Below, piece after piece: positions 1-64,000 of a stretch of 64,000 nt of DNA (within the stretch, counting starts at the first letter, position 1; every line of letters starts with the position of its first letter). This DNA is from an uncultured Thermoleophilia bacterium (GTDB lineage Bacteria > Actinomycetota > Thermoleophilia > UBA2241). The notes beneath the pieces are model-generated. The model was not told the origin of the DNA. It saw nothing but the letters and a program-made list of their open reading frames with translations, and searched no databases. The stretch spans positions 2,755 through 66,754 of the forward strand of contig CAVQXS010000001.1 of assembly GCA_963717965.1 (NCBI GenBank), given 5' to 3'. Position numbers and translations under genes: made by a program.

Positions 1-213
1 GATGCGCGGCCCGCTGGTGGGGAAGCGCCCCAGCACGGGCCGCGAGTGCTTGTAGGAGCAGTGCTCGCTCCACATGAGCGAGTAGATGGCGAGCTCGACG
101 TAGGTCGGCTCGCGGTCCTGGATCCGCTTGATGTGTTCGTACTCGTCCTCGGTGAGCCCGAGCTTGATCGCCGCGGCGAGGTCGGCGGTGCGGTTCACGT
201 ACTGCGGGCTCAT
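1..213 (-). CDS. purL: Phosphoribosylformylglycinamidine synthase subunit PurL, N-terminal fragment running off the window
   Basis: Reverse-strand reading from ATG at 213 gives [61 protein letters not shown] overlap with the purQ stop. Gene order is purS-purQ-purL. Confidence 0.85.
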
Positions 214-938
214 GCCGTCACCTCCGCGCCGCGCAGGGCGTCGATCATCGAGGCGAAGAACCGGCGTCCGTCGGCGCCGCCGGCCAGCTCGGCCTCCACG
301 GAGTTCTCCGGGTGCGGCATCATGCCGAAGACGTTGCGCGTGTCGTTGCAGACGCCGGCGATATCGTCGAGGGAGCCGTTGGGATTGGCGCCCTCGGCCC
401 GCTCGCCGGCGGCGTTCACGTAGCGCACGACGATCTGGTCGTTGGCCTTGAGCAGCTCGAAGGTCGCCGGGTCGACGGTGTAGTTGCCCTCGTTGTGCTT
501 GACGACGATGCGCAGCACCTCGCCCTGCTCACAGGCGCTGGTGAACGGCGTGTTCGCGGTCTCGACGCGGAGGTTGACGTACTTGCAGACGAACTTGAGA
601 CCAGTGTTCCGGATGAGGCCGCCGGGCAGGAGGCCGGCCTCGATCAGGATCTGGAAGCCGTTACAGATGCCCATCACGAGGCCGCCGCCGGCGGCGAAGT
701 CGGTGATGGACTGCATGATGGGGCTGAAGCGGGCGATGGCGCCGCAGCGCAGGTAGTCGCCGTAGCTGAAACCGCCGGGGATGACGATGCCGTCGACGCC
801 CTTGAGGTCGGTGTCCTTGTGCCAGAGGTACTCGGCGGTGACGCCGGGGAAGGTCTCGAGGCCGTGGTGCGTGTCGCCGTCGGTGTTGATCCCCGGGAAG
901 ACGACGACGCCGAGGCGCAGCGGGGCGGGGGAGCTCAT
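210..938 (-). CDS. purQ: Phosphoribosylformylglycinamidine synthase, glutaminase subunit PurQ
   Basis: 242-aa ORF with amidotransferase motifs [17 protein letters not shown] and MMPHPE. Lies directly downstream of purS. Confidence 0.95.
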
Positions 939-945
939 GCCGGCC

Positions 946-1197
946 TCACCCCTCGGTGATCTCGAAGGTGTAGTCCTCGATGATCGGGTTGGAGAGAAGC
1001 TTGCGGCACATGTCGTCGACTTCGGCGCGGGCGGCCTCTTCGGTGAGGCCCGCGCCCTCGATGGTGAGGTCGATGATCTTGCCGATGCGCACCCCGCTCA
1101 CCCCCTCGAACCCGAGGTTGGGGAGCGACCGCTCGACGGCCGCGCCCTGAGGGTCGAGGATGCCTTGTTTGGGGGTCACGTAGACGCGCACGTTCAT
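946..1197 (-). CDS. purS: Phosphoribosylformylglycinamidine synthase subunit PurS
   Basis: 83-aa ORF MNVRVYVTPKQGILDPQGAAVERSL..., with PurS size and sequence. Immediately upstream of purQ. Confidence 0.9.
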   Translation of the reverse strand: MNVRVYVTPKQGILDPQGAAVERSLPNLGFEGVSGVRIGKIIDLTIEGAGLTEEAARAEVDDMCRKLLSNPIIEDYTFEITEG

Positions 1198-1337
1198 CGA
1201 CTCACCTGCCCGGAGAGTTGGTACGGGGACGGGCCAGAGTCTATCGCAGATGAGCGGGTCGCCGTGACGGAGCGTTTGAAGAGGGGAATAGGCGACTCAG
1301 GCAGGTGTGAGACCTCAGACGATGCGTGGAGGCGACG

Positions 1338-2525
1338 ATGGCGCGAGTACAGATGTATTCGATGGAGTGGTGCCCGTACTGTGCGAAGGCCAAGGCGCTG
1401 CTGGCCGCCAAGGACATCGAGTACGACGAGGTCGACGTCACGCACGACGAGGAGGCCGCCCTCGCGATGATCGAGCGGACCGGCCAGCGAGGCGTGCCGC
1501 AGTTCTTCATCGACGGGAGCTGGGTGGGGGGCTACGACAACCTCGCCTATCTCAACGCGACCGGCGCGCTCGACCAGATGTTCGGCATCGAGACGACGGT
1601 CGACCTCGCGCGCGTGTGGGACGTGGCCGTGGTCGGCGGCGGACCGGCCGGACTCACGGCCGCGCTGTACGCCGCCCGCAAGAACCTCTCGACGATCCTC
1701 ATCGCCCTCGACCTCGGCGGCCAGGTCGGTGTCACCCACCTGGTGACCAACTACCCCGGGATGCCGGTGATCGAGGGTCCCGAGCTGGTGCGGCTGATGT
1801 TCGAGCAGGCCTACATGTACGGGCTCGAGCGGCTCATCGGCGAGCGCGTCTCCAATATCCGTGTCGACGGCCGCGCCAAGGTCCTCGAGCTGGTCTCGGG
1901 CAAAGAGGTCAAGGCGCGGTCCGTGATCGTCGCGAGCGGCGCCCAGAAGCGCCGCCTCGAGATCCCCGGCGAGGACGAGTTCGGCGGCCGCGGGGTGGTC
2001 TACTGCTCCACCTGCGACGGCCCGTTCTACCGCGACAAGACCATCGCCATCGTCGGCGGCGGCAACTCGGCCCTCGAGGCCGCGATCGAGATGAGCGGCA
2101 TCGCCAAACGGGTGCACGTCGTGAGCCGCAACCCCTGGAGCGGCGAGGAGATCCTCAAGGACAAGGCCGCGTCGGCGCCGGGCGTCAAGCAGCTCGTGGG
2201 CTACGAGCCCGTGGAGATCGCCGGCAACGAGGTGGTGGAGAAGCTCGTGCTGCGCAACCTCAAGAACGGCAAGTTGCGCACCCTCAAGGTGGACGGCGTC
2301 TTCATCGAGGTCGGGCTCTCGCCCAACTCCGACCTCATGCTCGACCTCGCCCACACCAACCAGCGGGGCGAGGTGGTGGTCGACGCCATGGGCGACACCG
2401 GCGTGCGCGGCATCTTCGCCGCCGGCGACGTCACGGCCACCAAGGACAAGCAGATCGTGATCGCCGCCGGCGAGGGCGCCAAGGCGGCTCTGGCGGCGTT
2501 CGACTACCTGATCACCCAGCGCTGA
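1338..2525 (+). CDS. Glutaredoxin-domain / thioredoxin-reductase-like flavoprotein fusion
   Basis: N-terminal Grx fold with WCPYCAKAK. Followed by GGGPAGLTAA, redox pair CSTC, GGGNSALE and FAAGD. ATG 1338 is preceded by GGAGG. Confidence 0.85.
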   Translation: MARVQMYSMEWCPYCAKAKALLAAKDIEYDEVDVTHDEEAALAMIERTGQRGVPQFFIDGSWVGGYDNLAYLNATGALDQMFGIETTVDLARVWDVAVVGGGPAGLTAALYAARKNLSTILIALDLGGQVGVTHLVTNYPGMPVIEGPELVRLMFEQAYMYGLERLIGERVSNIRVDGRAKVLELVSGKEVKARSVIVASGAQKRRLEIPGEDEFGGRGVVYCSTCDGPFYRDKTIAIVGGGNSALEAAIEMSGIAKRVHVVSRNPWSGEEILKDKAASAPGVKQLVGYEPVEIAGNEVVEKLVLRNLKNGKLRTLKVDGVFIEVGLSPNSDLMLDLAHTNQRGEVVVDAMGDTGVRGIFAAGDVTATKDKQIVIAAGEGAKAALAAFDYLITQR

Positions 2526-2546
2526 GGACGACGCGCCGGCGCCTCG

Positions 2547-4362
2547 TCAGGCGCTGCCGGTGTGCTCGAGGATGAAGTCGACCGTGCGGCGGTCGTAGTC
2601 GACGCGGTGCTTGAGCCCGCTGATCTCGTGGCCCTCGTCCGGATACACGATGTAGTCGCAGATGCGGCCGCGTGCCCGCAGGCGCTTCGCGACCTCAGTG
2701 ATCTGGCGAGGAGGGCAGCGCGGGTCGAGGGCGCCGCCGAGAAGCAGGAGCGGCGCCTCCACGTCGCTCGAGATGATTGATCGGCGAGTAGTACTCGAGC
2801 CTCGCCCTGTCCTTCTCGATGTCGCCGCTGTTCTCGCGGTCCCACCAGCGCAGGTCCTCGCGGATGGCCGGGTCGATCTGGCTGTCGATGAAGTCGAAGA
2901 ACGGGACGCCGGCTACGCCGGCCGCCCACAGATCGGGGAACTGGGTGACGGCGGCCATCGTGTGAAAGCCGCCCCAGCTGCGACCCGTGATCGCGATGCG
3001 CCGCGGGTCGCAGCCGTGCTGCACGAGGAACTCGTGCGCCGCCGCCACGTCGAGCACCTCGCCCTGGCCCATGAGCCAGCGGTTGGCGAGCTGCCAGCGA
3101 CGGCCGTAGCCGTCGCTGCCGCGGTAGTTGGGGTGGAGGACGGTCAGTCCGGCGACGACGAACGCCTGTCGAAGCACGTCCCACTCGTTGGAGTGGTGCC
3201 AGGTCGGGCCGCCGTGGACGATGACGACGGCGGCCCCGTTGGGCTCGTCCGGCTCGACGAGGATGCCCGGGACCTCGGCCAGGTGGTCCCAGCTCGTGAA
3301 CCAGACCGGGCTGCCGGAGGCGAAGGGCGTCTCGCGGAGCTTCTCCGGCAGCGACTGCGGTGAGCGCGCTCACGTCGCCGTCGGCGAGCTCGACGCGGTA
3401 GAGGTCCGGAGGCGCGTCCGGGCCGCTCAGGACGCAGACGAGGGCGGCGCCGTCGGGCGTGAAGCACGGCGCGTAGTGGTTGCCGGGCCCGATGCTGTAC
3501 TCGATCACCGAGCCGTCGCGAAGGTCGATGTGGCAGAGGCCGGTCTCGCCCTCGACGTCGACGAGGAAGGCGAGCGCGGCGCCGTCCGGGGCCCAGGCCG
3601 GATGGTGGGCGTCGACGTGATCGTCCTCCCAGGCCCAGCTGATGGAGCCCGTCGCGAGCTCGTAGATGCCGATCGCCGGGTGGTCGCCCGGCCCCCCCGA
3701 GAAGGCGATGCGCCGCCCGTCGGGCGACCAGGCGAGCTGGCCGGCGAAGTAGTCCTCGGAGCCGCCGAGCGATGCTGGTCGCGCCGGACTCGGCGTCGAT
3801 GACGAAGATCGCCGTGTCCTGACCGTGGGTGCCGCTGGTCACGGCCAGTCGCGCGCCGTCTGGCGACCAGCGCGGCGAGCATTCCGTGTACGGGTGCTCG
3901 GTCAGGTGCCTGATCGCGGCCTCCCCGAGGCCAGGCTCCGCCGGCATCACGGCCACGGCGTAGCCGGCGCCGTGCGCGACCGTCAGCGCGAGCTGCCTGC
4001 CGTCCGGCGAGATGTCGGGGTCGGGGAGCGGGGCGAGGGTGGAGAGTGTCGGGCAGAAGGTTGATGAGCTCGCCGGACGCCATCTCGTACCGGTAGACGT
4101 CGTAGCACTCGGAGCCGCGGTCGTCGCAGGTGAAGTAGAGGAAGCGGCCGTCGGGCGAGAACTGCGGGCAGCCGCAGCGGTCGCTGAGGCCACCGATGCG
4201 CACCGGCTCACCGTCCGGCAGCGTCTTGAGGAAGATCTGCCAGTCGCCGTCGTGATACCACTCGAAGGCGACGGCCTCGCCGCCGGGCGCCAGCGCGAAG
4301 GGCCGGTAGTCCTGTCCGACGGCCGGCGCTGCCGCCAGCTGCTCGATGAGCGACTTTCCCAC
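2547..4362 (-). pseudogene. S9 prolyl-oligopeptidase-family peptidase (beta-propeller plus alpha/beta hydrolase), frame broken about four times
   Basis: Propeller repeats FSPDGR, ISPDGRQ, WSPDGAR, WAPDGAA. Hydrolase part has HGGP, the GRSWGG nucleophile elbow and DEGH. The frame must be switched near 4045, 3770, 3360 and 2768 to keep the protein. Confidence 0.75.
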
Positions 4363-4731
4363 GGCTGTGCCTCCCGAGTGATCCTGCGACGGTGTGCGGC
4401 CGCGGCGTCCACACCTGCCGCGCCGCGGCCTCGTGCCCGGGACAGTCTAGCGTCCGCCGGGCCCGCTCGCATACGCGGAGGGCCTCGTCCGGAAGGGCCG
4501 GAGAGCGGCCGAGGACCGCCGCCGCGACGGTGCGGCGCCGCCGCCATCTCCACCCTGGGTATGACGACGGCGCCGGCCGCCGCGTCTATGCTGGCTCTCG
4601 CCAGGATCACCTGCCCACCGCGCTCCCCGCGCCGGCGGCGATCAGGGCCGACCGATCGGGCGGCCCGGCCGGCGCCGGGGGAGGTGATGGCGGTGATGGC
4701 GACGCGAGAGGCGGCGTCCGCCGCGCGCGGC

Positions 4732-5028
4732 TCAGCCGCGCGTCTCGGCGAAGGTCTTGAACTGCTGGAGGTCGCGCTCGAGGTGCTCCGCCACCTTGGC
4801 CTCGTCGCCGTGGAACTCCACCGCGACGCTTACGCGCGTGCGGTCGCCGGGCAGTCCCTCGAGCCTCACGATCCCGCTCTCTTCGGCGTCGTCCGCCGGT
4901 GTCCACTCGATCTCGGCGGCGGCGGTGCGGTAGTGGCCGACGAGCGTGCGGAACATGAACTCCGTCCACTCCTGGTCGACGTTGCCGATCGCGGCGTCTA
5001 CATCGATCGACCGGGTGAGCTCAGCCAT
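4732..5028 (-). CDS. Small hypothetical protein, possibly SRPBCC-like
   Basis: 98-aa ORF MAELTRSIDVDAAIGNVDQEWTEF... ATG 5028 is preceded by GGAGG at 5-nt spacing. Family assignment is weak. Confidence 0.5.
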   Translation of the reverse strand: MAELTRSIDVDAAIGNVDQEWTEFMFRTLVGHYRTAAAEIEWTPADDAEESGIVRLEGLPGDRTRVSVAVEFHGDEAKVAEHLERDLQQFKTFAETRG

Positions 5029-5192
5029 GGATGCCTCCACTGCTGTGGGTTTGCTTCAGGGGTCCAGTGTCCCCGGACGGTCCATTCCTCAAGCGCGTTG
5101 CCGCTGTGACCGAGACCCCCACCCCCGACCTCCCCAGGGGGGCCGGCGGCCCGCTCCGGCGGGCCGCCGGCCGGGACTCTTCGAGCGCGGCG

Positions 5193-5780
5193 ATGGCCGT
5201 CGTGCTCGAGCCGGATCCGCTGGCGCGGCTGCTCGTCGTGCCGGCCGTTGTCGCCCTCGGCTTCGCCGTCGCCGAAGACGCCTCCGGCGCGCCGGAGCGC
5301 CACCGGCCGGCGGCGGTCTTCGTGCCGTTGCACCGCGAGGACGACTGCCGCCGCGCCTGCGCGGCGGCGCGCGGCGCCCACGATCCCGGCGGGCGTGCTC
5401 CACTCGTCGTCGGCTACGGCGCGGGGCCGCCGGCGGTGCTCGCCGCGCACCTCGTGCACGGCTGCGCCGACGCCGTGCTGCGGCTGGAGGCCGCCGCCGG
5501 CCGGCCCTGCCTGGCGTATCTGCCGGCCGGCGGCGCGGTGACGGCGGCCGGCCTCACGGCGCGCGAGGCCGACGCGCTCGTCCTGCTGCTGCGAGGCCTG
5601 ACCACCCAGAGCATCGCCGCTCGCCTCTGCGTCTCGACGAGCACGGCGCGCAGCCACTGCCGGGCGGTGCTGCGCAAGCTCGGGGCCGGCGACCGGCGGG
5701 CGCTGCGCGCCCGGCTCCTCGCCGGCCCCGCCGACGCGCCGTCCGGGCCGCCGGTCACCGCGGCCCCGAGGTTTGACTAG
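5193..5780 (+). CDS. LuxR-family transcriptional regulator (C-terminal HTH); start uncertain
   Basis: C-terminal LTAREADALVLLLRGLTTQSIAARLCVSTSTARSHCRAVLRKLG. Ends in TAG 5778..5780. No clear RBS for any candidate start. Confidence 0.6.
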   Translation: MAVVLEPDPLARLLVVPAVVALGFAVAEDASGAPERHRPAAVFVPLHREDDCRRACAAARGAHDPGGRAPLVVGYGAGPPAVLAAHLVHGCADAVLRLEAAAGRPCLAYLPAGGAVTAAGLTAREADALVLLLRGLTTQSIAARLCVSTSTARSHCRAVLRKLGAGDRRALRARLLAGPADAPSGPPVTAAPRFD

Positions 5781-5925
5781 GCCACCGCGCCAACTTCGCC
5801 GAGGAATCCGTCATGGCGACGCCGGGGCCGCCCGCGCCGCCGGTCATCGCGGCCCCGAGGTTTGACTAGGCCACCGCGCCAACTTCGCCGAGGAATCCGT
5901 CATGGCGACGCCGGGGCCGCCCGCG
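5748..5925. repeat. Tandem direct duplication, 2 x 89 bp, one mismatch
   Basis: Unit cgccggtca[c/t]cgcggccccgaggtttgactaggccaccgcgccaacttcgccgaggaatccgtcatggcgacgccggggccgcccgcgc occurs at 5748..5836 and 5837..5925. It covers the last codons and TAG of the LuxR gene. Confidence 0.85.
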
Positions 5926-6025
5926 CATACTCGATGACAGGTCGTGCGCCCGCTGTTGTGCTCCACGTCCGGGGCCGTCTATGGTGGGCCGAGCACGAGG
6001 CCGAGGCCGAGGAGGACGTCGCCCG

Positions 6026-7459
6026 ATGCAGACGCAGATCCAGGTCCTCTCCGAGGACGAGAAGGCGCAGGTCCACGAGCGCACGCTCACGGTGCTGAGC
6101 ACCGTCGGCATGCGCTGCGACACCGCGGAGGGGCGCCGGATCCTCGCCGCCGCCGGCGCCCTCGTCGACGAGGGCGCGCGTAGGGTCCGTTTCCCGCCGG
6201 AACTGGTCGAGAGCCTGCTGGCGCGGGCCACGCGGCGGTTCACCGTGCACGGGCGGCGCCCGGACTGGAGCTTCCCGGTGGGCGCCGGCGCCTTCACGCT
6301 CCTGGCGGACGGCGGCGCCACGGCGGTCTTCGACACGACGACCGGGGAGCGCCGCCCCACCACGGCCGGCGACTGGCGGGCGGCGACGCGGCTGCTCGAC
6401 GCGCTGGACGACGTCGGCTTCTACTGGTGCCCCACCGATTACGCCGCGGACTACGAGCAGCCCGGGGGCTTCGTGCGCTACTACGCCGATGTGTTCGGCA
6501 CCTTCGGCAAACACGTCCAGGACTCGTTCGGGACGCCCGAGCTGGCGCCGTGGCTCAAGGAGGTCCTCGATATCGTCTTCGGCGGGCCCGAGACGGTGCG
6601 CGCCCGCATGCCGCTGTCGTTCCTGATCACCCCGGCCTCACCGCTGACCATCGAGCACGACTACACGCAGACCTGGCTCGAGCTGCGCGACTACGGCCTG
6701 CCGGTGGCGGTGATGCCGATGCCGCTGCAGGGCGCGACCGCGCCCGGCAGCCGGCTCGGCACCCTGCTGGCCGCCAACTGCGAGACGATCGGCACGCTGT
6801 GCCTCGTCCAGGCGGCCGCGCCCGGCACGCCGGTGTTCTACGCACCGGTGGTGGCGACGATGGACCCGCGCACCGGGCTCTACGCCGCCGGCGCGGTGGA
6901 GCACGCTGTCCTCTCGGTGGCAGGCACGGAGATGGCCCGCTGGTACGGCCTGCCGGCCGAGTCCTCGGGCCTCTGCACGCAGACCTACGAACCGGACCTG
7001 CAGACCGCCTGGGAGAAGGCGAACGGCGGCCTGCTCACCGTCCTCGCCGACCCGGACGTGCTCGTCGGCCCCGGACTGCTCGGGGGCGCCACCATCCTCT
7101 GCCTCGAGCAGATCGTCATGGACGTCGAGGTCGTCCGGCGCGCCCGGCAGGCCAGGACCGGCGTGCCGGTGCGTGACGACCTGTGGCTCGACGAGGTCCT
7201 CGACACGGTGGGACCGTGCGGCTCGTTCCTCGGCGAGCGCTCGACCCGCAGCGGCGTGCGCAGCGGCGAGTGGCGGCTCAGCGACTACGGCGTCCAGGGC
7301 AGCTGGGACGCGTGGCGGGTGGCGGGGTCGCCGACCACCGTCGCCGCCGCCCGTGAGCGCGTCGAGAGCATCCTCGCCGGTCAGGTCTCGCTGCCATATA
7401 GCGACGACCAGGCGGCGGCCCTCGCGGCGCTGCAGCGCCGCGCCGACGCCGCCTCGTAG
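6026..7459 (+). CDS. MttB-superfamily methyltransferase without in-frame TAG (non-pyrrolysine member; substrate unknown)
   Basis: 477 aa from MQTQIQVLSEDEKAQVHERTLTVLSTVGMRC..., with GAGGAGG upstream. Collinear by eye with the TAG-containing MttB at 33775, for example LPAESSGLCTQTYEPDLQTAWEK versus LPSYIAGA-TAG-GDSKLGDAQTGHEK. Confidence 0.85.
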   Translation: MQTQIQVLSEDEKAQVHERTLTVLSTVGMRCDTAEGRRILAAAGALVDEGARRVRFPPELVESLLARATRRFTVHGRRPDWSFPVGAGAFTLLADGGATAVFDTTTGERRPTTAGDWRAATRLLDALDDVGFYWCPTDYAADYEQPGGFVRYYADVFGTFGKHVQDSFGTPELAPWLKEVLDIVFGGPETVRARMPLSFLITPASPLTIEHDYTQTWLELRDYGLPVAVMPMPLQGATAPGSRLGTLLAANCETIGTLCLVQAAAPGTPVFYAPVVATMDPRTGLYAAGAVEHAVLSVAGTEMARWYGLPAESSGLCTQTYEPDLQTAWEKANGGLLTVLADPDVLVGPGLLGGATILCLEQIVMDVEVVRRARQARTGVPVRDDLWLDEVLDTVGPCGSFLGERSTRSGVRSGEWRLSDYGVQGSWDAWRVAGSPTTVAAARERVESILAGQVSLPYSDDQAAALAALQRRADAAS

Positions 7460-7517
7460 CCGCAGGGGGTCACGTCGCGCGACCGCCCACCCGCCCGGCG
7501 ACGGCCGGCCTCAGCCC

Positions 7518-8822
<1,305 letters not shown>

Positions 8823-8905
8823 CGTACTCCTGGACGTCGCGGGCACAACGACGCGAGCCGCCGCTGCGTTCAAGCGTGCGGCAAGTATAGCGGGGTGCGA
8901 AACGG

Positions 8906-10430
8906 CTACGGGCGGATGACGACCGACATCCCGATGACCACCCTCGAGTAGAGGTCCTCGACCTCCCAGATGTGCATGCGGATGCAGCCGTGCGACGCGT
9001 AGGTGCCGATCGAGGAGTCGTCGGGGGTGCCGTGGATGCCGACGCCGGGGGCGCTGGTGCCGATCCAGCGCGTGCCCAGCGGGTTGTCGACGCCCGGAGG
9101 GATGGGCTTGGCGTCCTTCGCCCAGTCCGAGTTCGGCGGGAGCCACGTGGGGTTCATCTGCATCGAGGTGACCACGTACGAGCCCGTGGGCGTGGGATAC
9201 GCGGACTGGCCGGTCGCCACGGGGTAGCTCTTCACGAGCGCGCCGTTGCGATACAGGTACAGACGCAGGTCGCCGATGTCGACGACGATCTGGCCGCTGA
9301 GCGCGGTGAGCACGTTCCCGCCGACGATGCCGTCGACCTCGAGGCCGTACTTGGCCTGCAGCTTGCGGACGGCCTTCTCCGTGTCGGAGTCGTAGAATCC
9401 GCGACTTCTTGCCCGAGTACACGTCCGCGTTGATGAGCTTGGACTGCAGCTCCTTGACATCCTTGCCGCGAGCGCCGGGCCACAGCGTCGCCGAGCCAAA
9501 GCGCTCGGTGCTGTCCACGACGAAGGACTGCTTGTCGGTCACGACGTTGCCGCCCTTGTCGGCGGCGGTCACGACCACGGTGTGCCGACCCTGGGCGAGG
9601 TCCTTGACCTTGAATCGGGCCTTGGAGGCCGGGCCCGTCAGCTCGCGCTCCTCGCCATCGAAGACGAGCTTGACCGCGGGCACGCCGAGCTGGTCGGTGG
9701 CCTTGACGCGCAGCGTGACGGCGGCGTGCTTGACGGTCTTGTCGAGCTGCGTGGTCTTCAGGGTGGGGGGCACGGCATCGACGAAGACGCGGAGCCTCTT
9801 GGTCGTCGCGTTGCCGGCCCTGTCGGCCGTCGTGATCTCGACGCTGGAGGCGCCTTCGGGCAGATCGGCGCTCACCGCGTAGGCGCCCGCGGCGTCCGCC
9901 GTCCCGCTGGCGGTGATGGCGCCGTCGACCACGGTGACCGTCGCGTACGGCTCCGTCTTGCCGCTGAAGGTGGCGGGGTCGGTGTTGATGCGGCCCTCTT
10001 CCGCGCCGCCCTCGAGCTTGAGGGTCGGGATGCGCGTGTCGACGGTGAAGCGCCAGTCTTTGCGCACGTCGTGGCGGAAGAGGTTGGAGCTGGTCGCGCT
10101 GAAGGCGACGGCGTGGGCGCCGTCGGCGAGCTCGCCGGTGGTGAACGTGAGCGTATCTCCCTCGAAGGTGGCGGCGGCGGTGATGTCTTCGCCGTCGAGG
10201 GTGACGGCCATGTCCTTGAGCTTGGACAGCCCGTTGACGTTGAGGACCACCGTGGGCGAGGGGCTCTTGACGTACGTGTCCGGGCCGGGCGTCACCGCGG
10301 AGACGCGGGGGACGCCGTAAAGCTGCCAGCCAACGACGGCCGCGAACACACAAACCGCCGCAACGACGATGTACGGCCAGCGGCGGCGGCGATGGTCAGT
10401 TCGATACAGTTGGTACTGAGCGTCCGGCAC
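8906..10430 (-). CDS. Membrane-anchored L,D-transpeptidase (YkuD) with Ig-like repeats and a peptidoglycan-binding domain; one frame change near 9400
   Basis: GTG start with a TM anchor. PG-binding TEKAVRKLQAKYGLEVDGIVG. Catalytic GIHGTPDDSSIGTYASHGCIRM. N- and C-terminal parts lie in different frames. Ends in TAG. Confidence 0.8.
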
Positions 10431-10588
10431 GGGCCCCTTCCTGGACGATTCTGCTCCTCATTATAGCGTGGAAATCGGCATTGTCCTCATCTTCCTGAAG
10501 CCCCGCCATGGGACGTCCGTCCAGACGTGCGCGCGAGGCGCGGGCGCCGGCGGGCAGGAAACCGCCCTCGGGCGCATAATCTCCGTCC

Positions 10589-11359
10589 ATGGATCATTCC
10601 CTCGACGATCTCCTCGCCGACGTCGCCGCCGGGCGGCTCGCCGCGGCCGACGGCGCCGAGCGTCTGCGCCGCCTTGGTTACGTCTCGGTGGGCGACTTCG
10701 CCTTCCTCGACGTCTCCCGCGCGGCGCGCAAGGGCGTGCCCGAGGTGGTGTACGCCGAGGGCAAGTCCGTCGACCAGGTGGTCGCCATCGTCCGGCGGTT
10801 CCTCGAGCACAACGCCGTGGTCCTCTGCAGCCGCGTCTCGGACGAGCAGGCGGCCGCGCTCGCCGGTGCCGCGGACGGCGCGGTGGAGCACGACCCTCGC
10901 AGCAGGGTCGTGATCGTGCGCCGCGCGGACGCGCCGCCGCCGCAGGTGCGCGGCGCGGTCGGCGTCCTCGCGGCCGGCACCAGCGACGTCGCCGTCGCCG
11001 GTGAGGCGGTCGCGATGATCCGCGCGATGGAGGTCGACGCCGTGACCGCCTTCGACGTCGGCGTCGCCGGGCTGCACCGGCTGGCCGCGCCGCTCGACGA
11101 GATGCGCGCCGCCGCGGTCGGCGCCGTGGTCGTCGCGGCGGGCATGGAGGGCGCCCTGCCCTCGGTCGTCGCCGGCCTCGTCGCCGTCCCCGTGATCGGC
11201 CTGCCGACCTCGACCGGCTACGGCTTCGGCGGCCGCGGTGAGGCGGCGCTCATGGGCATGCTTCAGAGCTGCAGCCCCGGCCTGGCCGTGGTGAACATCG
11301 ACAATGGGGTCGGCGCCGGCGCCACCGCCGCCCTCATCGCCCGCGGCGCCGCCGGATGA
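10589..11359 (+). CDS. larB: LarB-like, PurE-related nickel-pincer cofactor biosynthesis carboxylase/hydrolase
   Basis: 256 aa with RKGVPEVVYAEGKSVDQVV, AGTSDVAVAGEA, AAGMEGALPSVVAGL. Size and pattern fit COG1691/LarB. Confidence 0.75.
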   Translation: MDHSLDDLLADVAAGRLAAADGAERLRRLGYVSVGDFAFLDVSRAARKGVPEVVYAEGKSVDQVVAIVRRFLEHNAVVLCSRVSDEQAAALAGAADGAVEHDPRSRVVIVRRADAPPPQVRGAVGVLAAGTSDVAVAGEAVAMIRAMEVDAVTAFDVGVAGLHRLAAPLDEMRAAAVGAVVVAAGMEGALPSVVAGLVAVPVIGLPTSTGYGFGGRGEAALMGMLQSCSPGLAVVNIDNGVGAGATAALIARGAAG

Positions 11360-11787
11360 CCTCCGTCGCCTTCGTGCTCCGCGACCACCGCGATGAGCTG
11401 TGGCGACGCTGGGCCGGCGCGCTCGACGAGCGCATCGCGGCCGACTACCGCGAGCTGATGAGCAGCCCCCTCGGCGAGCGCTTCGTCCGCGCCTTCCTCG
11501 ACGACCTCGTCGCCTGCAGCCAGGCGGAAGAGTACGAGGTGCCGGCGCTTCTCCGCAACGCCGGGGAGCGGATCGCCGCCGATGCCGCGAATCGTCTGTC
11601 GCTCGGGTTCACAGCCCTCGACCTCGTGATGGCGCTGCAGGCGCTCCGCGGGGCCATCGTCGACGTGCTGATCGACGCGCTCGTGCTCGGCGAGCTCCCG
11701 TCCTTCGCCGAGACGCTCGAGCAGCTCAAGGACGCCGACGCCTTCATCGACCGCCTGGTCTGCGCGACGCTCGCCGCCGGGCGGTAG
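11356..11787 (+). CDS. Hypothetical protein, possibly RsbR-N-like sensor globin fold
   Basis: 143-aa ORF overlapping the larB stop (ATGA). Helical. Weak resemblance only. Ends in TAG. Confidence 0.45.
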   Translation: MTSVAFVLRDHRDELWRRWAGALDERIAADYRELMSSPLGERFVRAFLDDLVACSQAEEYEVPALLRNAGERIAADAANRLSLGFTALDLVMALQALRGAIVDVLIDALVLGELPSFAETLEQLKDADAFIDRLVCATLAAGR

Positions 11788-11855
11788 CGGCCGCGTCCGC
11801 CGGACCGCTCGCGCGGCGGGTTGCGCCGTCGGGGGGCCGCCAGTAGGCTGCGCGC

Positions 11856-12926
11856 ATGCTGCGGCTGGCACTCATCTTCGGTGGCCGCTCGGCGGAGCAC
11901 GAGATCTCGCTGGCCTCCGCGCGCTTCGTCTTCGAGATGCTCGATCGCCAGAAGTACGAGGTCGTCCCCGTGGGCATCACGCAGGCAGGCCGCTGGGTCC
12001 TGCCGGATGACTTCGAGACCGCCGTCACCGAGGGTCTCGACGCCGCGCCTTCGCAGCAGGTCCACCTCGTCTCCGACCCGTCGCGGCCGGGACTGCGGCT
12101 GGCCGACGGGTCGTTCCGCCCGCTCGACTTCGCCTTTCCCATCATGCACGGCACGTTCGCCGAGGACGGCACGATCCAGGGCCTCCTCGAGATGGCCGGC
12201 CTCGCCTACGCCGGGTCCGGCGTGGTGGCCAGCTCGGTCGGCATGGACAAGGAGCTCATGAAGGCCGTGTTCGCGAGCGCGGGCCTGCCGCAGATGGACT
12301 ACCTGGTGCTGCGCGACGCCGCGGCCACGGGTGCGGACGCGGTGGCCGCCGTCGAGGCGCGCCTCGCTTACCCGGTGTTCGTGAAGCCGGCCAACCTCGG
12401 CTCCAGCGTCGGCATGACCAAGGCCCACGACCGCGCCGAGCTGGGGCCGGCGCTGGACCTGGCCGCCGTCTACGATCGCAAGACGATCGTCGAGTCCGCC
12501 TGCGAGGGGCGCGAGCTCGAGTGCAGCCTGCTGGGCAACGACGAGCCGCGTGCCTCGGTCGCCGGCGAGGTCTTCCCGGCCAACGAGTATTACGACTTCG
12601 AGGCGAAGTACACCGAGGGCAAGATGGCGTTCACCATCCCCGCCGACGTCGACCAGCGCCATCACGACCGGGTGCAGGAGCTCGCGGTCGCCGCGTTTCT
12701 CGCCATCGACGCGAGCGGCTTCTCGCGCTGCGACTTCTTCCTCGAGCAGTCCACCGACCGCGTGATCCTCAACGAGATCAACACGATCCCCGGCATGACG
12801 GCGATGAGCGGCTTCCCGCGGCTCTGGGCGGCGTCCGGCATCGACGGCAGGGCGCTGATCGAGGAGATCGTGCGGCTCGGGCTCGAGCGCCGCGAGCGCC
12901 TCGCCCGGCTCAAGCTGGCGCGCTGA
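11856..12926 (+). CDS. ddl: D-alanine--D-alanine ligase
   Basis: 356 aa with LIFGGRSAEHEISL, FPIMHGTFAEDGTIQGLLEMAGLAYAGSG, VFVKPANLGSSVG, LNEINTIPGMT. Confidence 0.9.
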   Translation: MLRLALIFGGRSAEHEISLASARFVFEMLDRQKYEVVPVGITQAGRWVLPDDFETAVTEGLDAAPSQQVHLVSDPSRPGLRLADGSFRPLDFAFPIMHGTFAEDGTIQGLLEMAGLAYAGSGVVASSVGMDKELMKAVFASAGLPQMDYLVLRDAAATGADAVAAVEARLAYPVFVKPANLGSSVGMTKAHDRAELGPALDLAAVYDRKTIVESACEGRELECSLLGNDEPRASVAGEVFPANEYYDFEAKYTEGKMAFTIPADVDQRHHDRVQELAVAAFLAIDASGFSRCDFFLEQSTDRVILNEINTIPGMTAMSGFPRLWAASGIDGRALIEEIVRLGLERRERLARLKLAR

Positions 12927-12942
12927 GCGTGCGCCTCTCCAG

Positions 12943-13374
12943 CTAGTCTGAGGTCTCTGTCCCCGTCGGGTGCGTCACGCGCTCGACCCAGTCCTTGAGC
13001 GGCGGGATCGCCTTCAGGTATCTGAAGGCGTAGGTGTCGGCCGAGGCCGAAGCTGTCACTGAGAAGACGACGTTGCCCTCGGACGTCTGCGCCGCCTTGA
13101 ACTCCTCCAGCTTGGCGCCGGACTTCGCCAGGTACTCCTCGGCGGCCAGCTTGGCGGCCGGCAGGTTCGTCGTCTGGGCGTACTCCGTGAGCGCCTCCTT
13201 GGCGGCCGTCGCGGCGGAGTCGTGCGCGGACTGGTGGGCGTTGAAGAGCGCCATCCCGTCGAGCATCACGATGGCGATGATGGCGATGATGACCGCCACC
13301 CACAGAATCTCGCGGATGAAGCCGTCCTGACTCCGCACACGTGAGCTCCGGAGCACGTCCCCTCCTTCTCGCAC
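12943..13374 (-). CDS. Hypothetical membrane-anchored protein
   Basis: 143-aa ORF with a single TM (ILWVAVIIAIIAIVML). No confident family. Ends in TAG. Confidence 0.45.
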   Translation of the reverse strand: MREGGDVLRSSRVRSQDGFIREILWVAVIIAIIAIVMLDGMALFNAHQSAHDSAATAAKEALTEYAQTTNLPAAKLAAEEYLAKSGAKLEEFKAAQTSEGNVVFSVTASASADTYAFRYLKAIPPLKDWVERVTHPTGTETSD

Positions 13375-13413
13375 CAGTCGTTTCCCCCTGTATCGGCGGG
13401 ATGTCCGGCTAGT

Positions 13414-14765
13414 TTACTCCAGAGGTCCCGTGAGGCCGATGCAGAGGACCGCGAGATCGTCGCCGGGCGGTCTCGCCGAGAAGCGCTCGCCGGCCCGGAG
13501 GAGGCGGTCGACGACGTCACCGGCGCGGGCGCCGTGGCAGCCGGCGAGCTCCTCGGCCATGGGCTCTTCGAAGAACCGGCCGCGCTCGTCCCTCAGCTCG
13601 GCGATGCCGTCGGTGAAGAGCACGATGAGGTCGCCCGCGGCGAGTTGCAGGATCTCCGTCGGGTACGGTTCGAGGGCCGCGTCGAGCTCCACCCCGATGG
13701 CCGGCTCCGTCATGAGCAGCGGGCGCTCCACGGCGCCGGCGCGCACGAGGAAGGGCGTGGGGTGCCCGGCGGTCGCCAGCTGGAGCAGCCCGGTCCGCGG
13801 GTTGAGCTGGCCGAAGAGGACGGTGACGAAGCGCTCGGTCTCCGGGTCGAAGTCGGGCTGCTCGAGGAGCCCGTTGCGCAGCTCCTGCAGCGCCTCGCCG
13901 GGGCGCGTCGGCCAGGACAGCTGGCCGCCGTGCACGGCGGCCCGCAGCATGTACTTGGTGACGAAGGTCGTGGCCATGGCGTCCACGCCCTTGCCGGCCA
14001 CGTCGCCGATCGCGAACGCGAGACTGGCCGAGGGCGGGCGCGTGTAGTAGTCGACGAAGTCGCCGCCGCTCAGCACGCCCGTGCTTGCGGACCGGTAGGC
14101 GAAGGCGATGTCGAGGCCGGGGAGCTCCGGGGGCGCCGCCGGCAGAAGGCGGCGCTGCAGCCGCTCGGCGACGTCGGCCAGCGCCGCCAGGGCGTCGTCG
14201 GGCGGCGTGCCCGGCGGGATCACGGTCGCCGCCTCCCCGCCGCCGACCAGAGCACCAGCGCCTGGACGGCGAGCGCGAGGACGGCGATGAGGACAGCGAT
14301 GTCGAAGGGCACCCCGAGCACCGTCACGACCAGCGTGAAGGTGAGCGCCCAGAGGAGCACCCCGGGGATGAAGCGCGCGAGGAACCGCCGCCGGAAGCTG
14401 AGGAGCAGCAGCCGGCGGCGCATCCCGTTGCCGCGCGCGTTGTCGTCGAGGTAGCTCGAGCCGCGCGAGTGCAGCGTGCCGCTGAGGTCGCTCCCGTCGG
14501 TCCCGTACACGCGGCACTGCAGGGGCAGGCCGGCGCGCTGGCGGAGCAGGGAGTCCTGCGCCCGCGCGTAGTACTCGACGAGGGAGAAGAAGCGGTCGTC
14601 GGCGGAGAGCTTGGGGCTCGCGAGGCGGACCTCGAGGTACAGGCGGTCCTCGGCGGGGTCGTACTTGATCTCGCTGCGCCAGCCCCGCCGGTTGAAGAAG
14701 TTGCCCAGGAACCGGTCGAGGTCGCCCGGGATGTTCTCGACGTCCGGTCTCTCCATCACGCTCAT
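13414..14765 (-). CDS. Membrane-associated PP2C/SpoIIE-family serine phosphatase; one frame change near 14250
   Basis: N-terminal part MSVMERPDVENIPGDL... with TM helices is in one frame. The phosphatase part (GGDFVDYY, IGDVAGKGVDAMATT, LFTDGIAE) is in another. Confidence 0.75.
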
Positions 14766-14769
14766 GTCC

Positions 14770-14867
14770 GGATTCTACCGCCGGTCCCTACATCGGCAGC
14801 AAGGCTCTCGGAGTGGAGCCCGGCCCGTGCGCCCGGTCGGAGCGGCCCGGCGATTGCGGTAGAATCC
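14770..14867. promoter_or_regulatory. Perfect 12-bp inverted repeat pair in a divergent intergenic region
   Basis: ggattctaccgc at 14770..14781 and gcggtagaatcc at 14856..14867, 74 nt apart. Located between the PP2C gene and the sugar-dehydrogenase gene. Confidence 0.3.
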
Positions 14868-14922
14868 CGTACTCGACGGAGCGGCCGCCGGCCGCTCCTC
14901 CCACGAACGTACAGGAGCGCCC

Positions 14923-16188
14923 GTGAAGATCGCAGTCATCGGCTTGGGCTACGTCGGCCTGCCGCTGGCGATGGTGTTCGCCGAGGCCGGCACCTCAGTC
15001 GTCGGCATCGAGGCCGTGCCCGAGCGGTGTGACGAGATCAACGCCGGCCGCAGCTACATCCAGGACGTCCGGAGCGACGCGCTCAAGGCGATGGTCGACA
15101 AGGGCCTCATCCACGCCACCTCCGACTACGCGGCGACCGAGGACTGCGACGCCGACATCATCTGCCTGCCGACGCCGCTGAACGCCAATCGCGAGCCGGA
15201 CCTCACCCTGGTCAAGGACTCGGCGGCGAAGCTGGCCGGGCACCTGCGGCGCGGCCAGCTGGTCACCCTCGAGAGCACCACGTACCCCGGCACCACGCGC
15301 GACGAGCTGGCGCCGATCCTCGAGGCCGGCTCCGGTCTCACCGCCGGCGTCGACTTCCACCTCGCCTTCTCGCCGGAGCGCGTCGACCCCGGGCGCACCG
15401 ACTACACGACGAAGTCCACGCCCAAGGTGGTCGGCGGTCTGACGCCGGCGTGCACGGCGCGGGCGCTCGAGGTCTACGGGCCAGCGCTCGACCACGTGGT
15501 CCCGGTCAGCACCCCTGAGGTCGCCGAGATGACGAAGCTGCTCGAGAACATCTTTCGCAGCGTCAACATCGCGCTGATGAACGAGCTCGCCATGCTGTGC
15601 GACCGCATGAAGATCGACGTGTGGGAGGTCATCGACGCGGCCGCCACCAAGCCGTTCGGCTTCATGAAGTTCCAGCCCGGCCCCGGCCTCGGCGGCCACT
15701 GCATCCCCATCGACCCCTTCTACCTGAGCTGGAAGGCGCGCGAGTTCGACTTCTGGACGGAGTTCATCGAGCTCGCCGGCAAGGTCAACGAGAACATGCC
15801 CTACTTCTGCGTCGAGAAGCTCCACCGCGCGCTCAACACGCGCGGCAAGAGCCTGAACGGCGCCCGCGTCCTCGTCCTCGGCGTCGCCTACAAGGCCGAC
15901 ATCGACGACCTGCGCGAGAGCCCGGCGCTCAAGGTCATCCGGCTGCTGCGCGATCACGGCGCCGACGTGGCCTATCACGACCCGTACTGCGCCGAGCTGC
16001 CCGAGTTCGACCTCGCGTCGGTCGACCTCGAGGAGTATCGGCGCATCGCCGGCTACGACGCCGTGGTCATCGTCACGGCGCACTCGGCGCTCGACTACCG
16101 GACGATCGTGCACGAGGCCGACCTCGTGGTCGACTTCCGCAACGCCACGGCCGGCATACCCAGCGCCGGCAACGTCTGGAAACTGTGA
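14923..16188 (+). CDS. UDP-N-acetyl-hexosamine dehydrogenase (nucleotide-sugar dehydrogenase family, WbpA/WecC-like)
   Basis: 421 aa with MKIAVIGLGYVGLPLA, GPGLGGHCIP and a C-terminal UDP-binding domain. AGGAG lies before the GTG start. Confidence 0.85.
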   Translation: MKIAVIGLGYVGLPLAMVFAEAGTSVVGIEAVPERCDEINAGRSYIQDVRSDALKAMVDKGLIHATSDYAATEDCDADIICLPTPLNANREPDLTLVKDSAAKLAGHLRRGQLVTLESTTYPGTTRDELAPILEAGSGLTAGVDFHLAFSPERVDPGRTDYTTKSTPKVVGGLTPACTARALEVYGPALDHVVPVSTPEVAEMTKLLENIFRSVNIALMNELAMLCDRMKIDVWEVIDAAATKPFGFMKFQPGPGLGGHCIPIDPFYLSWKAREFDFWTEFIELAGKVNENMPYFCVEKLHRALNTRGKSLNGARVLVLGVAYKADIDDLRESPALKVIRLLRDHGADVAYHDPYCAELPEFDLASVDLEEYRRIAGYDAVVIVTAHSALDYRTIVHEADLVVDFRNATAGIPSAGNVWKL

Positions 16189-16204
16189 GAGGAGCGACCC
16201 GCAC

Positions 16205-17230
16205 GTGACTGACAAGGTCCGCGTCGGCGTGGTCGGGCTCGGCTACTGGGGCCCCAACCTCGCGCGCAATTTCGACCGCTCGCCGAACGCCGAGCTCGCC
16301 TACTGTTGCGACCTCGACGAGGCCAACCTGGCCAAGGCCCGCGGCCTCTACCCGAACACGACGGTCACCGACGACTACGCCGAGCTGCTCGGCGACGACG
16401 CGCTCGACGCGATCGTCGTCGCGACATCGGTGCCGACCCACTACGCGCTGGGCAAGAAGGCGCTGGAGGCCGGCAAGCACGCGTTCATCGAGAAGCCGAT
16501 CGCGCTCAAGGCGGCCGACGCCCAGGACCTCCTGGCGACGGCCGACGAGTACGGCGTGAAGCTGATGGTGGGTCACCTGCTCGAGTACCACCCCGCCGTC
16601 GCCAAGATGAAGGAGCTCATCGACTCCGGCGAGCTCGGCAAGGTCTTCTACGCCTATGCCAACCGGCTCAACCTCGGCAAGGTCCGCACCGACGAGAACG
16701 CTCTCTGGAGCTTCGGTCCCCACGACATCTCGGTGCTCAACTACCTCACCGGCGACGAGCCGGTGGAGGTCAGCGCCCGTGGCGAGTGCTACCTGCAGGA
16801 CGACGTCGAGGACGTGGTGTTCGGCTACATCCGCTACAAGAGCGGCGTCGTCGGCCACTTGCACGTCAGCTGGCTCGATCCCCACAAGAGCCGCAAGATC
16901 ACTGTCGTCGGCGAAAAGAAGATGGTCGTCTTTGACGACATGGAGTCCGAGCGCAAGATCACCGTCTACGACAAGGGCGCCACGACGACGCGCACCAAAT
17001 TCGAGACCTACGGCGAGTTCGTGACGCTGCACTTCGGCGACATCCACATCCCCAAGATCGGCAACGACGAGCCGCTGCGGCTCGAGACCCAGCACTTCGT
17101 GGACTGCATCCTGAACGACGAGCAGCCGCGCAGCGACGGCCGCGACGCGCTCAACGTCGTGAAGGTCCTCGACGCGATGGAGATCAGCCTGCGCGAGGGC
17201 GGCCGCCCCGTGAAGACCGCGGAGCTGTGA
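16205..17230 (+). CDS. Gfo/Idh/MocA-family oxidoreductase (WbpB-like)
   Basis: 341 aa with VRVGVVGLGYWGPNLARNF Rossmann start and EKPIALKAADAQ. Confidence 0.85.
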   Translation: MTDKVRVGVVGLGYWGPNLARNFDRSPNAELAYCCDLDEANLAKARGLYPNTTVTDDYAELLGDDALDAIVVATSVPTHYALGKKALEAGKHAFIEKPIALKAADAQDLLATADEYGVKLMVGHLLEYHPAVAKMKELIDSGELGKVFYAYANRLNLGKVRTDENALWSFGPHDISVLNYLTGDEPVEVSARGECYLQDDVEDVVFGYIRYKSGVVGHLHVSWLDPHKSRKITVVGEKKMVVFDDMESERKITVYDKGATTTRTKFETYGEFVTLHFGDIHIPKIGNDEPLRLETQHFVDCILNDEQPRSDGRDALNVVKVLDAMEISLREGGRPVKTAEL

Positions 17231-17946
17231 CGGTGGCCCTGCACGCCAGCGGCCTGGGCCACAACCTGCTCCTCGGCGACGGCGTCGTCGTCGGCGCGGA
17301 CGTCACCTTCGGCGCCAACGTCGTCGTGTACGAGGACACCGTCATCGGCGACGGCTGCTTCATCCAGGACGGCGCCGTGCTCGGCAAGGTGCCGAGCCTC
17401 TCGCCGACCAGCACCGCCAGGCGCGGCGAGCTCGCGCCGCTCACGCTCGGCGCCGGCTGCGTGATCAGCACCGGCGCCGTCGTCTATCGCGGCACCACGC
17501 TCGGACCCGGCTGCATCCTCGGCGACTACGCCGGCGTGCGCGAGCGCTGCACGCTGGGAGAGAAGGTCGTGGTGGGTCGCGGCAGCGTCGTCGAGAACGA
17601 CACGGTCATCGGCGACTTCACCAAGATCCAGACCAACGTGTACATCACCGCGTACATGACCATCGAGGACCGCTGCTTCATCGCCCCGTGCGTGCAGACG
17701 ACCAACGACAACTTCATGGGGCGCACGGAGAAGCGGCACGAGCTGATCAAGGGCGCGACCATCCGCCGCGGCGCCCGCGTCGGCGGCGGCGTCGTGCTGT
17801 GCCCGGGCATCGAGGTCGGCGCGGAGGCGTTCATCGCCGCCGGCGCCGTGGTCACCAAGGACGCGCCGGCAGGCAAGGTGCTCATGGGCGTGCCGGCGCG
17901 GGTCGTACGCGACGTCCACGAGGACGAGCTGCTCGAGAACCAGTAG
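17227..17946 (+). CDS. Left-handed beta-helix N-acetyltransferase (WbpD-like)
   Basis: 239 aa of hexapeptide repeats. Overlaps the upstream stop. Ends in TAG. Confidence 0.8.
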   Translation: MTVALHASGLGHNLLLGDGVVVGADVTFGANVVVYEDTVIGDGCFIQDGAVLGKVPSLSPTSTARRGELAPLTLGAGCVISTGAVVYRGTTLGPGCILGDYAGVRERCTLGEKVVVGRGSVVENDTVIGDFTKIQTNVYITAYMTIEDRCFIAPCVQTTNDNFMGRTEKRHELIKGATIRRGARVGGGVVLCPGIEVGAEAFIAAGAVVTKDAPAGKVLMGVPARVVRDVHEDELLENQ

Positions 17947-18047
17947 CGGCTGGGGCGGCGGGCCGCTTCGCCGGTGGGAACAGTGACGGGTGCATGGACG
18001 ATCGGCCACAGGCCTCGCGCCGCATCCGTTTCAACCGCCGCCGCGCC

Positions 18048-18671
18048 CTATTCGTCTTCGATGAGCCAGATCCGGACGTCTCCAGGGCCGTGGACGCCGG
18101 TGCAGGTGAGCCCGGCGATGTCGGCGCTGTGGCTGGGGCCGGAGACCAGGGTGATGCAGGCGGGAGGGGAGGCGTCGGCCTCATTCATCGCCGCGAGCGC
18201 CGCGCCCAGGTGCGGCGTGAGGCGCGAGGACGGCAGCAGGAACCCGACCGACGGCGGCACCAGCGAGAACGCCCGCCCGTGCGAACCGCGGTGCCGGAGC
18301 ACCACCGTGCCCGTTTCGGCGATGCCCCAGTCGGCGAGGCTCAGACCGAAGCCCGCCCGGCGCGGGTCGTCAGTCCAGAGGTCCCCGACCTCCGGCCAGA
18401 GGAGCTCGCGCGGGCAGGAGATGGTGACTTCTTCGACGCGAAGCCGGCCTGCGATGGCAGCGAAGGCGGCAGCGCGGCTGGCCACAGCCGTCACGTGGCT
18501 GCCCAGCTCGCGGACGCGCTCGGCGAACAGGGACACGAGATCCGCGTTCGCGGGCGCTGCGCGCTGCGCGGCGGTCCGAGGCGACGGGAGGGGCTCGGAG
18601 TCCTCGGCCGGGCAGGGCGGGCCGCCCTGGAGTTGCAGGCGCACCCGTTGCAGGAAGGCCTCGCGATCCAT
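18048..18671 (-). CDS. lutC: Lactate utilization protein C (LUD domain)
   Basis: 207 aa from MDREAFLQRVRLQL... with GIAETGTVVL. Follows lutB. Confidence 0.8.
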   Translation of the reverse strand: MDREAFLQRVRLQLQGGPPCPAEDSEPLPSPRTAAQRAAPANADLVSLFAERVRELGSHVTAVASRAAAFAAIAGRLRVEEVTISCPRELLWPEVGDLWTDDPRRAGFGLSLADWGIAETGTVVLRHRGSHGRAFSLVPPSVGFLLPSSRLTPHLGAALAAMNEADASPPACITLVSGPSHSADIAGLTCTGVHGPGDVRIWLIEDE

Positions 18672-18673
18672 GG

Positions 18674-20107
18674 TCAGACCCCTCGCTTGCGGCGGGCGGA
18701 GCGGCGCGCCCACAGGCGGGCGAAGCTCCGCCGCGCCGGTGTGGGTAGATCGCGAGTATCGGTCCACGCGCGGACGACCCGGGGAGCCGCGATCAGCCGG
18801 CCACGGCGGATGACCAGGGGCGCGAGCTTGCCGGCGGCGCCGAGCGCGAGGTCCCACAGACGGCGGTGCGCGGACAGTGCGGCGAAGCCCCAGAGGCCGA
18901 GCCGCCAGCCTGTGCCGTCGCGTCCGGCAGCGACGACGTCGGCGCGCAGCTCCAGGAGCAGGTCGGCGAGCGGCACGCGCGCGGGGCACGCGGCCTGGCA
19001 CGCGCCGCACAGGCTGGATGCGTAGGGCAGGTGGTCGTGGCCGTCGAGGCCGTCGAGGAGCGGCGTGAGGACGGCGCCGATGGGCCCCGTGTACACGGAC
19101 TCGTAGGCATAGCCGCCCATCGTCCGGTACACGGGACAGAAGTCGGCGCAGCAGCCGCAGCGGATGCAGGTCAGGACCGGTCGATACTTGGTCCCGAGGA
19201 TGCGCGAGCGCCCGTTGTCGACGATCACCACGTGCAGCTCCTCGGGCCCGTCGACGTCACCCTGCCTCCGGGGGCCCGTGATGGCGGAGACGTAGGTGGT
19301 CATGCGCTCGCCCGTCCCCGCCCTGGGGAGCATCGTGAGTACGGGTTCGAGGCTCGCCCAGTCAGGGATCAGACGCTCCATGCCCATCACGGCGACGTGG
19401 GTGCGAGGCAGGGTGGTGCACATGCGGCCGTTACCCTCGTTGGTCACCAGCACGATCGTGCCCGTGGAGGCGACTCCGAAGTTGACGCCCGAGATGCCCA
19501 GGTCGGCGCCCAGGAATCTGTCACGCAAGGTGCGGCGGGCGAAGGCGGCGAGCGCCTCGACGTCGCCCGGCAGCTCCCTGCCCGCCGCCTGTGAGAAGAG
19601 CTCGTGGATCTGGGGCAGCGTCTTGTGCAGGGCGGGTCCCGTGATGTGGTAGGGCTTCTCGCCACTGAGCTGGATGATGAACTCGCCGAGGTCCGTCTCG
19701 GCCACCTCGGCGCCCATGGACTCCAGGGCGGGGTTGAGGCCGATCTCCTCGGTGACCATGGACTTTGCCTTGACCACGCGACGCGCCCCCTGCCGGCGCG
19801 CGAGCTCGACGATGTAGTCGCGCGCCTCCTCGGCCGTCGCCGCGAAGAAGACATGCCCTCCATTGCGCTCCACGTTGTCGGCGAACTCGGCCAGATAGAG
19901 GTCCAGGTGGTCGATCGTGTGGCGGCGAACAGCGGCGACCGCGTCGCGCCACGCTTCGGCGTCATCGAGCTCGCCGAGAGCCCTGTCGTGCCACTCCTGG
20001 GCCACCACCTGGTAGTCGGCGAGCCAGCGTCGCAGACCCTCGTCGTCCACCGTGGTGCGCACGATGGTCTCGAAGCGGGCGGTCGGTGATGCGCTCAGGT
20101 CGTCCAC
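18674..20107 (-). CDS. lutB: Lactate utilization iron-sulfur protein B
   Basis: 477 aa with GISGVNFGVASTGTIVLVTNEGNGR and cluster motifs CIRCGCCADFCP and CGACQAACP. Confidence 0.85.
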   Translation of the reverse strand: MDDLSASPTARFETIVRTTVDDEGLRRWLADYQVVAQEWHDRALGELDDAEAWRDAVAAVRRHTIDHLDLYLAEFADNVERNGGHVFFAATAEEARDYIVELARRQGARRVVKAKSMVTEEIGLNPALESMGAEVAETDLGEFIIQLSGEKPYHITGPALHKTLPQIHELFSQAAGRELPGDVEALAAFARRTLRDRFLGADLGISGVNFGVASTGTIVLVTNEGNGRMCTTLPRTHVAVMGMERLIPDWASLEPVLTMLPRAGTGERMTTYVSAITGPRRQGDVDGPEELHVVIVDNGRSRILGTKYRPVLTCIRCGCCADFCPVYRTMGGYAYESVYTGPIGAVLTPLLDGLDGHDHLPYASSLCGACQAACPARVPLADLLLELRADVVAAGRDGTGWRLGLWGFAALSAHRRLWDLALGAAGKLAPLVIRRGRLIAAPRVVRAWTDTRDLPTPARRSFARLWARRSARRKRGV

Positions 20108-20838
20108 CCCTCCGCAAGGATCTCGGCGAGATGCGCGACACGGACCTTCGCGCCCAGGCGGCGCAGGCGCCCGCCGATGTTCATCAGACAGCTCATGTCG
20201 AGCCCGAGCAGCAGATCGGCCTCCGTGCTGAGCACGTGCTTGGCCTTGTCGTCGACGAGCGCCGACGAGATGACCGGCATCTTGACGGCGAAGGTGCCGC
20301 CGAAGCCGCAGCACTCCTCGGCCCGCGGCAGCGGTACGTACTCCAGACCGTCGATCATTGCGAGCACCCGCTCGGGCTGGTCCACCACACCGAGCAGACG
20401 GCGCGTGTGACAGGAGTGGTGGAACGTGGCGCGGGCGGCACAGCGCACCGGGAGGTTCGTGACGCCCAGAACGTCGGCGAGGAACTGAGAGAACTCGTAG
20501 GTGCGTGCCGCCAAGTCGCGTGCCGCCTGCTCCTCGGGACGACCGCGGAAGAGCTGGGGGTAGTGGCGCCGGACCATGGCCGCGCACGAGCCGGAGATGG
20601 AGACGACGTGCTCACTGCCGGCGAAGGCGCGCAGGAAGGCCCGTGCCGAGGTGCGCGCCTCATCGCGGTAGCCGGAGTTGAACGCGGGCTGTCCGCAGCA
20701 CACCTGCCCCACCGGGAAGTCGACCTCGACGCCCAGGTTCTCGAGCACCCTGACCGCGGCGACGCCCACCTGGGGATACAGGGCGTCGCCCAGGCAGGTG
20801 ACCATGAGCGACGCCTTGATGGGCGGCGACCCGCTCAC
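20095..20838 (-). CDS. lutA: Lactate utilization protein A (CCG-domain Fe-S oxidoreductase)
   Basis: 247 aa with VCCGQPAFNSG and CCGFGGTFAVK. Confidence 0.85.
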   Translation of the reverse strand: MSGSPPIKASLMVTCLGDALYPQVGVAAVRVLENLGVEVDFPVGQVCCGQPAFNSGYRDEARTSARAFLRAFAGSEHVVSISGSCAAMVRRHYPQLFRGRPEEQAARDLAARTYEFSQFLADVLGVTNLPVRCAARATFHHSCHTRRLLGVVDQPERVLAMIDGLEYVPLPRAEECCGFGGTFAVKMPVISSALVDDKAKHVLSTEADLLLGLDMSCLMNIGGRLRRLGAKVRVAHLAEILAEGWTT

Positions 20839-22130
20839 AGTCTCGAGACGAGGCCGCCGTCGGCGTCGAAGACGAGCGGCGCCGGGTCGTGTACCACGAC
20901 CTCCCCGGCGCTGCTCAGGTGCGGCAGGCAGCCCGGCGACATCTCGAGGCGCTCCATCGCCAAGGTGTTGCGGATGTGGACCAGGCGCAGGTCGTCGGTG
21001 GTGAACGGGCGAAGTGTGGCGAGGGCCGCCGCCAGCGCCTCACGGTCGCTGGCGAAGGTGAGCGGCAACTTGCCGTCTTCGGGGGCGCAGGACGCGAGCG
21101 CGTTGGCGGCCGTCGCCACCAGATCGACGGCGTCGATGAGGCGGCGCGGGGCGACGTCGACGATGCCGAGGCCACACGCGTTGCCCTCGGTGGCGGGCGT
21201 GAGCGAGCGCACCACGATGCGCGTGATGCGCGGCGCCTCGCGCGCCGCCGTCCAGCAGCCGACGGAGCGGCCGATCACGTTGGGGTCCATGCCTGCGCCG
21301 CTCACATCCTTGCCCATCTCGTCGACGAGCAGGACGTCGATGTCGTCGAGCGGCAGCCGCGGCAGCAGCGTCCGGGCCTGCTCGAGCAGGCGGCTCTCCG
21401 TCTGGTCCCACTCCGCCGCCGGCACCACGCGCACGGCGCAGGCCTCGTGGCGCTGGTTTTCGACGATCGCGACGCCGAGGACGACAGTGGTGCGCTCCAG
21501 CAGCGCCCGCGCCGCGGTCGTGACGATGTCGGCCAGCCCGCGCGTGAGCGCATGCCGGTGACAAGACGTAGCGCCCACCTCGTTGCCCAAGCCGATGACG
21601 AGCATCTTCATGAGGCCGCTCTCGTGCGGTCCGACGAAGTCGGTGTGCGGCTTGACGCGGTTGATGAGCACGATGGCATCGGCCCCGGCCGCGAGGCGGT
21701 CCATGACGAGGGGCAGATCGGCCGCCCGTCCGAGGTCGACGACCTCCATGCCGGCGCGCACCGGAGCGCCCACTGAAGCCTCGGTGATGCCGCGCTCGGC
21801 GAGGACGGCGCGCTGGCCCTCAGCCGTGGCGCCCCCGTGTGATCCCATGGCGGGCACGATGAAGGGGCGGCAGCCCGCGGCCCTGAGCTGCGCGACGACG
21901 GCTCTGACGACTTCGGCAAGGCCGGCGATGCCGCGGCTCCCTACGCCGACGGCCACCGAGGCGCCGGCCGGCAACCCGGCGCCGCGCCAGGCCGCGTCCC
22001 ACTGCCGCCGCACCTCGGCCGCCGCGTCGACCGCCGCCGGTACCGCGAAGTGCTGTTCCACGACGTGCATCGGCGGCAACGCGACCTGGGCAGCCTCCGG
22101 CGGCAAGCGGCAGAGCTCGATGCTCGTCAT
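20835..22130 (-). CDS. LarA-like (DUF2088) nickel-pincer-dependent 2-hydroxyacid racemase/epimerase family protein
   Basis: 431 aa from MTSIELCRLPP... with VAVGVGSRGIAG, INRVKPHTDF, GLMKMLVIGLG. The ORF track fuses it with out-of-frame hisC sequence. Confidence 0.7.
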   Translation of the reverse strand: MTSIELCRLPPEAAQVALPPMHVVEQHFAVPAAVDAAAEVRRQWDAAWRGAGLPAGASVAVGVGSRGIAGLAEVVRAVVAQLRAAGCRPFIVPAMGSHGGATAEGQRAVLAERGITEASVGAPVRAGMEVVDLGRAADLPLVMDRLAAGADAIVLINRVKPHTDFVGPHESGLMKMLVIGLGNEVGATSCHRHALTRGLADIVTTAARALLERTTVVLGVAIVENQRHEACAVRVVPAAEWDQTESRLLEQARTLLPRLPLDDIDVLLVDEMGKDVSGAGMDPNVIGRSVGCWTAAREAPRITRIVVRSLTPATEGNACGLGIVDVAPRRLIDAVDLVATAANALASCAPEDGKLPLTFASDREALAAALATLRPFTTDDLRLVHIRNTLAMERLEMSPGCLPHLSSAGEVVVHDPAPLVFDADGGLVSRL

Positions 22131-23233
22131 GACAGTTCGGCGCGGAGCGCCTGGAGGAATCGCTCGTTCTGCGCCGGCGTCCCCACCGTGACGCGCAGGT
22201 GAGTGTCGAGTCCCCACCCCGAGGTGGAGCGCACGATGACGCCGCGCCGCAGGAGCCGCTCGAACAGGTCGTCGCCGTCCTGCTTGACGTCCACGAGCAC
22301 GAAGTTGGCCTGGCTCGGGACCGGTGTCAGGCCCATGTCCGTGAAGGCCACCGACAGCAGCTCGCGGCCGTGGCGGTTCTGCTCCATGCAATGGCTGGTC
22401 CACGCCGTGTCCGCCAGGGCCGCCGGACCCGCCGCCACGGAAAGCCGGTTCAGGTTGAACGGCTCCTTGATCGAGTCCAGCAACTGCCGCACGGGCGCGG
22501 CCATGATGCCGTAGCCGAGGCGGAGCCCGGCGAGCCCGTGCACCTTGGAGAAGGTCCTCAGGACGATGACGTTGTCGTGCCCCGCCTTGAGGTAATCGAG
22601 AGCGTCGGGGTACTCGGGGTCGTCGGCGTACTCCATGTACGCCTGATCGAACACTACCGCCACAGTGCGAGGCACGGCATCCAGGAAGCGCTCGATCTCG
22701 CCGCGCCCCACGACTGTGCCGGTGGGGTTGTTGGGGTTGCAGATCCAGACGATGCGCGTGCGATCGGTCACGGCGTCCGCCATCGCCTCCAGGTCGAAGC
22801 GCAGGTCGCGCAGCGGCACCTCCACGAGCTGCGCTCCCATGAGCTTGCTGGCTTCTGCGTACCGCACGTAGGTCGTGTCCGCCAGCACGACCTCGTCGCC
22901 CGGGCACAGGCAGAACTGAGGGATGATCTGAATGATCGTCTCCGAGCCGTGGCCCACGCAGATGTTCTCCGCCGCGACCCCGTTGGCGGCGGCGAGGGTC
23001 TCCTTCAGGTCGATGAAGCTCTTCTCGGGATACATGGCCAGCTTGGGGAGCGCGGCCGTGATCGCCTCGAGCACCCGGGGCGACGGCCCCCAGGGATTCT
23101 CGTTCGACGAGAGCTTGACGACCTCGTCGATGCCGAGCTCTCGCCGCACCTCCTCGGCGGTCTTGCCGGCCTTGTACTCCACCAGCGTGAGCACGGGCGG
23201 GCGGCAGATGCTCTCCAGACCTTGCCGCATCAT
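22127..23233 (-). CDS. Histidinol-phosphate-aminotransferase-family (class II) aminotransferase
   Basis: 368 aa with LSSNENPWGP, CNPNNPTG, and LRTFSKVHGLAGLRLGY carrying the PLP lysine. Confidence 0.85.
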   Translation of the reverse strand: MMRQGLESICRPPVLTLVEYKAGKTAEEVRRELGIDEVVKLSSNENPWGPSPRVLEAITAALPKLAMYPEKSFIDLKETLAAANGVAAENICVGHGSETIIQIIPQFCLCPGDEVVLADTTYVRYAEASKLMGAQLVEVPLRDLRFDLEAMADAVTDRTRIVWICNPNNPTGTVVGRGEIERFLDAVPRTVAVVFDQAYMEYADDPEYPDALDYLKAGHDNVIVLRTFSKVHGLAGLRLGYGIMAAPVRQLLDSIKEPFNLNRLSVAAGPAALADTAWTSHCMEQNRHGRELLSVAFTDMGLTPVPSQANFVLVDVKQDGDDLFERLLRRGVIVRSTSGWGLDTHLRVTVGTPAQNERFLQALRAELS

Positions 23234-23814
23234 TGGTCTCCCTCCGTGGCGCGGCGTGCGCCGCCGCGCGGCGCCATGCGCGCCGCGTGTTCGCCGGGAG
23301 CGCCCGTCTCCGTCTCCGTCCGCGACCCCAACGCCTCGCCCTCCCACTTGTAGTTGAACTTCTCGGTGCGCATCACCATCCAGGTCTCCGCCGACGCGAC
23401 ACCCTCGATGGTCGAGACCTCCTCGGTGACGAACTGGAAGAGGTGGTCGTTGTCCCGGAGAAACGCCTCGACCTGGATATCGTAGGAGCCGATCAGGTAG
23501 CCGACGTAGGCCACGTTCTCCATCGCCGCGATCTGCTCCCCGATCTCGCGGACGTCGCGGCCGGACACCTTGAGGCCGATCACTGCGTCCACCGGAAAGC
23601 CGATCGCCGCCGGATTAACGCGTACCGTCACATAGGCGGCGCCGCTGTCGACGATGCGGTCGAGCCGCTGGCGGACCGTCGGTTGCGACACGCCGACGGC
23701 ACGTGCGATGTCCGCATTTGAACGCCTGCCATCTTCGCGGAGCAGGCGTAGAATAGCCCGATCCAGATCATCGAGCGTGATGCTGCCGAACGGGGCGGAA
23801 CCCTGACGTATCAT
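23230..23814 (-). CDS. Lrp/AsnC-family transcriptional regulator
   Basis: HTH LDRAILRLLREDGRRSNADIARAVGVSQPTVRQRLDRI plus a C-terminal ligand domain. ATGA overlap with the aminotransferase start. Confidence 0.85.
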   Translation of the reverse strand: MIRQGSAPFGSITLDDLDRAILRLLREDGRRSNADIARAVGVSQPTVRQRLDRIVDSGAAYVTVRVNPAAIGFPVDAVIGLKVSGRDVREIGEQIAAMENVAYVGYLIGSYDIQVEAFLRDNDHLFQFVTEEVSTIEGVASAETWMVMRTEKFNYKWEGEALGSRTETETGAPGEHAARMAPRGGARRATEGDQ

Positions 23815-24008
23815 CGCCTCTCCGTTGGTTGCCGATGCGCGAAGTCTATACGGGAAGTATCTGCATGATTCAAGTGTACCAGCGGATTCTACTTTACGAA
23901 TGATTATGATTTCCGTTGACAGACTTACACTGTGCAAGGGAATGGCCGAGGGCGGCCTCGAGTGGGGACGCCGTGGGCACCATCAAGTCGGACAGGGGGA
24001 GCGCGAGC

Positions 24009-25612
24009 ATGACCGACGATCGTGGCATATCGAGGCGGTCCTTTGTGAAGGGGGCTGCCGCGCTCTGCGGCGCAGCCGCCTGGGCAGCCCCATCCTCTCG
24101 GCCTGTGGGGGCAGCGACTCGACGAGCTCCGCGAGCCCGTCGGCGGCCGAGTCGCCCAAGAGGGGCGGCCACATCCGCTCCGGCGTCACGGGTGGCAGCA
24201 CCAAAGACTCGCTGGACGTGGCCGTCGCCTACCTCACCGAGCCGCAGATCGCGATGTCGTGGCAGTTGTACGACGCGCTGCTGGGCTTCGACCCGGAGCA
24301 CAAGCTGATCAACCTGCTGGCCGAGTCCTGGGAGGCCAACAGCGACGCCACCCAGTACACCGTGAAGCTCAAGCAGGGCCTCGAGTTCCACAACGGCAAG
24401 ACGGTGACCGCCGACGATGTGGTCTTCACCTACGAGCGCGTCTTGAACCCCAAGACCGCCGCCGCCGGCGTCGACCAGCTACGCGATCTGAGCCCCGGCA
24501 ACGTCAAGAAGCTCGACGACCTCACGGTCCGCTTCACGCTGGACAGGCCCAACGCGGTCTTCTGGGAGGCGCTCGCCTTCTTCCCCAACGGCATCGTGCC
24601 GGTGGGCTATGACCCCAAGCCGAACGGCGAGGGCTGCATCGGCACGGGGCCGTGGATCATCACCAGCTACCGCGCGGGCGAGCAGGCGGACTTCAAGCCC
24701 AACCCCAACTACTGGGACGTCGGGCCGTACGCGGACGCGCTCACCATGGTCCAGTTCGCCGACTCCACGGCGCGTCTCAACGCGCTGCTGGGCGACACCG
24801 TCGACCACATCGACCTCGTCGAGTCCGGACAGACGAAGGTCATCACGAGCAACCCGGAGTTCACGCTGCTGCAAGCCAAGTCGGGCGGCTGGGAGCCCAT
24901 CACCATGCGCATCGACCAGAAGCCCTTCGACGACGTGCGCGTGCGCCAGGCCTTCCGGCTCATCGCCGACCGCCAGCAGATGATCGACCAGGCGCTGGCC
25001 GGGTACGGCTGGCTGGGCAACGACATGTACGGCCAGCTCGACCCCGGCTACCCGCACGACCTGCCGCAACGCACGCAGGACATCGAGCAGGCCAAGTCAC
25101 TGCTCAAGCAGGCCGGCTACGACAACAACCTCACCGTGGTGTTCAACACCTCGGACGCGGTCGGCGCGGGCCAGGTGTCCGCCGCTCAGGTGTTCTCCGA
25201 GCAGGCCAAGCTGGCCGGTGTCACCATCGAGGTCAAGAAGCTGGACGCCGCCATATTCTACGGCGACAACTACGGGCAGTGGACGCTCGCCCAGGATTAC
25301 TGGGGCACACGCAACTACCTGCCGCAGACCACGCTCATCACTCAGCCCAAGGCGCCGTACAACGAGACCCACTGGAAGGACGCCGAGTGGCAGGCCATCG
25401 TCGACGAGGCGTTCAGGACGGTGGACGAGACCAAGCGCAACGAGCTGGTGAGCGCGGCCAACAAGATCGAGTACGATCGCGGCGGCCTGCTCGTGTGGCA
25501 GAGCAACGTGCTGCTGGACGCCTACAGCAACAAGCTCGGCGGTGTCATCGCCGATACGTGGGGCCAGTCCGCCTGCAAGAACCGCTACAACCTGATGTAC
25601 TTCAAAGCGTAG
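24009..25612 (+). CDS. ABC-transporter substrate-binding lipoprotein, family 5 (peptide/nickel/opine type); one frame change near 24080
   Basis: Twin-arginine start MTDDRGISRRSFVKGAAAL is in one frame. Lipobox ILSACGG and the family-5 body (LVESWEAN-like LAESWEANSDATQYTVKLKQGLEFHNGK) are in the next frame. Confidence 0.8.
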
Positions 25613-25635
25613 GGCGGGCTGAGATCGAGAAGGAC

Positions 25636-25667
25636 GGGGGCGGCGCCGCGACAGCGGCGCCGCCCCC
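25636..25667. terminator. GC-rich hairpin between convergent genes (bidirectional intrinsic terminator candidate)
   Basis: gggggcggcgccgc-gaca-gcggcgccgccccc, a perfect 14-bp stem followed by ttgcgtt. Confidence 0.6.
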
Positions 25668-25738
25668 TTGCGTTCGAGAACCAGCAGGCGCCGCTGCCAC
25701 TGAGCGGTGCACCTTCGGCGCCCCGCTCGTTGGCGAAG

Positions 25739-27061
25739 CTACGCTGGCCAATCGCGGGCCATGGCGTCGAGGTGCGTCGCCAGCCGCGGGCCGTGCTTGG
25801 GGATGCCCAGCTTTCGCCGGATGTTGGCGCGGTGGAAGGCGACGGCAGCTCTGCTCACGTGCAGCGCCTCGGCGATCTCCGCGCTCGTTCGGCCGCGGCG
25901 CACGAGGTCGGCGACTTCCCTCTCGCGGCGGGTCAGCGCCGGGCCGCCGCCACCTTCGGCCAGCCGCTGCCCGAAGGGACCGACGATCTCGCGGAGGTTC
26001 GCGCGCAGGGCGTCGATCTCGAGCCGCTCCGGCCGGTGGCGGAAGGAGCGGCTCAGGCGCTCCAGCGTCGGCTCGATGAGCTGGTCGACGTTCGAGACGA
26101 TCCGCTGCTCCAGCTCCCGCTGATCCTGCTCGCGCTGCTCGAGCAGCACCTTGAGCGCCGCGTTGCGCTCGTCGAGGATGGTCGCCTGACGGCGCAGCGC
26201 ACGCTCTGAGCGGGCCAGCGCCTCCTGCATCGCCTTCTGCTCCGTGATGTCGGCGCCGAGCAGGAAACAGCCACGGCCGCCGGAGATGCGCGTCGGCATG
26301 ATGCTGAGCAGCAGGTACCGTGTGGCCCCCTGGACATCGCAGGAGACTTCACGCTCGCCCCATTCCGCGCCGTCCCCCCGGGCGATAGCCTGGATGACGG
26401 CCTCGGGGAAGTCGTCGGCCACGCCCTTGGCGAGCATCTCCTCTCGCGTCCGCCTGAAGAAGGCGAGCGCATGCACGTCGGCGTCGACGTAGGCGCCGTG
26501 CTCGTCCACCTGCATGGCCGGGCTGGGGAGACCGAAGAGGACGCGGCGCAGCTCGTCCGCTTCGCGGCGGACCGCCTGGGTCGCGCGCTCCCGGGTGACG
26601 TCCCGTATCGCGCCGATCATGTTCGTTGCCCGGCCGCCCCGATTCGTGAGCAGCACGCCCTGGTCGGTCACGGTGGCCCAGGAGCCGTCGCCACGGCGCA
26701 GACGGTACTCACAGGTGAACGGCAGCCCGTCCAGGATGCTGTGCGACAAGGCCTCCATCGTCGCATCGTGATCGTCCAGGTGGATGCGCTCGAGCCACCC
26801 TTCGATGCTGCGTGGGAAGCTGCCCACGGGCAGGTCGAGCATCTCGTCGATCCGGTCGGTGAAGGCAATCGCCCCGGTCTCGATGTTCCAGTCGTAGAGC
26901 ACGTCGAAGGTCACGTCGAGGAAGGCCTGCAGGCGCTTGTCGCGGGCGGTGATGGGCGGCTGCACCTGGGTACCCGCGTAACCGGGCGACGCGACCGAGA
27001 CGTCGGCGTCTCTGGCCGGCAGGACGTGGCGAAGCGGCGGAGGGATCCTGAAGCTAGGCAT
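25739..27061 (-). CDS. PAS-domain LuxR-family transcriptional regulator
   Basis: 440 aa with two PAS-like segments, a coiled region, and C-terminal LTRREREVADLVRRGRTSAEIAEALHVSRAAVAFHRANIRRKLG. Confidence 0.8.
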   Translation of the reverse strand: MPSFRIPPPLRHVLPARDADVSVASPGYAGTQVQPPITARDKRLQAFLDVTFDVLYDWNIETGAIAFTDRIDEMLDLPVGSFPRSIEGWLERIHLDDHDATMEALSHSILDGLPFTCEYRLRRGDGSWATVTDQGVLLTNRGGRATNMIGAIRDVTRERATQAVRREADELRRVLFGLPSPAMQVDEHGAYVDADVHALAFFRRTREEMLAKGVADDFPEAVIQAIARGDGAEWGEREVSCDVQGATRYLLLSIMPTRISGGRGCFLLGADITEQKAMQEALARSERALRRQATILDERNAALKVLLEQREQDQRELEQRIVSNVDQLIEPTLERLSRSFRHRPERLEIDALRANLREIVGPFGQRLAEGGGGPALTRREREVADLVRRGRTSAEIAEALHVSRAAVAFHRANIRRKLGIPKHGPRLATHLDAMARDWPA

Positions 27062-27339
27062 TACCTGTCAATAGCCTCTTATTCTCCTCGTCTTGTTCGC
27101 AGGCATTCAACAACTAGAGTCGGCGTGAGTCAATGAGTCCGCGCCTCGAAGCGCGAGGCTTCATATCCAGACTCACTCGCCGGGTCGTGACGGCCGCGCG
27201 CCCGGCGCGTTCTGGTCGCGACGAAGGAGGGGGCGACTGGAAGACCGTCCGCAGCCGGCGCCGCGCCGGCGCTATCCCACGCCGTCCGGTGCTCGGGTGC
27301 ACCACCACCGCACGATCGGTCCGATCGAGGGAGGTAGAG

Positions 27340-27687
27340 ATGGAATTCCACCACGTGGCGGCGGCCGACATCGCCACGACCCCGCTCGATGTCGGCGAAG
27401 AGAGCCGGCTGAGCCTTGTCGACATCATCGACCGGGCGCAGGGAGCGCCATTCACCGCCGGGATCTGCGAGGTGTTCCCCGGCGCTCCCGTGGACTTCGA
27501 CTACGACGACGACGCAGCGGTGTGCCTCATGCTCGAGGGCGAGATCACGCTGACCGAGAATGGCGCGTCGCAGCCGTTCCTGCCCGGCGACGTCGTCTAC
27601 ATCCCGCAGAAGAAGGGACTGGTCGTCTTCTTCAGCGCGACGACCTACGGGCGCTTCTTCTACGTCACCTATCCGCACTGGAGGTGA
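27340..27687 (+). CDS. Cupin-domain protein (EutQ/DUF861-like)
   Basis: 115 aa from MEFHHVAAADIATTPL... with GICEVFPG and YIPQKKG. GGGAGG lies upstream of the ATG. Confidence 0.7.
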   Translation: MEFHHVAAADIATTPLDVGEESRLSLVDIIDRAQGAPFTAGICEVFPGAPVDFDYDDDAAVCLMLEGEITLTENGASQPFLPGDVVYIPQKKGLVVFFSATTYGRFFYVTYPHWR

Positions 27688-27690
27688 GCA

Positions 27691-29355
27691 GTGGCACCGG
27701 AACCTGAGCACCACCGGCACCTGTTCCACGACGAGATGGACGCCCAGCACAAGCGGGACACGGAGCAGCTGGCCAAGTTCGGCTATAACCAGGACCTGCG
27801 ACGCTCCCTGGGCTTCTTCTCTACGTTCGCCATCGCGTTCAGCTTCATCTCGGCGACCAACGGCTTCTACGCACTCTTCTACTACGGCCTCGATATCGGC
27901 GGCCCCGCCGGCCTTATCTGGCAGTGGCCGATCATCGTCTTCGGCCAGTTCATGGTGGCCCTCGTCTTCGCCGAGGCGGCCTCGCACTATCCGCTCGCCG
28001 GCGGCATCTACCAGTGGGCCAAGCGCTTCATGGGCGGCGACTACGGCTGGTGGGTCGCCTGGGTCTTCGCCACCGCGCTCGTGGTCACGGTCGCGGCCGT
28101 CGCCTTCGGCGTGGCGCCGATCGTCTGCTCCCTCATGGGCTGGGATGCGAGCAACACGACGACACTGCTCTGGATCGCGGTCGCCTTCGCCCTCGGGCCG
28201 ATGGTGCTGAACGTCCTCAGCGTCAAGGTCACGGCCTTCTTCAACAACATCGGGACGGTGACCGAGATCATCGGGCTCGTGGTGATCTCCATCGCGCTGT
28301 ACGCCGCGGTCCTCTTCGGCAAGGGCGATCATCAGAGTCTGGGCGTGCTGTTCGACACGACGCCGGGCGCCGGATCGGGCGCGCTCTTCGGCTACGGCAG
28401 CATCTTCCTCGCCTCGATGCTCACCGGGGCCTGGGTGCTGTACGGCTTCGACACCGCCGGGGGGCTCGCGGAAGAGACGATCAACCCGACCCGTGAGGTG
28501 CCTCGCGCCATGCTGTTCGCGATCGGCATCACCGCGGTCATCAGCGCCTTCTGGCTGGTATCGATGGTCCTCGCCATCCCGGACGTCGCCAAGACGCAGG
28601 CGGAGGGGACGGGGGCGATCGCGTACATCTTCGACGCGCACTTCCCGATCTGGGTCACGGACACCTTCCTGGTCACCGTGTGCATCGCCATCTTCGTCTG
28701 CTGCCTGGCGATCCAGGCGGCGACGTCGCGGCTGCTGTTCGCCTTCGGCCGCGACAAGATGATCCCCGCCTCCAAATTCTTCGGCTACGTGCACCCGAGC
28801 ACCAAGACTCCGCTGGCCTCGGCGGTCTTCGTCGCCGTTGCGGCGATCGCCGTGCTGCTGTACGTGAACCTCGGCGGCAGCGACCCGTTCATCGCCATCG
28901 CCCGCGTCACCGCCTGGGCTACGGCCGGTACCTACATCGCCTACCAGATGGTGGTGCTGGGCGGCCTCATCGCGCGGGGCAGGGGCTGGCCGAAGGACAG
29001 GGCCTACTTCAACCTTGGCAAGTGGGGCTGGCCGGTCAACATCATCGCCCTCGTCTACGGCGTCTTCATGATCATCAACCTGGTGTGGCCGCGGACGCCT
29101 GACGCCGCGTGGTACGACAACTACCTCGTCGTCGTCTCCCTCGTCGTCGTGGTCATCGTCGGCGCCATCATCTACGTGATCCAGAAGGCCCGCGGTGTCG
29201 ACCTCAGTGCGACCATCCACGAGATCGACGAGTCGCCGGCCGAGGCCGGAGGCATGGCGGCCATGTCGGCGGGTGAGGCCGGCACGGTCGTGCCCGGCGC
29301 CGTCAGCGAGATGAGCACCGAGCGTCCGCCGGAAGGAGGCGCGCCGCTGACCTGA
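27691..29355 (+). CDS. APC-superfamily permease (amino acid/choline-type)
   Basis: 554 aa with about 12 TM helices and N-terminal LRRSLGFFSTFAIAFSFISATNG...AEAASHYPLAGGIYQW. Confidence 0.85.
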   Translation: MAPEPEHHRHLFHDEMDAQHKRDTEQLAKFGYNQDLRRSLGFFSTFAIAFSFISATNGFYALFYYGLDIGGPAGLIWQWPIIVFGQFMVALVFAEAASHYPLAGGIYQWAKRFMGGDYGWWVAWVFATALVVTVAAVAFGVAPIVCSLMGWDASNTTTLLWIAVAFALGPMVLNVLSVKVTAFFNNIGTVTEIIGLVVISIALYAAVLFGKGDHQSLGVLFDTTPGAGSGALFGYGSIFLASMLTGAWVLYGFDTAGGLAEETINPTREVPRAMLFAIGITAVISAFWLVSMVLAIPDVAKTQAEGTGAIAYIFDAHFPIWVTDTFLVTVCIAIFVCCLAIQAATSRLLFAFGRDKMIPASKFFGYVHPSTKTPLASAVFVAVAAIAVLLYVNLGGSDPFIAIARVTAWATAGTYIAYQMVVLGGLIARGRGWPKDRAYFNLGKWGWPVNIIALVYGVFMIINLVWPRTPDAAWYDNYLVVVSLVVVVIVGAIIYVIQKARGVDLSATIHEIDESPAEAGGMAAMSAGEAGTVVPGAVSEMSTERPPEGGAPLT

Positions 29356-29401
29356 GACACGCAGACGACGCCAGGGGCTCGAGCGACGAGCTCTCCGGAG
29401 C

Positions 29402-29440
29402 GGGCGGGGCGGGCGGCCGAAAGGGCCGCCCGCCCCGCCC
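29402..29440 (+). terminator. Intrinsic terminator candidate after the permease
   Basis: gggcggggcgggcggcc-gaaag-ggccgcccgccccgccc followed by tcgtttcg. Confidence 0.6.
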
Positions 29441-29496
29441 TCGTTTCGAGATGGGAACACTCGGGGTTGAACGCGACCACGAGCGTGAGGAAAACG

Positions 29497-30207
29497 ATGG
29501 CGAACGACGACGACGGGAGGCCTGTGCAGGGCTCCGACCACGAGCCGCCGTATGGCGGCATGCGCTACACGCGCCGCCGCGTGCTCATCCTCGGCGGCTC
29601 GCTCGTCGCCGGCGCCGCCGCCGTGTTCGCCGGCATCCGCGCCTTCGGAGGGACGGCCGCGACCAAAGTGACGGACACGATCAGCGACCAGTTCGGCCCC
29701 TTCCCGGTGCGCAGCGTCGAGGATGTGCCCGTCGTGCCTGCCGAACAGTGGGTGATCAAGGTCGACGGGCTGGTCGAGACGCCGCTCACCGTCGATCACG
29801 CCGCGTGGACGGGCTTTGAGCGGCTCACGGAGACGGTCGACTTCCACTGCGTCGAGGGCTGGTCCGTCGACGATGTGCGCTGGGGCGGAGTCGCGCCATC
29901 GGTGCTGCTCGACCAGGCCGGCGTGCGGCCGGAGGCGCAGTACGCGGTCTTCTACGCCTACGGCGGGACCTACCTGAGCACGGTACCGCTCGACCTCGTC
30001 CGCGACGCCCAGACGGTGCTCGCCGACTCCCTGAACGGCCAGCCTCTTCCGGCCAAGCACGGCGGGCCGCTGCGTCTCGTCGTGCCCGATCAGCTCGGCT
30101 ACAAGAGCGTCAAGTGGGTCGAGCGCATCGAGCTCACGGACTCGATCCGGGCCGGGTACTGGGAGGAGCGGGGCTACCCGGAGGCCGCGCCGATTCCGGG
30201 AGGGTGA
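29497..30207 (+). CDS. Sulfite-oxidase-family molybdopterin-binding oxidoreductase with twin-arginine signal
   Basis: YTRRRVLILGGSLVAGAAA, then FHCVEGWSV and GGPLRLVVPDQLGYKSVKWV. The start choice (MANDDDG) is uncertain. Confidence 0.75.
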   Translation: MANDDDGRPVQGSDHEPPYGGMRYTRRRVLILGGSLVAGAAAVFAGIRAFGGTAATKVTDTISDQFGPFPVRSVEDVPVVPAEQWVIKVDGLVETPLTVDHAAWTGFERLTETVDFHCVEGWSVDDVRWGGVAPSVLLDQAGVRPEAQYAVFYAYGGTYLSTVPLDLVRDAQTVLADSLNGQPLPAKHGGPLRLVVPDQLGYKSVKWVERIELTDSIRAGYWEERGYPEAAPIPGG

Positions 30208-30251
30208 CGCCGGCCGGTATCGGAGCGCTGGGGCGACGCAGGCGGCGCTGC

Positions 30252-30491
30252 TCAGATCACGCCGGTGATCAGCAGCACCAGCACGACCAGGACGATCACG
30301 GCGACCACGAGCGCCAGGACCAGCCAGCCTGTCGCGCCGGACCCTTCGCGCGGCGCCTTCCAGCTCGGCTCGTTCTCGTGGTCGTGAAGTTGCTCCGCCG
30401 AGAGCCAGAGCCGCTCCGAGCGCTGGGGTCCGATTGTGCCGCGATTCGGGTGCGAGTCCTTCTCCGGGGGCGGTGGTGTGCCGCTCGACAT
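30252..30491 (-). CDS. Small hypothetical membrane protein
   Basis: 79 aa from MSSGTPPPPEKDSH... with C-terminal TM WLVLALVVAVIVLVVLVLLITGVI. GGAGGGAG lies before the ATG. Confidence 0.4.
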   Translation of the reverse strand: MSSGTPPPPEKDSHPNRGTIGPQRSERLWLSAEQLHDHENEPSWKAPREGSGATGWLVLALVVAVIVLVVLVLLITGVI

Positions 30492-30508
30492 GCTCCCTCC
30501 TTCGCCGG

Positions 30509-31849
30509 TCAGGCAGGCAGCCTGTCCTCGAACCATAGCACCTTGGCGAACGGCCGCAGGCAGTGCTCGTGCCAGTTGGCCTGGCAGTAGCAGCCGACGC
30601 CGAGGAGCGCCACGATATCGCCCTCCTCGAGGGGCGGCAGCGCGTAGTCCTCGGCGAAGATGTCGGGACCCTCGTTGATGTGGCTGGTGAGGGTGTAGCG
30701 GGCCGTGCGCGGAGCATCGGCCGCACGGCACAGCACCGTCTCCACGTGCTCTCGGTAGATGAAGCGCAGGTGGACGAGGTTCCAGCCGATGGTGAGGCCG
30801 GCGAAGACGGCAGAGCCGTCGCCGGCCCGACTCCTGTCCTCGAGCGTGACCACCTCGGCGAGGGCGATCCCGGCGTTCTTGCTGAACATCTCGCCGGGCT
30901 CGCAGGCGATGGTCACGCCGAGCGGGCCGAGGTGCTCCGCCAGGATGGCCGCGTAGGCGTCGAGGTCCAGCGGACGCTGTCCCTGGCGCATGACGGCGGC
31001 GAGGCCGCCGCCGGCGTTGACTTCTCGGATGGGGCAGCCGGCGTCGACGGCGCGCCGCACCATGGCCGCGGCCGCCGCGACGGCGCGGTCGAACGCCGGC
31101 AGGTCGTCGTCGAGCAGGTGGTGGCTCACGTGGAAGTGGATCGTGTCGATCGTGAGGTCGTGCGAGCGCGCCAGCGCGACGGCGTCGTCGAGGCGCTCGG
31201 GGTAGATGCCGAACTTGGTCGGTCTGTCGCCGCTGTAGTAGCTGATGCCGCTCTCGGGGCGGGCGGCGCTGACGCGGGGGTTGATGCGGATGCCGATGGA
31301 GCCCCCGCGGGCCCGCCGCCCGTATCGCTCGATCTGGCTCAGCAGATCGAGGTTCACGTGCACGCCGTGCTCGAGCAAGACGTCGATGTCGCGGTCGCTC
31401 ACGTTGGTGCCGGTGTAGCTGATCTCGGAGGCCGGCCAGCCGTGGGCGAGGCCGTGCTCGACCTCGCCGGGCGAGCACACATCGAGGCCGATGAACTCCG
31501 GGGAGCCCGGCTCGCCGATGCCCCGGAGCCGGGCCAGCACCTCCGGCTCCCGCTGCGCCTTGAGCGCCCAGCGGACCCTCCACGGCAGGCCGGTGCGCGC
31601 CATCGCACCTTGAAGGGCGCGCACGTTCTCCTCCATGTGCGTCAGGTCGTAGACGAACAGGGGGACGCCGTGCTCGCGCGCCAGCGCCTCGGCGTCCCGT
31701 CCGGCGACCGTGAGCCGGCCGGCGGCGACGTCGAGTCCCGGCCGGCGCCACCAGTCCAGCGGGTGGCCGGCGGGCGCCGCGCCGGGGACGGCGGCTTCGC
31801 CACCTGCGGCGGCTTTGGCGCCGGGACGGGCGTCGGACGTGGTCGTCAC
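30509..31849 (-). CDS. PLP-dependent decarboxylase, Orn/DAP/Arg decarboxylase family 2
   Basis: 446 aa from a GTG preceded by AAAGGAG. Contains [30 protein letters not shown]. Confidence 0.8.
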
Positions 31850-32069
31850 GCGGACTCCTTTCGCTGCGCCGGCGCCTCCGCCGGCAGACCCTGAGTCTCT
31901 CGCGCCCGGGCCGGCCGGCGCAAGCGCCGGCGCCGGTAAGGGGTTTCGGGCCCGCCCGCCGGCGGGCACGATTCTCCGGGGCGGTCTCTGGCCGCCCGGC
32001 GCGCTACACTGGAGCCCGCGCCGACCGACGGCGCATGCCGCCACCATTCGCTGCCCGAGGAGGCCGAGG

Positions 32070-32234
32070 ATGACCAAGTACGTTTGCACCGTCTGCGACT
32101 ACGTGTACGACCCCGCGGTCGGCGATCCCGACAACGGCGTCGAGCCGGGCACCGCGTTCGAGGACCTGCCCGACGACTGGGTCTGCCCCGAGTGCGGCGT
32201 CGACAAGGAAGAGTTCGAGGCCGTCGAGGACTGA
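32070..32234 (+). CDS. Rubredoxin
   Basis: 54 aa [50 protein letters not shown] with two CxxC pairs. Confidence 0.9.
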
Positions 32235-32252
32235 CTGCCTCTCGCTCCAGGG

Positions 32253-33464
32253 TCAGTCCGCGGCGACCGGCCTCAGCCCCTCCGCGAACGAGATCAGCTC
32301 CTGCCGGGTGAGCGCGCCGGTGACGAATGCCGCCCGGCGCTCCCCGGCGACGAACAGCGACGGCCCCGATGCCTGATACCACGTGAAGGCCGTCGCTCCC
32401 TTGAACGCGCCGAACTGCAGGGTGGTCGTCTGGTACGAGAGCCGGCTGGTCCTGGCCTCCTCGAGGCCGTCCTGCAGCGTCGGCAGGTAGAACTCCGTCG
32501 CCTGAGGCCCCACCTGCTCGACCGTGAACCAACTGAGGCCGCGGGTGTAGAGCTGTGCGATTCCGCGGTCGTCCGGGCCGCGATGCGGAGGTTCTACGTC
32601 GGGGCCGAAGACCCACACCATCGGCGCGTCACCGGTGTCGAAGGTGGCGACCGCCCTGAGCGCGAAGCCGTCCGGCGCGAGGCCGGACACGAGCGGGTCG
32701 TAGCCGGCGGTGCGGCCCGCCGCCGCCGGCGACGACTCGTAGGTGTACGTGCGATCGACGGTGGTCTTCGCCGGCAATGAGCCAGTGTCCACGGAGTACG
32801 TGCGGCCGGCGGAGGGCGGTGACGCCCAATCGACCGTTGCGGTGAAGGTCGAGAGGCCGTCGGTGTACCAGGTCACGATGCCGGTCTGCTGGTCGACGAC
32901 GAGCTCGATGGGTACGTCGTCCAGCGTCATCGCCGCGCGCCAGACTGCGCGGTCGCCGTCCTTGAGCGGCTTGATGCCGACGGTATCGTCTCTGTCCTCG
33001 ACGGCGGTGCGGACGATCGCGGCCAGACCCTGGTAGTCGAGCGGGCTGTGCGTGGCAACGCGCCAGACCGGCGGCCAGGCGCCGACAGTGCGGTCATACG
33101 TGGTGCGCACGCCTGGGCCCTGAACGGTCGTCTCCGTGCGCGTCGTCGCATCGTACGCGGAGACCGGCGGCGTGCTGCCCAGCAGGATCTCCATGGGCTC
33201 CGCCTCGCCTCCCGCGTTGCCGCCCGCCACGGCGCTGAAGGTGCCCGTCTGGCCGACGTAGGGGCGCGGCGGCTGCCACGTGTACCTGCCCTGGATCCCC
33301 GTGACGGTCGGCGCCGGCGCGGCCGGGCCCGAGCGCAGGAAGAAGGCCCACGCGAGGGCGAAGACGATCATGAGCGCCAGCAGGGTGGCGGCGAAGCCGG
33401 CCGGGCGCCGGTTGGCGCGCGAGGTGATGATCTCCCGGCTTCGTCGCTGGGGTGGGGTCGCCAT
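32253..33464 (-). CDS. Hypothetical membrane-anchored extracytoplasmic protein
   Basis: 403-aa ORF with a single N-terminal TM (FAATLLALMIVFALAWAFFL). No recognisable family. Translationally coupled to the small upstream ORF. Confidence 0.6.
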   Translation of the reverse strand: MATPPQRRSREIITSRANRRPAGFAATLLALMIVFALAWAFFLRSGPAAPAPTVTGIQGRYTWQPPRPYVGQTGTFSAVAGGNAGGEAEPMEILLGSTPPVSAYDATTRTETTVQGPGVRTTYDRTVGAWPPVWRVATHSPLDYQGLAAIVRTAVEDRDDTVGIKPLKDGDRAVWRAAMTLDDVPIELVVDQQTGIVTWYTDGLSTFTATVDWASPPSAGRTYSVDTGSLPAKTTVDRTYTYESSPAAAGRTAGYDPLVSGLAPDGFALRAVATFDTGDAPMVWVFGPDVEPPHRGPDDRGIAQLYTRGLSWFTVEQVGPQATEFYLPTLQDGLEEARTSRLSYQTTTLQFGAFKGATAFTWYQASGPSLFVAGERRAAFVTGALTRQELISFAEGLRPVAAD

Positions 33465-33598
33465 CAGTCCTTGGGGCGGCTGCCCCAGACGAAGAACACG
33501 GGCAGCAGCAGAAAGGCGAAGCCGAGGCGCCGCGAGACGAAGAAGGTCAGTGCAGCGATCAGCAGGCTGAGGGCGATGAGCTGCCAGGTGCGCGACAT
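33464..33598 (-). CDS. Small hypothetical two-TM protein
   Basis: MSRTWQLIALSLLIAALTFFVSRRLGFAFLLLPVFFVWGSRPKD. Its stop overlaps the next start. Confidence 0.4.
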   Translation of the reverse strand: MSRTWQLIALSLLIAALTFFVSRRLGFAFLLLPVFFVWGSRPKD

Positions 33599-33774
33599 GC
33601 GGCTAGCCTGACGGCCGCCGCCCGGCGGCGCAAGCGGACGCCGGCGCATGCCAGCCGGGGCGCATGGCGGGTACGGCGCCCGGCGCCGCAGACCGCGGCC
33701 GATCGCTGGCGGCGAGCCCGCACCTTGTGATTACGTAGCTGCAGCCCATCCATCACCGGCCCGGGAGGCAGGGC

Positions 33775-35244
33775 GTGAAGCGAAACCTGTTCGCCGGCGG
33801 TCGCCGCAGCGGCGGCCTCCGGCTCGACGTGTTCACCGACGCCGAGCTCCAGGACATCCACCTCGCGACGCTGGAGATCCTGGAGCGGACCGGCGTCTGG
33901 GTGGAGATCGACGAGGCGCTCGACATCTTCGGCGACGGCGGGTGCGTCGTCGACCGGCAGACGCGCATCGTGCGCATCCCGCCGCACCTCGTGGAGGACG
34001 CGATCCGCAGCGCGCCCGCCAGCATCACCCTCTGCGGCCGCGACCCGAAGAACGACATCGTCGTCGAGGCCGGACGCGTGGGCTTCAGCAACTTCGGCGA
34101 GGGCGTGATGGTGGTCGACCCGCACAGCGGCGAGCTGCGCACGTCGACCAAGCAGGACCTCGCCGACATCGCCCGCGTCTGCGACGCGCTGCCCAACGTC
34201 GACGTCTTCGAGATCGCCGTCGGCGCCGGGGACAAGCCGCCGGCGACGGCGTCTGTCCACAACCACGAGGCGGCGATCGTCAATCAGACGAAGCCGATCT
34301 CCGGCGGTCCGCTCGACGGCCGCGCGGTCAGGATCAGCCTGCGGATGCTCGAGGCGGTGCAGGGCAGCCCGGAGGCGGTGTGCGAGCGGCCGATGATGAT
34401 CATGGGCACCTGCCCCGTGAGCCCGCTGAAGCTCGTCAAGGACTGCTGCGAGATCGTCATCGAGGCGGCGCGTGCCGGCGTGCCCAGCTGCGTGCTCAGC
34501 ATGGCGATGGCCGGCGGCTCCAGCCCGGTCACGCTGGCCGGGACGCTGGTGACGCACAACGCCGAGGTGCTGGCCGGCATCGTGCTCTCGCAGCTCACCG
34601 AGCGCGGCAGCAAGGTCCTGTACGGGAGCTCGACGACGGCGATGGACCTCAAGCTGGCGGCCGCCTCGGTCGGCTCGCCGGAGCTCGCCCTGATCAGCGC
34701 CGGCGTGGCCCAGCTCGCCCGGCAGTACCGCCTGCCCAGCTACATCGCCGGTGCGTAGGGCGACAGCAAGCTCGGTGACGCCCAGACCGGTCACGAGAAG
34801 ACCCTCACGGCTCTCGTAGCGGCGTTGGCAGGGACCAACCTGATCTACGGCCTGGGGATGATCGAGTCGGGCGTCACCTTCGACTACGCGCAGCTCGTCA
34901 TGGACGACGAGCTCGCGAGCATGGTGAAGCACGTGGTCGGGGGAATCCGCGTCGACGACGAGGCGCTGGCGGTGGACGACATCGCCGCGGTGGGGTCGTT
35001 CGGCGACTTCCTGAGCCTCGACGCGACGATGAGGCACATGCGCGAGGCCTCGCAGCCGGAGCTGCTCGACCGCCGCGTGCGCGAGGACTGGGAGGCGCGC
35101 GGGAGCAGCGACCTCCACCAGCGGTCGCTGGAGAAGGCGCGCCACATCCTGGAGACCCATCACCCGGAGCCGCTGCCCGGCGACGTGCTGCGGCGCATCC
35201 GCGCGATCGTCGACGACGCCGACCGCGAGCTGGCCGGGGGCTGA
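33775..35244 (+). CDS. mttB: Trimethylamine methyltransferase MttB homologue with in-frame TAG (candidate pyrrolysine codon) at 34756..34758
   Basis: ORF 33775..34758 (327 codons, then TAG) and ORF 34825..35244 share a frame. Sequence stays protein-like across the gap: [46 protein letters not shown]. Joined length is 489 aa. GGGAGG lies before the GTG. Final stop is TGA. Confidence 0.85.
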
Positions 35245-35291
35245 CGCGCCCGACCCGGACCGCGCGTCTGCGGCGCGCCGTGTGCGGGAGC

Positions 35292-35993
35292 TCAGCCGCC
35301 CGGCGGCGTGCTCAGCATGCCGATCACGGGGACCGGGCCGAGCGCGTCGCTCCAGCCGGTCGTGAGCATGACCTTGAGCGCGTAGCTCTGGCCGACGACG
35401 GTGTAGCTGAACGCGCCGAGGGTGGTGTCCGCGACCATGTCGGCGCCGGTCCACGGGTTCTTCGGCCAGACGTAGCTCGTCCCGAACATCGCCCCGGTCA
35501 CGTCGTCAGGCGCCGGGTACGCCCCGCCGTGCGTCGCGGCGTACGCCTCGACGTAGCGCTGCAGGAGGAGCAGGTTCTGCCTTGCCGCGGTGTTGCGCTC
35601 GCTCTTGAACCACGCCGGCATTCCACCGCTGAGCCGCCAGTCACCGCTGGACAGGTGGACGACGAGCTTGTAGCTGAGGCCGCTGGCGCTCGGCGTGTAC
35701 GTGTAGGTGCCCTTCGAGGTGCCCGGCCCCATGACCCTTCCGGTCCACGGGTTGGACGGCCAGATGATGGTCGAGGTCGGCAGACCGCCGCCCTTCTTCA
35801 CCATCGACTTCGGCGGATACACGAAGTGGTGGGCGACGCCGTAGTCGTTGACGTACTTCTGGATGAGGAGCGAGCCGGCCTGCACCTGCTTGTCGACGAA
35901 GCTGACGGCGTGCGCCTGTCGCGGGGTCGCCGCCGAGAGGGTGAGGGCAAGGGCCGCGGCCGCCAGGGCGACGACGATCCTGTGTCTGGTCAC
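35292..35993 (-). CDS. Secreted protein with two pilin-like WPxNPWTG modules
   Basis: GTG preceded by AGGAGG. Signal peptide ...LSAATPRQAHA. Modules are WPSNPWTGRVMGPGTSKGTYTYTPSASGLSYKLVVHLSSG and WPKNPWTGADMVADTTLGAFSYTVVGQSYALKVMLTTG. Confidence 0.65.
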   Translation of the reverse strand: MTRHRIVVALAAAALALTLSAATPRQAHAVSFVDKQVQAGSLLIQKYVNDYGVAHHFVYPPKSMVKKGGGLPTSTIIWPSNPWTGRVMGPGTSKGTYTYTPSASGLSYKLVVHLSSGDWRLSGGMPAWFKSERNTAARQNLLLLQRYVEAYAATHGGAYPAPDDVTGAMFGTSYVWPKNPWTGADMVADTTLGAFSYTVVGQSYALKVMLTTGWSDALGPVPVIGMLSTPPGG

Positions 35994-36013
35994 GAGGGTG
36001 CCTCCTGTGGTCG

Positions 36014-37042
36014 TCAGAGCTTCGCGGGGCCGGAGTCGCGCGCCGGCCCCGCAGGCGACGGCGCGGTGCCGCCGGCCTCGAAGTCGCCGGAGTGGAGGTG
36101 GATGGTGAGGACGTACGCCCCCGCCTCGGCGGGCGCGTACGTGTAAGAGCCCGGTCCGGGGCCCGGCAGCATCGCGGCGCCGCTGGTCGGGTCCTGCGGC
36201 CAGTCGGGGTGCGCCGCCCCCACGGCGGCGCCCGGCGCGAGATCCATGACCTGCGGCAGCGCGCCGCCGTGCTGCAGCGACCACTGGCCGACGTAGCCGG
36301 CGAGGATGCGCCCGTTCCGCCGCAGGATCTCATCTTCGAGGCTGGCGAGCAGGTGCTGCCACGGGCTGGTGACGGTCGTGCCGGTGAGCACGTAGTCGTT
36401 CTTGAGGGCGCGGTGCAGTCGCAGCGTGTACGACGCCCGGTCCGCCGCGACCTGGTAGGCGAACGACCCCTTGTCACGGCGCTGCGCCATCATCAGGTGG
36501 TCCCACGGGTTGCTGGGCCAGTAGTGGTGCCTGGGCTCGTTGCGGACGGCGCCGACGGCGCTCACATCGGCGGGCAGCGGGAAGCGGCCGTTGTGAGCGG
36601 CGGCGTAGTCCTCGACGTACTGGCGGATGAGGTTGATACCCTCTTCGCTGCGATGGTCGTAGGCGAGCATGATGGAGCGCGGCATGCCGCCGCTGACGGT
36701 GATGCTGCCGCCGGCGAGATAGCCGACCAGGCGGTAGCGCCGGCGGTCGGTCGTGACCGTGTAGGTGTAGTGGCCGCGCGTCGAGCCGGGGTGCAGGGCA
36801 CCGCCCGTCCAGGGGTTGACCGGCCACCACGTCCCGCCGAGATGGCCGGGGCGGACTGCCGTAGGCCGCGGGTACTCGAAGTAGCGCGCGGCCCCCTCGC
36901 GGTCGATGAGGCCGCGCAGGGCCATGACCGCCTGACGCATCTCGTCGTTGGCCGAGGCGGCGCGGGCCGGCGCGGAAGCGCCCGCGCCGAGGCAGACCGC
37001 CGCGAGCAGCACGGCGCCGAGCACGAGTATGCGTCGGATCAT
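36014..37042 (-). CDS. Secreted protein with three pilin-like modules
   Basis: Signal peptide MIRRILVLGAVLLAAVCLGAGASAPARA. Modules are WPVNPWTGGALHPGSTRGHYTYTV...YRLVGYLAGG, WPSNPWDHLMMAQRRDKGSFAYQV...YTLRLH, and WPQDPTSGAAMLPGPGPGSYTYAP...YVLTIHLHSG. Confidence 0.65.
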   Translation of the reverse strand: MIRRILVLGAVLLAAVCLGAGASAPARAASANDEMRQAVMALRGLIDREGAARYFEYPRPTAVRPGHLGGTWWPVNPWTGGALHPGSTRGHYTYTVTTDRRRYRLVGYLAGGSITVSGGMPRSIMLAYDHRSEEGINLIRQYVEDYAAAHNGRFPLPADVSAVGAVRNEPRHHYWPSNPWDHLMMAQRRDKGSFAYQVAADRASYTLRLHRALKNDYVLTGTTVTSPWQHLLASLEDEILRRNGRILAGYVGQWSLQHGGALPQVMDLAPGAAVGAAHPDWPQDPTSGAAMLPGPGPGSYTYAPAEAGAYVLTIHLHSGDFEAGGTAPSPAGPARDSGPAKL

Positions 37043-37192
37043 TGCGGTGTTCGGCCCCTTGTTCCGCTCCAGTGTGGCGGCGCACCCGATCACGGTCAAC
37101 CGCCCGGCGCACATCCGCGCGGCGCCTGCTGATACGATTCGCCGCGGGGCGCCGCGGGGCCTGCGGCCGGCGCCCGGCTGTCGAGACGCGAG

Positions 37193-38587
37193 GTGATGCC
37201 GGTGGAGGCGAAGATCCCCACGCGCATGGGCGATGGGTTCATGGTCGAGATGACGCGCAGCGAGCTGCGTGCCGACCTCGAGGACGCGACGCGGGCGGCG
37301 GCACGCAAGGCCAAGGCGCCGCCGCTCACTCCCGATGAGCTCGACCACCTGCTCGATATCTACGCCTCGCGCGCCGCCTTCACCGCCGTCGACATCGGCG
37401 ACCAGGTGGTCCTCAGCTGCGACGGCGGCGGCAGCAAGATGACCGGCACCGACCTGCTCGACCTGCTCGAGAGCGAGCAGCGCCTGGGCCAGGACATCCT
37501 CGAGCTCTGGCACATCGAGTACAGCTACAAGGCGATCAAGACGATCCTGCCGTTCCAGCAGCAGGTGATGCAGAACTGCCAGCTGATGATGACGGCGCCG
37601 GTGCAGTACGGCGCCCAGCCCAACCTGGCCTTCTACAGCAAGCCGGACGGGCCGGCGGACAACTGGTTCGAGCTGCTGCCGCGCGGCGAGATCGCCGGCG
37701 CCCGCGCGGCCATCGACGAGGCCATGGACCACGCCACCAAGGACTTCATCTACGTGGGCGAGGGCATGCTGGAGGCCGGCGCCGACGGCATGGACTTCGA
37801 CACCACCGGCGGCGCCGGCGACGCCGACTTCTTCAGCACGCTGCGCGCGGTGAAGCACCTGCGCGCGAAGTACCCGGACGCCGGCATCGAGGTCGGCATG
37901 GCCGGCGAGTTCGTGATCGGCGTGCACGGCGAGCTCGAGTGGGACGGCCGCCGGCTCGCCGGGCTGTGGCCGAAGGAGCAGCTCGAGGTGTGCCAGGACG
38001 CCGGCGCCACCATCTTCGGGCCGGCGGTCAACATCCGCACGGGCAAGAGCTGCGCCTGGAACACCGCCTACTCGATCACGGTGATGAAGCCGTGCATGGA
38101 CGTGGCCCGCATCCCCGTGCATCCCAACGTCGGCGAGGGCGTGGGCGGCGTGCCGGTGAACGGCTACCCGCCCGAGGACGCGGCGTCCCGGGCGGCCAAG
38201 GCGCACGTAGACCTGCTGCGCTGCGACGGGTTGTAGGTGGGCTCGGGTGACTCCAGAGGCATGGATGTCACCCACGCGCTCGCCGCGGGCATGGGCGGGA
38301 TGCGCACGGCCGGAGACCTGGTCGCGCGCATGCAAATGGCCCGCGGGATGCGCCTTCCGGAGGCGAAGAGCTACGTCGCGGACCGCCTCGGCTGCACCGT
38401 CCGCGACCTCAGCGACAGCTACGCGATGGAGCAGATCCGCGGCGAGAAAGGCCTGGGGCGGATCCTCGACCACTCCAACCTGCACCCGGGCGAGCCGAAC
38501 GCGATGATGGCCAAGTTCCGCATCGCCGAGCTGCTCGGCGTGCCGATCAGCTCGGTGGAGCGCTTTCGGGAGCTGGCGGGGCTGTAG
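37193..38587 (+). CDS. mtbB: Dimethylamine methyltransferase MtbB homologue with in-frame TAG (candidate pyrrolysine codon) at 38234..38236
   Basis: ORF 37193..38236 is followed without a gap by same-frame ORF 38237..38587. Blocks RMGDG, FDTTGGAGDADFF, AGLWP, LRCDGL-TAG-VGSGDS and RTAGDLVARMQ match my recollection of methanogen MtbB. Joined length is 464 aa. The terminal stop is also TAG. Confidence 0.9.
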
Positions 38588-39071
38588 CCGCCTTTGCGGC
38601 GGCGCGCGCGACGAACCACCCGACCAGCGCCGCCGCGAGCCCGATGGGCAGGAGCAGGACGCCGGCCAGCACGGTCAGGTACAGGCCGAGGCCGGGGCTC
38701 ATGAAGCCGATCTGGCCGGCGGCGTCGCTGCCGACGCCGATGACGGCGACGCCACAGCACGCGACCAGCACGCCGAGCAGCCATGAGAAGCGGCGCGGCG
38801 TCGTGAGTGCCATGAGCACGCCGAGGCTCACCACGACGAGGGCCAGGACGATCGCCGGCGTGCCCCACGGCGTCTGCAGCACGCCGTTGATGTCGGCCGG
38901 CATGGACAGGCCGTAGTTGACCTGCCCCGGCTTGTCCTCGTTCGCCCAGGGCAGGAACACGGCGACCACGAGGACGGCTCCGGTGAGCAGCGTCAGGATG
39001 CCGTCGCCGACCCAGTCGCGGCGCAGCAGGCGCGGGTTCTCGAGGCGCTTCATGGGTCCAGTATCGCCCAT
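38547..39071 (-). CDS. Hypothetical integral membrane protein (4-5 TM); start uncertain
   Basis: ORF containing MKRLENPRLLRRDWVGDGILTLLTGAVLVVAVFLPW... Its 3' end overlaps the mtbB 3' end by about 40 nt. Confidence 0.5.
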   Translation of the reverse strand: MGDTGPMKRLENPRLLRRDWVGDGILTLLTGAVLVVAVFLPWANEDKPGQVNYGLSMPADINGVLQTPWGTPAIVLALVVVSLGVLMALTTPRRFSWLLGVLVACCGVAVIGVGSDAAGQIGFMSPGLGLYLTVLAGVLLLPIGLAAALVGWFVARAAAKAATAPPAPESAPPS

Positions 39072-39196
39072 CTGCGAAGTGACGTGAACACGGGAAGCAG
39101 CCGCGGCCGCGGGGAGGCCGACCGAGGACCGCTTCAGCCGGCGGCGAACGCTGCCGATGGATGGACACACGTCGAGCCACCGCCGGAGGCAGGCAC

Positions 39197-39580
39197 ATGA
39201 AACGGATCGCGGGCATCGCCCTCATCGTCGTCGTGGCGCTCGCCGTCACCGGGGCGTTCGCCGGCTGCGGCTGCCAGGAGCAGGCGGTGGAGAACACCAC
39301 CGGGACGATCGACGTGGCCAAGGACGCGGCGGCCAAGGCCCAGCTGGTGCCGATCAAGACCGCCGTGCAGTCCTACGTCATCTCCAACGGCGCGCTGCCG
39401 CCCGACGCTTCGCAGGCGACCCTCGGGGGCTTCGTCCAGCCGTGGCCGACGAACCCCTTCACCAACGCACCGATGAAGCAGGGCGACGGCGTGGGCGACT
39501 ACGTCTACACGCCCGGGGCCGGGACCGACTTCACGCTTGCGGTCCACCTCTCCGACGGGAGCACCGCCACAGCGCCGTGA
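39197..39580 (+). CDS. Lipoprotein with one pilin-like module
   Basis: MKRIAGIALIVVVALAVTGAFAGCGC lipobox, then IKTAVQSYVISNGALPPD...WPTNPFTNAPMKQGDGVGDYVYTPGAGTDFTLAVHLSDG. Confidence 0.65.
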   Translation: MKRIAGIALIVVVALAVTGAFAGCGCQEQAVENTTGTIDVAKDAAAKAQLVPIKTAVQSYVISNGALPPDASQATLGGFVQPWPTNPFTNAPMKQGDGVGDYVYTPGAGTDFTLAVHLSDGSTATAP

Positions 39581-39662
39581 GCGGGTAAGGGCGGAGCGCG
39601 GTGAGCTCCCCGCCCCGGCGCCGCCTGTCCCCGCGCTGTCGGACGAGGCGCCGGCCGCAGGC

Positions 39663-41039
39663 TCAGGCGCCGATGAGCTTCTTGACGTAGGTCGCCCGCT
39701 TGCTCGGGCGACCCGTACGCGCCTCGGCGTCGTCGGCGCTGCCCATCGCCGCCAGGGCGACGTTGACGCCCAGCCAGCGCAACGGTTCCGGCTCCCATGG
39801 CTTGGAGCGGTGGCCCACCCACGGGAGACCCGTCAGCTCCGTCTGCTGCCCGAGGATGAGGTCGCGCAGGGTGCGGCCGGCGAGGTTCGTGGTGGACACG
39901 CCGTCGCCGACGTAGGCGCCGGCCCAGGCCATGCCGGTGGGCCGGTCAAGCCCGACCGTGGTGTACCAGTCGCGTGCCGCGGCGATGGCGCCGCCCCAGT
40001 GATGTGTCACCCGGGCGTCGCCGATGGCGGGGAAGAGCTCGGCGAGCAGCGCGCGGAGGTGATCCTGCACCTCAGGCACGCGCTCGAACGCTTCGCTGAG
40101 GCGCGAGCCGAAGTGGTACGGCGCCCCGCGCCCGCCGATCGCAATGCGCCCGTCCTCCGTGTGCATCGCATAGAAGATCAGGAAGCGGAAGTCGCCGAAC
40201 ACCTCGTGGCCGCCCCAGCCGACCTCGTCCCAGAAGGCGTCGGGGAGCGGCTCGGTGCCGATCATCAGCGAGTAGATCGGCACGACCGCGCGTTCGTAGC
40301 CGGGCAGCTCGGGGGTGAACGCCTCCGTGGCGCGCACGATGACGTCGGCGCGCACGTCGCCGAACACGGTGGTCGCGACGTGCGGTTCGATGCGGGTGAC
40401 GGGGGTGCGCTCGTAGATGGGCACCCCCAGGCGCTCGACGACGTCGGCGAGGCCGCGGGCGAGTCGGGCCGGATCGACGGCGGCGCCGTGCGGCGTGTAG
40501 CCGGCGCCGAGGCATCCGGCGACCTTGATGCGCTCGCGCATGTCGGCGGCGCCCAGCATGACGTAGTCGTCCTCGCCGAACCCCCACTCGCGTTCGTAGT
40601 CGACGGCTTCGCGCAGCCGCAGTAGTTGCACCGGCGTCAAGGCGAGGTCGAGCTGGCCGCCGAGGCGGAAGCGCGCGTCGATGCCCTCCTGGTCCACGAC
40701 GCGCGCGATCTCGTAGACCGTCTGGTGGAGGGCGCGCTGCTGGTCGATGACCGGCTGCCGGCCGTGCGTCTTCGCCGCGGCCTCGCGCGAGCCCGGGAAC
40801 GTGGTGTGACACCAGCCGCCGTTGCGCCCCGAGGCGCCGAATCCGGCGATCTCGCGCTCCAGCACGGCGACCCGCAGGCGCGGGTCGGCCTCCTTGAGGT
40901 AGTACGCCGTCCAGAGGCCGGTGAAGCCCGCGCCGACGACGGCGACATCGAACTCGGCGGGTCCGGGGAGCGAAGGACGCGGGGTCAGCTCGCCGGGGAC
41001 GCCGTCGAGCCACATGCTGCGCGCGCGGTAGTCAGTCAT
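39663..41039 (-). CDS. FAD-dependent oxidoreductase (DAO family)
   Basis: 458 aa with FDVAVVGAGFTGLWTAYYL and GASGRNGG. AGGAG lies before the ATG. Confidence 0.85.
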   Translation of the reverse strand: MTDYRARSMWLDGVPGELTPRPSLPGPAEFDVAVVGAGFTGLWTAYYLKEADPRLRVAVLEREIAGFGASGRNGGWCHTTFPGSREAAAKTHGRQPVIDQQRALHQTVYEIARVVDQEGIDARFRLGGQLDLALTPVQLLRLREAVDYEREWGFGEDDYVMLGAADMRERIKVAGCLGAGYTPHGAAVDPARLARGLADVVERLGVPIYERTPVTRIEPHVATTVFGDVRADVIVRATEAFTPELPGYERAVVPIYSLMIGTEPLPDAFWDEVGWGGHEVFGDFRFLIFYAMHTEDGRIAIGGRGAPYHFGSRLSEAFERVPEVQDHLRALLAELFPAIGDARVTHHWGGAIAAARDWYTTVGLDRPTGMAWAGAYVGDGVSTTNLAGRTLRDLILGQQTELTGLPWVGHRSKPWEPEPLRWLGVNVALAAMGSADDAEARTGRPSKRATYVKKLIGA

Positions 41040-41135
41040 TTTGGGCTCCTTCGAGGGTGCGGCAATCCTACCAAAGGGCCTCGAGCCAGACTGCGGAGGC
41101 GAGCACTCCCGCCGGGTTTGGCGCGTGGTACAGAG

Positions 41136-41765
41136 ATGACGGAGGTGACGACGATGAGCGCGAGCAGGTTCGTGGAGGCCTACGAGGGCACGCCGCCCTG
41201 GGACATCGGCCGCGCGCAGCCGGCGTTCGAGCGCGTGGCGGACGCCGGCCTCGTCACGGGGCCGGTGCTCGACGCCGGCTGCGGCACCGGCGAGAACGCC
41301 CTCTTCCTCGCCGCCCGAGGCTTCGAGGTCGTCGGCGTCGACGCGGTCGACGCGGCGATCGCGGCCGCGCGCGCCAAGGCGGAGGCGCGCGGCCTCAAGG
41401 CCGAGTTCCTGGTGCACGACGCCCTCTCGCTCGACGAGCTCGGGCGGCGCTTCGGCACCGTCGTCGACTCCGGGCTGTTCCACACGTTCGACGACGACGA
41501 GCGACGGCGGTACGTCGCTGCGCTCGCCGCCGTCACCGCGCTGCACGCCCGCGTGTTCGTGCTCTGCTTCAGCGAGCTCGAGAAGGGCGACGGCGGCCCG
41601 AGGCGGGTGACGCAGGCGGAGCTGCGCGAGGCGTTCGACCGGCCGCCCTTCCGCATGCTGCGCATCGAGGCGGCGGAGATGGCGACCAATCTGGACGGCG
41701 GCGGCCGCAAGGCGTGGCTGGCGAGCGTCGAGCGCGTCGCCGGGCCGCGGCCGTCGGGCGCGTAG
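41136..41765 (+). CDS. Class I SAM-dependent methyltransferase
   Basis: VLDAGCGTGENALFLAARGFEVVGVD motif I. About 209 aa. Ends in TAG. Confidence 0.8.
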   Translation: MTEVTTMSASRFVEAYEGTPPWDIGRAQPAFERVADAGLVTGPVLDAGCGTGENALFLAARGFEVVGVDAVDAAIAAARAKAEARGLKAEFLVHDALSLDELGRRFGTVVDSGLFHTFDDDERRRYVAALAAVTALHARVFVLCFSELEKGDGGPRRVTQAELREAFDRPPFRMLRIEAAEMATNLDGGGRKAWLASVERVAGPRPSGA

Positions 41766-41813
41766 GCGGCCCGGCGTCCCGAATGGCCATTCGCACGCTG
41801 CACCCCGGCGCGG

Positions 41814-42749
41814 CTAGGGGACGAGCACCAGCTTGCCGAGGGCCGGCCGGCTCATGATGAGCTCGTGCGCGCGTGCCGCCTCCGCGAGCGGCAGCTCGCG
41901 GCCGACCACGGGCTTCAGCACGCCGCTCTGCAGGCCGGCGTCCACCGCTGCGCGCGCCGCCGCGATCTCCCTGGGCCGCGCGTTCGGCGTGCGCATGCCG
42001 AGCACGGCGCCCTCGGCGTTCATGAGGTCGCGGGCGTCGATCTCCACCGTGCCCCGGCTGCCGACGACGACGACGCGGCCACGCTTGGCCAGGGCCTTCA
42101 GGTCGTTCCCGAGGTTGACGTTCGCCAGGAACTCGATGATGAGGTCGAAGCCGCGACCGCCGGCGAGCTCGAGCGCCGCCTCGAGGTGGCGGGGGTCGCG
42201 GTGGTCGAGCACCCGCACGGCGCCCTGCGAGGCGACGAGATCGCTCCCGGCCTCGCTCCCGGCCGTGCCGGTCACATCGAGGCCGGCAGCGACGGCGAGC
42301 TGCACGGTGGCGATCCCGACGCCACCGCTGGCGCCGTGGATCAGGACGCGCTCCCCGGCCACGGCGGCGGCGCGCTGGAACAGCGCCCGGTACGCGGTCA
42401 GGTAGGGAACGCCGACGGCGGCGCCCTGGGCGTAGGAGAGGCCATCCGGCAGGGGCCGCACGTGGTCCTCGAGGCAGAGCGCGTACTCGGCGTAGGTGCC
42501 GCTGAGGGAGTCGGTGACGTAGACGCGCTCGCCGCTGTCGACGCGCACGCCGGCCGCGTCCACGCCGGGAGTGTACGGCAGGGCGGGGAGGTCGGTGTAG
42601 AGGCCCGCCCGCACGTAGGTCTCGTACGGATTCACGCCGGCGGCCTGCACCCGGACGAGGACTTCGCCCTCGACGGGTCCCGGCTGCGGCAGCTCCTCGA
42701 CGACGAGGACCTCGGGGTCGCCGAACTGGTGGACGCGGACGGCGCGCAT
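41814..42749 (-). CDS. NADPH:quinone oxidoreductase (zeta-crystallin-like MDR)
   Basis: 311 aa with MRAVRVHQFGDPEVLVVEE and LIHGASGGVGIATVQLA. Ends in TAG. Confidence 0.9.
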   Translation of the reverse strand: MRAVRVHQFGDPEVLVVEELPQPGPVEGEVLVRVQAAGVNPYETYVRAGLYTDLPALPYTPGVDAAGVRVDSGERVYVTDSLSGTYAEYALCLEDHVRPLPDGLSYAQGAAVGVPYLTAYRALFQRAAAVAGERVLIHGASGGVGIATVQLAVAAGLDVTGTAGSEAGSDLVASQGAVRVLDHRDPRHLEAALELAGGRGFDLIIEFLANVNLGNDLKALAKRGRVVVVGSRGTVEIDARDLMNAEGAVLGMRTPNARPREIAAARAAVDAGLQSGVLKPVVGRELPLAEAARAHELIMSRPALGKLVLVP

Positions 42750-42763
42750 GGCTCACCCCTCCA

Positions 42764-43804
42764 TCATGGGACGGAGTAGGTGAGGCCGTTGCTCAGGTAG
42801 CCGGTCAGCTTGTAGCTCTGGCCGCCGGCCAGCTGCTCGTAGACGTAGCTGCCCGGGGCCGTGCCCGGCGTCATCGGCTGCCCGGTGAACGGGTTGGTCG
42901 GCCATGGGTCCACGTATTGCGAGATCCCGCCGCCCTCGACGACGTCCTGCGGCGGCGGGTAGAGGTTGTTGTTGGCGCTCGCCCACGTGACGATGCCCAC
43001 CTGCAGCTTGGCGATGCCGTCGATCGCCTGCTGGTCGGCGCTCGGCGATCCCGACGCGCTCGGGCTCGGGCTGGGCGTCGGCGACGTCGTCGCGGACGGC
43101 GACGGGCTGGGCGTCGGCGACGGGGTCGGCGTCGGACTCGCGGGCAGGAGGACGTCGACGCGCACGAAGGTGACGGGGTCGAGCTGCAGGTCGCCCGACG
43201 TGAACTGGAGCCTCAGGCTGTCGTTCGCGCTCTCGTGCGTCAGCGTCCCCTTCACCGTGCCGGTCACGCCGGTCATGCCCAGCGCCGAGGCCTGCACGCT
43301 CAGCTGGAGCGCGCCGTCGACGAGGTCGGCGGTGGTGGAGCCGGCCCGCTGGAGCTGGCCGTCGTACTGAGTGATCTTGAACTGGTCGCCCTCGGCCTGG
43401 GCGATGACGAGCCCGCCGCCGGTGCCGGCCTCCGGCGCCCAGGTGCCGATGAACTCCTCGCCGGCGGTGGACGAATCGGTGGGCCGCAAGTAGAAGAACC
43501 AGAGTGCGGCCACCGCGGCGACGATCGCGAGCACGAGGAGGAGCCAGACCCACCACGGCACGCCGCCGCCGGAGCTCCGGGAGTGCGTCAGAAGGATGGT
43601 CGGCTGTGAAGGCGGCGGGGGCGGCGGAGACGCGGCGCCCGCCGCCGGCATCACCCGCGTCGCCGACGTGTCCTGGCCGCCCATGACCTGCGTCGCGCCT
43701 TCGTCGGCGGGCGGCATCACCCGCGTCACGTCGTCCGCGTCGGGGGGCGTCGCCCTGGTCAGCTCGGTATCGTCGGGCGCCCTGCCCGTGGTCTCGTCGT
43801 CCAT
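42764..43804 (-). CDS. Membrane-anchored protein: cytoplasmic tail, TM, beta-rich module, Pro/Thr/Ser linker, C-terminal pilin-like module
   Basis: TM WWVWLLLVLAIVAAVAALWFFYL. Then GEEFIGTWAPEAG..., linker PTPTPSPTPSPSPSATTSPTPSPSPS, and WPTNPFTGQPMTPGTAPGSYVYEQLAGGQSYKLTGYLSNG. Confidence 0.65.
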   Translation of the reverse strand: MDDETTGRAPDDTELTRATPPDADDVTRVMPPADEGATQVMGGQDTSATRVMPAAGAASPPPPPPSQPTILLTHSRSSGGGVPWWVWLLLVLAIVAAVAALWFFYLRPTDSSTAGEEFIGTWAPEAGTGGGLVIAQAEGDQFKITQYDGQLQRAGSTTADLVDGALQLSVQASALGMTGVTGTVKGTLTHESANDSLRLQFTSGDLQLDPVTFVRVDVLLPASPTPTPSPTPSPSPSATTSPTPSPSPSASGSPSADQQAIDGIAKLQVGIVTWASANNNLYPPPQDVVEGGGISQYVDPWPTNPFTGQPMTPGTAPGSYVYEQLAGGQSYKLTGYLSNGLTYSVP

Positions 43805-43870
43805 GCTCGCCCTCCCGGCCGGGTGACGCTGGTCTTCGGTCAGTGGTTCGACTCTACTACTTTGCCCCGC

Positions 43871-45163
43871 TCATTTGGTTCCCTGTTCCAGTGCGGCCCA
43901 CAGGTCGTAGAACGTCGGGCAGGTCTTGGCGACGCAGGCAGGGTCGTCGATGACGATGCCCGGGACGCGCAGCCCGAGCACCGAGAACGCCATCGCGATG
44001 CGGTGGTCGCCGTGCGGGTCGATCGCGGTCCCGTGCGGGGTGCAGGGAAACACGCGCAGCCAGTCGGCGCCGGACTCGGTCTTGACGCCGGTCCGGCGCA
44101 GGTTCTCCTCCATGGCGGCGATACGGTCCGACTCCTTGAGGCGGACGTTGCCGATGCCGGTGATCGTCACCGGCGAGGTGGCCAGCGGGGCGATCGCCGC
44201 GAGGGTCATGAACGTGTCCGGGATGTCGGCCATGTCGACGGTGAGGCCGGCCAGCGAAGCCGGGCCGGCCACGCTCACGCCCTCGGGCTCGTCGCCGACC
44301 GCGCAGCCCATCGCCTCGAGCACGTCGAGGAAGGCGACGTCCCCCTGCAGGGGGTGCGCACGGTGGAGGCCGAGGACCTGGACGCGGCCGCCGGTCGCGG
44401 CGGCCGCGAAGAAGTACGAGGCGGTGGAGGCGTCGGGCTCGACCGCGTAGTCGCGGGCGGCGTAGGCGCCCGGCAGGACGACGAAGCGCTCGTCGCCGGT
44501 CGCTTCGGCGCCGGCGCCGAACTGCTCCATCATGCGCAGGGTCATGGCGACGTAGGGGCGGCTGACGAGGCCGTCCACGTGCAGGTCCAGGGGCGCGCGG
44601 CCGAGCGGCGCCGCCATGAGCAGCGCCGAGATGAACTGGCTCGAGGTGTCGCCGGGGAGCCGCAGGCTGCCGCCGGCGAGCCCGTGCGCGACCAGAGTCA
44701 GCGGCAGGCCGGCGGCGTCGCCCGGCTCCGTGCGCGCGCCCTGCGCGCGCAGCGCGCCCAGGAGGGTCGCGAGCGGACGGCGCCGCAGCTGCGGCGCCGC
44801 GTCGAAGCGGTAGACGCCCTCGCCCGCGGCCGCCGCCGCGACCAGGAACCTGGCGGCGGTCCCCGCCTCCGCGCAGAACATCTCGGCCTCGACGGCCGGG
44901 ATGCTGCCGCCGGCGCCGGAGACGTGCAGGTCGTCGGCCCTCGCCGCTCGACCGGCGACTCCCGAGGCTGCGCAGGCCGGCGGCGAACGCCAGCGTATCG
45001 TCGGCCTCGAGCGCGCCACGCAGGATGGAACTGCCGGCGGCCAGGCCGGCCAGCAGCAGCGCCCGGTTGGTCACGCTCTTCGAGCCCGGCACGCGGACGC
45101 GCGACGTCGAGGTCCCGGACGGGCCGGGCGGATGACGCGGGCGTCGCTCGGGCGGTGGTCCAT
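43871..45163 (-). CDS. aroA: 3-phosphoshikimate 1-carboxyvinyltransferase (EPSP synthase); two apparent frame changes near 45105 and 44960
   Basis: VRVPGSKSVTNRALLLAGLAAG is in one frame. AEAGTAARFL ... LKESDRIAAM ... DHRIAMAF is in another. The ATG (MDHRPSDARVIRPARP) is in a third. Confidence 0.85.
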
Positions 45164-45284
45164 GGCCGGATGATATCCCAGCCCCAGCCGGCCCCGGGCC
45201 GCCCGTGCGACGTTGACTCGATGCCGATGCGCGCCATACTCGTTGCAGAGCGGCTCGGCGTGACCATCCTTCCGGGGAGGCGTC

Positions 45285-45749
45285 TTGACGCGCAGGGGGT
45301 TCCTGAAGTGGCTCATCGCCGGCTTCGGCGTGGTCTCGCTCGCCGGCGTGCTCTATCCCATCGCGCGGTTCCTCAAGCCTCCCGCGGCCGTATCGGGAGC
45401 CATCGGCCAGGTCGCCAGCGTCGGCACCCTCGACACGTTTCCCGCCGGGCAACTGACGGCGGTCGTCGTCGGCGGACAGCCGGCCGCAGTCCAGAACATG
45501 AACGGGAAGTACACCGTGTACTCGCTCATCTGCACGCATCTGGGCTGCGTCCTCGCCATCACCGGCGACACCCTTCACTGTCCCTGCCACGGCAGTGAAT
45601 TCTCCGCCACGGGCACCGTCACCCACGGGCCCGCGACCCTGCCGCTGCCCACGTATCACTCGCAGACGCAGAACGACTCACTCCTCGTGGGCCCGATCGA
45701 TCTGAGCCGTGCCGCGTATCCGGCCTGGTATACGGGGGAGTTCGGATGA
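45285..45749 (+). CDS. Rieske 2Fe-2S subunit of the cytochrome bc/b6f-type complex
   Basis: Twin-arginine-like MTRRGFLKWLIAG, then CTHLGC and CPCHGS. Confidence 0.85.
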   Translation: MTRRGFLKWLIAGFGVVSLAGVLYPIARFLKPPAAVSGAIGQVASVGTLDTFPAGQLTAVVVGGQPAAVQNMNGKYTVYSLICTHLGCVLAITGDTLHCPCHGSEFSATGTVTHGPATLPLPTYHSQTQNDSLLVGPIDLSRAAYPAWYTGEFG

Positions 45750-46450
45750 GCACGACCGAGGGCACCGGCCCGGGGGCGCCCGGCGCTCCCATGCCGGCCG
45801 AGAAGGGCGTCGTCCCGTGGGTGGTCCGCCGCCTCGGGCTCACGGCCACGATGGAGGACCAGTACAACCGCATCGTGCCGATGCACGCGACGAACTACAT
45901 CTACTGCTTCGGCGGCATCGCCTTCGTCCTCTTCATCATCCTGGCGGTGACCGGCATCCTGCTGGCGGTGTACTACGAACCGACGCCGGACACCGCGTAC
46001 CAGAGCGTCCTCAACATCTCCACGCACGTGCAGTTCGGCTGGTGGATCCGCTCGATCCACCGCTGGGCGGCCGGCGGCATGGTCCTGCTCGTCTTCGTGC
46101 ACCTGCTGCGCGTGTTCTTCACCGGCGCGTACAAGGCGCCACGCGAGCTCAACTGGCTCACCGGCGTGGCGCTCCTCCTCATCACCCTGGGCTTCGGCTT
46201 CACCGGCTATCTGCTGCCGTGGGACCAGAAGGCGTACTGGGCGACCAAGGTGGGCACCGACATCGCCGGCTCGGTGCCCGTGATCGGCCACTTCCTGCTC
46301 GTGAGCCTGCGTGGCGGCGAGCAGATCAGCGCCGCCACCCTCGGCCGCTTCTACGACCTCCACGTGCTGGTGCTGCCGGCCGTCATCGTCGTCCTGCTCC
46401 TCGGGCACTTCTGGATGATCCGCCGCCACGGCATCTCCGGGCGGCTGTAG
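45746..46450 (+). CDS. Cytochrome b6-type subunit (N-terminal half of cytochrome b)
   Basis: 234 aa with FGGIAFVLFIILAVTG, IRSIHRWAAGGMVLLVFVHLLRVFFTGAYK, TGYLLPWDQ. Ends in TAG. Confidence 0.9.
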   Translation: MSTTEGTGPGAPGAPMPAEKGVVPWVVRRLGLTATMEDQYNRIVPMHATNYIYCFGGIAFVLFIILAVTGILLAVYYEPTPDTAYQSVLNISTHVQFGWWIRSIHRWAAGGMVLLVFVHLLRVFFTGAYKAPRELNWLTGVALLLITLGFGFTGYLLPWDQKAYWATKVGTDIAGSVPVIGHFLLVSLRGGEQISAATLGRFYDLHVLVLPAVIVVLLLGHFWMIRRHGISGRL

Positions 46451-46460
46451 GAGGGGCGTG

Positions 46461-46910
46461 ATGACGAAGAAGACACGCAGGGCGTACCCGACCAACGAAC
46501 CGCCGCGGTTCTACTGGGAGATGTGGCGCGACCCGGGGCAGGGCTACATCCCGTACTTCTGGGAGGAGCTCACGTCCCAGGCGATGATGTTCTTCCTCTT
46601 CCTCGGTGTGATCGGGGGCGTCGCGCTGCTCTGGCCGGCCGACCTGGCGCCGCAGGCGAACGTGCTGGTGACGCCGTCCGGCATCAAGCCCGAGTGGTAC
46701 TTCCTCGGGCTGTTCCAGCTGATCAAGGTGATCCCGGAGATCGCCGGGATCGTGCTCGTGGCGGTCGTCGTCCTGCTGATGGTGATCCTGCCGTTCGTGG
46801 ACCGGAGTCCCGAGCGCAATCCGCTGCGCAAGCCCGTGACGACGACGGTCGCCGTCATCGTCATCGTCGCTCTCATCGTCCTCACGATCTGGGGAGCGGT
46901 GACGCCGTGA
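46461..46910 (+). CDS. Subunit-IV-like protein (C-terminal half of cytochrome b)
   Basis: IKPEWYFLGLFQLIK motif with 3 TM helices. AGGAGG lies upstream. Confidence 0.85.
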   Translation: MTKKTRRAYPTNEPPRFYWEMWRDPGQGYIPYFWEELTSQAMMFFLFLGVIGGVALLWPADLAPQANVLVTPSGIKPEWYFLGLFQLIKVIPEIAGIVLVAVVVLLMVILPFVDRSPERNPLRKPVTTTVAVIVIVALIVLTIWGAVTP

Positions 46911-46927
46911 TCTCCCGGGGAGGGAAC

Positions 46928-47791
46928 ATGAACCGAGTCCTGTGGTGGCTCGTCCCGGCACTGGTCGTCGCGAGCGCCGTGGTGGCCGCCGGGTGCGCGA
47001 GCCTCGCCACCCCGGAAGCGCCCAGCACGGCGTCGCCGACGGCCACGGGCACCGCGGTCGCCAGCGTGAGCCAGCAGGTCAAGGACGGCGGGCAGCTCTA
47101 CGTGGACCTCGCCTGCGTCCGCTGCCACGCGCCCAACGGCGCCGGCGGCGTCCCCAACCAGCTGAACGTCGGCGGCGACAGCACGATCCCGCCGCTCAAC
47201 AACCAGTTCCGCGACCAGAGCGAGCAGTTCCGCAGCGCGCCGCAGATCACCCAGGTGCTCCAGGAGGGCGGCATCGTCAGCAAGAAGCCGGGCGTGATCA
47301 ACATGCCGTCCTGGAAGGGCGTCATCAACGATGCTCAGGCCAACGCCATCGCCGCCTACATCCTCGCCGGCTTCCCGAACACGGGGGCGAGCTACGATCC
47401 CGACCCGGCGAAAGCCGAGGACATCTACAGCGCCTACGCCTGCATCGACTGCCACGGTCAGGTCGGCGGTACGTCGTCGCCGTCGCCGGCGCCCAACCCG
47501 AAGACCGCCGACAAGGTCGTGCCGGCCCTGCGCAATCCGGACGACCCGGTGCCCATGAGTGAGCTGCGGTCTGTGCTCATGGAGGGGTCGATCCCAGACC
47601 CCGGGACGAAGGGCGTCATCTTCATGCCGGCGTGGGGGCAGGTCTTGTCGGTGGACCAAATGAACACGATCCTGCCCTACGTGGTCGACGGGCCGAAGGC
47701 CACGAAGCTGCCGGCGCCGCCGGCGGCAACGCCACTGCCGCTCTCCGGCGGTGCCTCATCGCCGGCCCCGTCGAGCTCGGCGTCGCCATGA
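46928..47791 (+). CDS. Di-haem cytochrome c lipoprotein
   Basis: Lipobox VVAAGCAS. Two haem motifs, CVRCH and CIDCH. Pro/Ser-rich tail. Confidence 0.8.
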   Translation: MNRVLWWLVPALVVASAVVAAGCASLATPEAPSTASPTATGTAVASVSQQVKDGGQLYVDLACVRCHAPNGAGGVPNQLNVGGDSTIPPLNNQFRDQSEQFRSAPQITQVLQEGGIVSKKPGVINMPSWKGVINDAQANAIAAYILAGFPNTGASYDPDPAKAEDIYSAYACIDCHGQVGGTSSPSPAPNPKTADKVVPALRNPDDPVPMSELRSVLMEGSIPDPGTKGVIFMPAWGQVLSVDQMNTILPYVVDGPKATKLPAPPAATPLPLSGGASSPAPSSSASP

Positions 47792-48120
47792 TGAACCCGC
47801 TCGCCATCGTCCTGGCTCAGGGCATCCCCCTGGCGCCGTCTCTCCAGGTGCGGCTGATCGCGCTCGTCGTCGTCGAGGTGGTCCTGCTCACGACGGCCGT
47901 CCTGCTCTACCTCCTCTGGGCCCGTTTCAAGCGGGAGCCGCTCGACGAGTGGTGGGAGCGGCGCAAGCAGGCGGGGTTTTCGTCGCGCACGCGGGCGCTG
48001 ATGGAAGAGGAGGAGCGCGAGCGGCTGGCGGCCGAGGCAGCCGTGGCCGCGAAAGCGGCCGGTGCGCGTCCCGCGGCGACAAAGGGACCGCCGGCGACAG
48101 GGGCCGGCGCGGGTAGCTGA
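47788..48120 (+). CDS. Small membrane protein co-transcribed with the bc complex
   Basis: ATGATGA overlap with the cytochrome c stop. One TM (LIALVVVEVVLLTTAVLLYLLW), then a charged tail. Confidence 0.5.
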   Translation: MMNPLAIVLAQGIPLAPSLQVRLIALVVVEVVLLTTAVLLYLLWARFKREPLDEWWERRKQAGFSSRTRALMEEEERERLAAEAAVAAKAAGARPAATKGPPATGAGAGS

Positions 48121-48159
48121 GGGCGGCTCCAGCCGGCGCCCGCGGCGGCCGTGGCCGGC

Positions 48160-49099
48160 TCAGCCGTCGAGCCGCCTCGCGTACAGCTCGTAGGCGGAGC
48201 TCGCCTGCATGCCGGCGCGCTCGTACAGGCGCAGCGGCATCGTCTTCCCCTCCGCGTCGACGCCGAGGTCGACGCGGGACTGGCCGCGGCGGAAGAACTC
48301 GGCGAAGGCGTGCGTGAGCAGCGCGCCGCCCAGGCCCAGCCGCCGCCACGGGCGGCGCACGCCGAGCCCCTTGACCCAGCCGAGGTCGCCGTGGTCGTAG
48401 GCGATGAGCGCGCCGGCCGCCTCGTCACCGTCCCACGCGAGCCACCAGAGGCCAGGGTCGAAGTCGGCGTGGCCGAGCAGCCGGGCGCGCCACGCGTCGA
48501 AGGGCTCCTCGCTCTGGCGAAAGTGGTCCTCGAAGGCTTCGTTCATGGTCGCGTGCATCGTGCGCTCATCGGCCTCGAGCCGGAAGGGCCGGATCTCGAG
48601 GCCCTCGGGCACGGCGAGCTGCGGGACGCCGGCGGCGAGGTCGATGGTCATGCGGTACACCGTGCGCTTGAGCGCGTACCCGTGCCGGTGGAGCAGATCC
48701 CGCTTGGAGCGGTTGGCGCGTGATGCAGAAGACGTCCAGCGAGGGTTCGGGGTAGCCGCGCTCGACGGCGAGCTGGGCGGCCCGCCGCTCGGCGAGGCCG
48801 AGGAGCCGGCCGCCGAGCTCGGGTTCGTGATGGTCGGGGTGCACCCAGAGGTCCGCCTCCATCTCCCCGGTGCGGAACTGGTCGCCGGCGTACGCGTACC
48901 CCACCAGCTCCCCGCCGGGGCTCTCCGCGACCCACGCGTCGCGCCCCAGGTCGAAGCCCTCCATCGCCCAGTCGCTCTCGAGGTCGCCGAGGGTGCTGTC
49001 CGGCTCGCCGGTCTCGGCGACGTCGCAGGCGTTCAGCAGGTCGACGATCTCCGGCGCGTCGCCGCGCGTGGCCGGACGGATGCGGCTGGGCGCGCTCAT
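48160..49099 (-). CDS. Two-domain GNAT acetyltransferase (MshD-like architecture); one frame change near 48715
   Basis: N-terminal GNAT MSAPSRIRPATRGDAPEIVDLLNACD... and C-terminal GNAT ...VKGLGVRRPWRRLGLGGALLTHAF lie in different frames. Confidence 0.7.
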
Positions 49100-49779
49100 G
49101 TCGACCCGGCCACGTCCTTGGTCAGCGGGATGGTCTCGTCGAAGTCCTGTCCGGAGGCCGACGTACCGACGATGCGCAGGCTCAGGTGGGTGGCGTCGAC
49201 GCTCGAGAAGACCATGCGGAAGTCGCCGGCGAGCGCCTTGAGCGCCTCCTTGAAGCGCTCCGCGTTGCTCTCTCCGGCGATCTGCGAGAAGTCGTCCATC
49301 GTGACGACCAGGTCGGCGCCGTCGAGGCGCGCCGGAACCGTGACCTTCTGGCTCTCCTGGGAACCGCTCAGCGTGAGGGAGAAGGCGTCCGCACTCTTGG
49401 CGATCACCGCGGTGGTGATGCCCTGCTGCGTCGTCGTCCACGTCCCGAGGAACTCCTCGCCGCTCGTGGACGGGCCGCGGAGGGCGAAGAACCACACCGC
49501 GACGATCGCGACGATCGCGAGGACGGCGATGATGATGACGAGCCGGAGCAGGCCGGACGAGCCGGATCGCTGCGGAGCGGCAGCCGCAGTCGCGGGCTGC
49601 GGCTGGTACTCCGGCAGCCAGTCCGACGACGATCCGGACGAACCGGGCGGAGCGCCTCCGGCGCCGCCTCCGGTCCCCGGCGCGCCGGCCAGACCAGCCC
49701 CGGCGACCGGCGCCCCGCAGCGCCCGCAGGTCCAGTCGTCCTCTTTGAGCGCAGCGCCGCAGCTCGGGCAGTCGGTCAT
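49096..49779 (-). CDS. Zinc-ribbon / TM / beta-rich-module protein
   Basis: MTDCPSCGAALKEDDWTCGRCG, Gly/Pro linker, TM LLRLVIIIAVLAIVAIVAVWFFAL, then GEEFLGTWTTTQQG... Confidence 0.6.
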   Translation of the reverse strand: MTDCPSCGAALKEDDWTCGRCGAPVAGAGLAGAPGTGGGAGGAPPGSSGSSSDWLPEYQPQPATAAAAPQRSGSSGLLRLVIIIAVLAIVAIVAVWFFALRGPSTSGEEFLGTWTTTQQGITTAVIAKSADAFSLTLSGSQESQKVTVPARLDGADLVVTMDDFSQIAGESNAERFKEALKALAGDFRMVFSSVDATHLSLRIVGTSASGQDFDETIPLTKDVAGST

Positions 49780-49790
49780 GTCGTCCCCTC

Positions 49791-51093
49791 TCAGAACTCG
49801 AGCTTCTCCAGCCGCCCGAAGATCACGTCGCGGCCGGCGCGGTACTGATCCGGGTCCATGGCGGCGTCGATCTCCTTCGCCGTCATCACCTGCATCGCCT
49901 CGTCGTTCTGCTTGATGAGCAGCCCGAAGTCGACGCCTTCACGCCAGGCGTGCATCGCCGCGTCCTGCACGACGCGGTAGGCGTCCTCGCGCAGCATGCC
50001 CTTGTCGACGAGGGCCAGCAGGACCGCCCCGCTGAAGACGAGGCGGTAGCTCTGGCCCAGGTTCGCCAGCATGCGTTCCTCGTCGACGACGAGTGTGTCG
50101 ACGAGCCTGGTGAACTTCTGCAGCATGTAGTCGAGGAGGATCGTGCTGTCCGGCAGCACGATGCGCTCGGCGGAGCTGTGGCTGATGTCGCGCTCGTGCC
50201 AGAGGGCGACGTTCTCCATGCCCACGAGCGCGTTGCCGCGCAGCACGCGCGCGCAGCCGGCCATGCGCTCGCTGAGGATCGGGTTGCGCTTGTGGGGCAT
50301 CGCCGACGACCCCTTCTGGCCCTTGCCGAACGCCTCCTCGGCCTCACGCACCTCGGTGCGCTGCAGGTGCCGCACCTCGGTCGCGAACTTCTCGATGCTC
50401 GAGCCGATGATGGCGATGCAGGCGAGGAAGGCGGCGTGACGGTCGCGCTGCACGACCTGGTTGCTGATCGGCTCGCGGCCGATGCCGAGCTCTTCGCAGA
50501 CGAGGTCCTCGACCCGCGGGTCGATGTTGTTGTAGGCGCCGACGGCGCCGCTGATCTTGCCGACCGAGGCGTTCACCGTGACGACGCGCATGCGTTTGAG
50601 GTGACGGCTGACCTCGAACGCCCAGATGCCGAGCTTCATGCCGAAGGTGATGGGCTCGGCGTGGATGCCGTGCGTGCGCCCCACCTCGACAGCGTCCCGG
50701 AACTCGAAGGCGCGCCGCTTGAGCACCTCGCCCAGCGCGACGAGGTCGCGCTCGAGGAGCAGCCCGGCGCGCTGGATCTGCAAGCGCCAGCGCCGTGTCG
50801 AGCATGTCGCTGCTCGTCATCCCGTAGTGCACGTACTTGCTGGCGTCGCCGACGTACTCGGCGACGTTGGTGAGGAAGGCGATGACGTCGTGGTTGGTCG
50901 TCGCCTCGATCTCGTTGACGCGGGCGACGTCGAAGGCGGCCTTGGCCTCGATCTCGGCGACCGCGTCGTGCGGCACCTTGCCGAGCTTCTCCCAGGCCTT
51001 CACGGCGGCGATCTCGACGTCGAGCCAGGCCTGCATCCTGGCCTCGTCGGTCCAGATCGCGCCCATCTCAGGGAGCGTGTAGCGCTCGATCAT
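49791..51093 (-). CDS. purB: Adenylosuccinate lyase; one frame change near 50782
   Basis: MIERYTLPEMGAIWTDEARMQAWLDVE...GMTSSDMLDTALAL is in one frame. QIQRAGLLLERDL...GSSAMPHKRNP... is in the next. The junction lies at a 2-nt homopolymer. Confidence 0.9.
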
Positions 51094-51338
51094 CGCGTGC
51101 CCTCCGCCGCCGCTGGCGTCACGGACCGGCCGGGCCCCGGCCGCCTCCGTCTGTCGTCGGCGCGATTCTCTCACACCGGCCCGGCGGACGGGGGGCGAGC
51201 GCGGCGGGTGCGACGGGTCGTGCGGGCGCCGGCGGGGCCGTGCCGGCCCGGCGCCCTCTGGCGCCGCGCGCCCGTCGGGTTCAGAATCGAAGAAGAGGCG
51301 GCGGCGCTGCCGCAGGCACGGACAGGGAGGGTGACGAG

Positions 51339-51611
51339 ATGCCGACGGACGAGGAGCTCCGCGAGGCGGCCATCAAGGCGGTCAAGAGGAAGCGAGACTT
51401 CTGGAACCACGTTGTCGTCTACTGCGTCGTCAACCTCTTCATCATCTTCATCTGGTACGTGAGCGGCCACGGCTACTTCTGGCCGGTGTGGGTCCTGGCC
51501 GGCTGGGGCATCGGCCTCGCCTTCAACGCCTGGGACGCCTACGGGCGCGGCAACCGGCCCATCACCGAGGACGAGATCCAGCGGGAGATGGACCGGATAC
51601 GCCGCGGCTGA
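51339..51611 (+). CDS. 2TM-domain small membrane protein
   Basis: 90 aa with KRKRDFWNHVVVYCVVNLFIIFIWYVSGHGYFWPVWVLAGWGIGLAFNAW. GGGAGGG lies upstream. Confidence 0.7.
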   Translation: MPTDEELREAAIKAVKRKRDFWNHVVVYCVVNLFIIFIWYVSGHGYFWPVWVLAGWGIGLAFNAWDAYGRGNRPITEDEIQREMDRIRRG

Positions 51612-51648
51612 GCCCGGCGGTCCGGCCGGATTGCGGCGGCCGCCGGGC
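51612..51648. terminator. Hairpin between convergent genes
   Basis: gcccggcgg ... ccgccgggc, a 9-bp stem with a 19-nt loop. No clear U-tract. Confidence 0.35.
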
Positions 51649-51656
51649 GGGCGTGG

Positions 51657-52304
51657 TCAGTCGCCGATGGTGCTGCCGTCCGAGAGGTGCCCGACCAGCG
51701 AGTACTGCGTGCCGCCGGCGACCTGCCTGTAGGTGTAGTCGCCCTTGCCCTCGCCGGGCTGCATCGGCTCGCCGGTGAACAGGTTGTTCGGCCACGAGGT
51801 CATCCCGCCGAGCATCCCGGTCGGCGTCACCTCGGACGCGGGCGGGTACTTCTTGCCGCCGCCCTGCTTCCACATGGCGAGGGCCCGGCGGATGGCGTCG
51901 AGGCCGAAGCCGACGGCCGCGTCGGCATACTGCGTCTCGCTGACTCGCTTCAGCGCGGTCTTCTCGGGCGTCTTGAGGACCTCGCCCGAGAGCTCGAGGG
52001 TGAGCTTGTCGGTGCCCGCCGGAAGGAGGCTCATCGTGACGGAATGCGTGTCGACGACCAACGCATCGCCCTTCACGGTGGGTGCGGGGGCCTCGAAGTC
52101 CGGGTTGGCGAGGATCTTGTAGGAGCCGCCTTCCTTGACGACGTGGACGAGCTTCATCTCCTTCTGCCCGCCCCCGATCCAGTAGCCCACGAACGGGTCG
52201 TCCTCGGCCGACCCGCCGCAGCCCGCGAGCACCGCGGCGGCGAGCAGGGCGGCGGCGAGCAGGAACGGAAGGGCGACGCGCGCGCGAGTGGACCTTCCGC
52301 GCAC
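51657..52304 (-). CDS. Lipoprotein with a beta-rich module plus a pilin-like module
   Basis: Lipobox AAVLAGCGG. Then DDPFVGYWIGGGQKEMKL... and WPNNLFTGEPMQPGEGKGDYTYRQVAGGTQYSLVGHLSDG. GTG start is approximate. Confidence 0.6.
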   Translation of the reverse strand: MRGRSTRARVALPFLLAAALLAAAVLAGCGGSAEDDPFVGYWIGGGQKEMKLVHVVKEGGSYKILANPDFEAPAPTVKGDALVVDTHSVTMSLLPAGTDKLTLELSGEVLKTPEKTALKRVSETQYADAAVGFGLDAIRRALAMWKQGGGKKYPPASEVTPTGMLGGMTSWPNNLFTGEPMQPGEGKGDYTYRQVAGGTQYSLVGHLSDGSTIGD

Positions 52305-52305
52305 C

Positions 52306-52686
52306 TCAGCCACGGTACGCGACTGCCTCGATCTCGACGTGGAGCTCCTTGGGGAGGCGCGCCACCTCGACGGTGGAGCGCGCCGGGTACGGCTCCGCGA
52401 AGAACTCGGCGTACACCTCGTTGACGGCGCCGAACTCGTCCATGTCCTTGAGGAAGATGGTCGTCTTGACCACGTCGGCGAGCGTGAGGCCCGCTGCCGC
52501 CAGCGTCGCCTTGAGGTTCTCGAGGGCCTTCCTCGTCTGGTCCTTGGGCGTGTAGCCGACGATCTTGCCGTCCGGGTCCAGCGGGATCTGGCCGGAGACG
52601 AAGACGAAATCGCCGACGCCGACGGCGGGCGAGTAGGGGCCGACGGCGGGGGCGCCGTCGGGCGACGCGAACACCTGCTTCTCCAT
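52306..52686 (-). CDS. ridA: RidA/YjgF-family reactive-intermediate deaminase
   Basis: 126 aa with APAVGPYSPAV, FVSGQIPLDP, TTIFLKDMDEF, PARSTVEVARLP. Confidence 0.9.
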   Translation of the reverse strand: MEKQVFASPDGAPAVGPYSPAVGVGDFVFVSGQIPLDPDGKIVGYTPKDQTRKALENLKATLAAAGLTLADVVKTTIFLKDMDEFGAVNEVYAEFFAEPYPARSTVEVARLPKELHVEIEAVAYRG

Positions 52687-52842
52687 GGGGAGCGTCCTTT
52701 CTTCCAGGGCCGGGCGTCAGGCGAGCAGGGCCCGCACGGCCACGTAGGCGAGCGCGACTGCGATGATGAGCACCGCGACGTAGAGGAAGCCCGAGATGGT
52801 CTTCGGACCTGGCGGCTGATCGTTTCTCGGCACCCGTGTCTC

Positions 52843-53223
52843 TCAGTAGCGTTGCGCGATGGCGGCCACCTGGAGCCGCGCACCGCCGGGCAACCATGGT
52901 ACACCGGCGAGCGTGACGGCGGGATACGGCGGGACGAAGCGGGCCTCGAGGGCGGCGTCGACGGAGGCCCGGTCGGCCTGGTCGACCAGGTGGATCTCGA
53001 GGCTGACGACGTCCTCCAGCGAGAGGCCTGTGGAGCGCAGCTGGTGGGCGAGGTTGTCGAGGGCGCGACCGGCCTGCTCGGCGGCGGTCGCGCCCTCGAG
53101 CTCGCCGCGCGCGTCGAGCGGCAGCTGCGCCGAGACGAAGACGAGGTGCCCGGCGGAGATGCCGGGAGAGGCGGCGCCGAAGGGCGGCGGCGCCATGCTC
53201 GACCTGATCGCGTGCCTGCTCAT
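52843..53223 (-). CDS. Second RidA/YjgF-family protein (divergent)
   Basis: MSRHAIRSS...HLVFVSAQLPLD...VSLEIHLVD...AVTLAGVPWLPGGARLQV. Confidence 0.7.
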   Translation of the reverse strand: MSRHAIRSSMAPPPFGAASPGISAGHLVFVSAQLPLDARGELEGATAAEQAGRALDNLAHQLRSTGLSLEDVVSLEIHLVDQADRASVDAALEARFVPPYPAVTLAGVPWLPGGARLQVAAIAQRY

Positions 53224-53279
53224 GGGCCGAGTGTTCCCCACTCCGGCGCAAAGGGGCACGGCGGCCGCGCCGGCGCGGC

Positions 53280-53729
53280 TCAGAGATCGAGGATCTTCGC
53301 CGCGAGGATCGCGGCGTTGCGCGCGCCGTTGATGGCCACGCAGGCCACCGGCACGCCCGGCGGCATCTGCACGATGCTGAGCAGCGAGTCGAGGCCGCCG
53401 AGGTCGCTGGTCTTGATGGGCACGCCGATCACCGGCAGGTCGGTGTAGGCGGCCAGCACGCCGGGCAGGGCCGCCGCCTTGCCGGCGCCGCCGATGAGCA
53501 CCTTGAGCCCGCGGCTCTGCGCCGTCTTCGCGTAGTGCGCCACCTTCTCCGGGTCGCGGTGCGCCGAGAGCACGCTGAGCTCGTACTTGATCTTGCGCTC
53601 GTCGAGCTCGGCCGCGGCCTTCTCCATCACCTCGCGGTCGCTCTCGCTGCCCATGACGATGCCGACCAGCACAGGGTCCATCTCGATGCCCTGGAGGATC
53701 GTCTCGACCTCGGTCCTGGTCTCTTCCAC
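53280..53729 (-). CDS. purE: N5-carboxyaminoimidazole ribonucleotide mutase
   Basis: [46 protein letters not shown]. The GTG is preceded by AGGAGAGG. ATG 53681 is an alternative start. Confidence 0.9.
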
Positions 53730-53786
53730 GTCACCTCTCCTTTGACGGCGGCGCGGCGGCACAGCGCGCCCGCGCCGCCCAGGCCT

Positions 53787-55103
53787 TCAGCCGGCGAACC
53801 CGGCCGGGAACAGATCGAGCTCGCCGGCGCGCGCCTTGACGGCGCGCTCGGCGATGTCGGGACGCACCTGCATGCCGTCGAAGCCGATCTTGCCGACGGC
53901 CTCGTAGGCGCGCTCGCGGGCGGCGGCGAAGCCGTCGCCGAGCGCGCTCACCGCGAGCACGCGGCCGCCGGCGGTGACGACCTGACCGTCCCGGAGCGCC
54001 GTGCCGGCGTGATAGACGGTCACATCTTCCAGCGCGGCGGCCGCGTCGAGCCCGTCGATCACGTCGCCCTTGTGGCTGCTCGCCGGGTAGCCGCCGGAGG
54101 CGAGCACGACGGTGACGCAGTCCTGCGGCCTCCAGAGCACCTTGGAGCCGCCGAGCTCGCCGTTGGCGGCGGCGGCGCAGAGCTCGAGCAGGTCGCAGTC
54201 GAGGCGCGGCAGCACCGCCTGCGTCTCGGGGTCGCCGAAGCGGCAGTTGAACTCGAGCACCTTGACGCCGGCCTCCGTCACGATCAGGCCGGCGTACAGC
54301 ACGCCGCGATACGGGATGCCCCGCCGGCGCAGCGCCGCGACGACCGGCTCCACCACCTGCTCCATGGCCGCGTCGATCGCCTTCTGCTCGAACCCCGGCA
54401 CCGGGCAGTAGCTGCCCATGCCGCCGGTGTTCGGCCCCTGGTCGCCGGCGAAGATGCGCTTGTAGTCCTGGGCCGGCGCGAGCGGCACCGCGTCGGCGCC
54501 GTCGCAGAGCACGAGCAGCGAGACCTCGGAGCCGGTGAGGTACTCCTCGGTGATGAGCACGTCGCCGGCGGCGCCGAACTCGCGTGCGACGAAGCAGGCG
54601 TGCACGGCGGCGCGCGCCTCGCCCTTGTCCTTGCAGATGAGCACGCCCTTGCCGGCGGCGAGGCCGTCGGCCTTGACCACCAGCGGGTAGTCGTCGCGGC
54701 TCTCGACGTCGGCGAGCGCCGGCTCGAGCCGCTCGTGCCGCCGGTACGCGCCCGTGGGGACGCCGCCGGCGGCCATGATCTCCTTGGCGAACGCCTTGCT
54801 GCCCTCCAGCCGCGCGGCCTCCTTGTTGGGGCCGAAGACGGCGAGGCCGTGCTCCTCGAACAGATCGGTGAGGCCCACGACCAGCGGCGCCTCGGGGCCG
54901 ATCACCGTGAGGTCGACCTCCTCGCGGCTGGCGAAGTCGAGCAACGCCGGGAGGTCGTCGGCGGCGATCGGGATGTTGTCGGCCTCAGCCGCGGTGCCGG
55001 CGTTGCCCGGGGCGCAGAAGATGCGCTCCGCGAGCGGGGACTGGGCGAAGGAATGGACGAGGGCGTGCTCTCTGCCGCCGCCGCCCACCACGAGCACGCG
55101 CAT
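53787..55103 (-). CDS. purD: Phosphoribosylamine--glycine ligase
   Basis: 438 aa with MRVLVVGGGGREHAL, VVKADGLAAGKGV, EFNCRFGDPE. Confidence 0.95.
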   Translation of the reverse strand: MRVLVVGGGGREHALVHSFAQSPLAERIFCAPGNAGTAAEADNIPIAADDLPALLDFASREEVDLTVIGPEAPLVVGLTDLFEEHGLAVFGPNKEAARLEGSKAFAKEIMAAGGVPTGAYRRHERLEPALADVESRDDYPLVVKADGLAAGKGVLICKDKGEARAAVHACFVAREFGAAGDVLITEEYLTGSEVSLLVLCDGADAVPLAPAQDYKRIFAGDQGPNTGGMGSYCPVPGFEQKAIDAAMEQVVEPVVAALRRRGIPYRGVLYAGLIVTEAGVKVLEFNCRFGDPETQAVLPRLDCDLLELCAAAANGELGGSKVLWRPQDCVTVVLASGGYPASSHKGDVIDGLDAAAALEDVTVYHAGTALRDGQVVTAGGRVLAVSALGDGFAAARERAYEAVGKIGFDGMQVRPDIAERAVKARAGELDLFPAGFAG

Positions 55104-55429
55104 GAGGCCTCCGAAGGACGTCTCGCTGGCGCCGGGCGGCGCTGCCGCCGGCCCGGCCCGACGCCCGCAAGTCTACTCGGGCCGGGCACGCCGGGGAAGG
55201 GCCGTGGGGCGGGCCTTGCGGCCCGCCCCGTCACCGTCAGATCGACCTCCGGTAGACGCGGAAGGCGGCGGTCGGCGGCCATTCGCACACGAGCGTCAGA
55301 CCAGCAACCAGTCTGATTGTTAGATTGTCAAATGATAAGTGTGTGGTACCATATCTTGCGTGAACGAACACTGTGGGCTGCGGTCCGCGGCCGATGAGAG
55401 AGCGTTCCCGCCTATCGCCGGGAGGAGAG

Positions 55430-56101
55430 ATGAAGAAGGACGAAGCCCAGCATGCGGCGCTCGTCGACGAGGTCGGCGTCGAGCTCGACGAACTGCGCCG
55501 CGCCGGCGACCAGCTCGACGAAGCCGTGGCTCTGCAGTTCGGGCTCAACCGCACCGATGTGCGCTGCCTCGGCATCCTGTACCGGCGCGGCCGCGTCACG
55601 GCGGGCGAGCTGGCGGAGGAGAGCGGCCTGACGCCGGCGGCGATCACGACGGTGCTGGACCGCCTCGAGCGCGGCGGCTATGCCAACCGGGTCGCCGACC
55701 CGAGCGACCGGCGCCGCGTCCTGGTCGTCTCCACCGTCGCGACGCGCGAGATCGGCGCGCGGATCCAGGGTGAGGTCGAGTTGGCGACCAGGAGCCTGCT
55801 CGATGGCCGGGAGGCCGGGGAGCTGACCGCGATCCGCGACTACCTGCGCGGCACGCGCGGCGTGTACGAGGCACAGATCGCCGCGCTGACGGCGGAGGCG
55901 GCGCCCGGAGCGAGTGCAGCGGGAGGCGCGCGGCCTGACCGTGGGGCTCGTCCTCGGCGCCGGGGGCAAGGCCCGGCCCGGAGAGAGCTCCGCGCCGCTC
56001 GGCGATGTGACCGCCGGGCGGCTCGAGTTCACCAAGGGCGCCGCCAAGGTGGACCTGCGCGGCGACGCCGCCATCGACGGCCTGTACCGGGCGAGCTTTG
56101 A
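55430..56101 (+). CDS. MarR-family transcriptional regulator; 3' end doubtful (Arg-rich tail overlaps the next ORF)
   Basis: MKKDEAQHAAL...LNRTDVRCLGILYRRGRVTAGELAEESGLTPAAITTVLDRLERGGYANRVADPSDRRRVLV. GGGAGGAGAG lies before the ATG. After about residue 155 the sequence becomes low complexity. Confidence 0.7.
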   Translation: MKKDEAQHAALVDEVGVELDELRRAGDQLDEAVALQFGLNRTDVRCLGILYRRGRVTAGELAEESGLTPAAITTVLDRLERGGYANRVADPSDRRRVLVVSTVATREIGARIQGEVELATRSLLDGREAGELTAIRDYLRGTRGVYEAQIAALTAEAAPGASAAGGARPDRGARPRRRGQGPARRELRAARRCDRRAARVHQGRRQGGPARRRRHRRPVPGEL

Positions 56102-56585
56102 GGGCCCCGTCCCCGAGATCACCGTGAACGGCGGCGTCGTGACGGTGCAGCAGCGCCGCCGCTTTCGCCCCTTCGACTGGCGCGCCCAGTCGGCCGCCTT
56201 CAGGCTCTCGACCGCGGTGCCCTGGGACATCTCGCTGCGCGGCGGCATGTGGAAGCTGACCGCCGACCTCAGCGCCCTGCGGGTCACCTCCCTGGAGGTC
56301 GCGGGCGGCGCCAGTGACATCGCGATCACGCTGCCCGCCCCGGCCGGTACGGTGCCGGTGCGCGTATCGGGCGGCGCCAGCAAGGTCGTCCTGCGCCGCC
56401 CCACGGGCGCCGAGGCTCGCGCGGAGGTCAGCGGCGGCGCGACCCAGCTCGTCTTCGACGATCAGCGGCTCGGCGCCGTCGGCGGCCGGACCGTCCTCGC
56501 CTCCGGCGGTTTCGCCGACGCCGCCGACCGCTACGAGATCCGCTTCACCGGCGGTGCGAGCCAGGTCACGGTCACGACCGTCTGA
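55914..56585 (+). CDS. Beta-strand-repeat protein (DUF4097/LiaG-like by pattern)
   Basis: Repetitive ...GGASDIAITLPA...VSGGASKVVLRRP...VSGGATQLVFDD...FTGGASQVTVTT pattern. GTG start lies inside the MarR tail. Confidence 0.5.
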   Translation: MQREARGLTVGLVLGAGGKARPGESSAPLGDVTAGRLEFTKGAAKVDLRGDAAIDGLYRASFEGPVPEITVNGGVVTVQQRRRFRPFDWRAQSAAFRLSTAVPWDISLRGGMWKLTADLSALRVTSLEVAGGASDIAITLPAPAGTVPVRVSGGASKVVLRRPTGAEARAEVSGGATQLVFDDQRLGAVGGRTVLASGGFADAADRYEIRFTGGASQVTVTTV

Positions 56586-56648
56586 CCTCGAGCGGCGGCC
56601 GGAGCGGTTTGTCCACTCCGGCCGCCGCGTCGCGCTCGAGGGTGGCCC

Positions 56649-57641
56649 TCAGGCGGCCCGCAGCCGCCGCTCGTCGCCCTCGGCCTCGTCGGCCGGGACG
56701 GCCGGTGCCTGCTTGCGTCTCCGCCGCCACGCGAAGAACGCGGCGATCGCCGCTCCGCCGCCGATGATCCAGAGGACGGCCACGATCGGCGCGCCGGCGT
56801 ACGGGATCAGCCGCACCAGCTGCGATGCGATGACGCCGACGGTCACCGCCGGCAGCAGGCTGTCGCCGTGATAACCCACGAGCGCCAGCAGGCGCTCGCC
56901 GATGAACGCTCCCATGGCGATGAAGCCGAAGAGGAACACCGCCGGGACGACGATCAGCACCCATGGAATGGCCAGGAGGATGCCGACGATGGTCACGATG
57001 AGCGCCAGCGTGACCAGGGGCACGATCACGAATGCCGTAAGCGCTCCCCAGCCCAGGGACGAGCCGAAGTGCCGCGCGAGCCGTTCTTCGGATGCGCGCG
57101 TCTGCCGCGGCAGCACCGCGGCGACAAGCAGGCCGACCAGCACGAGCAGGACGGTGGAGCCCGCCCAGCCGATCAGCGAAAGCCCGGCGAAGGGGGACGC
57201 GATAGGCCGCCAGAAGCCGGACGTAAAGGCGTTGCGCACCGACGACAGCGTCTCCGTCGTCGTCTTGCCGACCACGGTGGCGCCCGGCGCCGAGGTCAGA
57301 TCCCCGCCGATGACGATGAGCGACGAGTCGCCCGCGCTCGCGGCGGTCCCGAGGCGCGCCGACGGCAGCAGCGTCACATCGGCGCCGATGCCGGCGACCG
57401 TGTAGCGCACGCTGCCGGCGACGGTGATGCTCCCGCCGAAGGCGACCACGCTGTTCGCGGTCGTCCCGGGCGGGACCGTGATGTCCTTGTTGAACTCGAC
57501 GATGTTGCCCACCGACTGCTGGGGAGCGGTCGCCGCCGGCGCGGGCGCCGCCAACGCCAGGATGCCCAGGAGCAGCAGTACGGCGAGCAGCGCGGCGAGC
57601 GCCGCCGCGGAGGTCTTTGAGTTGTGGAGGCGGCCGGTCAT
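56649..57641 (-). CDS. Membrane protein with a bactofilin-like N-terminal beta-helix segment and a polytopic C-terminus
   Basis: 330 aa from MTGRLHNSK (GGGAGG upstream). Signal/TM, then SVVAFGGSITVAGSVRYTVAGIGADVTLL, then 4-5 TM helices. Confidence 0.55.
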   Translation of the reverse strand: MTGRLHNSKTSAAALAALLAVLLLLGILALAAPAPAATAPQQSVGNIVEFNKDITVPPGTTANSVVAFGGSITVAGSVRYTVAGIGADVTLLPSARLGTAASAGDSSLIVIGGDLTSAPGATVVGKTTTETLSSVRNAFTSGFWRPIASPFAGLSLIGWAGSTVLLVLVGLLVAAVLPRQTRASEERLARHFGSSLGWGALTAFVIVPLVTLALIVTIVGILLAIPWVLIVVPAVFLFGFIAMGAFIGERLLALVGYHGDSLLPAVTVGVIASQLVRLIPYAGAPIVAVLWIIGGGAAIAAFFAWRRRRKQAPAVPADEAEGDERRLRAA

Positions 57642-57858
57642 GCCGCACCTCCCTGCTCGGAGATTCTGCGGTGGACCCCCCGCCCTCGCGCGAACGTGGG
57701 CGGGGAATTCCCCGCCCACATGGTTTTCGGCTTCCCGGTGCCACCACGTCTCACGCCGTTGCCCGCGACGGCGACCGGGCGTTCGCCGGGACTGGTGTGA
57801 CGGCGACCCTCGGAGTACCTTGAGGATGAAGCGCACCGGGTCTCGGACAGGAGGAGTC

Positions 57859-59000
57859 ATGGACGCGTCAATCATTCGTCAACGTCGGCTCGTCCTCATC
57901 GCCGCAGTGGTCGCTGCCGCCGTCTGTGCGGCGGCCGTAGCGTTCATCGCCGACGGCACGGCGGCGGCAGAGGCGTCGCCGGTGGCTGCGAAGCGGGCCG
58001 CGACTGAGTCCGTACTCGTCGTGCGCCGCGCCGTCGACCACGACGCTCTCTGGCTCCTCTCACCGGTCGACGGGACGCCGACGGCCGCCGGCGACCTGCC
58101 CGGCTTCGCCGGTTCCGTCGCCGTCTCGCCCGACGGGCAGAACGTCGCCTACCTGCCGGAGAACGGCGGCCCGCGGGTCTGGATCGGACACGGGCCGCTC
58201 GCGCCGAGGACGATCTAGCTGGTCCCCGCCGGTGTGAAGCGCGCCTACTCCTTCTGCTGGATCGACGCCAACCGGCTGCTGGTCTCCGGCGTGACCAGGG
58301 CGAGCGCCGGCTACTACAGCGGCCGGCTCTTCCTGGTGAACGCCGCGACCGGCAAGGTCCGCTCGTTCCGCGATCTCCTCGGGATCGAGCCGAGCGCCGC
58401 CGCGGCCGTCGGCAAGGTCGCGTACGTGAGGATCACGACGCTGGCGGCGGGAACGAGCGGCAGAGGGGCGACGGTTCGCGAGAGCCTCAAGGTGCTCAGC
58501 CTGAGCCACACCGGCTCGGGACGCACGGTATGGGCGGAGCAGTATCAGCTGTTCGCGGCCTACCGCGCCTTCTCGCAGCCACAGGTCTCACCCGACGCCA
58601 CGTGGTTCCTCACGGGCGAGACGGGCAGTGACGTGCGGGTCACCTATGCGATCCGCGATCGATACGGCTACCCGCTGCTGAAGCTCTTCTCGCCGGCGCT
58701 CCAGGCGGGCGCCGGCTGGGACGCCGCGGGGGGGCGGACGGCCTTCGCCGGCGTGACCGACGCGATCGGCGACTCCATCGCGTGCGTCTGGGTGTACGAC
58801 ACGATCGCGGGCTCGCTGACGCGCACGGCGCGCGGCCTGATCCCTCTGCCATGATCGACTCGCTCGCGTGGTCGCCATCGGGGCGGTTCGTCGCCAACAC
58901 CTTCGGGGCGGCCGGCGCCCGGCACAACCTCGTGCTGCCGGGCGACCTCACCTCGGTCACGGACCTGGGCAGGGGCCGGCTGCCCGTGTGGGTGCAGTAG
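57859..59000 (+). CDS. Membrane-anchored beta-propeller (TolB/WD40-like) protein interrupted by in-frame TAG 58216..58218 and a frame change near 58850
   Basis: AGGAGGAG lies before ATG 57859. ORFs 57424..58218 and 58234..58854 share a frame. Blade-like motifs (VSPDGQNVAY, VSPDATWFL, WSPSGRFVA) occur in all three pieces. Confidence 0.55.
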
Positions 59001-59058
59001 CCGGAGCTCCTGAGCGGCGCTGCTTCGGCGCCCGGCTCGATGGCGCGGCGGCGCGCCG

Positions 59059-61623
<2,565 letters not shown>

Positions 61624-61626
61624 GTC

Positions 61627-62877
61627 ATGGAGCGATTGGAGGCGATCGTCCTCGCGGCCGGCCGTTCGTCGCGCATGCATGCCTTCAAGCCGCTCCTCGA
61701 GGTCGAGGGACGCACGCTGCTGGAGCGCGCCGTCGGCGCCTTCTCCGCGGTGGGGATCGGCGTCATCGTCGTGACCGGGCACCGCGGCGATGAGGTCGCG
61801 GCGGTCGCCGCGCGGGCCGGCGCTCGCGTCGCGCCGAACCCGCGACACGAGCGGGGCATGTTCTCGTCGGTGCAGGCCGGGGTGGCGGCGCTGGACCCCG
61901 GCGTCTCCCACTTCTTCCTGCTCCCGGCCGACGTGCCGCTGGTGCGGCCGGAGACGGTCGGGCGTCTCGCCCGCGAGGGAGCCACGGCGCGAGGCGCGGG
62001 CGGTACCGGCACAGCCGACGTCGTCTACCCTGCCGTGCGCGGCGACGCGGGCCACCCGCCGCTCATCGCCGCGTCTCTGCGCGACGAGATCCTCGCCGCC
62101 GAGCCGCCCGGTGGCCTGCGCGAGCTGCTCCTCTCGCACGCCGCCGGATCGGCGCTGGTCGAGGTCGACGACCCGGGCGTGCTGCTCGACGCCGACACGC
62201 CCGACGATCTCGCCCGCATCCGCGAGCGGGCGGCGGGCGAAGACCTGCCCTCGGAGGCGCGCTGCCTCGAGCTCCTCCGGGAGCGCGGCGCCTCGGACGC
62301 GATCATCGCGCACTCCCGGGCGGTGGCGGCGGTGGCGGCTGCGCTCGCCGCCGCCCTGAACGAGCGGCGCCAGTACCTTTGCGAGCCGCTCGTCGCGGCC
62401 GCCGGCCTGCTGCACGACGTGGCCAGGGACCAGCCGCGGCATGCCGAGGCGGGGGCGGACGTGCTGGAGCGCCTCGGCCATGCGCGCGTCGCCGCCGTCG
62501 TGCGCCGGCACATGGGCCTCGACGATGACGGTGACGACGTCGGCGAGGCCCAGCTCGTGTATCTGGCGGACAAGCTCGTCGAGGAGGAGCGGCTCGTCGG
62601 ACTGGACGAGCGCTTCGCGGCGCGCCTCGAGCGGCTCGCCCGCTACCCGGCGGCGCTGGCCGGTGCCGAGGCCCGCAAACACGAGGCGTTGGGGGTGCTG
62701 GGCCGCGTCGAGCGGCTTCTGGGGCGGCCGGTCACCGACGTCCTGCCGCCGCGGGCGAGCGGCCGTCGTCCGCTGCGCCGCGCCGCCCGCGCCGTCAGGC
62801 GGCGGGCCGCCCGCCGTTCAGGATGCTGCGCGCGGCGATCACGCCGGCCGCCGAGGCCTGCACGAGGCCGCGGGTGA
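61627..62877 (+). CDS. MobA/MocA-like molybdenum-cofactor nucleotidyltransferase fused to an HD domain; 3' end doubtful
   Basis: AIVLAAGRSSRM and LLPADVPLV, then HSRAVAAVAAALA...GLLHDVAR...VRRHM. The last 28 codons (83 nt) overlap the convergent gene and are Arg-rich. Confidence 0.7.
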   Translation: MERLEAIVLAAGRSSRMHAFKPLLEVEGRTLLERAVGAFSAVGIGVIVVTGHRGDEVAAVAARAGARVAPNPRHERGMFSSVQAGVAALDPGVSHFFLLPADVPLVRPETVGRLAREGATARGAGGTGTADVVYPAVRGDAGHPPLIAASLRDEILAAEPPGGLRELLLSHAAGSALVEVDDPGVLLDADTPDDLARIRERAAGEDLPSEARCLELLRERGASDAIIAHSRAVAAVAAALAAALNERRQYLCEPLVAAAGLLHDVARDQPRHAEAGADVLERLGHARVAAVVRRHMGLDDDGDDVGEAQLVYLADKLVEEERLVGLDERFAARLERLARYPAALAGAEARKHEALGVLGRVERLLGRPVTDVLPPRASGRRPLRRAARAVRRRAARRSGCCARRSRRPPRPARGRG

Positions 62878-64000
62878 TGCCGGCGCCGTCGCCGACGGCG
62901 TAGAGGTTCTTCACCGGCGTCTGCAGGCCCTCGTCGAGCTCCGGCCGCGCCGAGTAGAACTTGACCTCGACCCCGTAGAGCAGCGTGTCGCGCCCGTTGA
63001 CGCCCGGGGCGAGCTTGTCCATGGCGGCGAGGAACTCGAGGATGTCGGTGAGGTGGCGGTACGGGAGCACAAAGGCGAGGTCGCCGGCCGTGGCGCCCTG
63101 CAGCGTGGGCTGCACGGTGCCGCGGCGGATGCGGTCCATGGTGCTGCGGTGACCCTGATGCAGGTCTCCCAGCCGCTGCACGATGATGTCCTCGCCGAGG
63201 AGGTTGGCCAGCCGCGCGATGCTCTTGCCGTAGGCGATGGGGTCGTCGAACGGCTCCGTGAAGTCGGTGCTCACGAGCAGCGCGAAGTTGGTGCGGTCGG
63301 TCTTGAAGTCGGCGTAGCTGTGCCCGTTCACGGTGACGACGTCGCCGTAGTTTTCGAGCGAGACGGCGCCGTAGGGGTTCATGCAGAAGGTGCGCACGGG
63401 GTCGTCAAAGCTCGGCGTGTAGTAGATGAGCTTGCTCTCGTAGAGCGCGCTGGTGAGCGGCTCCATGATCGCCGCCGAGGTCTCGACGCGCACGCCGATG
63501 TCGACCGGGTTGGTGCGCATCACGATGTGCAGCCGCTTGCACTCTTCGACCAGCCAAGCGGCGCCGTCGCGCCCGGGCGCCGCCACGACGGCGTCGGCCG
63601 TCAGCCGCGTGCCGTCCTCGAGGACGACGCCGGTGGCGCGCAGGTCGCTCTCGCCGGCGGGCTTCTCGGCGAGGATGCGCTCGACGCGGCTGTCAGTGAG
63701 CACCTCGACCTGCTTCTCGAGCTCCGCGCGCATGCGCGTGAGGATGTCATAGGAGCGCTCGGTGCCCATGTGCCGCACCGGGGATTCGACGAGGGTCATG
63801 CCGTGGAGCAGGGCCTCGCGGCGGATGCGGTCGAACTTCTTGCCGCCGCCGTGGACCTCCTCCGGCGCGCCGTACTCGAGCCAGACGCCGTCGACGTACT
63901 CGATGAGCTCGGTCAGGCGGTCCCTGCCGACGAAGCGGTCCAGCCAGCCGCCGACGTTCGGCGTCAGGGTGAGCTTGCCGTCGCTGAAGGCGCCGGCGCC
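62795..64000 (-). CDS. FAD-dependent dehydrogenase (COG2509-like), 5' end outside the window
   Basis: Reading frame is open to the window edge (GAGAFSDGKLTL...). C-terminus is LYAVGDGAGITRGLVQASAAGVIAA. Confidence 0.75.
   Translation of the reverse strand, partial: GAGAFSDGKLTLTPNVGGWLDRFVGRDRLTELIEYVDGVWLEYGAPEEVHGGGKKFDRIRREALLHGMTLVESPVRHMGTERSYDILTRMRAELEKQVEVLTDSRVERILAEKPAGESDLRATGVVLEDGTRLTADAVVAAPGRDGAAWLVEECKRLHIVMRTNPVDIGVRVETSAAIMEPLTSALYESKLIYYTPSFDDPVRTFCMNPYGAVSLENYGDVVTVNGHSYADFKTDRTNFALLVSTDFTEPFDDPIAYGKSIARLANLLGEDIIVQRLGDLHQGHRSTMDRIRRGTVQPTLQGATAGDLAFVLPYRHLTDILEFLAAMDKLAPGVNGRDTLLYGVEVKFYSARPELDEGLQTPVKNLYAVGDGAGITRGLVQASAAGVIAARSILNGGRPAA

Follow-up and report, generated by a model that had tools for sequence, protein, structure and literature searches.

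In an uncultured Thermoleophilia bacterium (Actinomycetota), a gene of the trimethylamine methyltransferase family, mttB, very probably encodes a full-length enzyme of 489 residues in which the in-frame UAG at codon 328 is read as pyrrolysine (Pyl) by a tRNA-Pyl(CUA) that receives its amino acid from a split PylRS, whose genes lie elsewhere in the genome. The window, by which is meant the whole stretch of DNA analysed, spans 64,000 nt, and all coordinates are positions within it. The features that define the gene are the following.

33775 to 35244, forward strand: mttB, a predicted Pyl-type trimethylamine:corrinoid methyltransferase gene whose 489 codons include the UAG and which terminates in TGA.
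33763 to 33768, forward strand: a Shine-Dalgarno-like GGGAGG, read from the sequence, 6 nt upstream of the GTG start.
34756 to 34758, forward strand: the in-frame TAG, codon 328 and putative pyrrolysine codon.

The overall anatomy of the gene agrees with the original prediction of a 327-codon open reading frame interrupted by a TAG and of a second TAG in a nearby mtbB. From the GTG at 33775, 327 codons precede the TAG, and the same frame stays open for another 161 codons to the TGA at 35242–35244, which gives the claimed total of 489 residues. The start fits the N-terminus of the Methanosarcina barkeri enzyme, with query residue 2 paired to chain residue 3 of PDB entry 7xcl. Since GC3 is 0.97 before the TAG and 0.95 after it, both halves look coding, and purifying selection on both is visible in these values; the protein-like character claimed for the downstream codons is likewise borne out by a Pfam match. 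The second TAG is also real, as a Dimeth_Pyl match of 510 bits spans it in mtbB. Among the same-frame abutting pairs of coding-like open reading frames in the window, mttB and mtbB are the only two separated by TAG, the remaining four being adjacent genes split by TGA.

Membership in the MttB family is evident from several profiles. When the two halves of mttB are searched separately, Pfam MTTB (PF06253) matches them at 190.7 bits (profile positions 30–336) and 107.6 bits (positions 341–497), and the joined sequence gives a single match of 314 bits across the TAG (cut-off 25). The NCBIfam equivalog model for MttB, TIGR02369, scores the protein at 697 bits (cut-off 525); this model cannot tell Pyl from non-Pyl members of the clade: a relative with Leu at the Pyl column (P0007) scores 687 bits. 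Using phmmer, query residues 2–488 align with 7xcl, the M. barkeri MttB, at E 6e-125 and 46.5% identity over 488 aligned residues. In this alignment the TAG falls in the Pyl column, opposite the X at chain residue 334 (a K in the 7xcm mutant), and the codons after the TAG follow the MttB C-terminus up to chain residue 494. The placement of Pyl at residue 334 of a methanogen protein of about 490 residues, as given in the original prediction, is correct for M. barkeri MttB (PMC9842639).

The residues lining the Pyl pocket are intact: Gly108, Met243, Tyr358, and Gly366 correspond to Gly110, Met249, Tyr364, and Gly372 of M. barkeri, and all are conserved. The Thr111 of M. barkeri is Glu109 in the window's protein, at a position where the contact is made via the backbone. 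Tyr364 has been proposed as the proton shuttle in Pyl activation (PMC9842639). Two features of the window bear on this comparison, the second having served as an internal contrast to the Pyl-type gene.

34846 to 34848, forward strand: the TAC codon of Tyr358 (M. barkeri Tyr364), the proposed proton shuttle activating Pyl.
5981 to 7459, forward strand: a non-Pyl MttB-superfamily paralogue of 492 residues, uninterrupted, with a Pfam MTTB score of 213.6 bits.

The paralogue scores 283 bits on TIGR02369, under the cut-off of 525, and has a Cys in the Pyl column and a Val in that of Tyr364, as fits the non-Pyl MttB superfamily. With its TAG and Tyr358, the window's mttB has neither the sense codon nor the loss of Tyr that mark MtgB-type members.

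The TAG is conserved well beyond this genome. It stands at the Pyl column in 86 of 86 mttB homologues (58–91% identity) from dozens of independent Thermoleophilia MAGs, in most of which about 161 in-frame codons come after it, and in 14 further metagenome genes; one gene (L103) has CAG (Gln) at this column. The closest non-Pyl relatives, at 50–61% identity, have Leu, Trp, or Val there. The Pyl-activating Tyr is retained in 69 of 69 TAG-type genes and swapped for Phe or Ala in eight of nine Leu- or Val-type relatives. Thermoleophilia genomes hold several Pyl-type mttB and mtbB paralogues each. Gene callers split every relative into two open reading frames, and the database entries for the clade are all the 327-residue fragment, so that surveys built on standard gene calls will miss or misread its Pyl-type mttB genes.

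Genes for charging a tRNA with pyrrolysine are present in the lineage. Searches with ARAGORN and with tblastn (PylSc, PylSn, the PylC fragment, and tRNA-Pyl as queries) found no pyl gene or tRNA-Pyl in the window, nor any less than 10 kb from an mttB locus; relatives within the Thermoleophilia encode pylSc, pylSn, tRNA-Pyl(CUA), and a fragment of pylC. The best 120 matches of a first PylSc search were all from Methanosarcina or Firmicutes, and it was via 50%-clustered representatives with a high-GC amino-acid composition that a large high-GC PylSc family was reached, some members of which carry NCBI names for Thermoleophilia and for MAGs of Actinobacteria. The lineage proteins match PylS_Cterm at 307 bits (cut-off 178) and PylS_Nterm at 117 bits (cut-off 51), and a tRNA-Pyl of typical architecture with anticodon CUA lies 1.4 kb from pylSc. 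One MAG (JBAZPK01) has both pylSc and a TAG-mttB, linked by their shared WGS prefix, and on one 1.14-Mb contig pylSc adjoins a TAG-mtbB. The reading frame of pylSc runs into that of an amidase gene, with housekeeping genes around it and most mttB and mtbB genes elsewhere. The pylC of Thermoleophilia is seen only as a fragment, cut at a chimeric contig junction, and none of the Thermoleophilia sequences searched yielded a pylB or pylD. Because TAG is also the ordinary stop for about one-fifth of the genes in the window, without nearby backup stops, Pyl decoding must be selective or conditional. These stop-codon statistics are window counts; lineage-wide counts are confounded, as the loci collected are enriched in Pyl genes.

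Among other readings of the TAG, the one that survives best, although it is improbable, holds that the UAG is read through without Pyl, for example by a near-cognate insertion of Gln, Tyr, or Trp, and that the enzyme acts on a substrate other than trimethylamine, such as a quaternary amine, like its non-Pyl relatives. That the Leu, Trp, and Val types function and pass TIGR02369, the Gln codon of L103, and the missing pylB and pylD speak for it; against it stand PylSc, PylSn, and a tRNA-Pyl(CUA) for which the lineage would have no other known use, an activating Tyr that TAG-type genes invariably retain and that the Leu and Val types have mostly lost, and the persistence of TAG over deep divergence though one base change would yield a sense codon. 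A split enzyme made of two polypeptides, a 327-residue N-terminal part and an internally started C-terminal part of approximately 140–155 residues, is less probable still. The two open reading frames called in every relative and the possible TTG or ATG starts of the second are what such an arrangement would predict, but the break falls right on the catalytic Pyl position, so that the enzyme would lack its key residue, and the 15 residues just after the TAG, although highly conserved, would go untranslated. Moreover, the predicted internal starts vary among relatives (fragments of 143 versus 154 residues), with no conserved start codon or ribosome-binding site between them and the TAG. That the TAG is an error of sequencing or assembly, or the gene a pseudogene disrupted by a nonsense mutation, has next to no chance of being right, since the TAG in all 86 homologues, from many independent MAGs and sample types, excludes both, as do the 14 metagenome genes, the coding character and full MttB similarity of the downstream codons, and the same pattern in mtbB; purA and purB do look split in the window, and several MttC matches from long-read MAG loci are broken across reading frames, but such suspected assembly errors are indels, not substitutions.

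Decoding of UAG 328 as Pyl, the favored reading, would fit a pathway whose likely next step is encoded nearby.

37193 to 38587, forward strand: mtbB, a Pyl-type dimethylamine methyltransferase gene with an in-frame TAG at 38234–38236.

On NCBIfam TIGR02368 this gene scores 389.1 bits (cut-off 369.1), and TAG occupies the Pyl column in 99 of 99 mtbB homologues. UAG 328 would be read by tRNA-Pyl(CUA) charged by PylSc and PylSn from elsewhere in the genome, and by analogy to the M. barkeri enzyme the pyrroline imine of Pyl328 would be activated via a water held by Tyr358 and the backbone carbonyl of Gly108. The activated residue would then add trimethylamine, and a corrinoid protein would take over the methyl group at its Co(I). 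The dimethylamine released by MttB would be the substrate of the neighbouring MtbB, so that the two enzymes may carry out the successive demethylation of trimethylamine to dimethylamine to monomethylamine, with the methyl groups entering C1 metabolism.

The corrinoid partner is probably encoded at a distance. Adjacency of mttC to mttB is usual, if not strictly defining. The 64 kb of the window yielded no corrinoid-protein gene, MT2, or RamA, and tblastn with a Thermoleophilia MttC query gave no match in the window or in the loci of the same subclade (L001–L018). The same search finds an MttC-like gene directly after mttB in a paralogous TAG-mttB clade, overlapping its stop codon, and the partner is probably such an MttC-like protein, encoded next to a paralogous mttB in the same genomes. 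The window's mttB sits in a subclade without an adjacent corrinoid-protein gene, an observation that goes beyond those of PMC10805028.

The window adds evidence that a widespread uncultured class of Actinomycetota in soil, peat, and sediment uses pyrrolysine routinely. Pyrrolysine is usually described as rare, confined to methanogens and a few anaerobic bacteria. With several Pyl-type paralogues each, Thermoleophilia could be significant sinks of tri- and dimethylamine, amines that would otherwise feed methylotrophic methanogens.

Whether an mRNA signal helps cells to tell a UAG for Pyl from a UAG for stop is a question as old as the discovery of pyrrolysine, and a position-specific recoding signal has long been sought and, since the original PYLIS proposal, doubted. 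For the 100 nt after the TAG, where the original prediction proposed to look for a conserved structure, the answer is divided: a hairpin is conserved, and the structure of the Rfam PYLIS_3 model is unsupported. A comparable element follows the TAG of mtbB.

34820 to 34842, forward strand: a conserved RNA hairpin predicted by RNAalifold, spanning +65 to +87 when counted from the U of the mttB UAG.
38302 to 38329, forward strand: the hairpin of mtbB, spanning +69 to +96 relative to the UAG of that gene, equal to the 3' hairpin of Rfam PYLIS_2.

The mttB hairpin (CGG-[C]-GUUGG / CAGGGA / CCAAC-CUG) has 8 bp and a one-base bulge. Across 42 distinct segments, paired cells make up 93.5%, and compensatory change is seen in three of the eight pairs. 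The covariation score of 0.139, versus 0.067 in shuffles, was reached by none of 500 shuffles. A hairpin at -5 kcal/mol or better is formed by 66 of 73 TAG-type sequences and by none of five Leu-type sister genes; one further variant moves the register into a perfect 9-bp stem, and two TAG-type genes (L096 and L098) are without the hairpin. The only fixed rare codons of mttB, TTG351 and GCA352, fall inside the hairpin, and the signal of the region shows only as these codons and a peak of nucleotide identity; synonymous entropy in a sliding 10-codon window does not single it out. An upstream hairpin (GUGAC/GUCAC, +20 to +39) that is conserved in Thermoleophilia was set aside, as it fails in more diverse TAG-type genes.

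In mtbB, RNAalifold on 95 distinct sequences yields 11 pairs, several of which switch between C-G and G-C, and the hairpin coincides with positions 73–92 of the PYLIS_2 model. The loops are AGGN-type in mttB and AGAY in mtbB.

The Rfam models call for separate consideration. The PYLIS elements RF01982, RF02509, and RF02510 are those of mtmB, mtbB, and mttB, respectively. In the window, PYLIS_2 (RF02509) scores 59.3 bits starting at the mtbB UAG and PYLIS_3 (RF02510) scores 63.7 bits (threshold 38) at 34756–34855, starting at the mttB UAG. The secondary structure of PYLIS_3, of about eight pairs, is not supported by the mttB sequence, several of the pairs in the match being non-canonical, and the source paper behind the model found no structure common to mttB. 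The PYLIS_3 score reflects conserved coding sequence, not validated structure. The hairpin at +65 to +87 lies outside that model, whose consensus cannot form it; it is specific to TAG-type genes and, as a feature of mttB, has not been described.

The chances are about even that nucleotides 34820–34842 reflect some constraint other than an RNA structure tied to UAG decoding: an internal promoter-like TTGGCA, a site bound by a protein or an sRNA, an element that governs mRNA stability, or simply shared ancestry. Most of the stem is invariant, the covariation rests on few lineages, the sequences share kinship, and the structure was derived from these same sequences; two TAG-type genes do without it, and at +65 it would be too distant to touch a ribosome decoding the UAG. 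Set against these points are the compensatory changes and the register-shifted stem, the Leu-type sisters, which vary freely at the hairpin's synonymous sites while encoding the same A-L-A-G-A-N peptide, and the unrelated mtbB genes, whose UAG is followed at the same spacing by a covarying hairpin. The hexamer TTGGCA has one mismatch to the sigma-70 -35 element, but an internal promoter is unlikely, as no conserved -10 follows: codon 359 is free to change at its third position (H 1.77). It is possible, if doubtful, that the Pyl-type mttB of this lineage has evolved its own cis hairpin that promotes or licenses UAG-to-Pyl decoding in these mRNAs, paralleling the older hairpin of mtbB. If so, the mttB hairpin would be a position-specific recoding signal for pyrrolysine, and it offers a mutable target for asking whether an mRNA signal sets UAG as Pyl versus stop.

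Comparison with known systems places the gene among its relatives. The MttB of M. barkeri (PDB 7XCL/7XCM/7XCN; Li et al. 2023, PMC9842639) shares its fold, family, and Pyl column and is of similar length (approximately 495 residues versus 489). The host of the window's gene is a bacterium of 70% GC rather than a methanogen, and its mttB, unlike that of M. barkeri, has no adjacent mttC, mttP, or pyl cluster; the downstream methyl acceptor is presumably tetrahydrofolate in place of coenzyme M. Among bacteria, Actinobacteriota MAGs from Stordalen Mire, including the genus Bog-752, have been reported to carry and express Pyl-type mttB and mtbB, with Pyl and non-Pyl genes told apart by amber truncation (Ellenbogen et al. 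2023, PMC10805028), and the window's gene is therefore of a known kind. In the passages of that paper on Pyl genes, neither the pyl machinery nor subclades of paralogues nor RNA elements downstream are mentioned. The loci of MAG bog_752 recovered here (L044 and L050) have the TAG at the same column; the window's mttB, a member of the subclade that lacks a neighbouring mttC, is 64% identical to these copies. A literature search joining Thermoleophilia and pyrrolysine returned nothing relevant.

The Pyl systems of Firmicutes and Deltaproteobacteria (Desulfitobacterium hafniense, Acetohalobium arabaticum, Bilophila) resemble that of Thermoleophilia in having a split PylRS and in leaving UAG as an ordinary stop elsewhere in the genome. 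In those bacteria pylTSBCD usually clusters with mtxBC genes (PMC5424206), whereas the pylSc of Thermoleophilia overlaps an amidase gene, away from most mttB and mtbB. The non-Pyl superfamily (MtgB, MtpB, MtcB, MtyB; PDB 2QNE, 9YCE) shares the TIM-barrel fold, with E 8e-67 to 2qne, and the Leu-, Trp-, and Val-type relatives are far nearer to the window's mttB than is MtgB. Enzymes of the MtgB type use quaternary amines as substrates and are encoded with a sense codon in the Pyl column, whereas the window's mttB combines the TAG with the Tyr that would activate Pyl.

The original prediction of an MttB homologue with an in-frame TAG describes the sequence correctly: a 327-codon reading frame runs up to the TAG, the same frame continues for 161 further codons, and the whole, at 489 residues, ends in TGA. 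The features concerned, together with those of the neighboring mtbB gene, are as follows.

Features of the mttB and mtbB genes (window coordinates; + n positions are nucleotides counted from the U of UAG)
33763-33768, + strand: GGGAGG before the GTG start, read from the sequence
33775-35244, + strand: mttB, with GTG start, in-frame TAG and TGA end
34756-34758, + strand: in-frame TAG, codon 328 of mttB, read from the sequence
35242-35244, + strand: TGA terminator of mttB, read from the sequence
37193-38587, + strand: mtbB, Pfam Dimeth_Pyl 510 bits, TIGR02368 389 bits versus a cut-off of 369
38234-38236, + strand: in-frame TAG of mtbB, read from the sequence
38302-38329, + strand: mtbB hairpin, 11 bp, +69 to +96, covarying

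Each half of mttB is matched on its own by the Pfam MTTB profile, over ranges that abut (30-336 and 341-497), so that the 161 codons after the TAG do resemble the MttB C terminus, and across the joined sequence there is one match, of 314 bits. Both halves look coding, as third-position GC is 0.97 upstream of the TAG and 0.95 downstream in a window of ~70% GC. When the window was screened for coding-like reading frames abutting in the same frame, a TAG was found to separate only the mttB and mtbB pairs; the remaining four pairs are ordinary neighboring genes with a TGA between them.

Identification as MttB is upheld by the NCBIfam equivalog model TIGR02369, at 697 bits versus a cut-off of 525. 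An uninterrupted paralogue in the window (5981-7459) scores 283 bits on this model, and a Leu-type homologous protein, P0007, with a sense codon at the pyrrolysine (Pyl) column, passes it with 687 bits, so that the model alone cannot distinguish Pyl from non-Pyl types. Placement of the TAG in the Pyl column comes instead from the best solved relative, Methanosarcina barkeri MttB (E ~6e-125, 46.5% identity), in which it aligns with the X at residue 334 of structure 7xcl and with the K of the mutant 7xcm. Li et al. (2023, PMC9842639) describe the M. barkeri active site: Tyr364 and the Gly110 carbonyl hold in place a water that bonds to the Pyl imine, Gly110-Thr111 forms a cis-peptide, Met249 shifts aside for substrate, Gly372 and Thr111 contact the corrinoid, and with the Y364F substitution Vmax is only 1.7 turnovers per minute instead of 48. 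The columns of Gly110, Met249, Tyr364, and Gly372 are occupied in the window protein by Gly108, Met243, Tyr358, and Gly366, leaving the predicted Pyl pocket intact; residue 109 is Glu in place of Thr111, at a position where contacts are mediated by the backbone.

Conservation across the lineage disposes of two alternatives. A scan of GTDB species representatives for mttB homologues returned 78 loci, all from uncultured Thermoleophilia, Actinomycetes, or Actinomycetota MAGs of soil, bog and palsa, permafrost, and lake sediment, to which three ENA loci were added. All 86 homologues from these loci, at 58-91% identity, carry TAG at the Pyl column, followed in most by ~161 in-frame codons, while paralogues below 40% identity have sense codons there. 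The protein database shows the clade as dozens of clusters of exactly 327 residues each, because gene callers truncate its genes at the TAG. Sequencing error is excluded by this conservation and by the recurrent 327-residue clusters, and pseudogenization of mttB is excluded by the same conservation of the TAG and of the open frame beyond it.

Further evidence comes from covariation within the active site. At the Pyl column, close full-length relatives (50-61% identity) carry Leu, Trp, or Val. The activating Tyr is lost (to Phe or Ala) in eight of nine Leu/Val types and kept in every one of 69 TAG-type genes, a pattern that is good, if indirect, evidence for genuine use of Pyl by the TAG-type proteins. 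Some Leu-type sister genes lie immediately downstream of a TAG-type gene; at three loci, L086 (715-2192 and 2209-3693), L088, and L090, a Leu-type paralogue begins 17 nt after a TAG-type mttB; Pyl is gone from these paralogues, and so, in most of them, is the activating Tyr. The 492-residue product of 5981-7459 (+), with Cys at the Pyl column and TAG as terminator, is of the non-Pyl type; a LuxR-type regulator gene (5031-5780) lies just upstream.

The second Pyl gene noted originally, mtbB ~2 kb downstream with its own TAG, is likewise borne out by its Dimeth_Pyl match, and the corresponding column is TAG in every one of the 99 homologues from the fetched loci. A corrinoid protein gene was not found in the window. 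In Thermoleophilia, an MttC-like gene (B12-binding_2 plus B12-binding) directly follows mttB of a paralogous clade with the motif FVAGL-O-[AT]DSK (O, pyrrolysine) and never mttB of the window's subclade, YIAGA-O-GDSK (L001-L018). Both kinds occur in the same genomes, as in CAVXXF01 (L010 and L011 versus L021 and L066), so that the orphan copy could use a corrinoid partner from elsewhere in the genome.

Other neighbors of mttB, in an arrangement partly syntenic in locus L001, encode a PAS-LuxR regulator, an amino-acid permease, a molybdopterin oxidoreductase, a PLP-dependent decarboxylase, an FAD oxidoreductase, and secreted repeat proteins without a family match. The repeat proteins (35292-35996 (-), 36014-37042 (-), 39161-39580 (+), and 42764-43804 (-)) form a family scattered around the methyltransferase genes, are secreted or membrane-anchored, and have repeats with the motif W-P-x-N-P-(W/F)-T-G but no Pfam match. 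A Rieske protein and a split cytochrome b6/subunit IV, which make up a b6c-type complex, are encoded some 10 kb away from the Pyl genes (45285-46910, +); their presence indicates a probably respiratory organism, unusual company for pyrrolysine. At another locus (L081, 1311-2699 (-) and surroundings), TAG-type mttB with mttC is accompanied by four or five non-Pyl MttB-family genes, a lysine 2,3-aminomutase-like gene, a hemerythrin-domain gene, and an ABC transporter, suggesting a broad methylated-amine catabolic island. Elsewhere in the window, purA (59059-60550, -) appears as two separate, overlapping frames (354 and 146 residues) and the purB frame (49791-50783, -) is without about the first 130 Lyase_1 profile positions; several MttC genes are likewise split in long-read MAG loci, which suggests assembly indel errors rather than real pseudogenes.

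UAG also serves as an ordinary stop. About 12 of ~57 called window genes (about a fifth) end in TAG (for example 45746-46450, 41814-42749, 23825-25612, 25739-27061, and 17227-17946), among them genes for cytochrome b6, a quinone oxidoreductase, a solute-binding protein, and mtbB itself, whose terminator at 38585-38587 is followed by the next in-frame stop 38 codons on. Beyond these terminal TAGs the frame stays open for 30 to >300 codons, and free read-through would put long extensions on housekeeping proteins such as cytochrome b6. Read-through without discrimination would therefore come at a cost, and UAG decoding must be selective, inefficient, or conditional.

Neither the window nor the 10 kb around any mttB copy yielded Pyl-decoding machinery. 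The PylRS of the lineage was reached by searching a PylSc profile against a 50%-clustered library, taking representatives whose amino-acid composition is of the high-GC kind, and searching with one of these, P0245. This uncovered a large PylSc family, in which members from one Thermoleophilia MAG and one Actinobacteria MAG are named by NCBI "pyrrolysine--tRNA(Pyl) ligase large subunit." NCBIfam confirms PylSc (307 bits versus a cut-off of 178) and an adjoining PylSn (117 versus 51); a PylC match falls under its cut-off (173 versus 248), with pylC cut at a contig junction where GC drops from 70% to 30% (L083). The low-GC stretch, from ~13500 to the contig end with a reverse-transcriptase gene at the junction, reflects chimeric assembly or else insertion of foreign DNA. 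ARAGORN detects a tRNA-Pyl with anticodon CUA 1.4 kb from pylSc, in which a single base separates the acceptor stem from the D stem, the D-loop has 5 nt, the anticodon stem is long, the variable loop is very short, and the T-psi-C consensus is absent. Two direct links join pyl machinery to Pyl-type methyltransferase genes: MAG JBAZPK01 holds both pylSc (L085) and TAG-type mttB (L029), and on a 1.14-Mb contig TAG-containing mtbB adjoins pylSc. Searches of Thermoleophilia sequences did not find pylB or pylD.

A further issue is whether local RNA structure accompanies the UAG. A match to Rfam PYLIS_3 begins at the TAG of mttB (63.7 bits), but this restates coding homology, as the model comprises only some eight pairs, of which several are non-canonical here, and the paper behind it reported no structure shared by mttB genes. 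The 120 nt beyond the TAG were aligned for the window and 69 loci (70 sequences, 91% nucleotide identity), and RNAalifold predicts a hairpin of 8 bp with one bulged base at +65 to +87. Nucleotide identity over the whole gene peaks at codons 351-370 (0.934 versus a mean of 0.82), and fixed rare codons occur across mttB only at TTG351 and GCA352, each accounting for ~6% of its codon family. At pair 66-86, 44 sequences have A-U, 16 have U-A, and 10 have G-U; U-A arises from a rare CCT (Pro) codon together with CAG (Gln). A test on 42 distinct segments, with 14 metagenome genes (contigs of 49-70% GC) among them, finds 93.5% of cells paired; compensatory change in three of the eight pairs is matched by only 3 of 500 shuffles, and the covariation score (0.139 versus 0.067 in shuffles) is reached by none. 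Slid registers are all ≤50% paired. At a threshold of -5 kcal/mol the hairpin forms in 66 of the 73 distinct sequences of TAG type, and a variant with AAC GTC for AAC CTG pairs the bulged base in a perfect 9-bp stem. Five Leu-type sisters encode an identical or near-identical peptide here (A-L/M-A-G-A-N), with synonymous positions that vary freely and no possibility of forming the hairpin. Two TAG-type genes are without it, and one gene with CAG at the Pyl column, L103, retains it and may represent a recent Pyl-to-Gln switch. Much of the stem does not vary and the sequences share ancestry; the hairpin is nonetheless probably real.

In mtbB, several hairpin pairs flip between C-G and G-C, and the loop holds an invariant rare GGA codon. 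This hairpin coincides with the 3' hairpin of Rfam PYLIS_2 and so was already predicted from archaeal and Firmicute genes. Hairpins equidistant from the UAG in two unrelated Pyl genes suggest a role in decoding, but both lie too far away for direct contact with the decoding ribosome, and such a role for the mttB hairpin is only a tentative proposal.

Comparison with known systems sets the window gene in context. PylRS has been counted in "two Actinobacteria" (Guo et al. 2022, PMC9630628), and Ellenbogen et al. (2023, PMC10805028) report that Actinobacteriota MAGs from Stordalen Mire encode and express Pyl-type mttB and mtbB, recognized by amber truncation, and name the genus Bog-752; MAG bog_752 is among the loci recovered here (L044, L050). 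Pyl-type mttB in Actinobacteriota is thus already known and the window gene is a further case; a literature search found no paper joining Thermoleophilia by name with pyrrolysine. The usual bacterial arrangement is a pylTSBCD-mtxBC cluster (PMC5424206). Thermoleophilia pylSc lies outside such a cluster, sharing 4 nt with the end of a gene for a peptidoglycan amidase (PG_binding_1 plus Amidase_3; L082, L083, L084, and L085, at ~position 10001) in a conserved neighborhood with GluRS and TldD/PmbA genes, and is followed by pylSn, pylT, and a pylC fragment in L083 only. These dispersed pyl genes of the class, the mttC-less orphan subclade, and the TAG-type-specific hairpin of mttB seem to be previously undescribed.

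Follow-up and report, generated by a model that had tools for sequence, protein, structure and literature searches.

The methyltransferase locus and its internal UAG codons

The DNA analysed here is a stretch of 64,000 nucleotides (the window) from an uncultured Thermoleophilia bacterium. Two methylamine methyltransferase genes of the kind that uses pyrrolysine (Pyl), each with an in-frame TAG, flank two genes of the opposite strand. The features are as follows.

33775–35244, plus strand: mttB, Pyl-type trimethylamine:corrinoid methyltransferase (489 codons including the Pyl codon; TGA stop)
34756–34758, plus strand: Pyl codon of mttB, in-frame TAG (aligned with X334 of 7XCL; kept in 32 of 32 relatives)
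34756–34855, plus strand: PYLIS_3-like stretch after the mttB UAG (Rfam RF02510, 63.7 bits, gathering score 38)
35292–36284, minus strand: secreted repeat protein 1, likely start near 35993 (from ORF and GC3 pattern; WPxNPWTG-type motif)
36014–37042, minus strand: secreted repeat protein 2, 342 aa (from ORF, frame plot and start position; signal-peptide-like N-terminus MIRRILVLGAVLLAAV...)
37193–38587, plus strand: mtbB, Pyl-type dimethylamine:corrinoid methyltransferase (464 codons including the Pyl codon; TAG stop)
38234–38236, plus strand: Pyl codon of mtbB, in-frame TAG (sequence reading; kept in 55 of 55 relatives)
38246–38272 (helix 1) and 38302–38329 (helix 3), plus strand: two conserved hairpins after the mtbB UAG, inside a PYLIS_2 match at 38234–38333

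mttB forms one continuous frame whose only internal stop, read directly from the sequence, is the single TAG at 34756–34758. Its product matches Pfam MTTB (PF06253, E=2.7e-93) and reaches 699.3 bits against the NCBIfam equivalog TIGR02369 (cut-off 525), covering positions 2–469 of the 469 in the profile. The Methanosarcina barkeri MttB structures 7XCL and 7XCM align with it over the full length (E=6e-125), and the TAG pairs with residue 334 of 7XCL, the Pyl that is printed X in the aligned stretch YVAGS-X-SDAK. At the level of sequence, mttB is thus confirmed as a real Pyl-type gene with its TAG exactly at the catalytic Pyl position. mtbB is likewise one continuous frame, with one internal TAG and a terminal TAG at 38585–38587; its product covers positions 4–462 of 463 in Pfam Dimeth_Pyl (PF09505, E=6.7e-154). 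Its identity as a Pyl-type gene is confirmed by the equivalog TIGR02368 (391.9 bits, cut-off 369.1), together with the kept in-frame TAG. An earlier note on this DNA, made from the letters alone, had called both genes Pyl-type, and these scores bear it out. Database homologues of mtbB stop at about 344–346 aa, the position of the TAG, and a GTG directly 3' of the TAG leads the ORF finder to list the C-terminal part separately.

The relatives used for comparison are 58 loci in species-representative genomes, with MtbB identities of 81–97%. The internal TAG, followed by an in-frame C-terminal part, is retained in all 55 mtbB and all 32 mttB genes compared, and this conservation across the lineage rules out that the internal TAGs arose through errors of assembly. 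Beyond the TAG, neither window gene has further stops or frameshifts. Elsewhere in the window purA and purB do carry frameshifts, so its sequence quality is imperfect. In mtbB, dN/dS is no higher after the TAG (0.14–0.23) than before it (0.25–0.28), a pattern that shows purifying selection of about equal strength on the two coding parts. GC3 in mttB is 0.97–0.98 on either side of the TAG and, across all four pieces of the two genes, 0.93–0.98, like that of host genes.

Surroundings of the pair

The two minus-strand genes that separate mttB from mtbB, as the note had described, both carry signal-peptide-like N-termini, and Pfam and NCBIfam scans gave no family match for either. Secreted repeat protein 1 belongs to a paralogous family of 191 ORFs at 54 relative loci, a cluster in which N-terminal pieces of mttB are merged. 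The window has a GC content of 67–75% and contains a Rieske/cytochrome b (split)/cytochrome c cluster at 45285–47791 and GNAT genes at 48160–49495. The high GC and bc-type complex that had been reported are therefore present, and the actinobacterial flavour read from them is right at class level, the relatives being labelled Thermoleophilia.

What the window lacks is the rest of a Pyl system. ARAGORN found no tRNA in the 64 kb, and Pfam scans of about 60 window ORFs gave no B12-binding, URO-D/MT2, RamA or Pyl-biosynthesis match. A cognate corrinoid protein of the TIGR02370 family is absent from the 64 kb as well. In tblastn searches of the window with the PylSc, PylSn, PylB, PylC, PylD and corrinoid proteins of relatives, the sole match was the ATP-grasp domain of PurD (PylC query, E=5e-6). 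All three approaches agree with the first reading, which had seen no tRNA, corrinoid, MT2, RamA or PylS/B/C/D gene.

A dispersed layout shared by the lineage

Nearly all of the 58 relative loci are labelled uncultured Thermoleophilia, and homologues outside this clade reach only about 58–66% identity. The locus is syntenic in dozens of MAGs with the same label, where it is flanked by a DAO-family oxidoreductase, a quinone oxidoreductase and aroA, and the mttB–mtbB gap, in which the secreted-protein genes are inserted, ranges from 6 bp to 5.9 kb. At none of the 58 loci does a pyl or corrinoid gene lie closer than 10 kb to mtbB. Conserved mtbB neighbours that are absent from the window (SufBD/ABC, rubredoxin, GNAT, Gfo/Idh/MocA, hexapeptide transferase, PurB, UDP-glucose dehydrogenase and two further families with no Pfam match) were considered and rejected as parts of the methyltransferase system.

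On two long contigs of relatives, on the other hand, a window-like mtbB and PylSc are found together, about 230–260 kb apart. The first, contig_4140 (506,942 bp, MFD01721.bin.1.253), has mtbB (94% amino acid identity) and mttB within 158–179 kb, a locus with 83.5% nucleotide identity to the window over 12.9 kb. Within 399–420 kb it has PylSc (322 bits, cut-off 178), PylSn (123, cut-off 51), PylD (192, cut-off 150), PylC (331, cut-off 248), a tRNA-Pyl(CUA) and a PylB split over two frames, through an indel in the assembly or through a genuine defect. Next to its pylSc is a gene for a cognate corrinoid protein (TIGR02370, 229 bits, cut-off 215). On the second, contig_19728 (1,137,818 bp), mtbB (85% identity) lies within 380–401 kb and PylSc within 647–668 kb; in the 21 kb around this pylSc no other member of the pyl set and no tRNA were found. 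In a third genome the same housekeeping locus, which adjoins pmbA/tldD-family genes and an amidase, carries an intact pylB (424 bits, cut-off 348) along with pylSc, pylSn, pylT, pylD and pylC.

For PylSc itself, a word-index search seeded with the Methanosarcina mazei PylS gave Methanosarcina-type matches only; the query used was one of high-GC-looking composition, chosen from an exhaustive search of representative genomes. The protein search returned 2,879 high-GC homologues, the best 120 of these 2,879 having 63–78% identity to the query, and some are named by NCBI as the PylS large subunit of Thermoleophilia or Actinobacteria.

As the pyl set and a corrinoid partner of relatives lie far off on the same contig, the odd-looking context of the pair is the normal layout of the lineage and not a new system. 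The earlier note was thus right in what it observed and partly right in its interpretation; its claim of an unusual context does not stand, nor do the intervening secreted genes count as an oddity, given how variable the gap is among relatives. The comparison did not, on the other hand, bring up a formally described Pyl-decoding lineage with a standard neighbourhood, and it contradicts the reading as relict pseudogenes.

UAG as an ordinary stop

The stops of the 65 window ORFs are TGA in 50 cases, TAG in 14 and TAA in one, which puts TAG at about 20–22%. All 12 of the TAG stops listed before (5778, 7457, 8906, 11785, 12943, 17944, 25610, 38585, 41763, 41814, 46448 and 58998) are present, and there are two more, at 18048 and 25739. 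As TAG is an ordinary stop for 14 of 65 ORFs, UAG must carry two meanings, as had been argued. Tandem back-up stops, suggested as something to look for behind TAG-terminated genes, can be ruled out: after TAG-ended genes the median distance to the next in-frame stop is 165 codons, longer than the 55 after TGA-ended ones. mtbB demands both readings at once, as its terminal stop is TAG in 31 of 55 relatives, so that the same mRNA must decode one UAG and terminate at another.

The frequent TAG stops beside Pyl had been presented as part of an unusual context, but UAG is also frequent as a stop in the Pyl-decoding Desulfitobacterium hafniense (PMC1976440). For Acetohalobium arabaticum, conditional code expansion is described, and Pyl use there may depend on trimethylamine (TMA), according to what PMC3941956 relates of Prat et al. 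2012. Frequent TAG stops beside Pyl are thus known already, as is the expression of Pyl-type mttB/mtbB by Actinobacteriota MAGs, and no new mechanism is involved.

Proposed working of the system

We consider it likely that this uncultured Thermoleophilia-related bacterium encodes a working Pyl-dependent MttB and MtbB, served by a distant pyl locus, with UAG also in use as an ordinary stop. In this scheme, each internal UAG would be read as pyrrolysine by means of pylT, pylSc plus pylSn and pylBCD, located at a separate, conserved housekeeping locus, with hundreds of kb between it and the methyltransferase genes in this lineage; one relative has a cognate corrinoid protein in that cluster too. 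MttB would transfer methyl groups from TMA to the Co(I) corrinoid protein, and MtbB would then do the same with dimethylamine (DMA). The methyl acceptor downstream is probably tetrahydrofolate, reached via an MT2-type enzyme, and a reductive activase would also take part. UAG remains an ordinary stop, used by about 20% of genes. Since it would be both Pyl codon and stop, Pyl-tRNA and release factor should compete for it, as in other Pyl-decoding bacteria, and read-through of ordinary TAG stops may be limited in one of three ways: regulated pyl expression, tolerance or the local mRNA context. A pyl locus of this kind in the window's own genome is inferred from relatives at about 83–86% nucleotide identity, the closest representative genomes being at most about 86% identical to the window. 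Pyl insertion and the TMA and DMA substrates of the window enzymes are likewise predictions.

mRNA elements after the UAGs

Local mRNA context deserves separate consideration. Rfam PYLIS_3 matches mttB from exactly the UAG onwards and over the full model (1–100), and PYLIS_2 (RF02509, 59.3 bits, gathering score 36) matches mtbB in the same way, from exactly the UAG and over positions 1–100. The mttB stretch (34756–34855) is almost invariant in nucleotides among 26 relatives, rare TTG, GCA and GGT codons included, and has the lowest synonymous-site entropy within the gene. Folding of the mtbB stretch gives z=-2.9. Three pairs of its helix 3 covary: 38 double-change cells were counted, compared with 14.2±2.5 after shuffling, and none of 500 shuffles came up to the observed value.

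These features could mean that recoding is site-specific, with PYLIS-like elements locally favouring Pyl insertion while ordinary TAG stops are mostly spared, which would add to the main explanation. Both matches exceed their gathering scores and begin at the UAGs, the mtbB hairpin covaries, synonymous variation in mttB is least after the UAG, and the TAG stop of mtbB itself calls for two readings of one mRNA. Several points, however, make us regard this as rather unlikely. First, the published bacterial Pyl genes have no common structure (PMC1976440), and a targeted Pyl insertion mechanism is known in no organism (PMC12626013). Second, the helix 3 covariation may stem from few inherited events. 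Third, low synonymous diversity occurs elsewhere in mtbB too (codons 96–125) and can arise by codon selection in conserved protein segments. Finally, folding the window copy of the mttB stretch by itself shows no unusual stability (z=-0.7).

Alternative explanations

The genes might instead be relict pseudogenes that end at the TAG and decay, the Pyl machinery having been lost in this organism if not in the whole lineage. The absence of pyl genes and tRNA from the window would fit, as would a degraded mttB remnant next to a second mtbB copy in one relative. We regard this as very improbable, since the TAG and the C-terminal frame are kept in every mtbB and mttB compared, selection is as purifying after the TAG as before it, and neither gene has other stops or frameshifts although the assembly has indels in purA and purB; two relatives, moreover, have PylSc and a window-like mtbB on one contig, and in one of the two the remaining machinery is there as well. 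TAG retention and the distant pyl locus of relatives thus indicate that the genes very probably encode functional Pyl enzymes and are not relics.

The pair might also have come in recently, by horizontal transfer of a methyltransferase island from Firmicutes or Deltaproteobacteria, without yet being tied to a host Pyl system. Such an acquisition would agree with the general view that bacterial Pyl systems spread via gene transfer (PMC11764691) and with the unrelated genes that interrupt the pair; the host-like GC3, the synteny across dozens of Thermoleophilia-labelled MAGs and the step in homologue identity from 81–97%, nearly all within that class, to about 58–66% make it highly unlikely. Termination at the TAG, giving two assembling polypeptides or a functional truncated product without Pyl, might be read from the GTG behind the mtbB TAG and the separately called ORF, but is exceedingly improbable, since the C-terminal parts begin at the very next codon and leave no possible ribosome-binding spacing, the TAG occupies the catalytic Pyl position of a solved MttB, and relatives keep a full Pyl system.

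Comparison with known Pyl-decoding organisms

A Pyl-dependent MttB and MtbB served from a distance can be set beside several known systems. The ability to use methylamines by way of Pyl is normally attributed to methanogens and to a few anaerobic Firmicutes and Deltaproteobacteria. With the MttB/MtbB of M. barkeri and its MttC/MtbC, the window shares the enzyme families (equivalogs), the TAG at Pyl334 and matches to PYLIS_2 and PYLIS_3. The host here, on the other hand, is a high-GC bacterium, PylS in its relatives is split into PylSc and PylSn, the methyltransferase genes do not adjoin corrinoid protein genes, and about 20% of ORFs end in TAG, which in Methanosarcina is rarely a stop. In the Pyl-decoding Firmicutes D. 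hafniense and A. arabaticum, methyltransferase, corrinoid and pyl genes are clustered, whereas here they are dispersed (about 230–260 kb in relatives), and phylum, GC content and respiratory genes differ. Both nevertheless share with this lineage the split PylSc/PylSn, pylBCD, pylT and the frequent UAG stop (PMC1976440). Pyl-decoding Deltaproteobacteria (the Olavius delta1 symbiont and marine sediment lineages) likewise have a bacterial Pyl-type MttB, with several MtbB copies and a full pyl set (PMC1976440, PMC8318568), but belong to another phylum and encode selenocysteine as well.

Also on record are Actinobacteriota MAGs from Stordalen Mire, in which Pyl-type mttB and mtbB are expressed, as seen from transcripts only (PMC10805028), and two Actinobacteria counted among organisms with PylRS (PMC9630628); neither paper describes the gene layout, pyl locus or TAG usage of the group. 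One of our relative loci (L035, palsa_647, MtbB 87%) is from a Stordalen Mire MAG. Most likely these Actinobacteriota and Actinobacteria are of the same lineage as the window, which represents a separate species-level relative.

The 58 relative loci, together with the separate PylSc matches, suggest that a common soil and wetland actinobacterial class carries the trait. Since standard gene callers split these genes at the TAG, annotation of metagenomes can easily overlook the group's methylamine turnover, and as TAG remains a frequent stop, the lineage could serve for studying bacterial life with an ambiguous UAG. More tentatively, and with considerable doubt, Thermoleophilia may be a large, vertically inheriting and largely undescribed Pyl-decoding clade of soils, peat and lake sediments. 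It would be unlike textbook Pyl bacteria in its dispersed pyl, corrinoid and methyltransferase genes, in TAG stops at a normal rate (about 20%) with mtbB usually TAG-ended, and in conserved, partly covarying mRNA hairpins directly after the internal UAGs that could favour Pyl insertion locally. If the hairpins act, this would be a natural case of bacterial context-directed UAG recoding, in organisms with a respiratory bc-type complex.

A third MttB-family gene

One further gene of the superfamily, overlooked in the earlier note, lies far upstream of the pair.

5981–7459, plus strand: third MttB-superfamily gene, non-Pyl type (no internal stop; ends in TAG)

It matches Pfam MTTB (E=3.9e-63) and scores 283 bits against TIGR02369, below the trimethylamine equivalog cut-off of 525; with no internal UAG, it falls in the non-Pyl MttB superfamily, which counts quaternary-amine methyltransferases like MtgB among its members. 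A LuxR-type regulator (5031–5780) adjoins it.

Two Pyl-type methyltransferase genes

We focus here on two genes of the window, for trimethylamine (TMA) and dimethylamine (DMA) methyltransferase, each with one TAG in frame.

33775-35244 (+), mttB: start at 33775, TGA stop at 35242-35244, single internal TAG at 34756-34758
37193-38587 (+), mtbB: start at 37193, TAG stop at 38585-38587, single internal TAG at 38234-38236

First of all, with the TAG bridged, the mttB product matches Pfam MTTB (E=2.7e-93) and the mtbB product Dimeth_Pyl (E=6.7e-154). Both exceed the cut-offs of the NCBI curated equivalogs, MttB with 699 bits against 525 in TIGR02369 and MtbB with 392 bits against 369 in TIGR02368; frames, Pfam and equivalog models together thus bear out the claim of the earlier note that both are genes of the pyrrolysine (Pyl) type with an in-frame TAG. 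Second, the M. barkeri MttB structure 7XCL aligns with the mttB product over its full length and places the TAG at residue 334, a pyrrolysine. Third, Rfam PYLIS_3 in mttB and PYLIS_2 in mtbB score above their gathering scores, and both matches begin at the internal TAG.

Databases contain many homologues of the N-terminal part of MtbB, 82-92% identical to it and 95% in one partial match, and nearly all end some 344-346 residues in, where a gene caller is expected to stop at the TAG. Among GTDB genomes, scanned at one per species, 58 loci have an MtbB that is 81-97% identical. All 55 mtbB and all 32 mttB copies in these and the further loci fetched have TAG at the Pyl position, and the C-terminal part follows in frame in every one. 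dN/dS is 0.47 upstream versus 0.46 downstream of the TAG in mttB and 0.25-0.28 versus 0.14-0.23 in mtbB, and the four pieces all have a third-position GC of 0.93-0.98. The conserved TAG and in-frame C-terminus, the similar dN/dS on both sides and the third-position GC therefore indicate that the sequence beyond the TAG is selected as protein.

Where the Pyl machinery lies in relatives

The earlier note had seen no pyl or corrinoid gene, methylcorrinoid:acceptor methyltransferase (MT2), reductive activase (RamA) or tRNA in the 64 kb, and this holds. ARAGORN finds no tRNA across the whole 64 kb; among about 60 ORFs, called by third-position GC and scanned against Pfam, there is no B12-binding domain, URO-D-type MT2, RamA or Pyl-biosynthesis protein; and tblastn with the relatives' PylSc and PylSn (the two parts of split PylS), PylB, PylC, PylD and corrinoid protein matches only the ATP-grasp domain of PurD.

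The machinery was sought in relatives by an exhaustive search of 50%-identity representatives with the M. mazei PylS catalytic domain (database copy 2Q7E), and then with one PylSc chosen from the first matches for its high-GC-looking composition. This second query gave 2,879 matches, the best 120 of which are 63-78% identical and include some that NCBI names PylS large subunit of Thermoleophilia or Actinobacteria MAGs. Three of the PylSc matches were placed on their contigs, two of them as follows.

contig_4140 (506,942 bp, MFD01721.bin.1.253), 399-420 kb: pylSc, pylSn, tRNA-Pyl(CUA), pylD, pylC, a frame-broken pylB and a corrinoid gene
contig_4140, 158-179 kb: mttB and a 94%-identical mtbB, in a locus syntenic with the window
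contig_19728 (1,137,818 bp), 647-668 kb: PylSc
contig_19728, 380-401 kb: an 85%-identical mtbB with mttB

On contig_4140 the gene for the cognate corrinoid protein directly adjoins pylSc, and all parts of the pyl locus except the pylB fragment exceed curated cut-offs. In the third genome an intact pylB accompanies pylSc, pylSn, the tRNA gene pylT, pylD and pylC. All three share one housekeeping site for pylSc, with two pmbA/tldD-family genes and an N-acetylmuramoyl-L-alanine amidase gene beside it. Within 10 kb of mtbB, no pyl or corrinoid gene occurs in any of the 58 relative loci, and on the two contigs listed above the pyl genes are far away; dispersal of these genes is therefore the rule in the lineage, and the context of the methyltransferase pair, which the earlier note had called unusual, is the ordinary one among relatives. 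The two opposite-strand secreted repeat-protein genes reported to separate mttB from mtbB are indeed there, both on the minus strand and without a family match; in relatives the two methyltransferase genes are 6 bp to 5.9 kb apart, so such insertions are also a habit of the lineage.

In the proposed working, Pyl would be made by pylBCD and loaded onto tRNA-Pyl by PylSc and PylSn, as the genes read in relatives suggest. MttB and MtbB, with Pyl in each active site, would transfer a methyl group from TMA and DMA to a Co(I) corrinoid protein. By analogy with known three-component systems, the methyl group would then be passed on, probably to tetrahydrofolate, and the corrinoid would be reductively reactivated.

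Some further features of these loci may be recorded. Two concern contig_4140 (17060-18101 and 18868-20861 of the fetched locus L064). Its pylB lies in two different frames, through either an indel or genuine damage. Genes for aldehyde:ferredoxin oxidoreductase, a polyferredoxin and ThiS adjoin the pyl cluster there, a hint that the lineage, which also has a bc-type respiratory complex, may have an anaerobic or facultative metabolism. On contig_19728, a second, divergent mtbB lies directly beside pylSc (11137-12830 of the fetched locus L003, within 647-668 kb); it is 63% identical to that of the window and keeps the TAG. Beside it stand a TetR gene and an mttB that survives as a C-terminal remnant only, and the divergent copy and the remnant point to duplication and decay inside the lineage.

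UAG as stop and as Pyl codon

The 65 window ORFs end in TGA (50), TAG (14) or TAA (1). All 12 TAG stops listed in the earlier note are real, and a check of in-frame stops found no close back-up stop behind the TAG-ended genes of the window. In the relatives' loci, Pyl positions excluded, about 140 of 691 ORFs end in TAG. TAG is still a common stop in both sets, which means that UAG has to be decoded competitively or conditionally, as had been proposed. The same double use of UAG, as stop and as Pyl codon, is seen in the Pyl-decoding bacteria D. hafniense, where UAG is frequent as a stop (PMC1976440), and A. arabaticum, which is described, in work cited in PMC3941956, as expanding its code on TMA only. 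No mechanism for targeted Pyl insertion is known (PMC12626013).

In the window, as in 31 of 55 relatives (L006-L060), mtbB terminates with TAG, well above the background of about 20%; mttB terminates with TGA in 30 of 32. With an internal and a terminal TAG in mtbB, one mRNA therefore has one UAG read and terminates at another. Read-through at the terminal TAG of the window's mtbB (38585-38587) would add 38 codons, and the 3' end of the gene overlaps a convergent membrane-protein gene (38547 to 39053 or 39170).

The 100 nt after the internal UAG of mtbB fold better than shuffled sequences (z=-2.9) and hold two conserved hairpins.

38246-38272: invariant, a rare GGT codon included; broken in the divergent second mtbB of contig_19728
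38302-38329: three pairs with compensatory changes among 41 distinct sequences

The second hairpin has 38 double-change cells versus 14.2±2.5 in shuffles, and slid controls have far fewer; this covariation may stem from few events. In mttB, the stretch after the UAG (34756-34875) is almost invariant in nucleotides among 26 relatives that are 67-91% identical as protein, keeps rare TTG, GCA and GGT codons, and is where the gene varies least at synonymous sites. In mtbB, codons 96-125 are even less variable than the post-UAG stretch. The hairpins, the nearly invariant mttB stretch and the TAG endings of mtbB fit, without proving, a local context effect on UAG.

Lineage and earlier records

Of the 58 mtbB loci, nearly all belong to MAGs that carry the label "uncultured Thermoleophilia bacterium"; the others are labelled Actinomycetes or Actinomycetota and, in one case, Deltaproteobacteria. 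Many are long-read soil MAGs (MFD isolate names), while digesters, peat, and lake water or sediment are the source of others. The actinobacterium-like affinity guessed from sequence is borne out at class level by these labels. The window shares 81-86% nucleotide identity with several relatives across 9-17 kb at the locus, and its organism is, judged by sequence, a separate species-level relative within the Thermoleophilia-labelled group. The contig labelled 'Deltaproteobacteria bacterium MAG248' (L028, JBLMXT010000388.1) has an mtbB 93% identical to that of the window, shares 82.6% nucleotide identity with the window across an aligned 9 kb, and is probably a mis-binned Thermoleophilia contig.

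Guo et al. list two Actinobacteria among 81 bacterial PylRS genomes (PMC9630628), and Ellenbogen et al. report expression of Pyl-type mttB and mtbB by Actinobacteriota MAGs from Stordalen Mire (PMC10805028), where the relative locus palsa_647 also originates. PylS in Thermoleophilia-labelled MAGs has already been named by the NCBI pipeline, and in a full-text search Thermoleophilia and pyrrolysine occur together in one paper only, once each. Given this record, the window adds to a known kind of system and is not a new one: enzymes and decoding system alike are of the standard type, and the lineage is on record, though barely described. Its own features are the dispersed gene layout and the breadth of the clade.

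Sequence quality and neighbouring genes

Several window genes change frame, essential ones among them: purA (59059-60550) near 59600-59610; purB (49791-51285) at about 50782, judged against the intact orthologue in relative locus L024; the S9 peptidase region (2695-4610) several times; and ORF 7518-10430, where an Ig-domain protein is joined to a DUF1015 protein via out-of-frame sequence. The most likely cause is indels in the assembly, not decay into pseudogenes.

Around the pair lie genes for an amino-acid permease, a molybdopterin oxidoreductase, an Orn/DAP/Arg-type decarboxylase, rubredoxin, a DAO-family FAD oxidoreductase, a SAM methyltransferase, a quinone oxidoreductase and aroA, together with a Rieske/cytochrome b/cytochrome c cluster. 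The decarboxylase and rubredoxin genes recur upstream of mttB in relatives. Of the neighbours of mtbB, the best conserved is the DAO-family gene (39663-41039, minus strand), present in 40 of 58 relative loci; its product best resembles, in NCBIfam, a putative aminophosphonate oxidoreductase model (224 bits against a cut-off of 633).

5981-7459 (+): third MttB-superfamily gene, 492 aa, without internal stop

This protein reaches 283 bits in TIGR02369 against the cut-off of 525 and is probably, from its sequence, a quaternary-amine-type methyltransferase. A LuxR-type regulator gene (5031-5780) adjoins it, and both end in TAG.

Secreted WPxNPWTG-type proteins
35292-36284 (-)
36014-37042 (-)
39161-39580 (+)
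42764-43804 (-)

This large, paralogous family, without a Pfam or NCBIfam match, clusters into 191 ORFs from 54 relative loci, in a cluster that also took in N-terminal pieces of mttB. It is built of modules of about 100 aa, each closing with a 'WPxNPWTGxxM...GxYxY' motif, which may resemble the C-terminal part of GspG-type pseudopilins.

Follow-up and report, generated by a model that had tools for sequence, protein, structure and literature searches.

An in-frame UAG at the pyrrolysine position of a dimethylamine methyltransferase gene in an uncultured Thermoleophilia lineage

We analysed a 64-kb stretch of DNA (64,000 nucleotides, hereafter the window), whose source is an uncultured Thermoleophilia (Actinomycetota) lineage. 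The window contains what is very probably a functional mtbB gene, encoding a dimethylamine:corrinoid methyltransferase, with an internal UAG that would be decoded as pyrrolysine, the rare 22nd amino acid (Table 1). An earlier note, made from the letters of the sequence, had proposed that this in-frame TAG is a pyrrolysine codon. The proposal gained support from the position of the TAG in the family profile, from its presence in every other copy of the gene that spans the site and from purifying selection on the codons that follow it.

Table 1. Features of the window and of the pyl locus of a syntenic relative (L067); scores are in bits, with model cut-offs in brackets
Feature	Coordinates	Strand	Remarks
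mtbB, dimethylamine:corrinoid methyltransferase	37196..38587	+	463 codons from ATG 37196; terminator TAG 38585-38587
Alternative mtbB start, GTG	37193	+	Same frame
In-frame UAG, putative pyrrolysine codon	38234..38236	+	Residue 347 of MtbB
RF02509 (PYLIS_2, mtbB pyrrolysine insertion sequence) match	38234..38333	+	59.3 (gathering score 36); positions 1-100
Hairpin	arms 38298-38313 / 38318-38333	+	Columns 65-80/85-100; compensatory changes; 64-100 nt downstream of the UAG
mttB, trimethylamine:corrinoid methyltransferase	33775..35244	+	In-frame UAG 34756-34758; ~2.5 kb upstream of mtbB
Non-Pyl MttB-superfamily paralogue	5870-7459		PF06253, 213
L067 pylSc			TIGR02367, 322 (178)
L067 MtbC-like corrinoid protein (pyl_corrinoid)			TIGR02370, 229 (215); adjoins pylSc
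L067 pylSn			TIGR03912, 123 (51)
L067 tRNA-Pyl, anticodon CUA	14840-14912	-	ARAGORN
L067 pylD			TIGR03911, 192 (150)
L067 pylC			TIGR03909, 331 (248)
L067 pylB, two pieces			TIGR03910, 228 + 179 (348)

Translation of the frame from 37193 to 38590 showed the internal TAG as the sole interruption before the terminator at its end. The ORF 37193..38236 that had been described as closed by this TAG was thus confirmed to continue in frame to 38587, and the joined product does have the 464 aa originally counted when it is read from the GTG (463 from the ATG), with 347 codons (346 from the ATG) before the TAG, the TAG itself and 116 codons after it. The blocks that had been listed as conserved (RMGDG, FDTTGGAGDADFF, AGLWP, LRCDGL-TAG-VGSGDS and RTAGDLVARMQ) were all found in the translation. 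The GC content of the window is 71%, and the GC3 of mtbB was 0.97 before the TAG and 0.92 after it, a bias typical of real genes in this DNA; a long ORF on the opposite strand over mtbB had a weaker coding signature (GC3 0.79) and was dismissed as a shadow ORF. For profile searches, the TAG was entered as X in the read-through protein. The protein matched Pfam PF09505 (Dimeth_Pyl) with 510 bits (cut-off 25), residues 8-459 corresponding to columns 4-462/463, and scored 389.1 bits against the NCBIfam equivalog TIGR02368, exceeding the cut-off of 369.1. A search of PDB chains by the MtbB sequence returned no match. These scores bear out the homology to MtbB that had been suspected, and the region 37193/37196..38587 is a true full-length member of the family.

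To determine whether the TAG falls in the pyrrolysine column, a check that had been suggested with the original proposal, the fragments on either side of it were aligned separately to TIGR02368, a profile of 466 columns built on Methanosarcina MtbB. Residues 9-345 of the N-terminal fragment (346 aa) aligned with columns 7-354, and residues 1-112 of the C-terminal fragment with columns 357-464. Since the former ends at column 354/355 and the latter starts at column 357, the TAG occupies column 356 of the model. In Methanosarcina MtbB pyrrolysine is residue 356. Independently of the profile mapping, the Rfam model of the mtbB PYLIS, RF02509, places its position 1 on the T of this TAG, and the suggested check thus came out in favour of a pyrrolysine codon.

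The second methyltransferase gene of the window, mttB, was analysed in the same manner. Its N-terminal fragment matched TIGR02369 with 452.5 bits over columns 2-312 and its C-terminal fragment with 226.5 bits over columns 315-469, which places the TAG at 34756 at column 314. Here as well an Rfam model, RF02510 (PYLIS_3, mttB PYLIS), matched the sequence 34756..34855 with 63.7 bits and started on the TAG, which is kept in 37 other loci. Gene mttB is the companion pyrrolysine gene of mtbB in the same module, and the occurrence of a TAG at the respective pyrrolysine column of two unrelated families is hard to explain without pyrrolysine decoding. Non-Pyl paralogues of MttB (~30% identity) carry a Ser, Thr, Ile, Met or Cys codon at this column. 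The paralogue encoded in the window has a Cys codon (TGC) there, scored 283 bits against TIGR02369, below the cut-off of 525 bits, and is outside the recoding event. We also looked for a third pyrrolysine gene among other in-frame TAGs of the window that are flanked on both sides by coding signal. The TAG at 58216 was rejected, as four homologues have Ser codons (TCG/TCT) at that site, and so was the TAG at 24229 on the minus strand, which is antisense to the gene of a solute-binding protein.

The genes for pyrrolysine synthesis and decoding were searched for in the window and in related genomes. In the window, ARAGORN detected no tRNA, the ORFs, scanned against Pfam and NCBIfam, revealed no pylS, pylB, pylC, pylD or corrinoid protein gene, and tblastn with Thermoleophilia Pyl proteins returned nothing but a weak PurD match. 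When ARAGORN was run on 54 mtbB loci, no Thermoleophilia locus had a tRNA-Pyl gene within 10 kb; a Desulfobacterales locus (L052) contains three mtbB copies, with the TAG in each, and a tRNA-Pyl gene just after the third. Because the 64-kb window holds no pyl gene, we infer the machinery of this genome from its relatives. In an ordinary database search with PylRS the best 120 matches were all from Methanosarcina. The PylRS catalytic domain was sought by an exhaustive HMMER search of representatives, and P0255, an Ala/Arg/Gly-rich protein of high-GC-type composition, was picked as query for PylRS relatives. One match to the M. mazei PylRS, at locus L049 (tblastn; query 100% identical to P0121), is an ordinary lysyl-tRNA synthetase and was discarded.

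A locus whose MtbB is 94% identical to that of the window, and which is in full synteny with it (L009), lies on contig_4140 (506,942 bp). The same contig carries, ~240 kb from this mtbB, the locus of the pylSc P0509 (L067), which contains the set of pyl genes listed in Table 1. These are laid out as pylB-pylC-pylD-pylT, followed a few kb off by pylSn and pylSc on separate strands; the two pieces of pylB are probably the product of an assembly frameshift, and the pylT of this type reads GGGGGGTCGATCGG...CTCTAAACC.... In a second MAG, pylSc (P0497) and mtbB (L023) occur together on contig_19728 (1,137,818 bp), and another relative, P0413, is named by NCBI 'pyrrolysine--tRNA(Pyl) ligase large subunit [Thermoleophilia bacterium]'. 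The gene set of L067 and the naming of P0413 indicate that the lineage has a complete pyrrolysine system, which the genome of the window would be expected to share.

We then considered whether the TAG of mtbB could be a true stop, in a pseudogene or a recent nonsense mutant whose 116 downstream codons are untranslated relics, or the end of the first gene of a split pair, in which polypeptides of 346 aa and 116 aa, the second translated from the GTG that follows the TAG, assemble without pyrrolysine. The window does hold one case of a true stop, the TAG at 58216 described above. For mtbB, however, the TAG is not an isolated event. A search over 5.8 billion proteins gave 498 MtbB relatives, and nearly all of the best 120 of these were 336-346 aa long with a query coverage of 73-75%, which indicates that gene callers had ended them at the same codon. 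An exact look-up of the N-terminal fragment of the window's MtbB returned no identical gene product. Scanning one genome per GTDB species yielded 64 mtbB loci; the TAG aligned at the site in all 62 of the other copies spanning it (48-97% protein identity), and no copy had a sense codon at the pyrrolysine column (0/62). No further stops occur in the downstream part, which comprises 116 codons in 45 of the 62 copies. Against 16 orthologues, dN/dS was 0.10-0.29 downstream of the TAG (116 codons) and 0.07-0.26 upstream of it (346 codons), and pN/pS downstream of the TAG was 0.020/0.103 with the nearest relative (L002). Purifying selection on the downstream part thus equals that on the upstream part, and the earlier expectation that a chance nonsense mutation would not sit at this codon was borne out. 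As for a split gene, GTG is usable as a start, and it is the codon next to the TAG in the window as well as in 47 of the 62 copies; the remaining 15, however, have GTC, GTT or GTA, which are unable to start translation, so that this position varies synonymously among Val codons, as a sense codon does, and is no conserved start. Splitting is also at odds with the complete pyrrolysine system kept in relatives and with the need for the residue itself: according to Krzycki and co-workers, pyrrolysine is reportedly required for catalysis in the methylamine methyltransferases that have been characterised. The universal TAG, the selection downstream of it and the non-start codon that follows it make both explanations very unlikely; the split gene retains only a very slight probability and the pseudogene almost none.

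A different possibility is that the UAG is read through without pyrrolysine, either by a near-cognate or suppressor tRNA or after loss of the pyl cluster, and that a canonical residue is inserted. The lack of any pyl gene in the 64-kb window would fit this explanation, as would the fact that some non-Pyl MttB-family paralogues, among them one in the window itself, have a sense codon in the pyrrolysine column. Yet if pyrrolysine were dispensable, sense replacements should have accumulated in the MtbB clade as well, and none was seen among the 62 copies; in addition, close syntenic relatives possess the full machinery. We therefore assign a small probability to read-through with a canonical residue, and retain the decoding of the internal UAG as pyrrolysine as the preferred explanation.

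The following scheme, which we infer from homologues and relatives, covers the way in which pyrrolysine would be inserted, the substrate, the methyl acceptor and the presence of pyl genes in the genome of the window. A split PylSn+PylSc enzyme would charge a tRNA-Pyl(CUA) with pyrrolysine, the product of PylB, PylC and PylD, the genes for all of these lying elsewhere in the genome. The charged tRNA would compete with release factor at the internal UAG to give the 463-residue MtbB, in which the pyrrolysine side chain would bind and activate dimethylamine, the substrate predicted by homology to Methanosarcina MtbB. An MtbC-type corrinoid protein would then accept the methyl group at its Co(I), with monomethylamine as the remaining product, and in a non-methanogen a second methyltransferase would move the methyl group on to tetrahydrofolate. 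The product of the upstream mttB would play the same role for trimethylamine.

Of ~48 further ORF segments in the window, 37 are closed by TGA, 11 by TAG and none by TAA; the terminator of mtbB is a TAG as well, here and in 36 of 57 orthologues. There is no genome-wide reassignment of TAG and, because this codon serves as an ordinary terminator too, decoding of UAG must be partial or context-dependent. The next in-frame stop past the mtbB terminator lies 8-74 codons on in most orthologues and 38 codons on in the window, and some C-terminal extension of MtbB past its TAG terminator is possible.

Downstream of the internal UAG, the 100 nt of the window form an unusually stable fold (MFE -55.3 kcal/mol, z = -2.94). 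Helix 1 of the RF02509 model is for the most part open in the match of the window. Among 44 distinct sequences this helix was 64% paired, four of the 11 pairs being open in the majority of them, and helix 2 was 86% paired; the match to this model largely reflects coding conservation. An extended version of helix 2 (the hairpin of Table 1) was 95.8% paired in 54 sequences (44 distinct), a figure biased in its favour by the fact that the structure was taken from the window's own sequence. Three hairpin pairs had changed on both sides, all of them joining a third codon position with a third codon position; pair 69-96 was found as GC (25) and CG (14), pair 72-93 as CG (22), GC (9) and others, and pair 75-90 as five pair types. 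The double-change pairs and the extra pair types were matched by only 5/500 and 1/500 shuffles, respectively, and lay above all slid controls. Synonymous-site constraint after the UAG showed a dip (0.16 vs 0.22 upstream) that ranked 48 among 424 blocks and was not significant. These comparisons make a conserved hairpin overlapping helix 2 of RF02509 plausible. In a broader reading, one mRNA of these Thermoleophilia would bear two UAGs of opposite fate, the internal one decoded as pyrrolysine and the terminal one read as stop, and the downstream hairpin could be a cis-element biasing the internal UAG toward pyrrolysine insertion, in a lineage that would act as an overlooked methylamine sink; as a whole, we regard this combination as unlikely.

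The loci closest to that of the window (84-96% MtbB identity) come almost all from uncultured Thermoleophilia/Actinomycetota MAGs. Their isolate names point to several metagenome projects, many being MFD-prefixed, with one palsa_647 and one from Lac Pavin sediment. The palsa_647 locus (L025), which judging by that name may come from peatland, encodes an MtbB 87% identical to that of the window and has mttB directly upstream. Matches at 48-50% identity were mostly from Desulfobacterales/Deltaproteobacteria MAGs, together with one Thermoleophilia paralogue locus (L060). Many of these loci share with the window a gene order consisting of amino-acid permease, molybdopterin oxidoreductase, decarboxylase, unknown, mttB, two secreted proteins and mtbB, followed by membrane protein, FAD oxidoreductase, methyltransferase, alcohol dehydrogenase, unknown and EPSP synthase; no other protein of the region is as well conserved as MtbB. 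The conservation of gene order indicates that the module belongs to the chromosome and is inherited vertically, which sets it apart from a mobile island. Rieske/cytochrome b genes are present in the window.

The pyrrolysine cassette is best known from methanogens and from a few anaerobic Firmicutes and Deltaproteobacteria; pyrrolysine-containing MtbB and MttB are textbook cases in Methanosarcina, and split PylSn/PylSc systems have been described in Firmicutes and Deltaproteobacteria. Like Methanosarcina MtbB1-3, the protein of the window matches TIGR02368/PF09505 over the full length with the UAG at model column 356, and its gene matches the Rfam mtbB PYLIS and is paired with a pyrrolysine-containing mttB. 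In contrast to the Methanosarcina genes, it resides in a 71% GC actinobacterium and its terminator is also TAG; since the host is not a methanogen, the methyl group cannot end up on coenzyme M. Another difference from Methanosarcina is that mtbB has no mtbC in its operon, the corrinoid gene of the relative being ~240 kb from its mtbB. With Desulfitobacterium hafniense, Acetohalobium arabaticum and Desulfobacterales, L067 shares separate pylSn and pylSc, pylBCD and tRNA-Pyl(CUA), and as in other bacterial split-PylS systems TAG stays a normal stop elsewhere in the genome. Unlike in those systems, however, the genes of L067 are scattered and distant from the methyltransferases, with no single pylTSBCD-mtxBC cassette, and the phylum is Actinomycetota. 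Two secreted-protein genes between mttB and mtbB likewise depart from the classical arrangement. All these departures from the classical picture concern arrangement, not principle.

Genes of this kind are not new, since pyrrolysine-encoding mttB and mtbB of Actinobacteriota have already been published. Actinobacteriota MAGs from Stordalen Mire express both (Ellenbogen et al. 2023; PMC10805028), the same two genes in the same phylum as here, and Guo et al. 2022 (PMC9630628) describe PylRS genes in two Actinobacteria. These earlier papers (PMC10805028; PMC9630628) mention the genes in a single line, on the basis of gene truncation and expression; the present analysis adds the mapping of the pyrrolysine column, a selection test, the co-location of a pyl cluster and RNA covariation. 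Our literature search found no paper treating pyrrolysine usage of Thermoleophilia in depth. The value of the case is that of a well-documented example and of a reminder on gene calling, not of a new principle. It confirms the pyrrolysine code-expansion cassette as a fixed, selected trait of a soil/peat actinobacterial class with a wide distribution. Because both mtbB and mttB are split by gene callers, annotation pipelines arrive at too low a count of these enzymes and overlook a pathway of methylamine turnover for whose substrate methylotrophic methanogens also compete. If the broader reading given above were true, then, given how widely the module is spread among soil and peat Thermoleophilia MAGs, an abundant, possibly respiring soil lineage would be a large pyrrolysine-dependent sink for tri- and dimethylamine.

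Besides mtbB, the window carries a second gene of the Pyl type, mttB (trimethylamine methyltransferase). Its in-frame TAG falls at mttB's own Pyl column and is kept in 37 related loci, and the gene contains a match to the Rfam model PYLIS_3. The mtbB gene itself ends at a TAG (38585-38587), and therefore a single mRNA carries one UAG meant as Pyl and another meant as stop. Among 57 mtbB orthologues (L002-L064), TAG was the terminator in 36, TGA in 18 and TAA in three. The next in-frame stop past the terminator lies 38 codons downstream in the window, and 8-74 codons downstream in most of the orthologues that end in TAG. A hairpin lies within the coding sequence downstream of the internal UAG; across 54 sequences, its third codon positions showed compensatory changes, and it extends helix 2 of the PYLIS_2 model.

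Features of the region, in window positions
Feature	Position	Strand	Remark
Non-Pyl MttB superfamily member	5870-7459	+	PF06253, 213 bits
mttB, second Pyl-type gene	33775-35244	+	TAG 34756-34758
Secreted-protein gene between mttB and mtbB	35292-about 36000	-	motifs e.g. WPxNPWTG
Secreted-protein gene between mttB and mtbB	36014-about 37111	-	motifs e.g. WPxNPWTG
Hairpin in mtbB	38298-38333	+	64-100 nt downstream of UAG; codons for MRTAGDLVARM
FAD-dependent amine-oxidase-like protein, DAO family	39666-40961	-	best NCBIfam match below cut-off
SAM methyltransferase	about 41000-41765	+	weak CpaM-like match
Rieske, then cytochrome b6-type (N-terminal) and subunit IV-type (C-terminal) genes	45264-46910	+
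In-frame TAG within ORF about 57880-58854	58216-58218	+	coding signal on both sides

The other MttB superfamily member of the window scored 283 bits against the mttB model TIGR02369, below the cut-off of 525. At the Pyl column it has a codon for Cys, and it terminates with TAG; its product is probably an MtgB-type quaternary-amine methyltransferase. The TAG at 58216 was also considered as a conserved Pyl site. This reading was rejected because the matching codon is Ser (TCG/TCT) in four metagenome homologues with 65-72% identity. Either one C-to-A nonsense change or an assembly error accounts for the TAG, which might be partially suppressed in a Pyl-decoding cell. The interrupted ORF had no family match, and its product is a membrane-anchored, possibly beta-propeller-like protein, a fold guessed from the sequence.

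The two genes between mttB and mtbB, on the strand opposite to both, encode secreted proteins that have repeated motifs in common and matched no family in Pfam or NCBIfam. Many Thermoleophilia loci keep them at 42-74%, and they are missing from others (L001 and L025), where mttB and mtbB abut. The DAO-family gene, whose top-scoring NCBIfam family is a putative aminophosphonate oxidoreductase, and the SAM methyltransferase gene are kept beside mtbB in most Thermoleophilia loci, and a tie of both to methylamine metabolism is possible.

Several loci from MFD-named MAGs contain frameshifts in genes that are otherwise conserved, in mtbB (L033, L038, L040 and L043) and in pylB of a pyl cluster (L067, 17060-18200); these are probably assembly indels and not true pseudogenes. 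In a second Thermoleophilia MAG (contig_19728; L066, 10001-12830), pylSc directly adjoins a second mtbB copy, present as fragments of 344 and 86 aa, and also an MTTB fragment; therefore some genomes carry multiple mtbB copies, with pylS and mtbB more tightly linked.

Downstream of the Rieske gene, the cytochrome b6-type and subunit IV-type genes are separate, a split that is, to our knowledge, unusual for Actinomycetota. These genes suggest that an organism equipped with oxygen-sensitive corrinoid methyltransferases has a respiratory chain as well.
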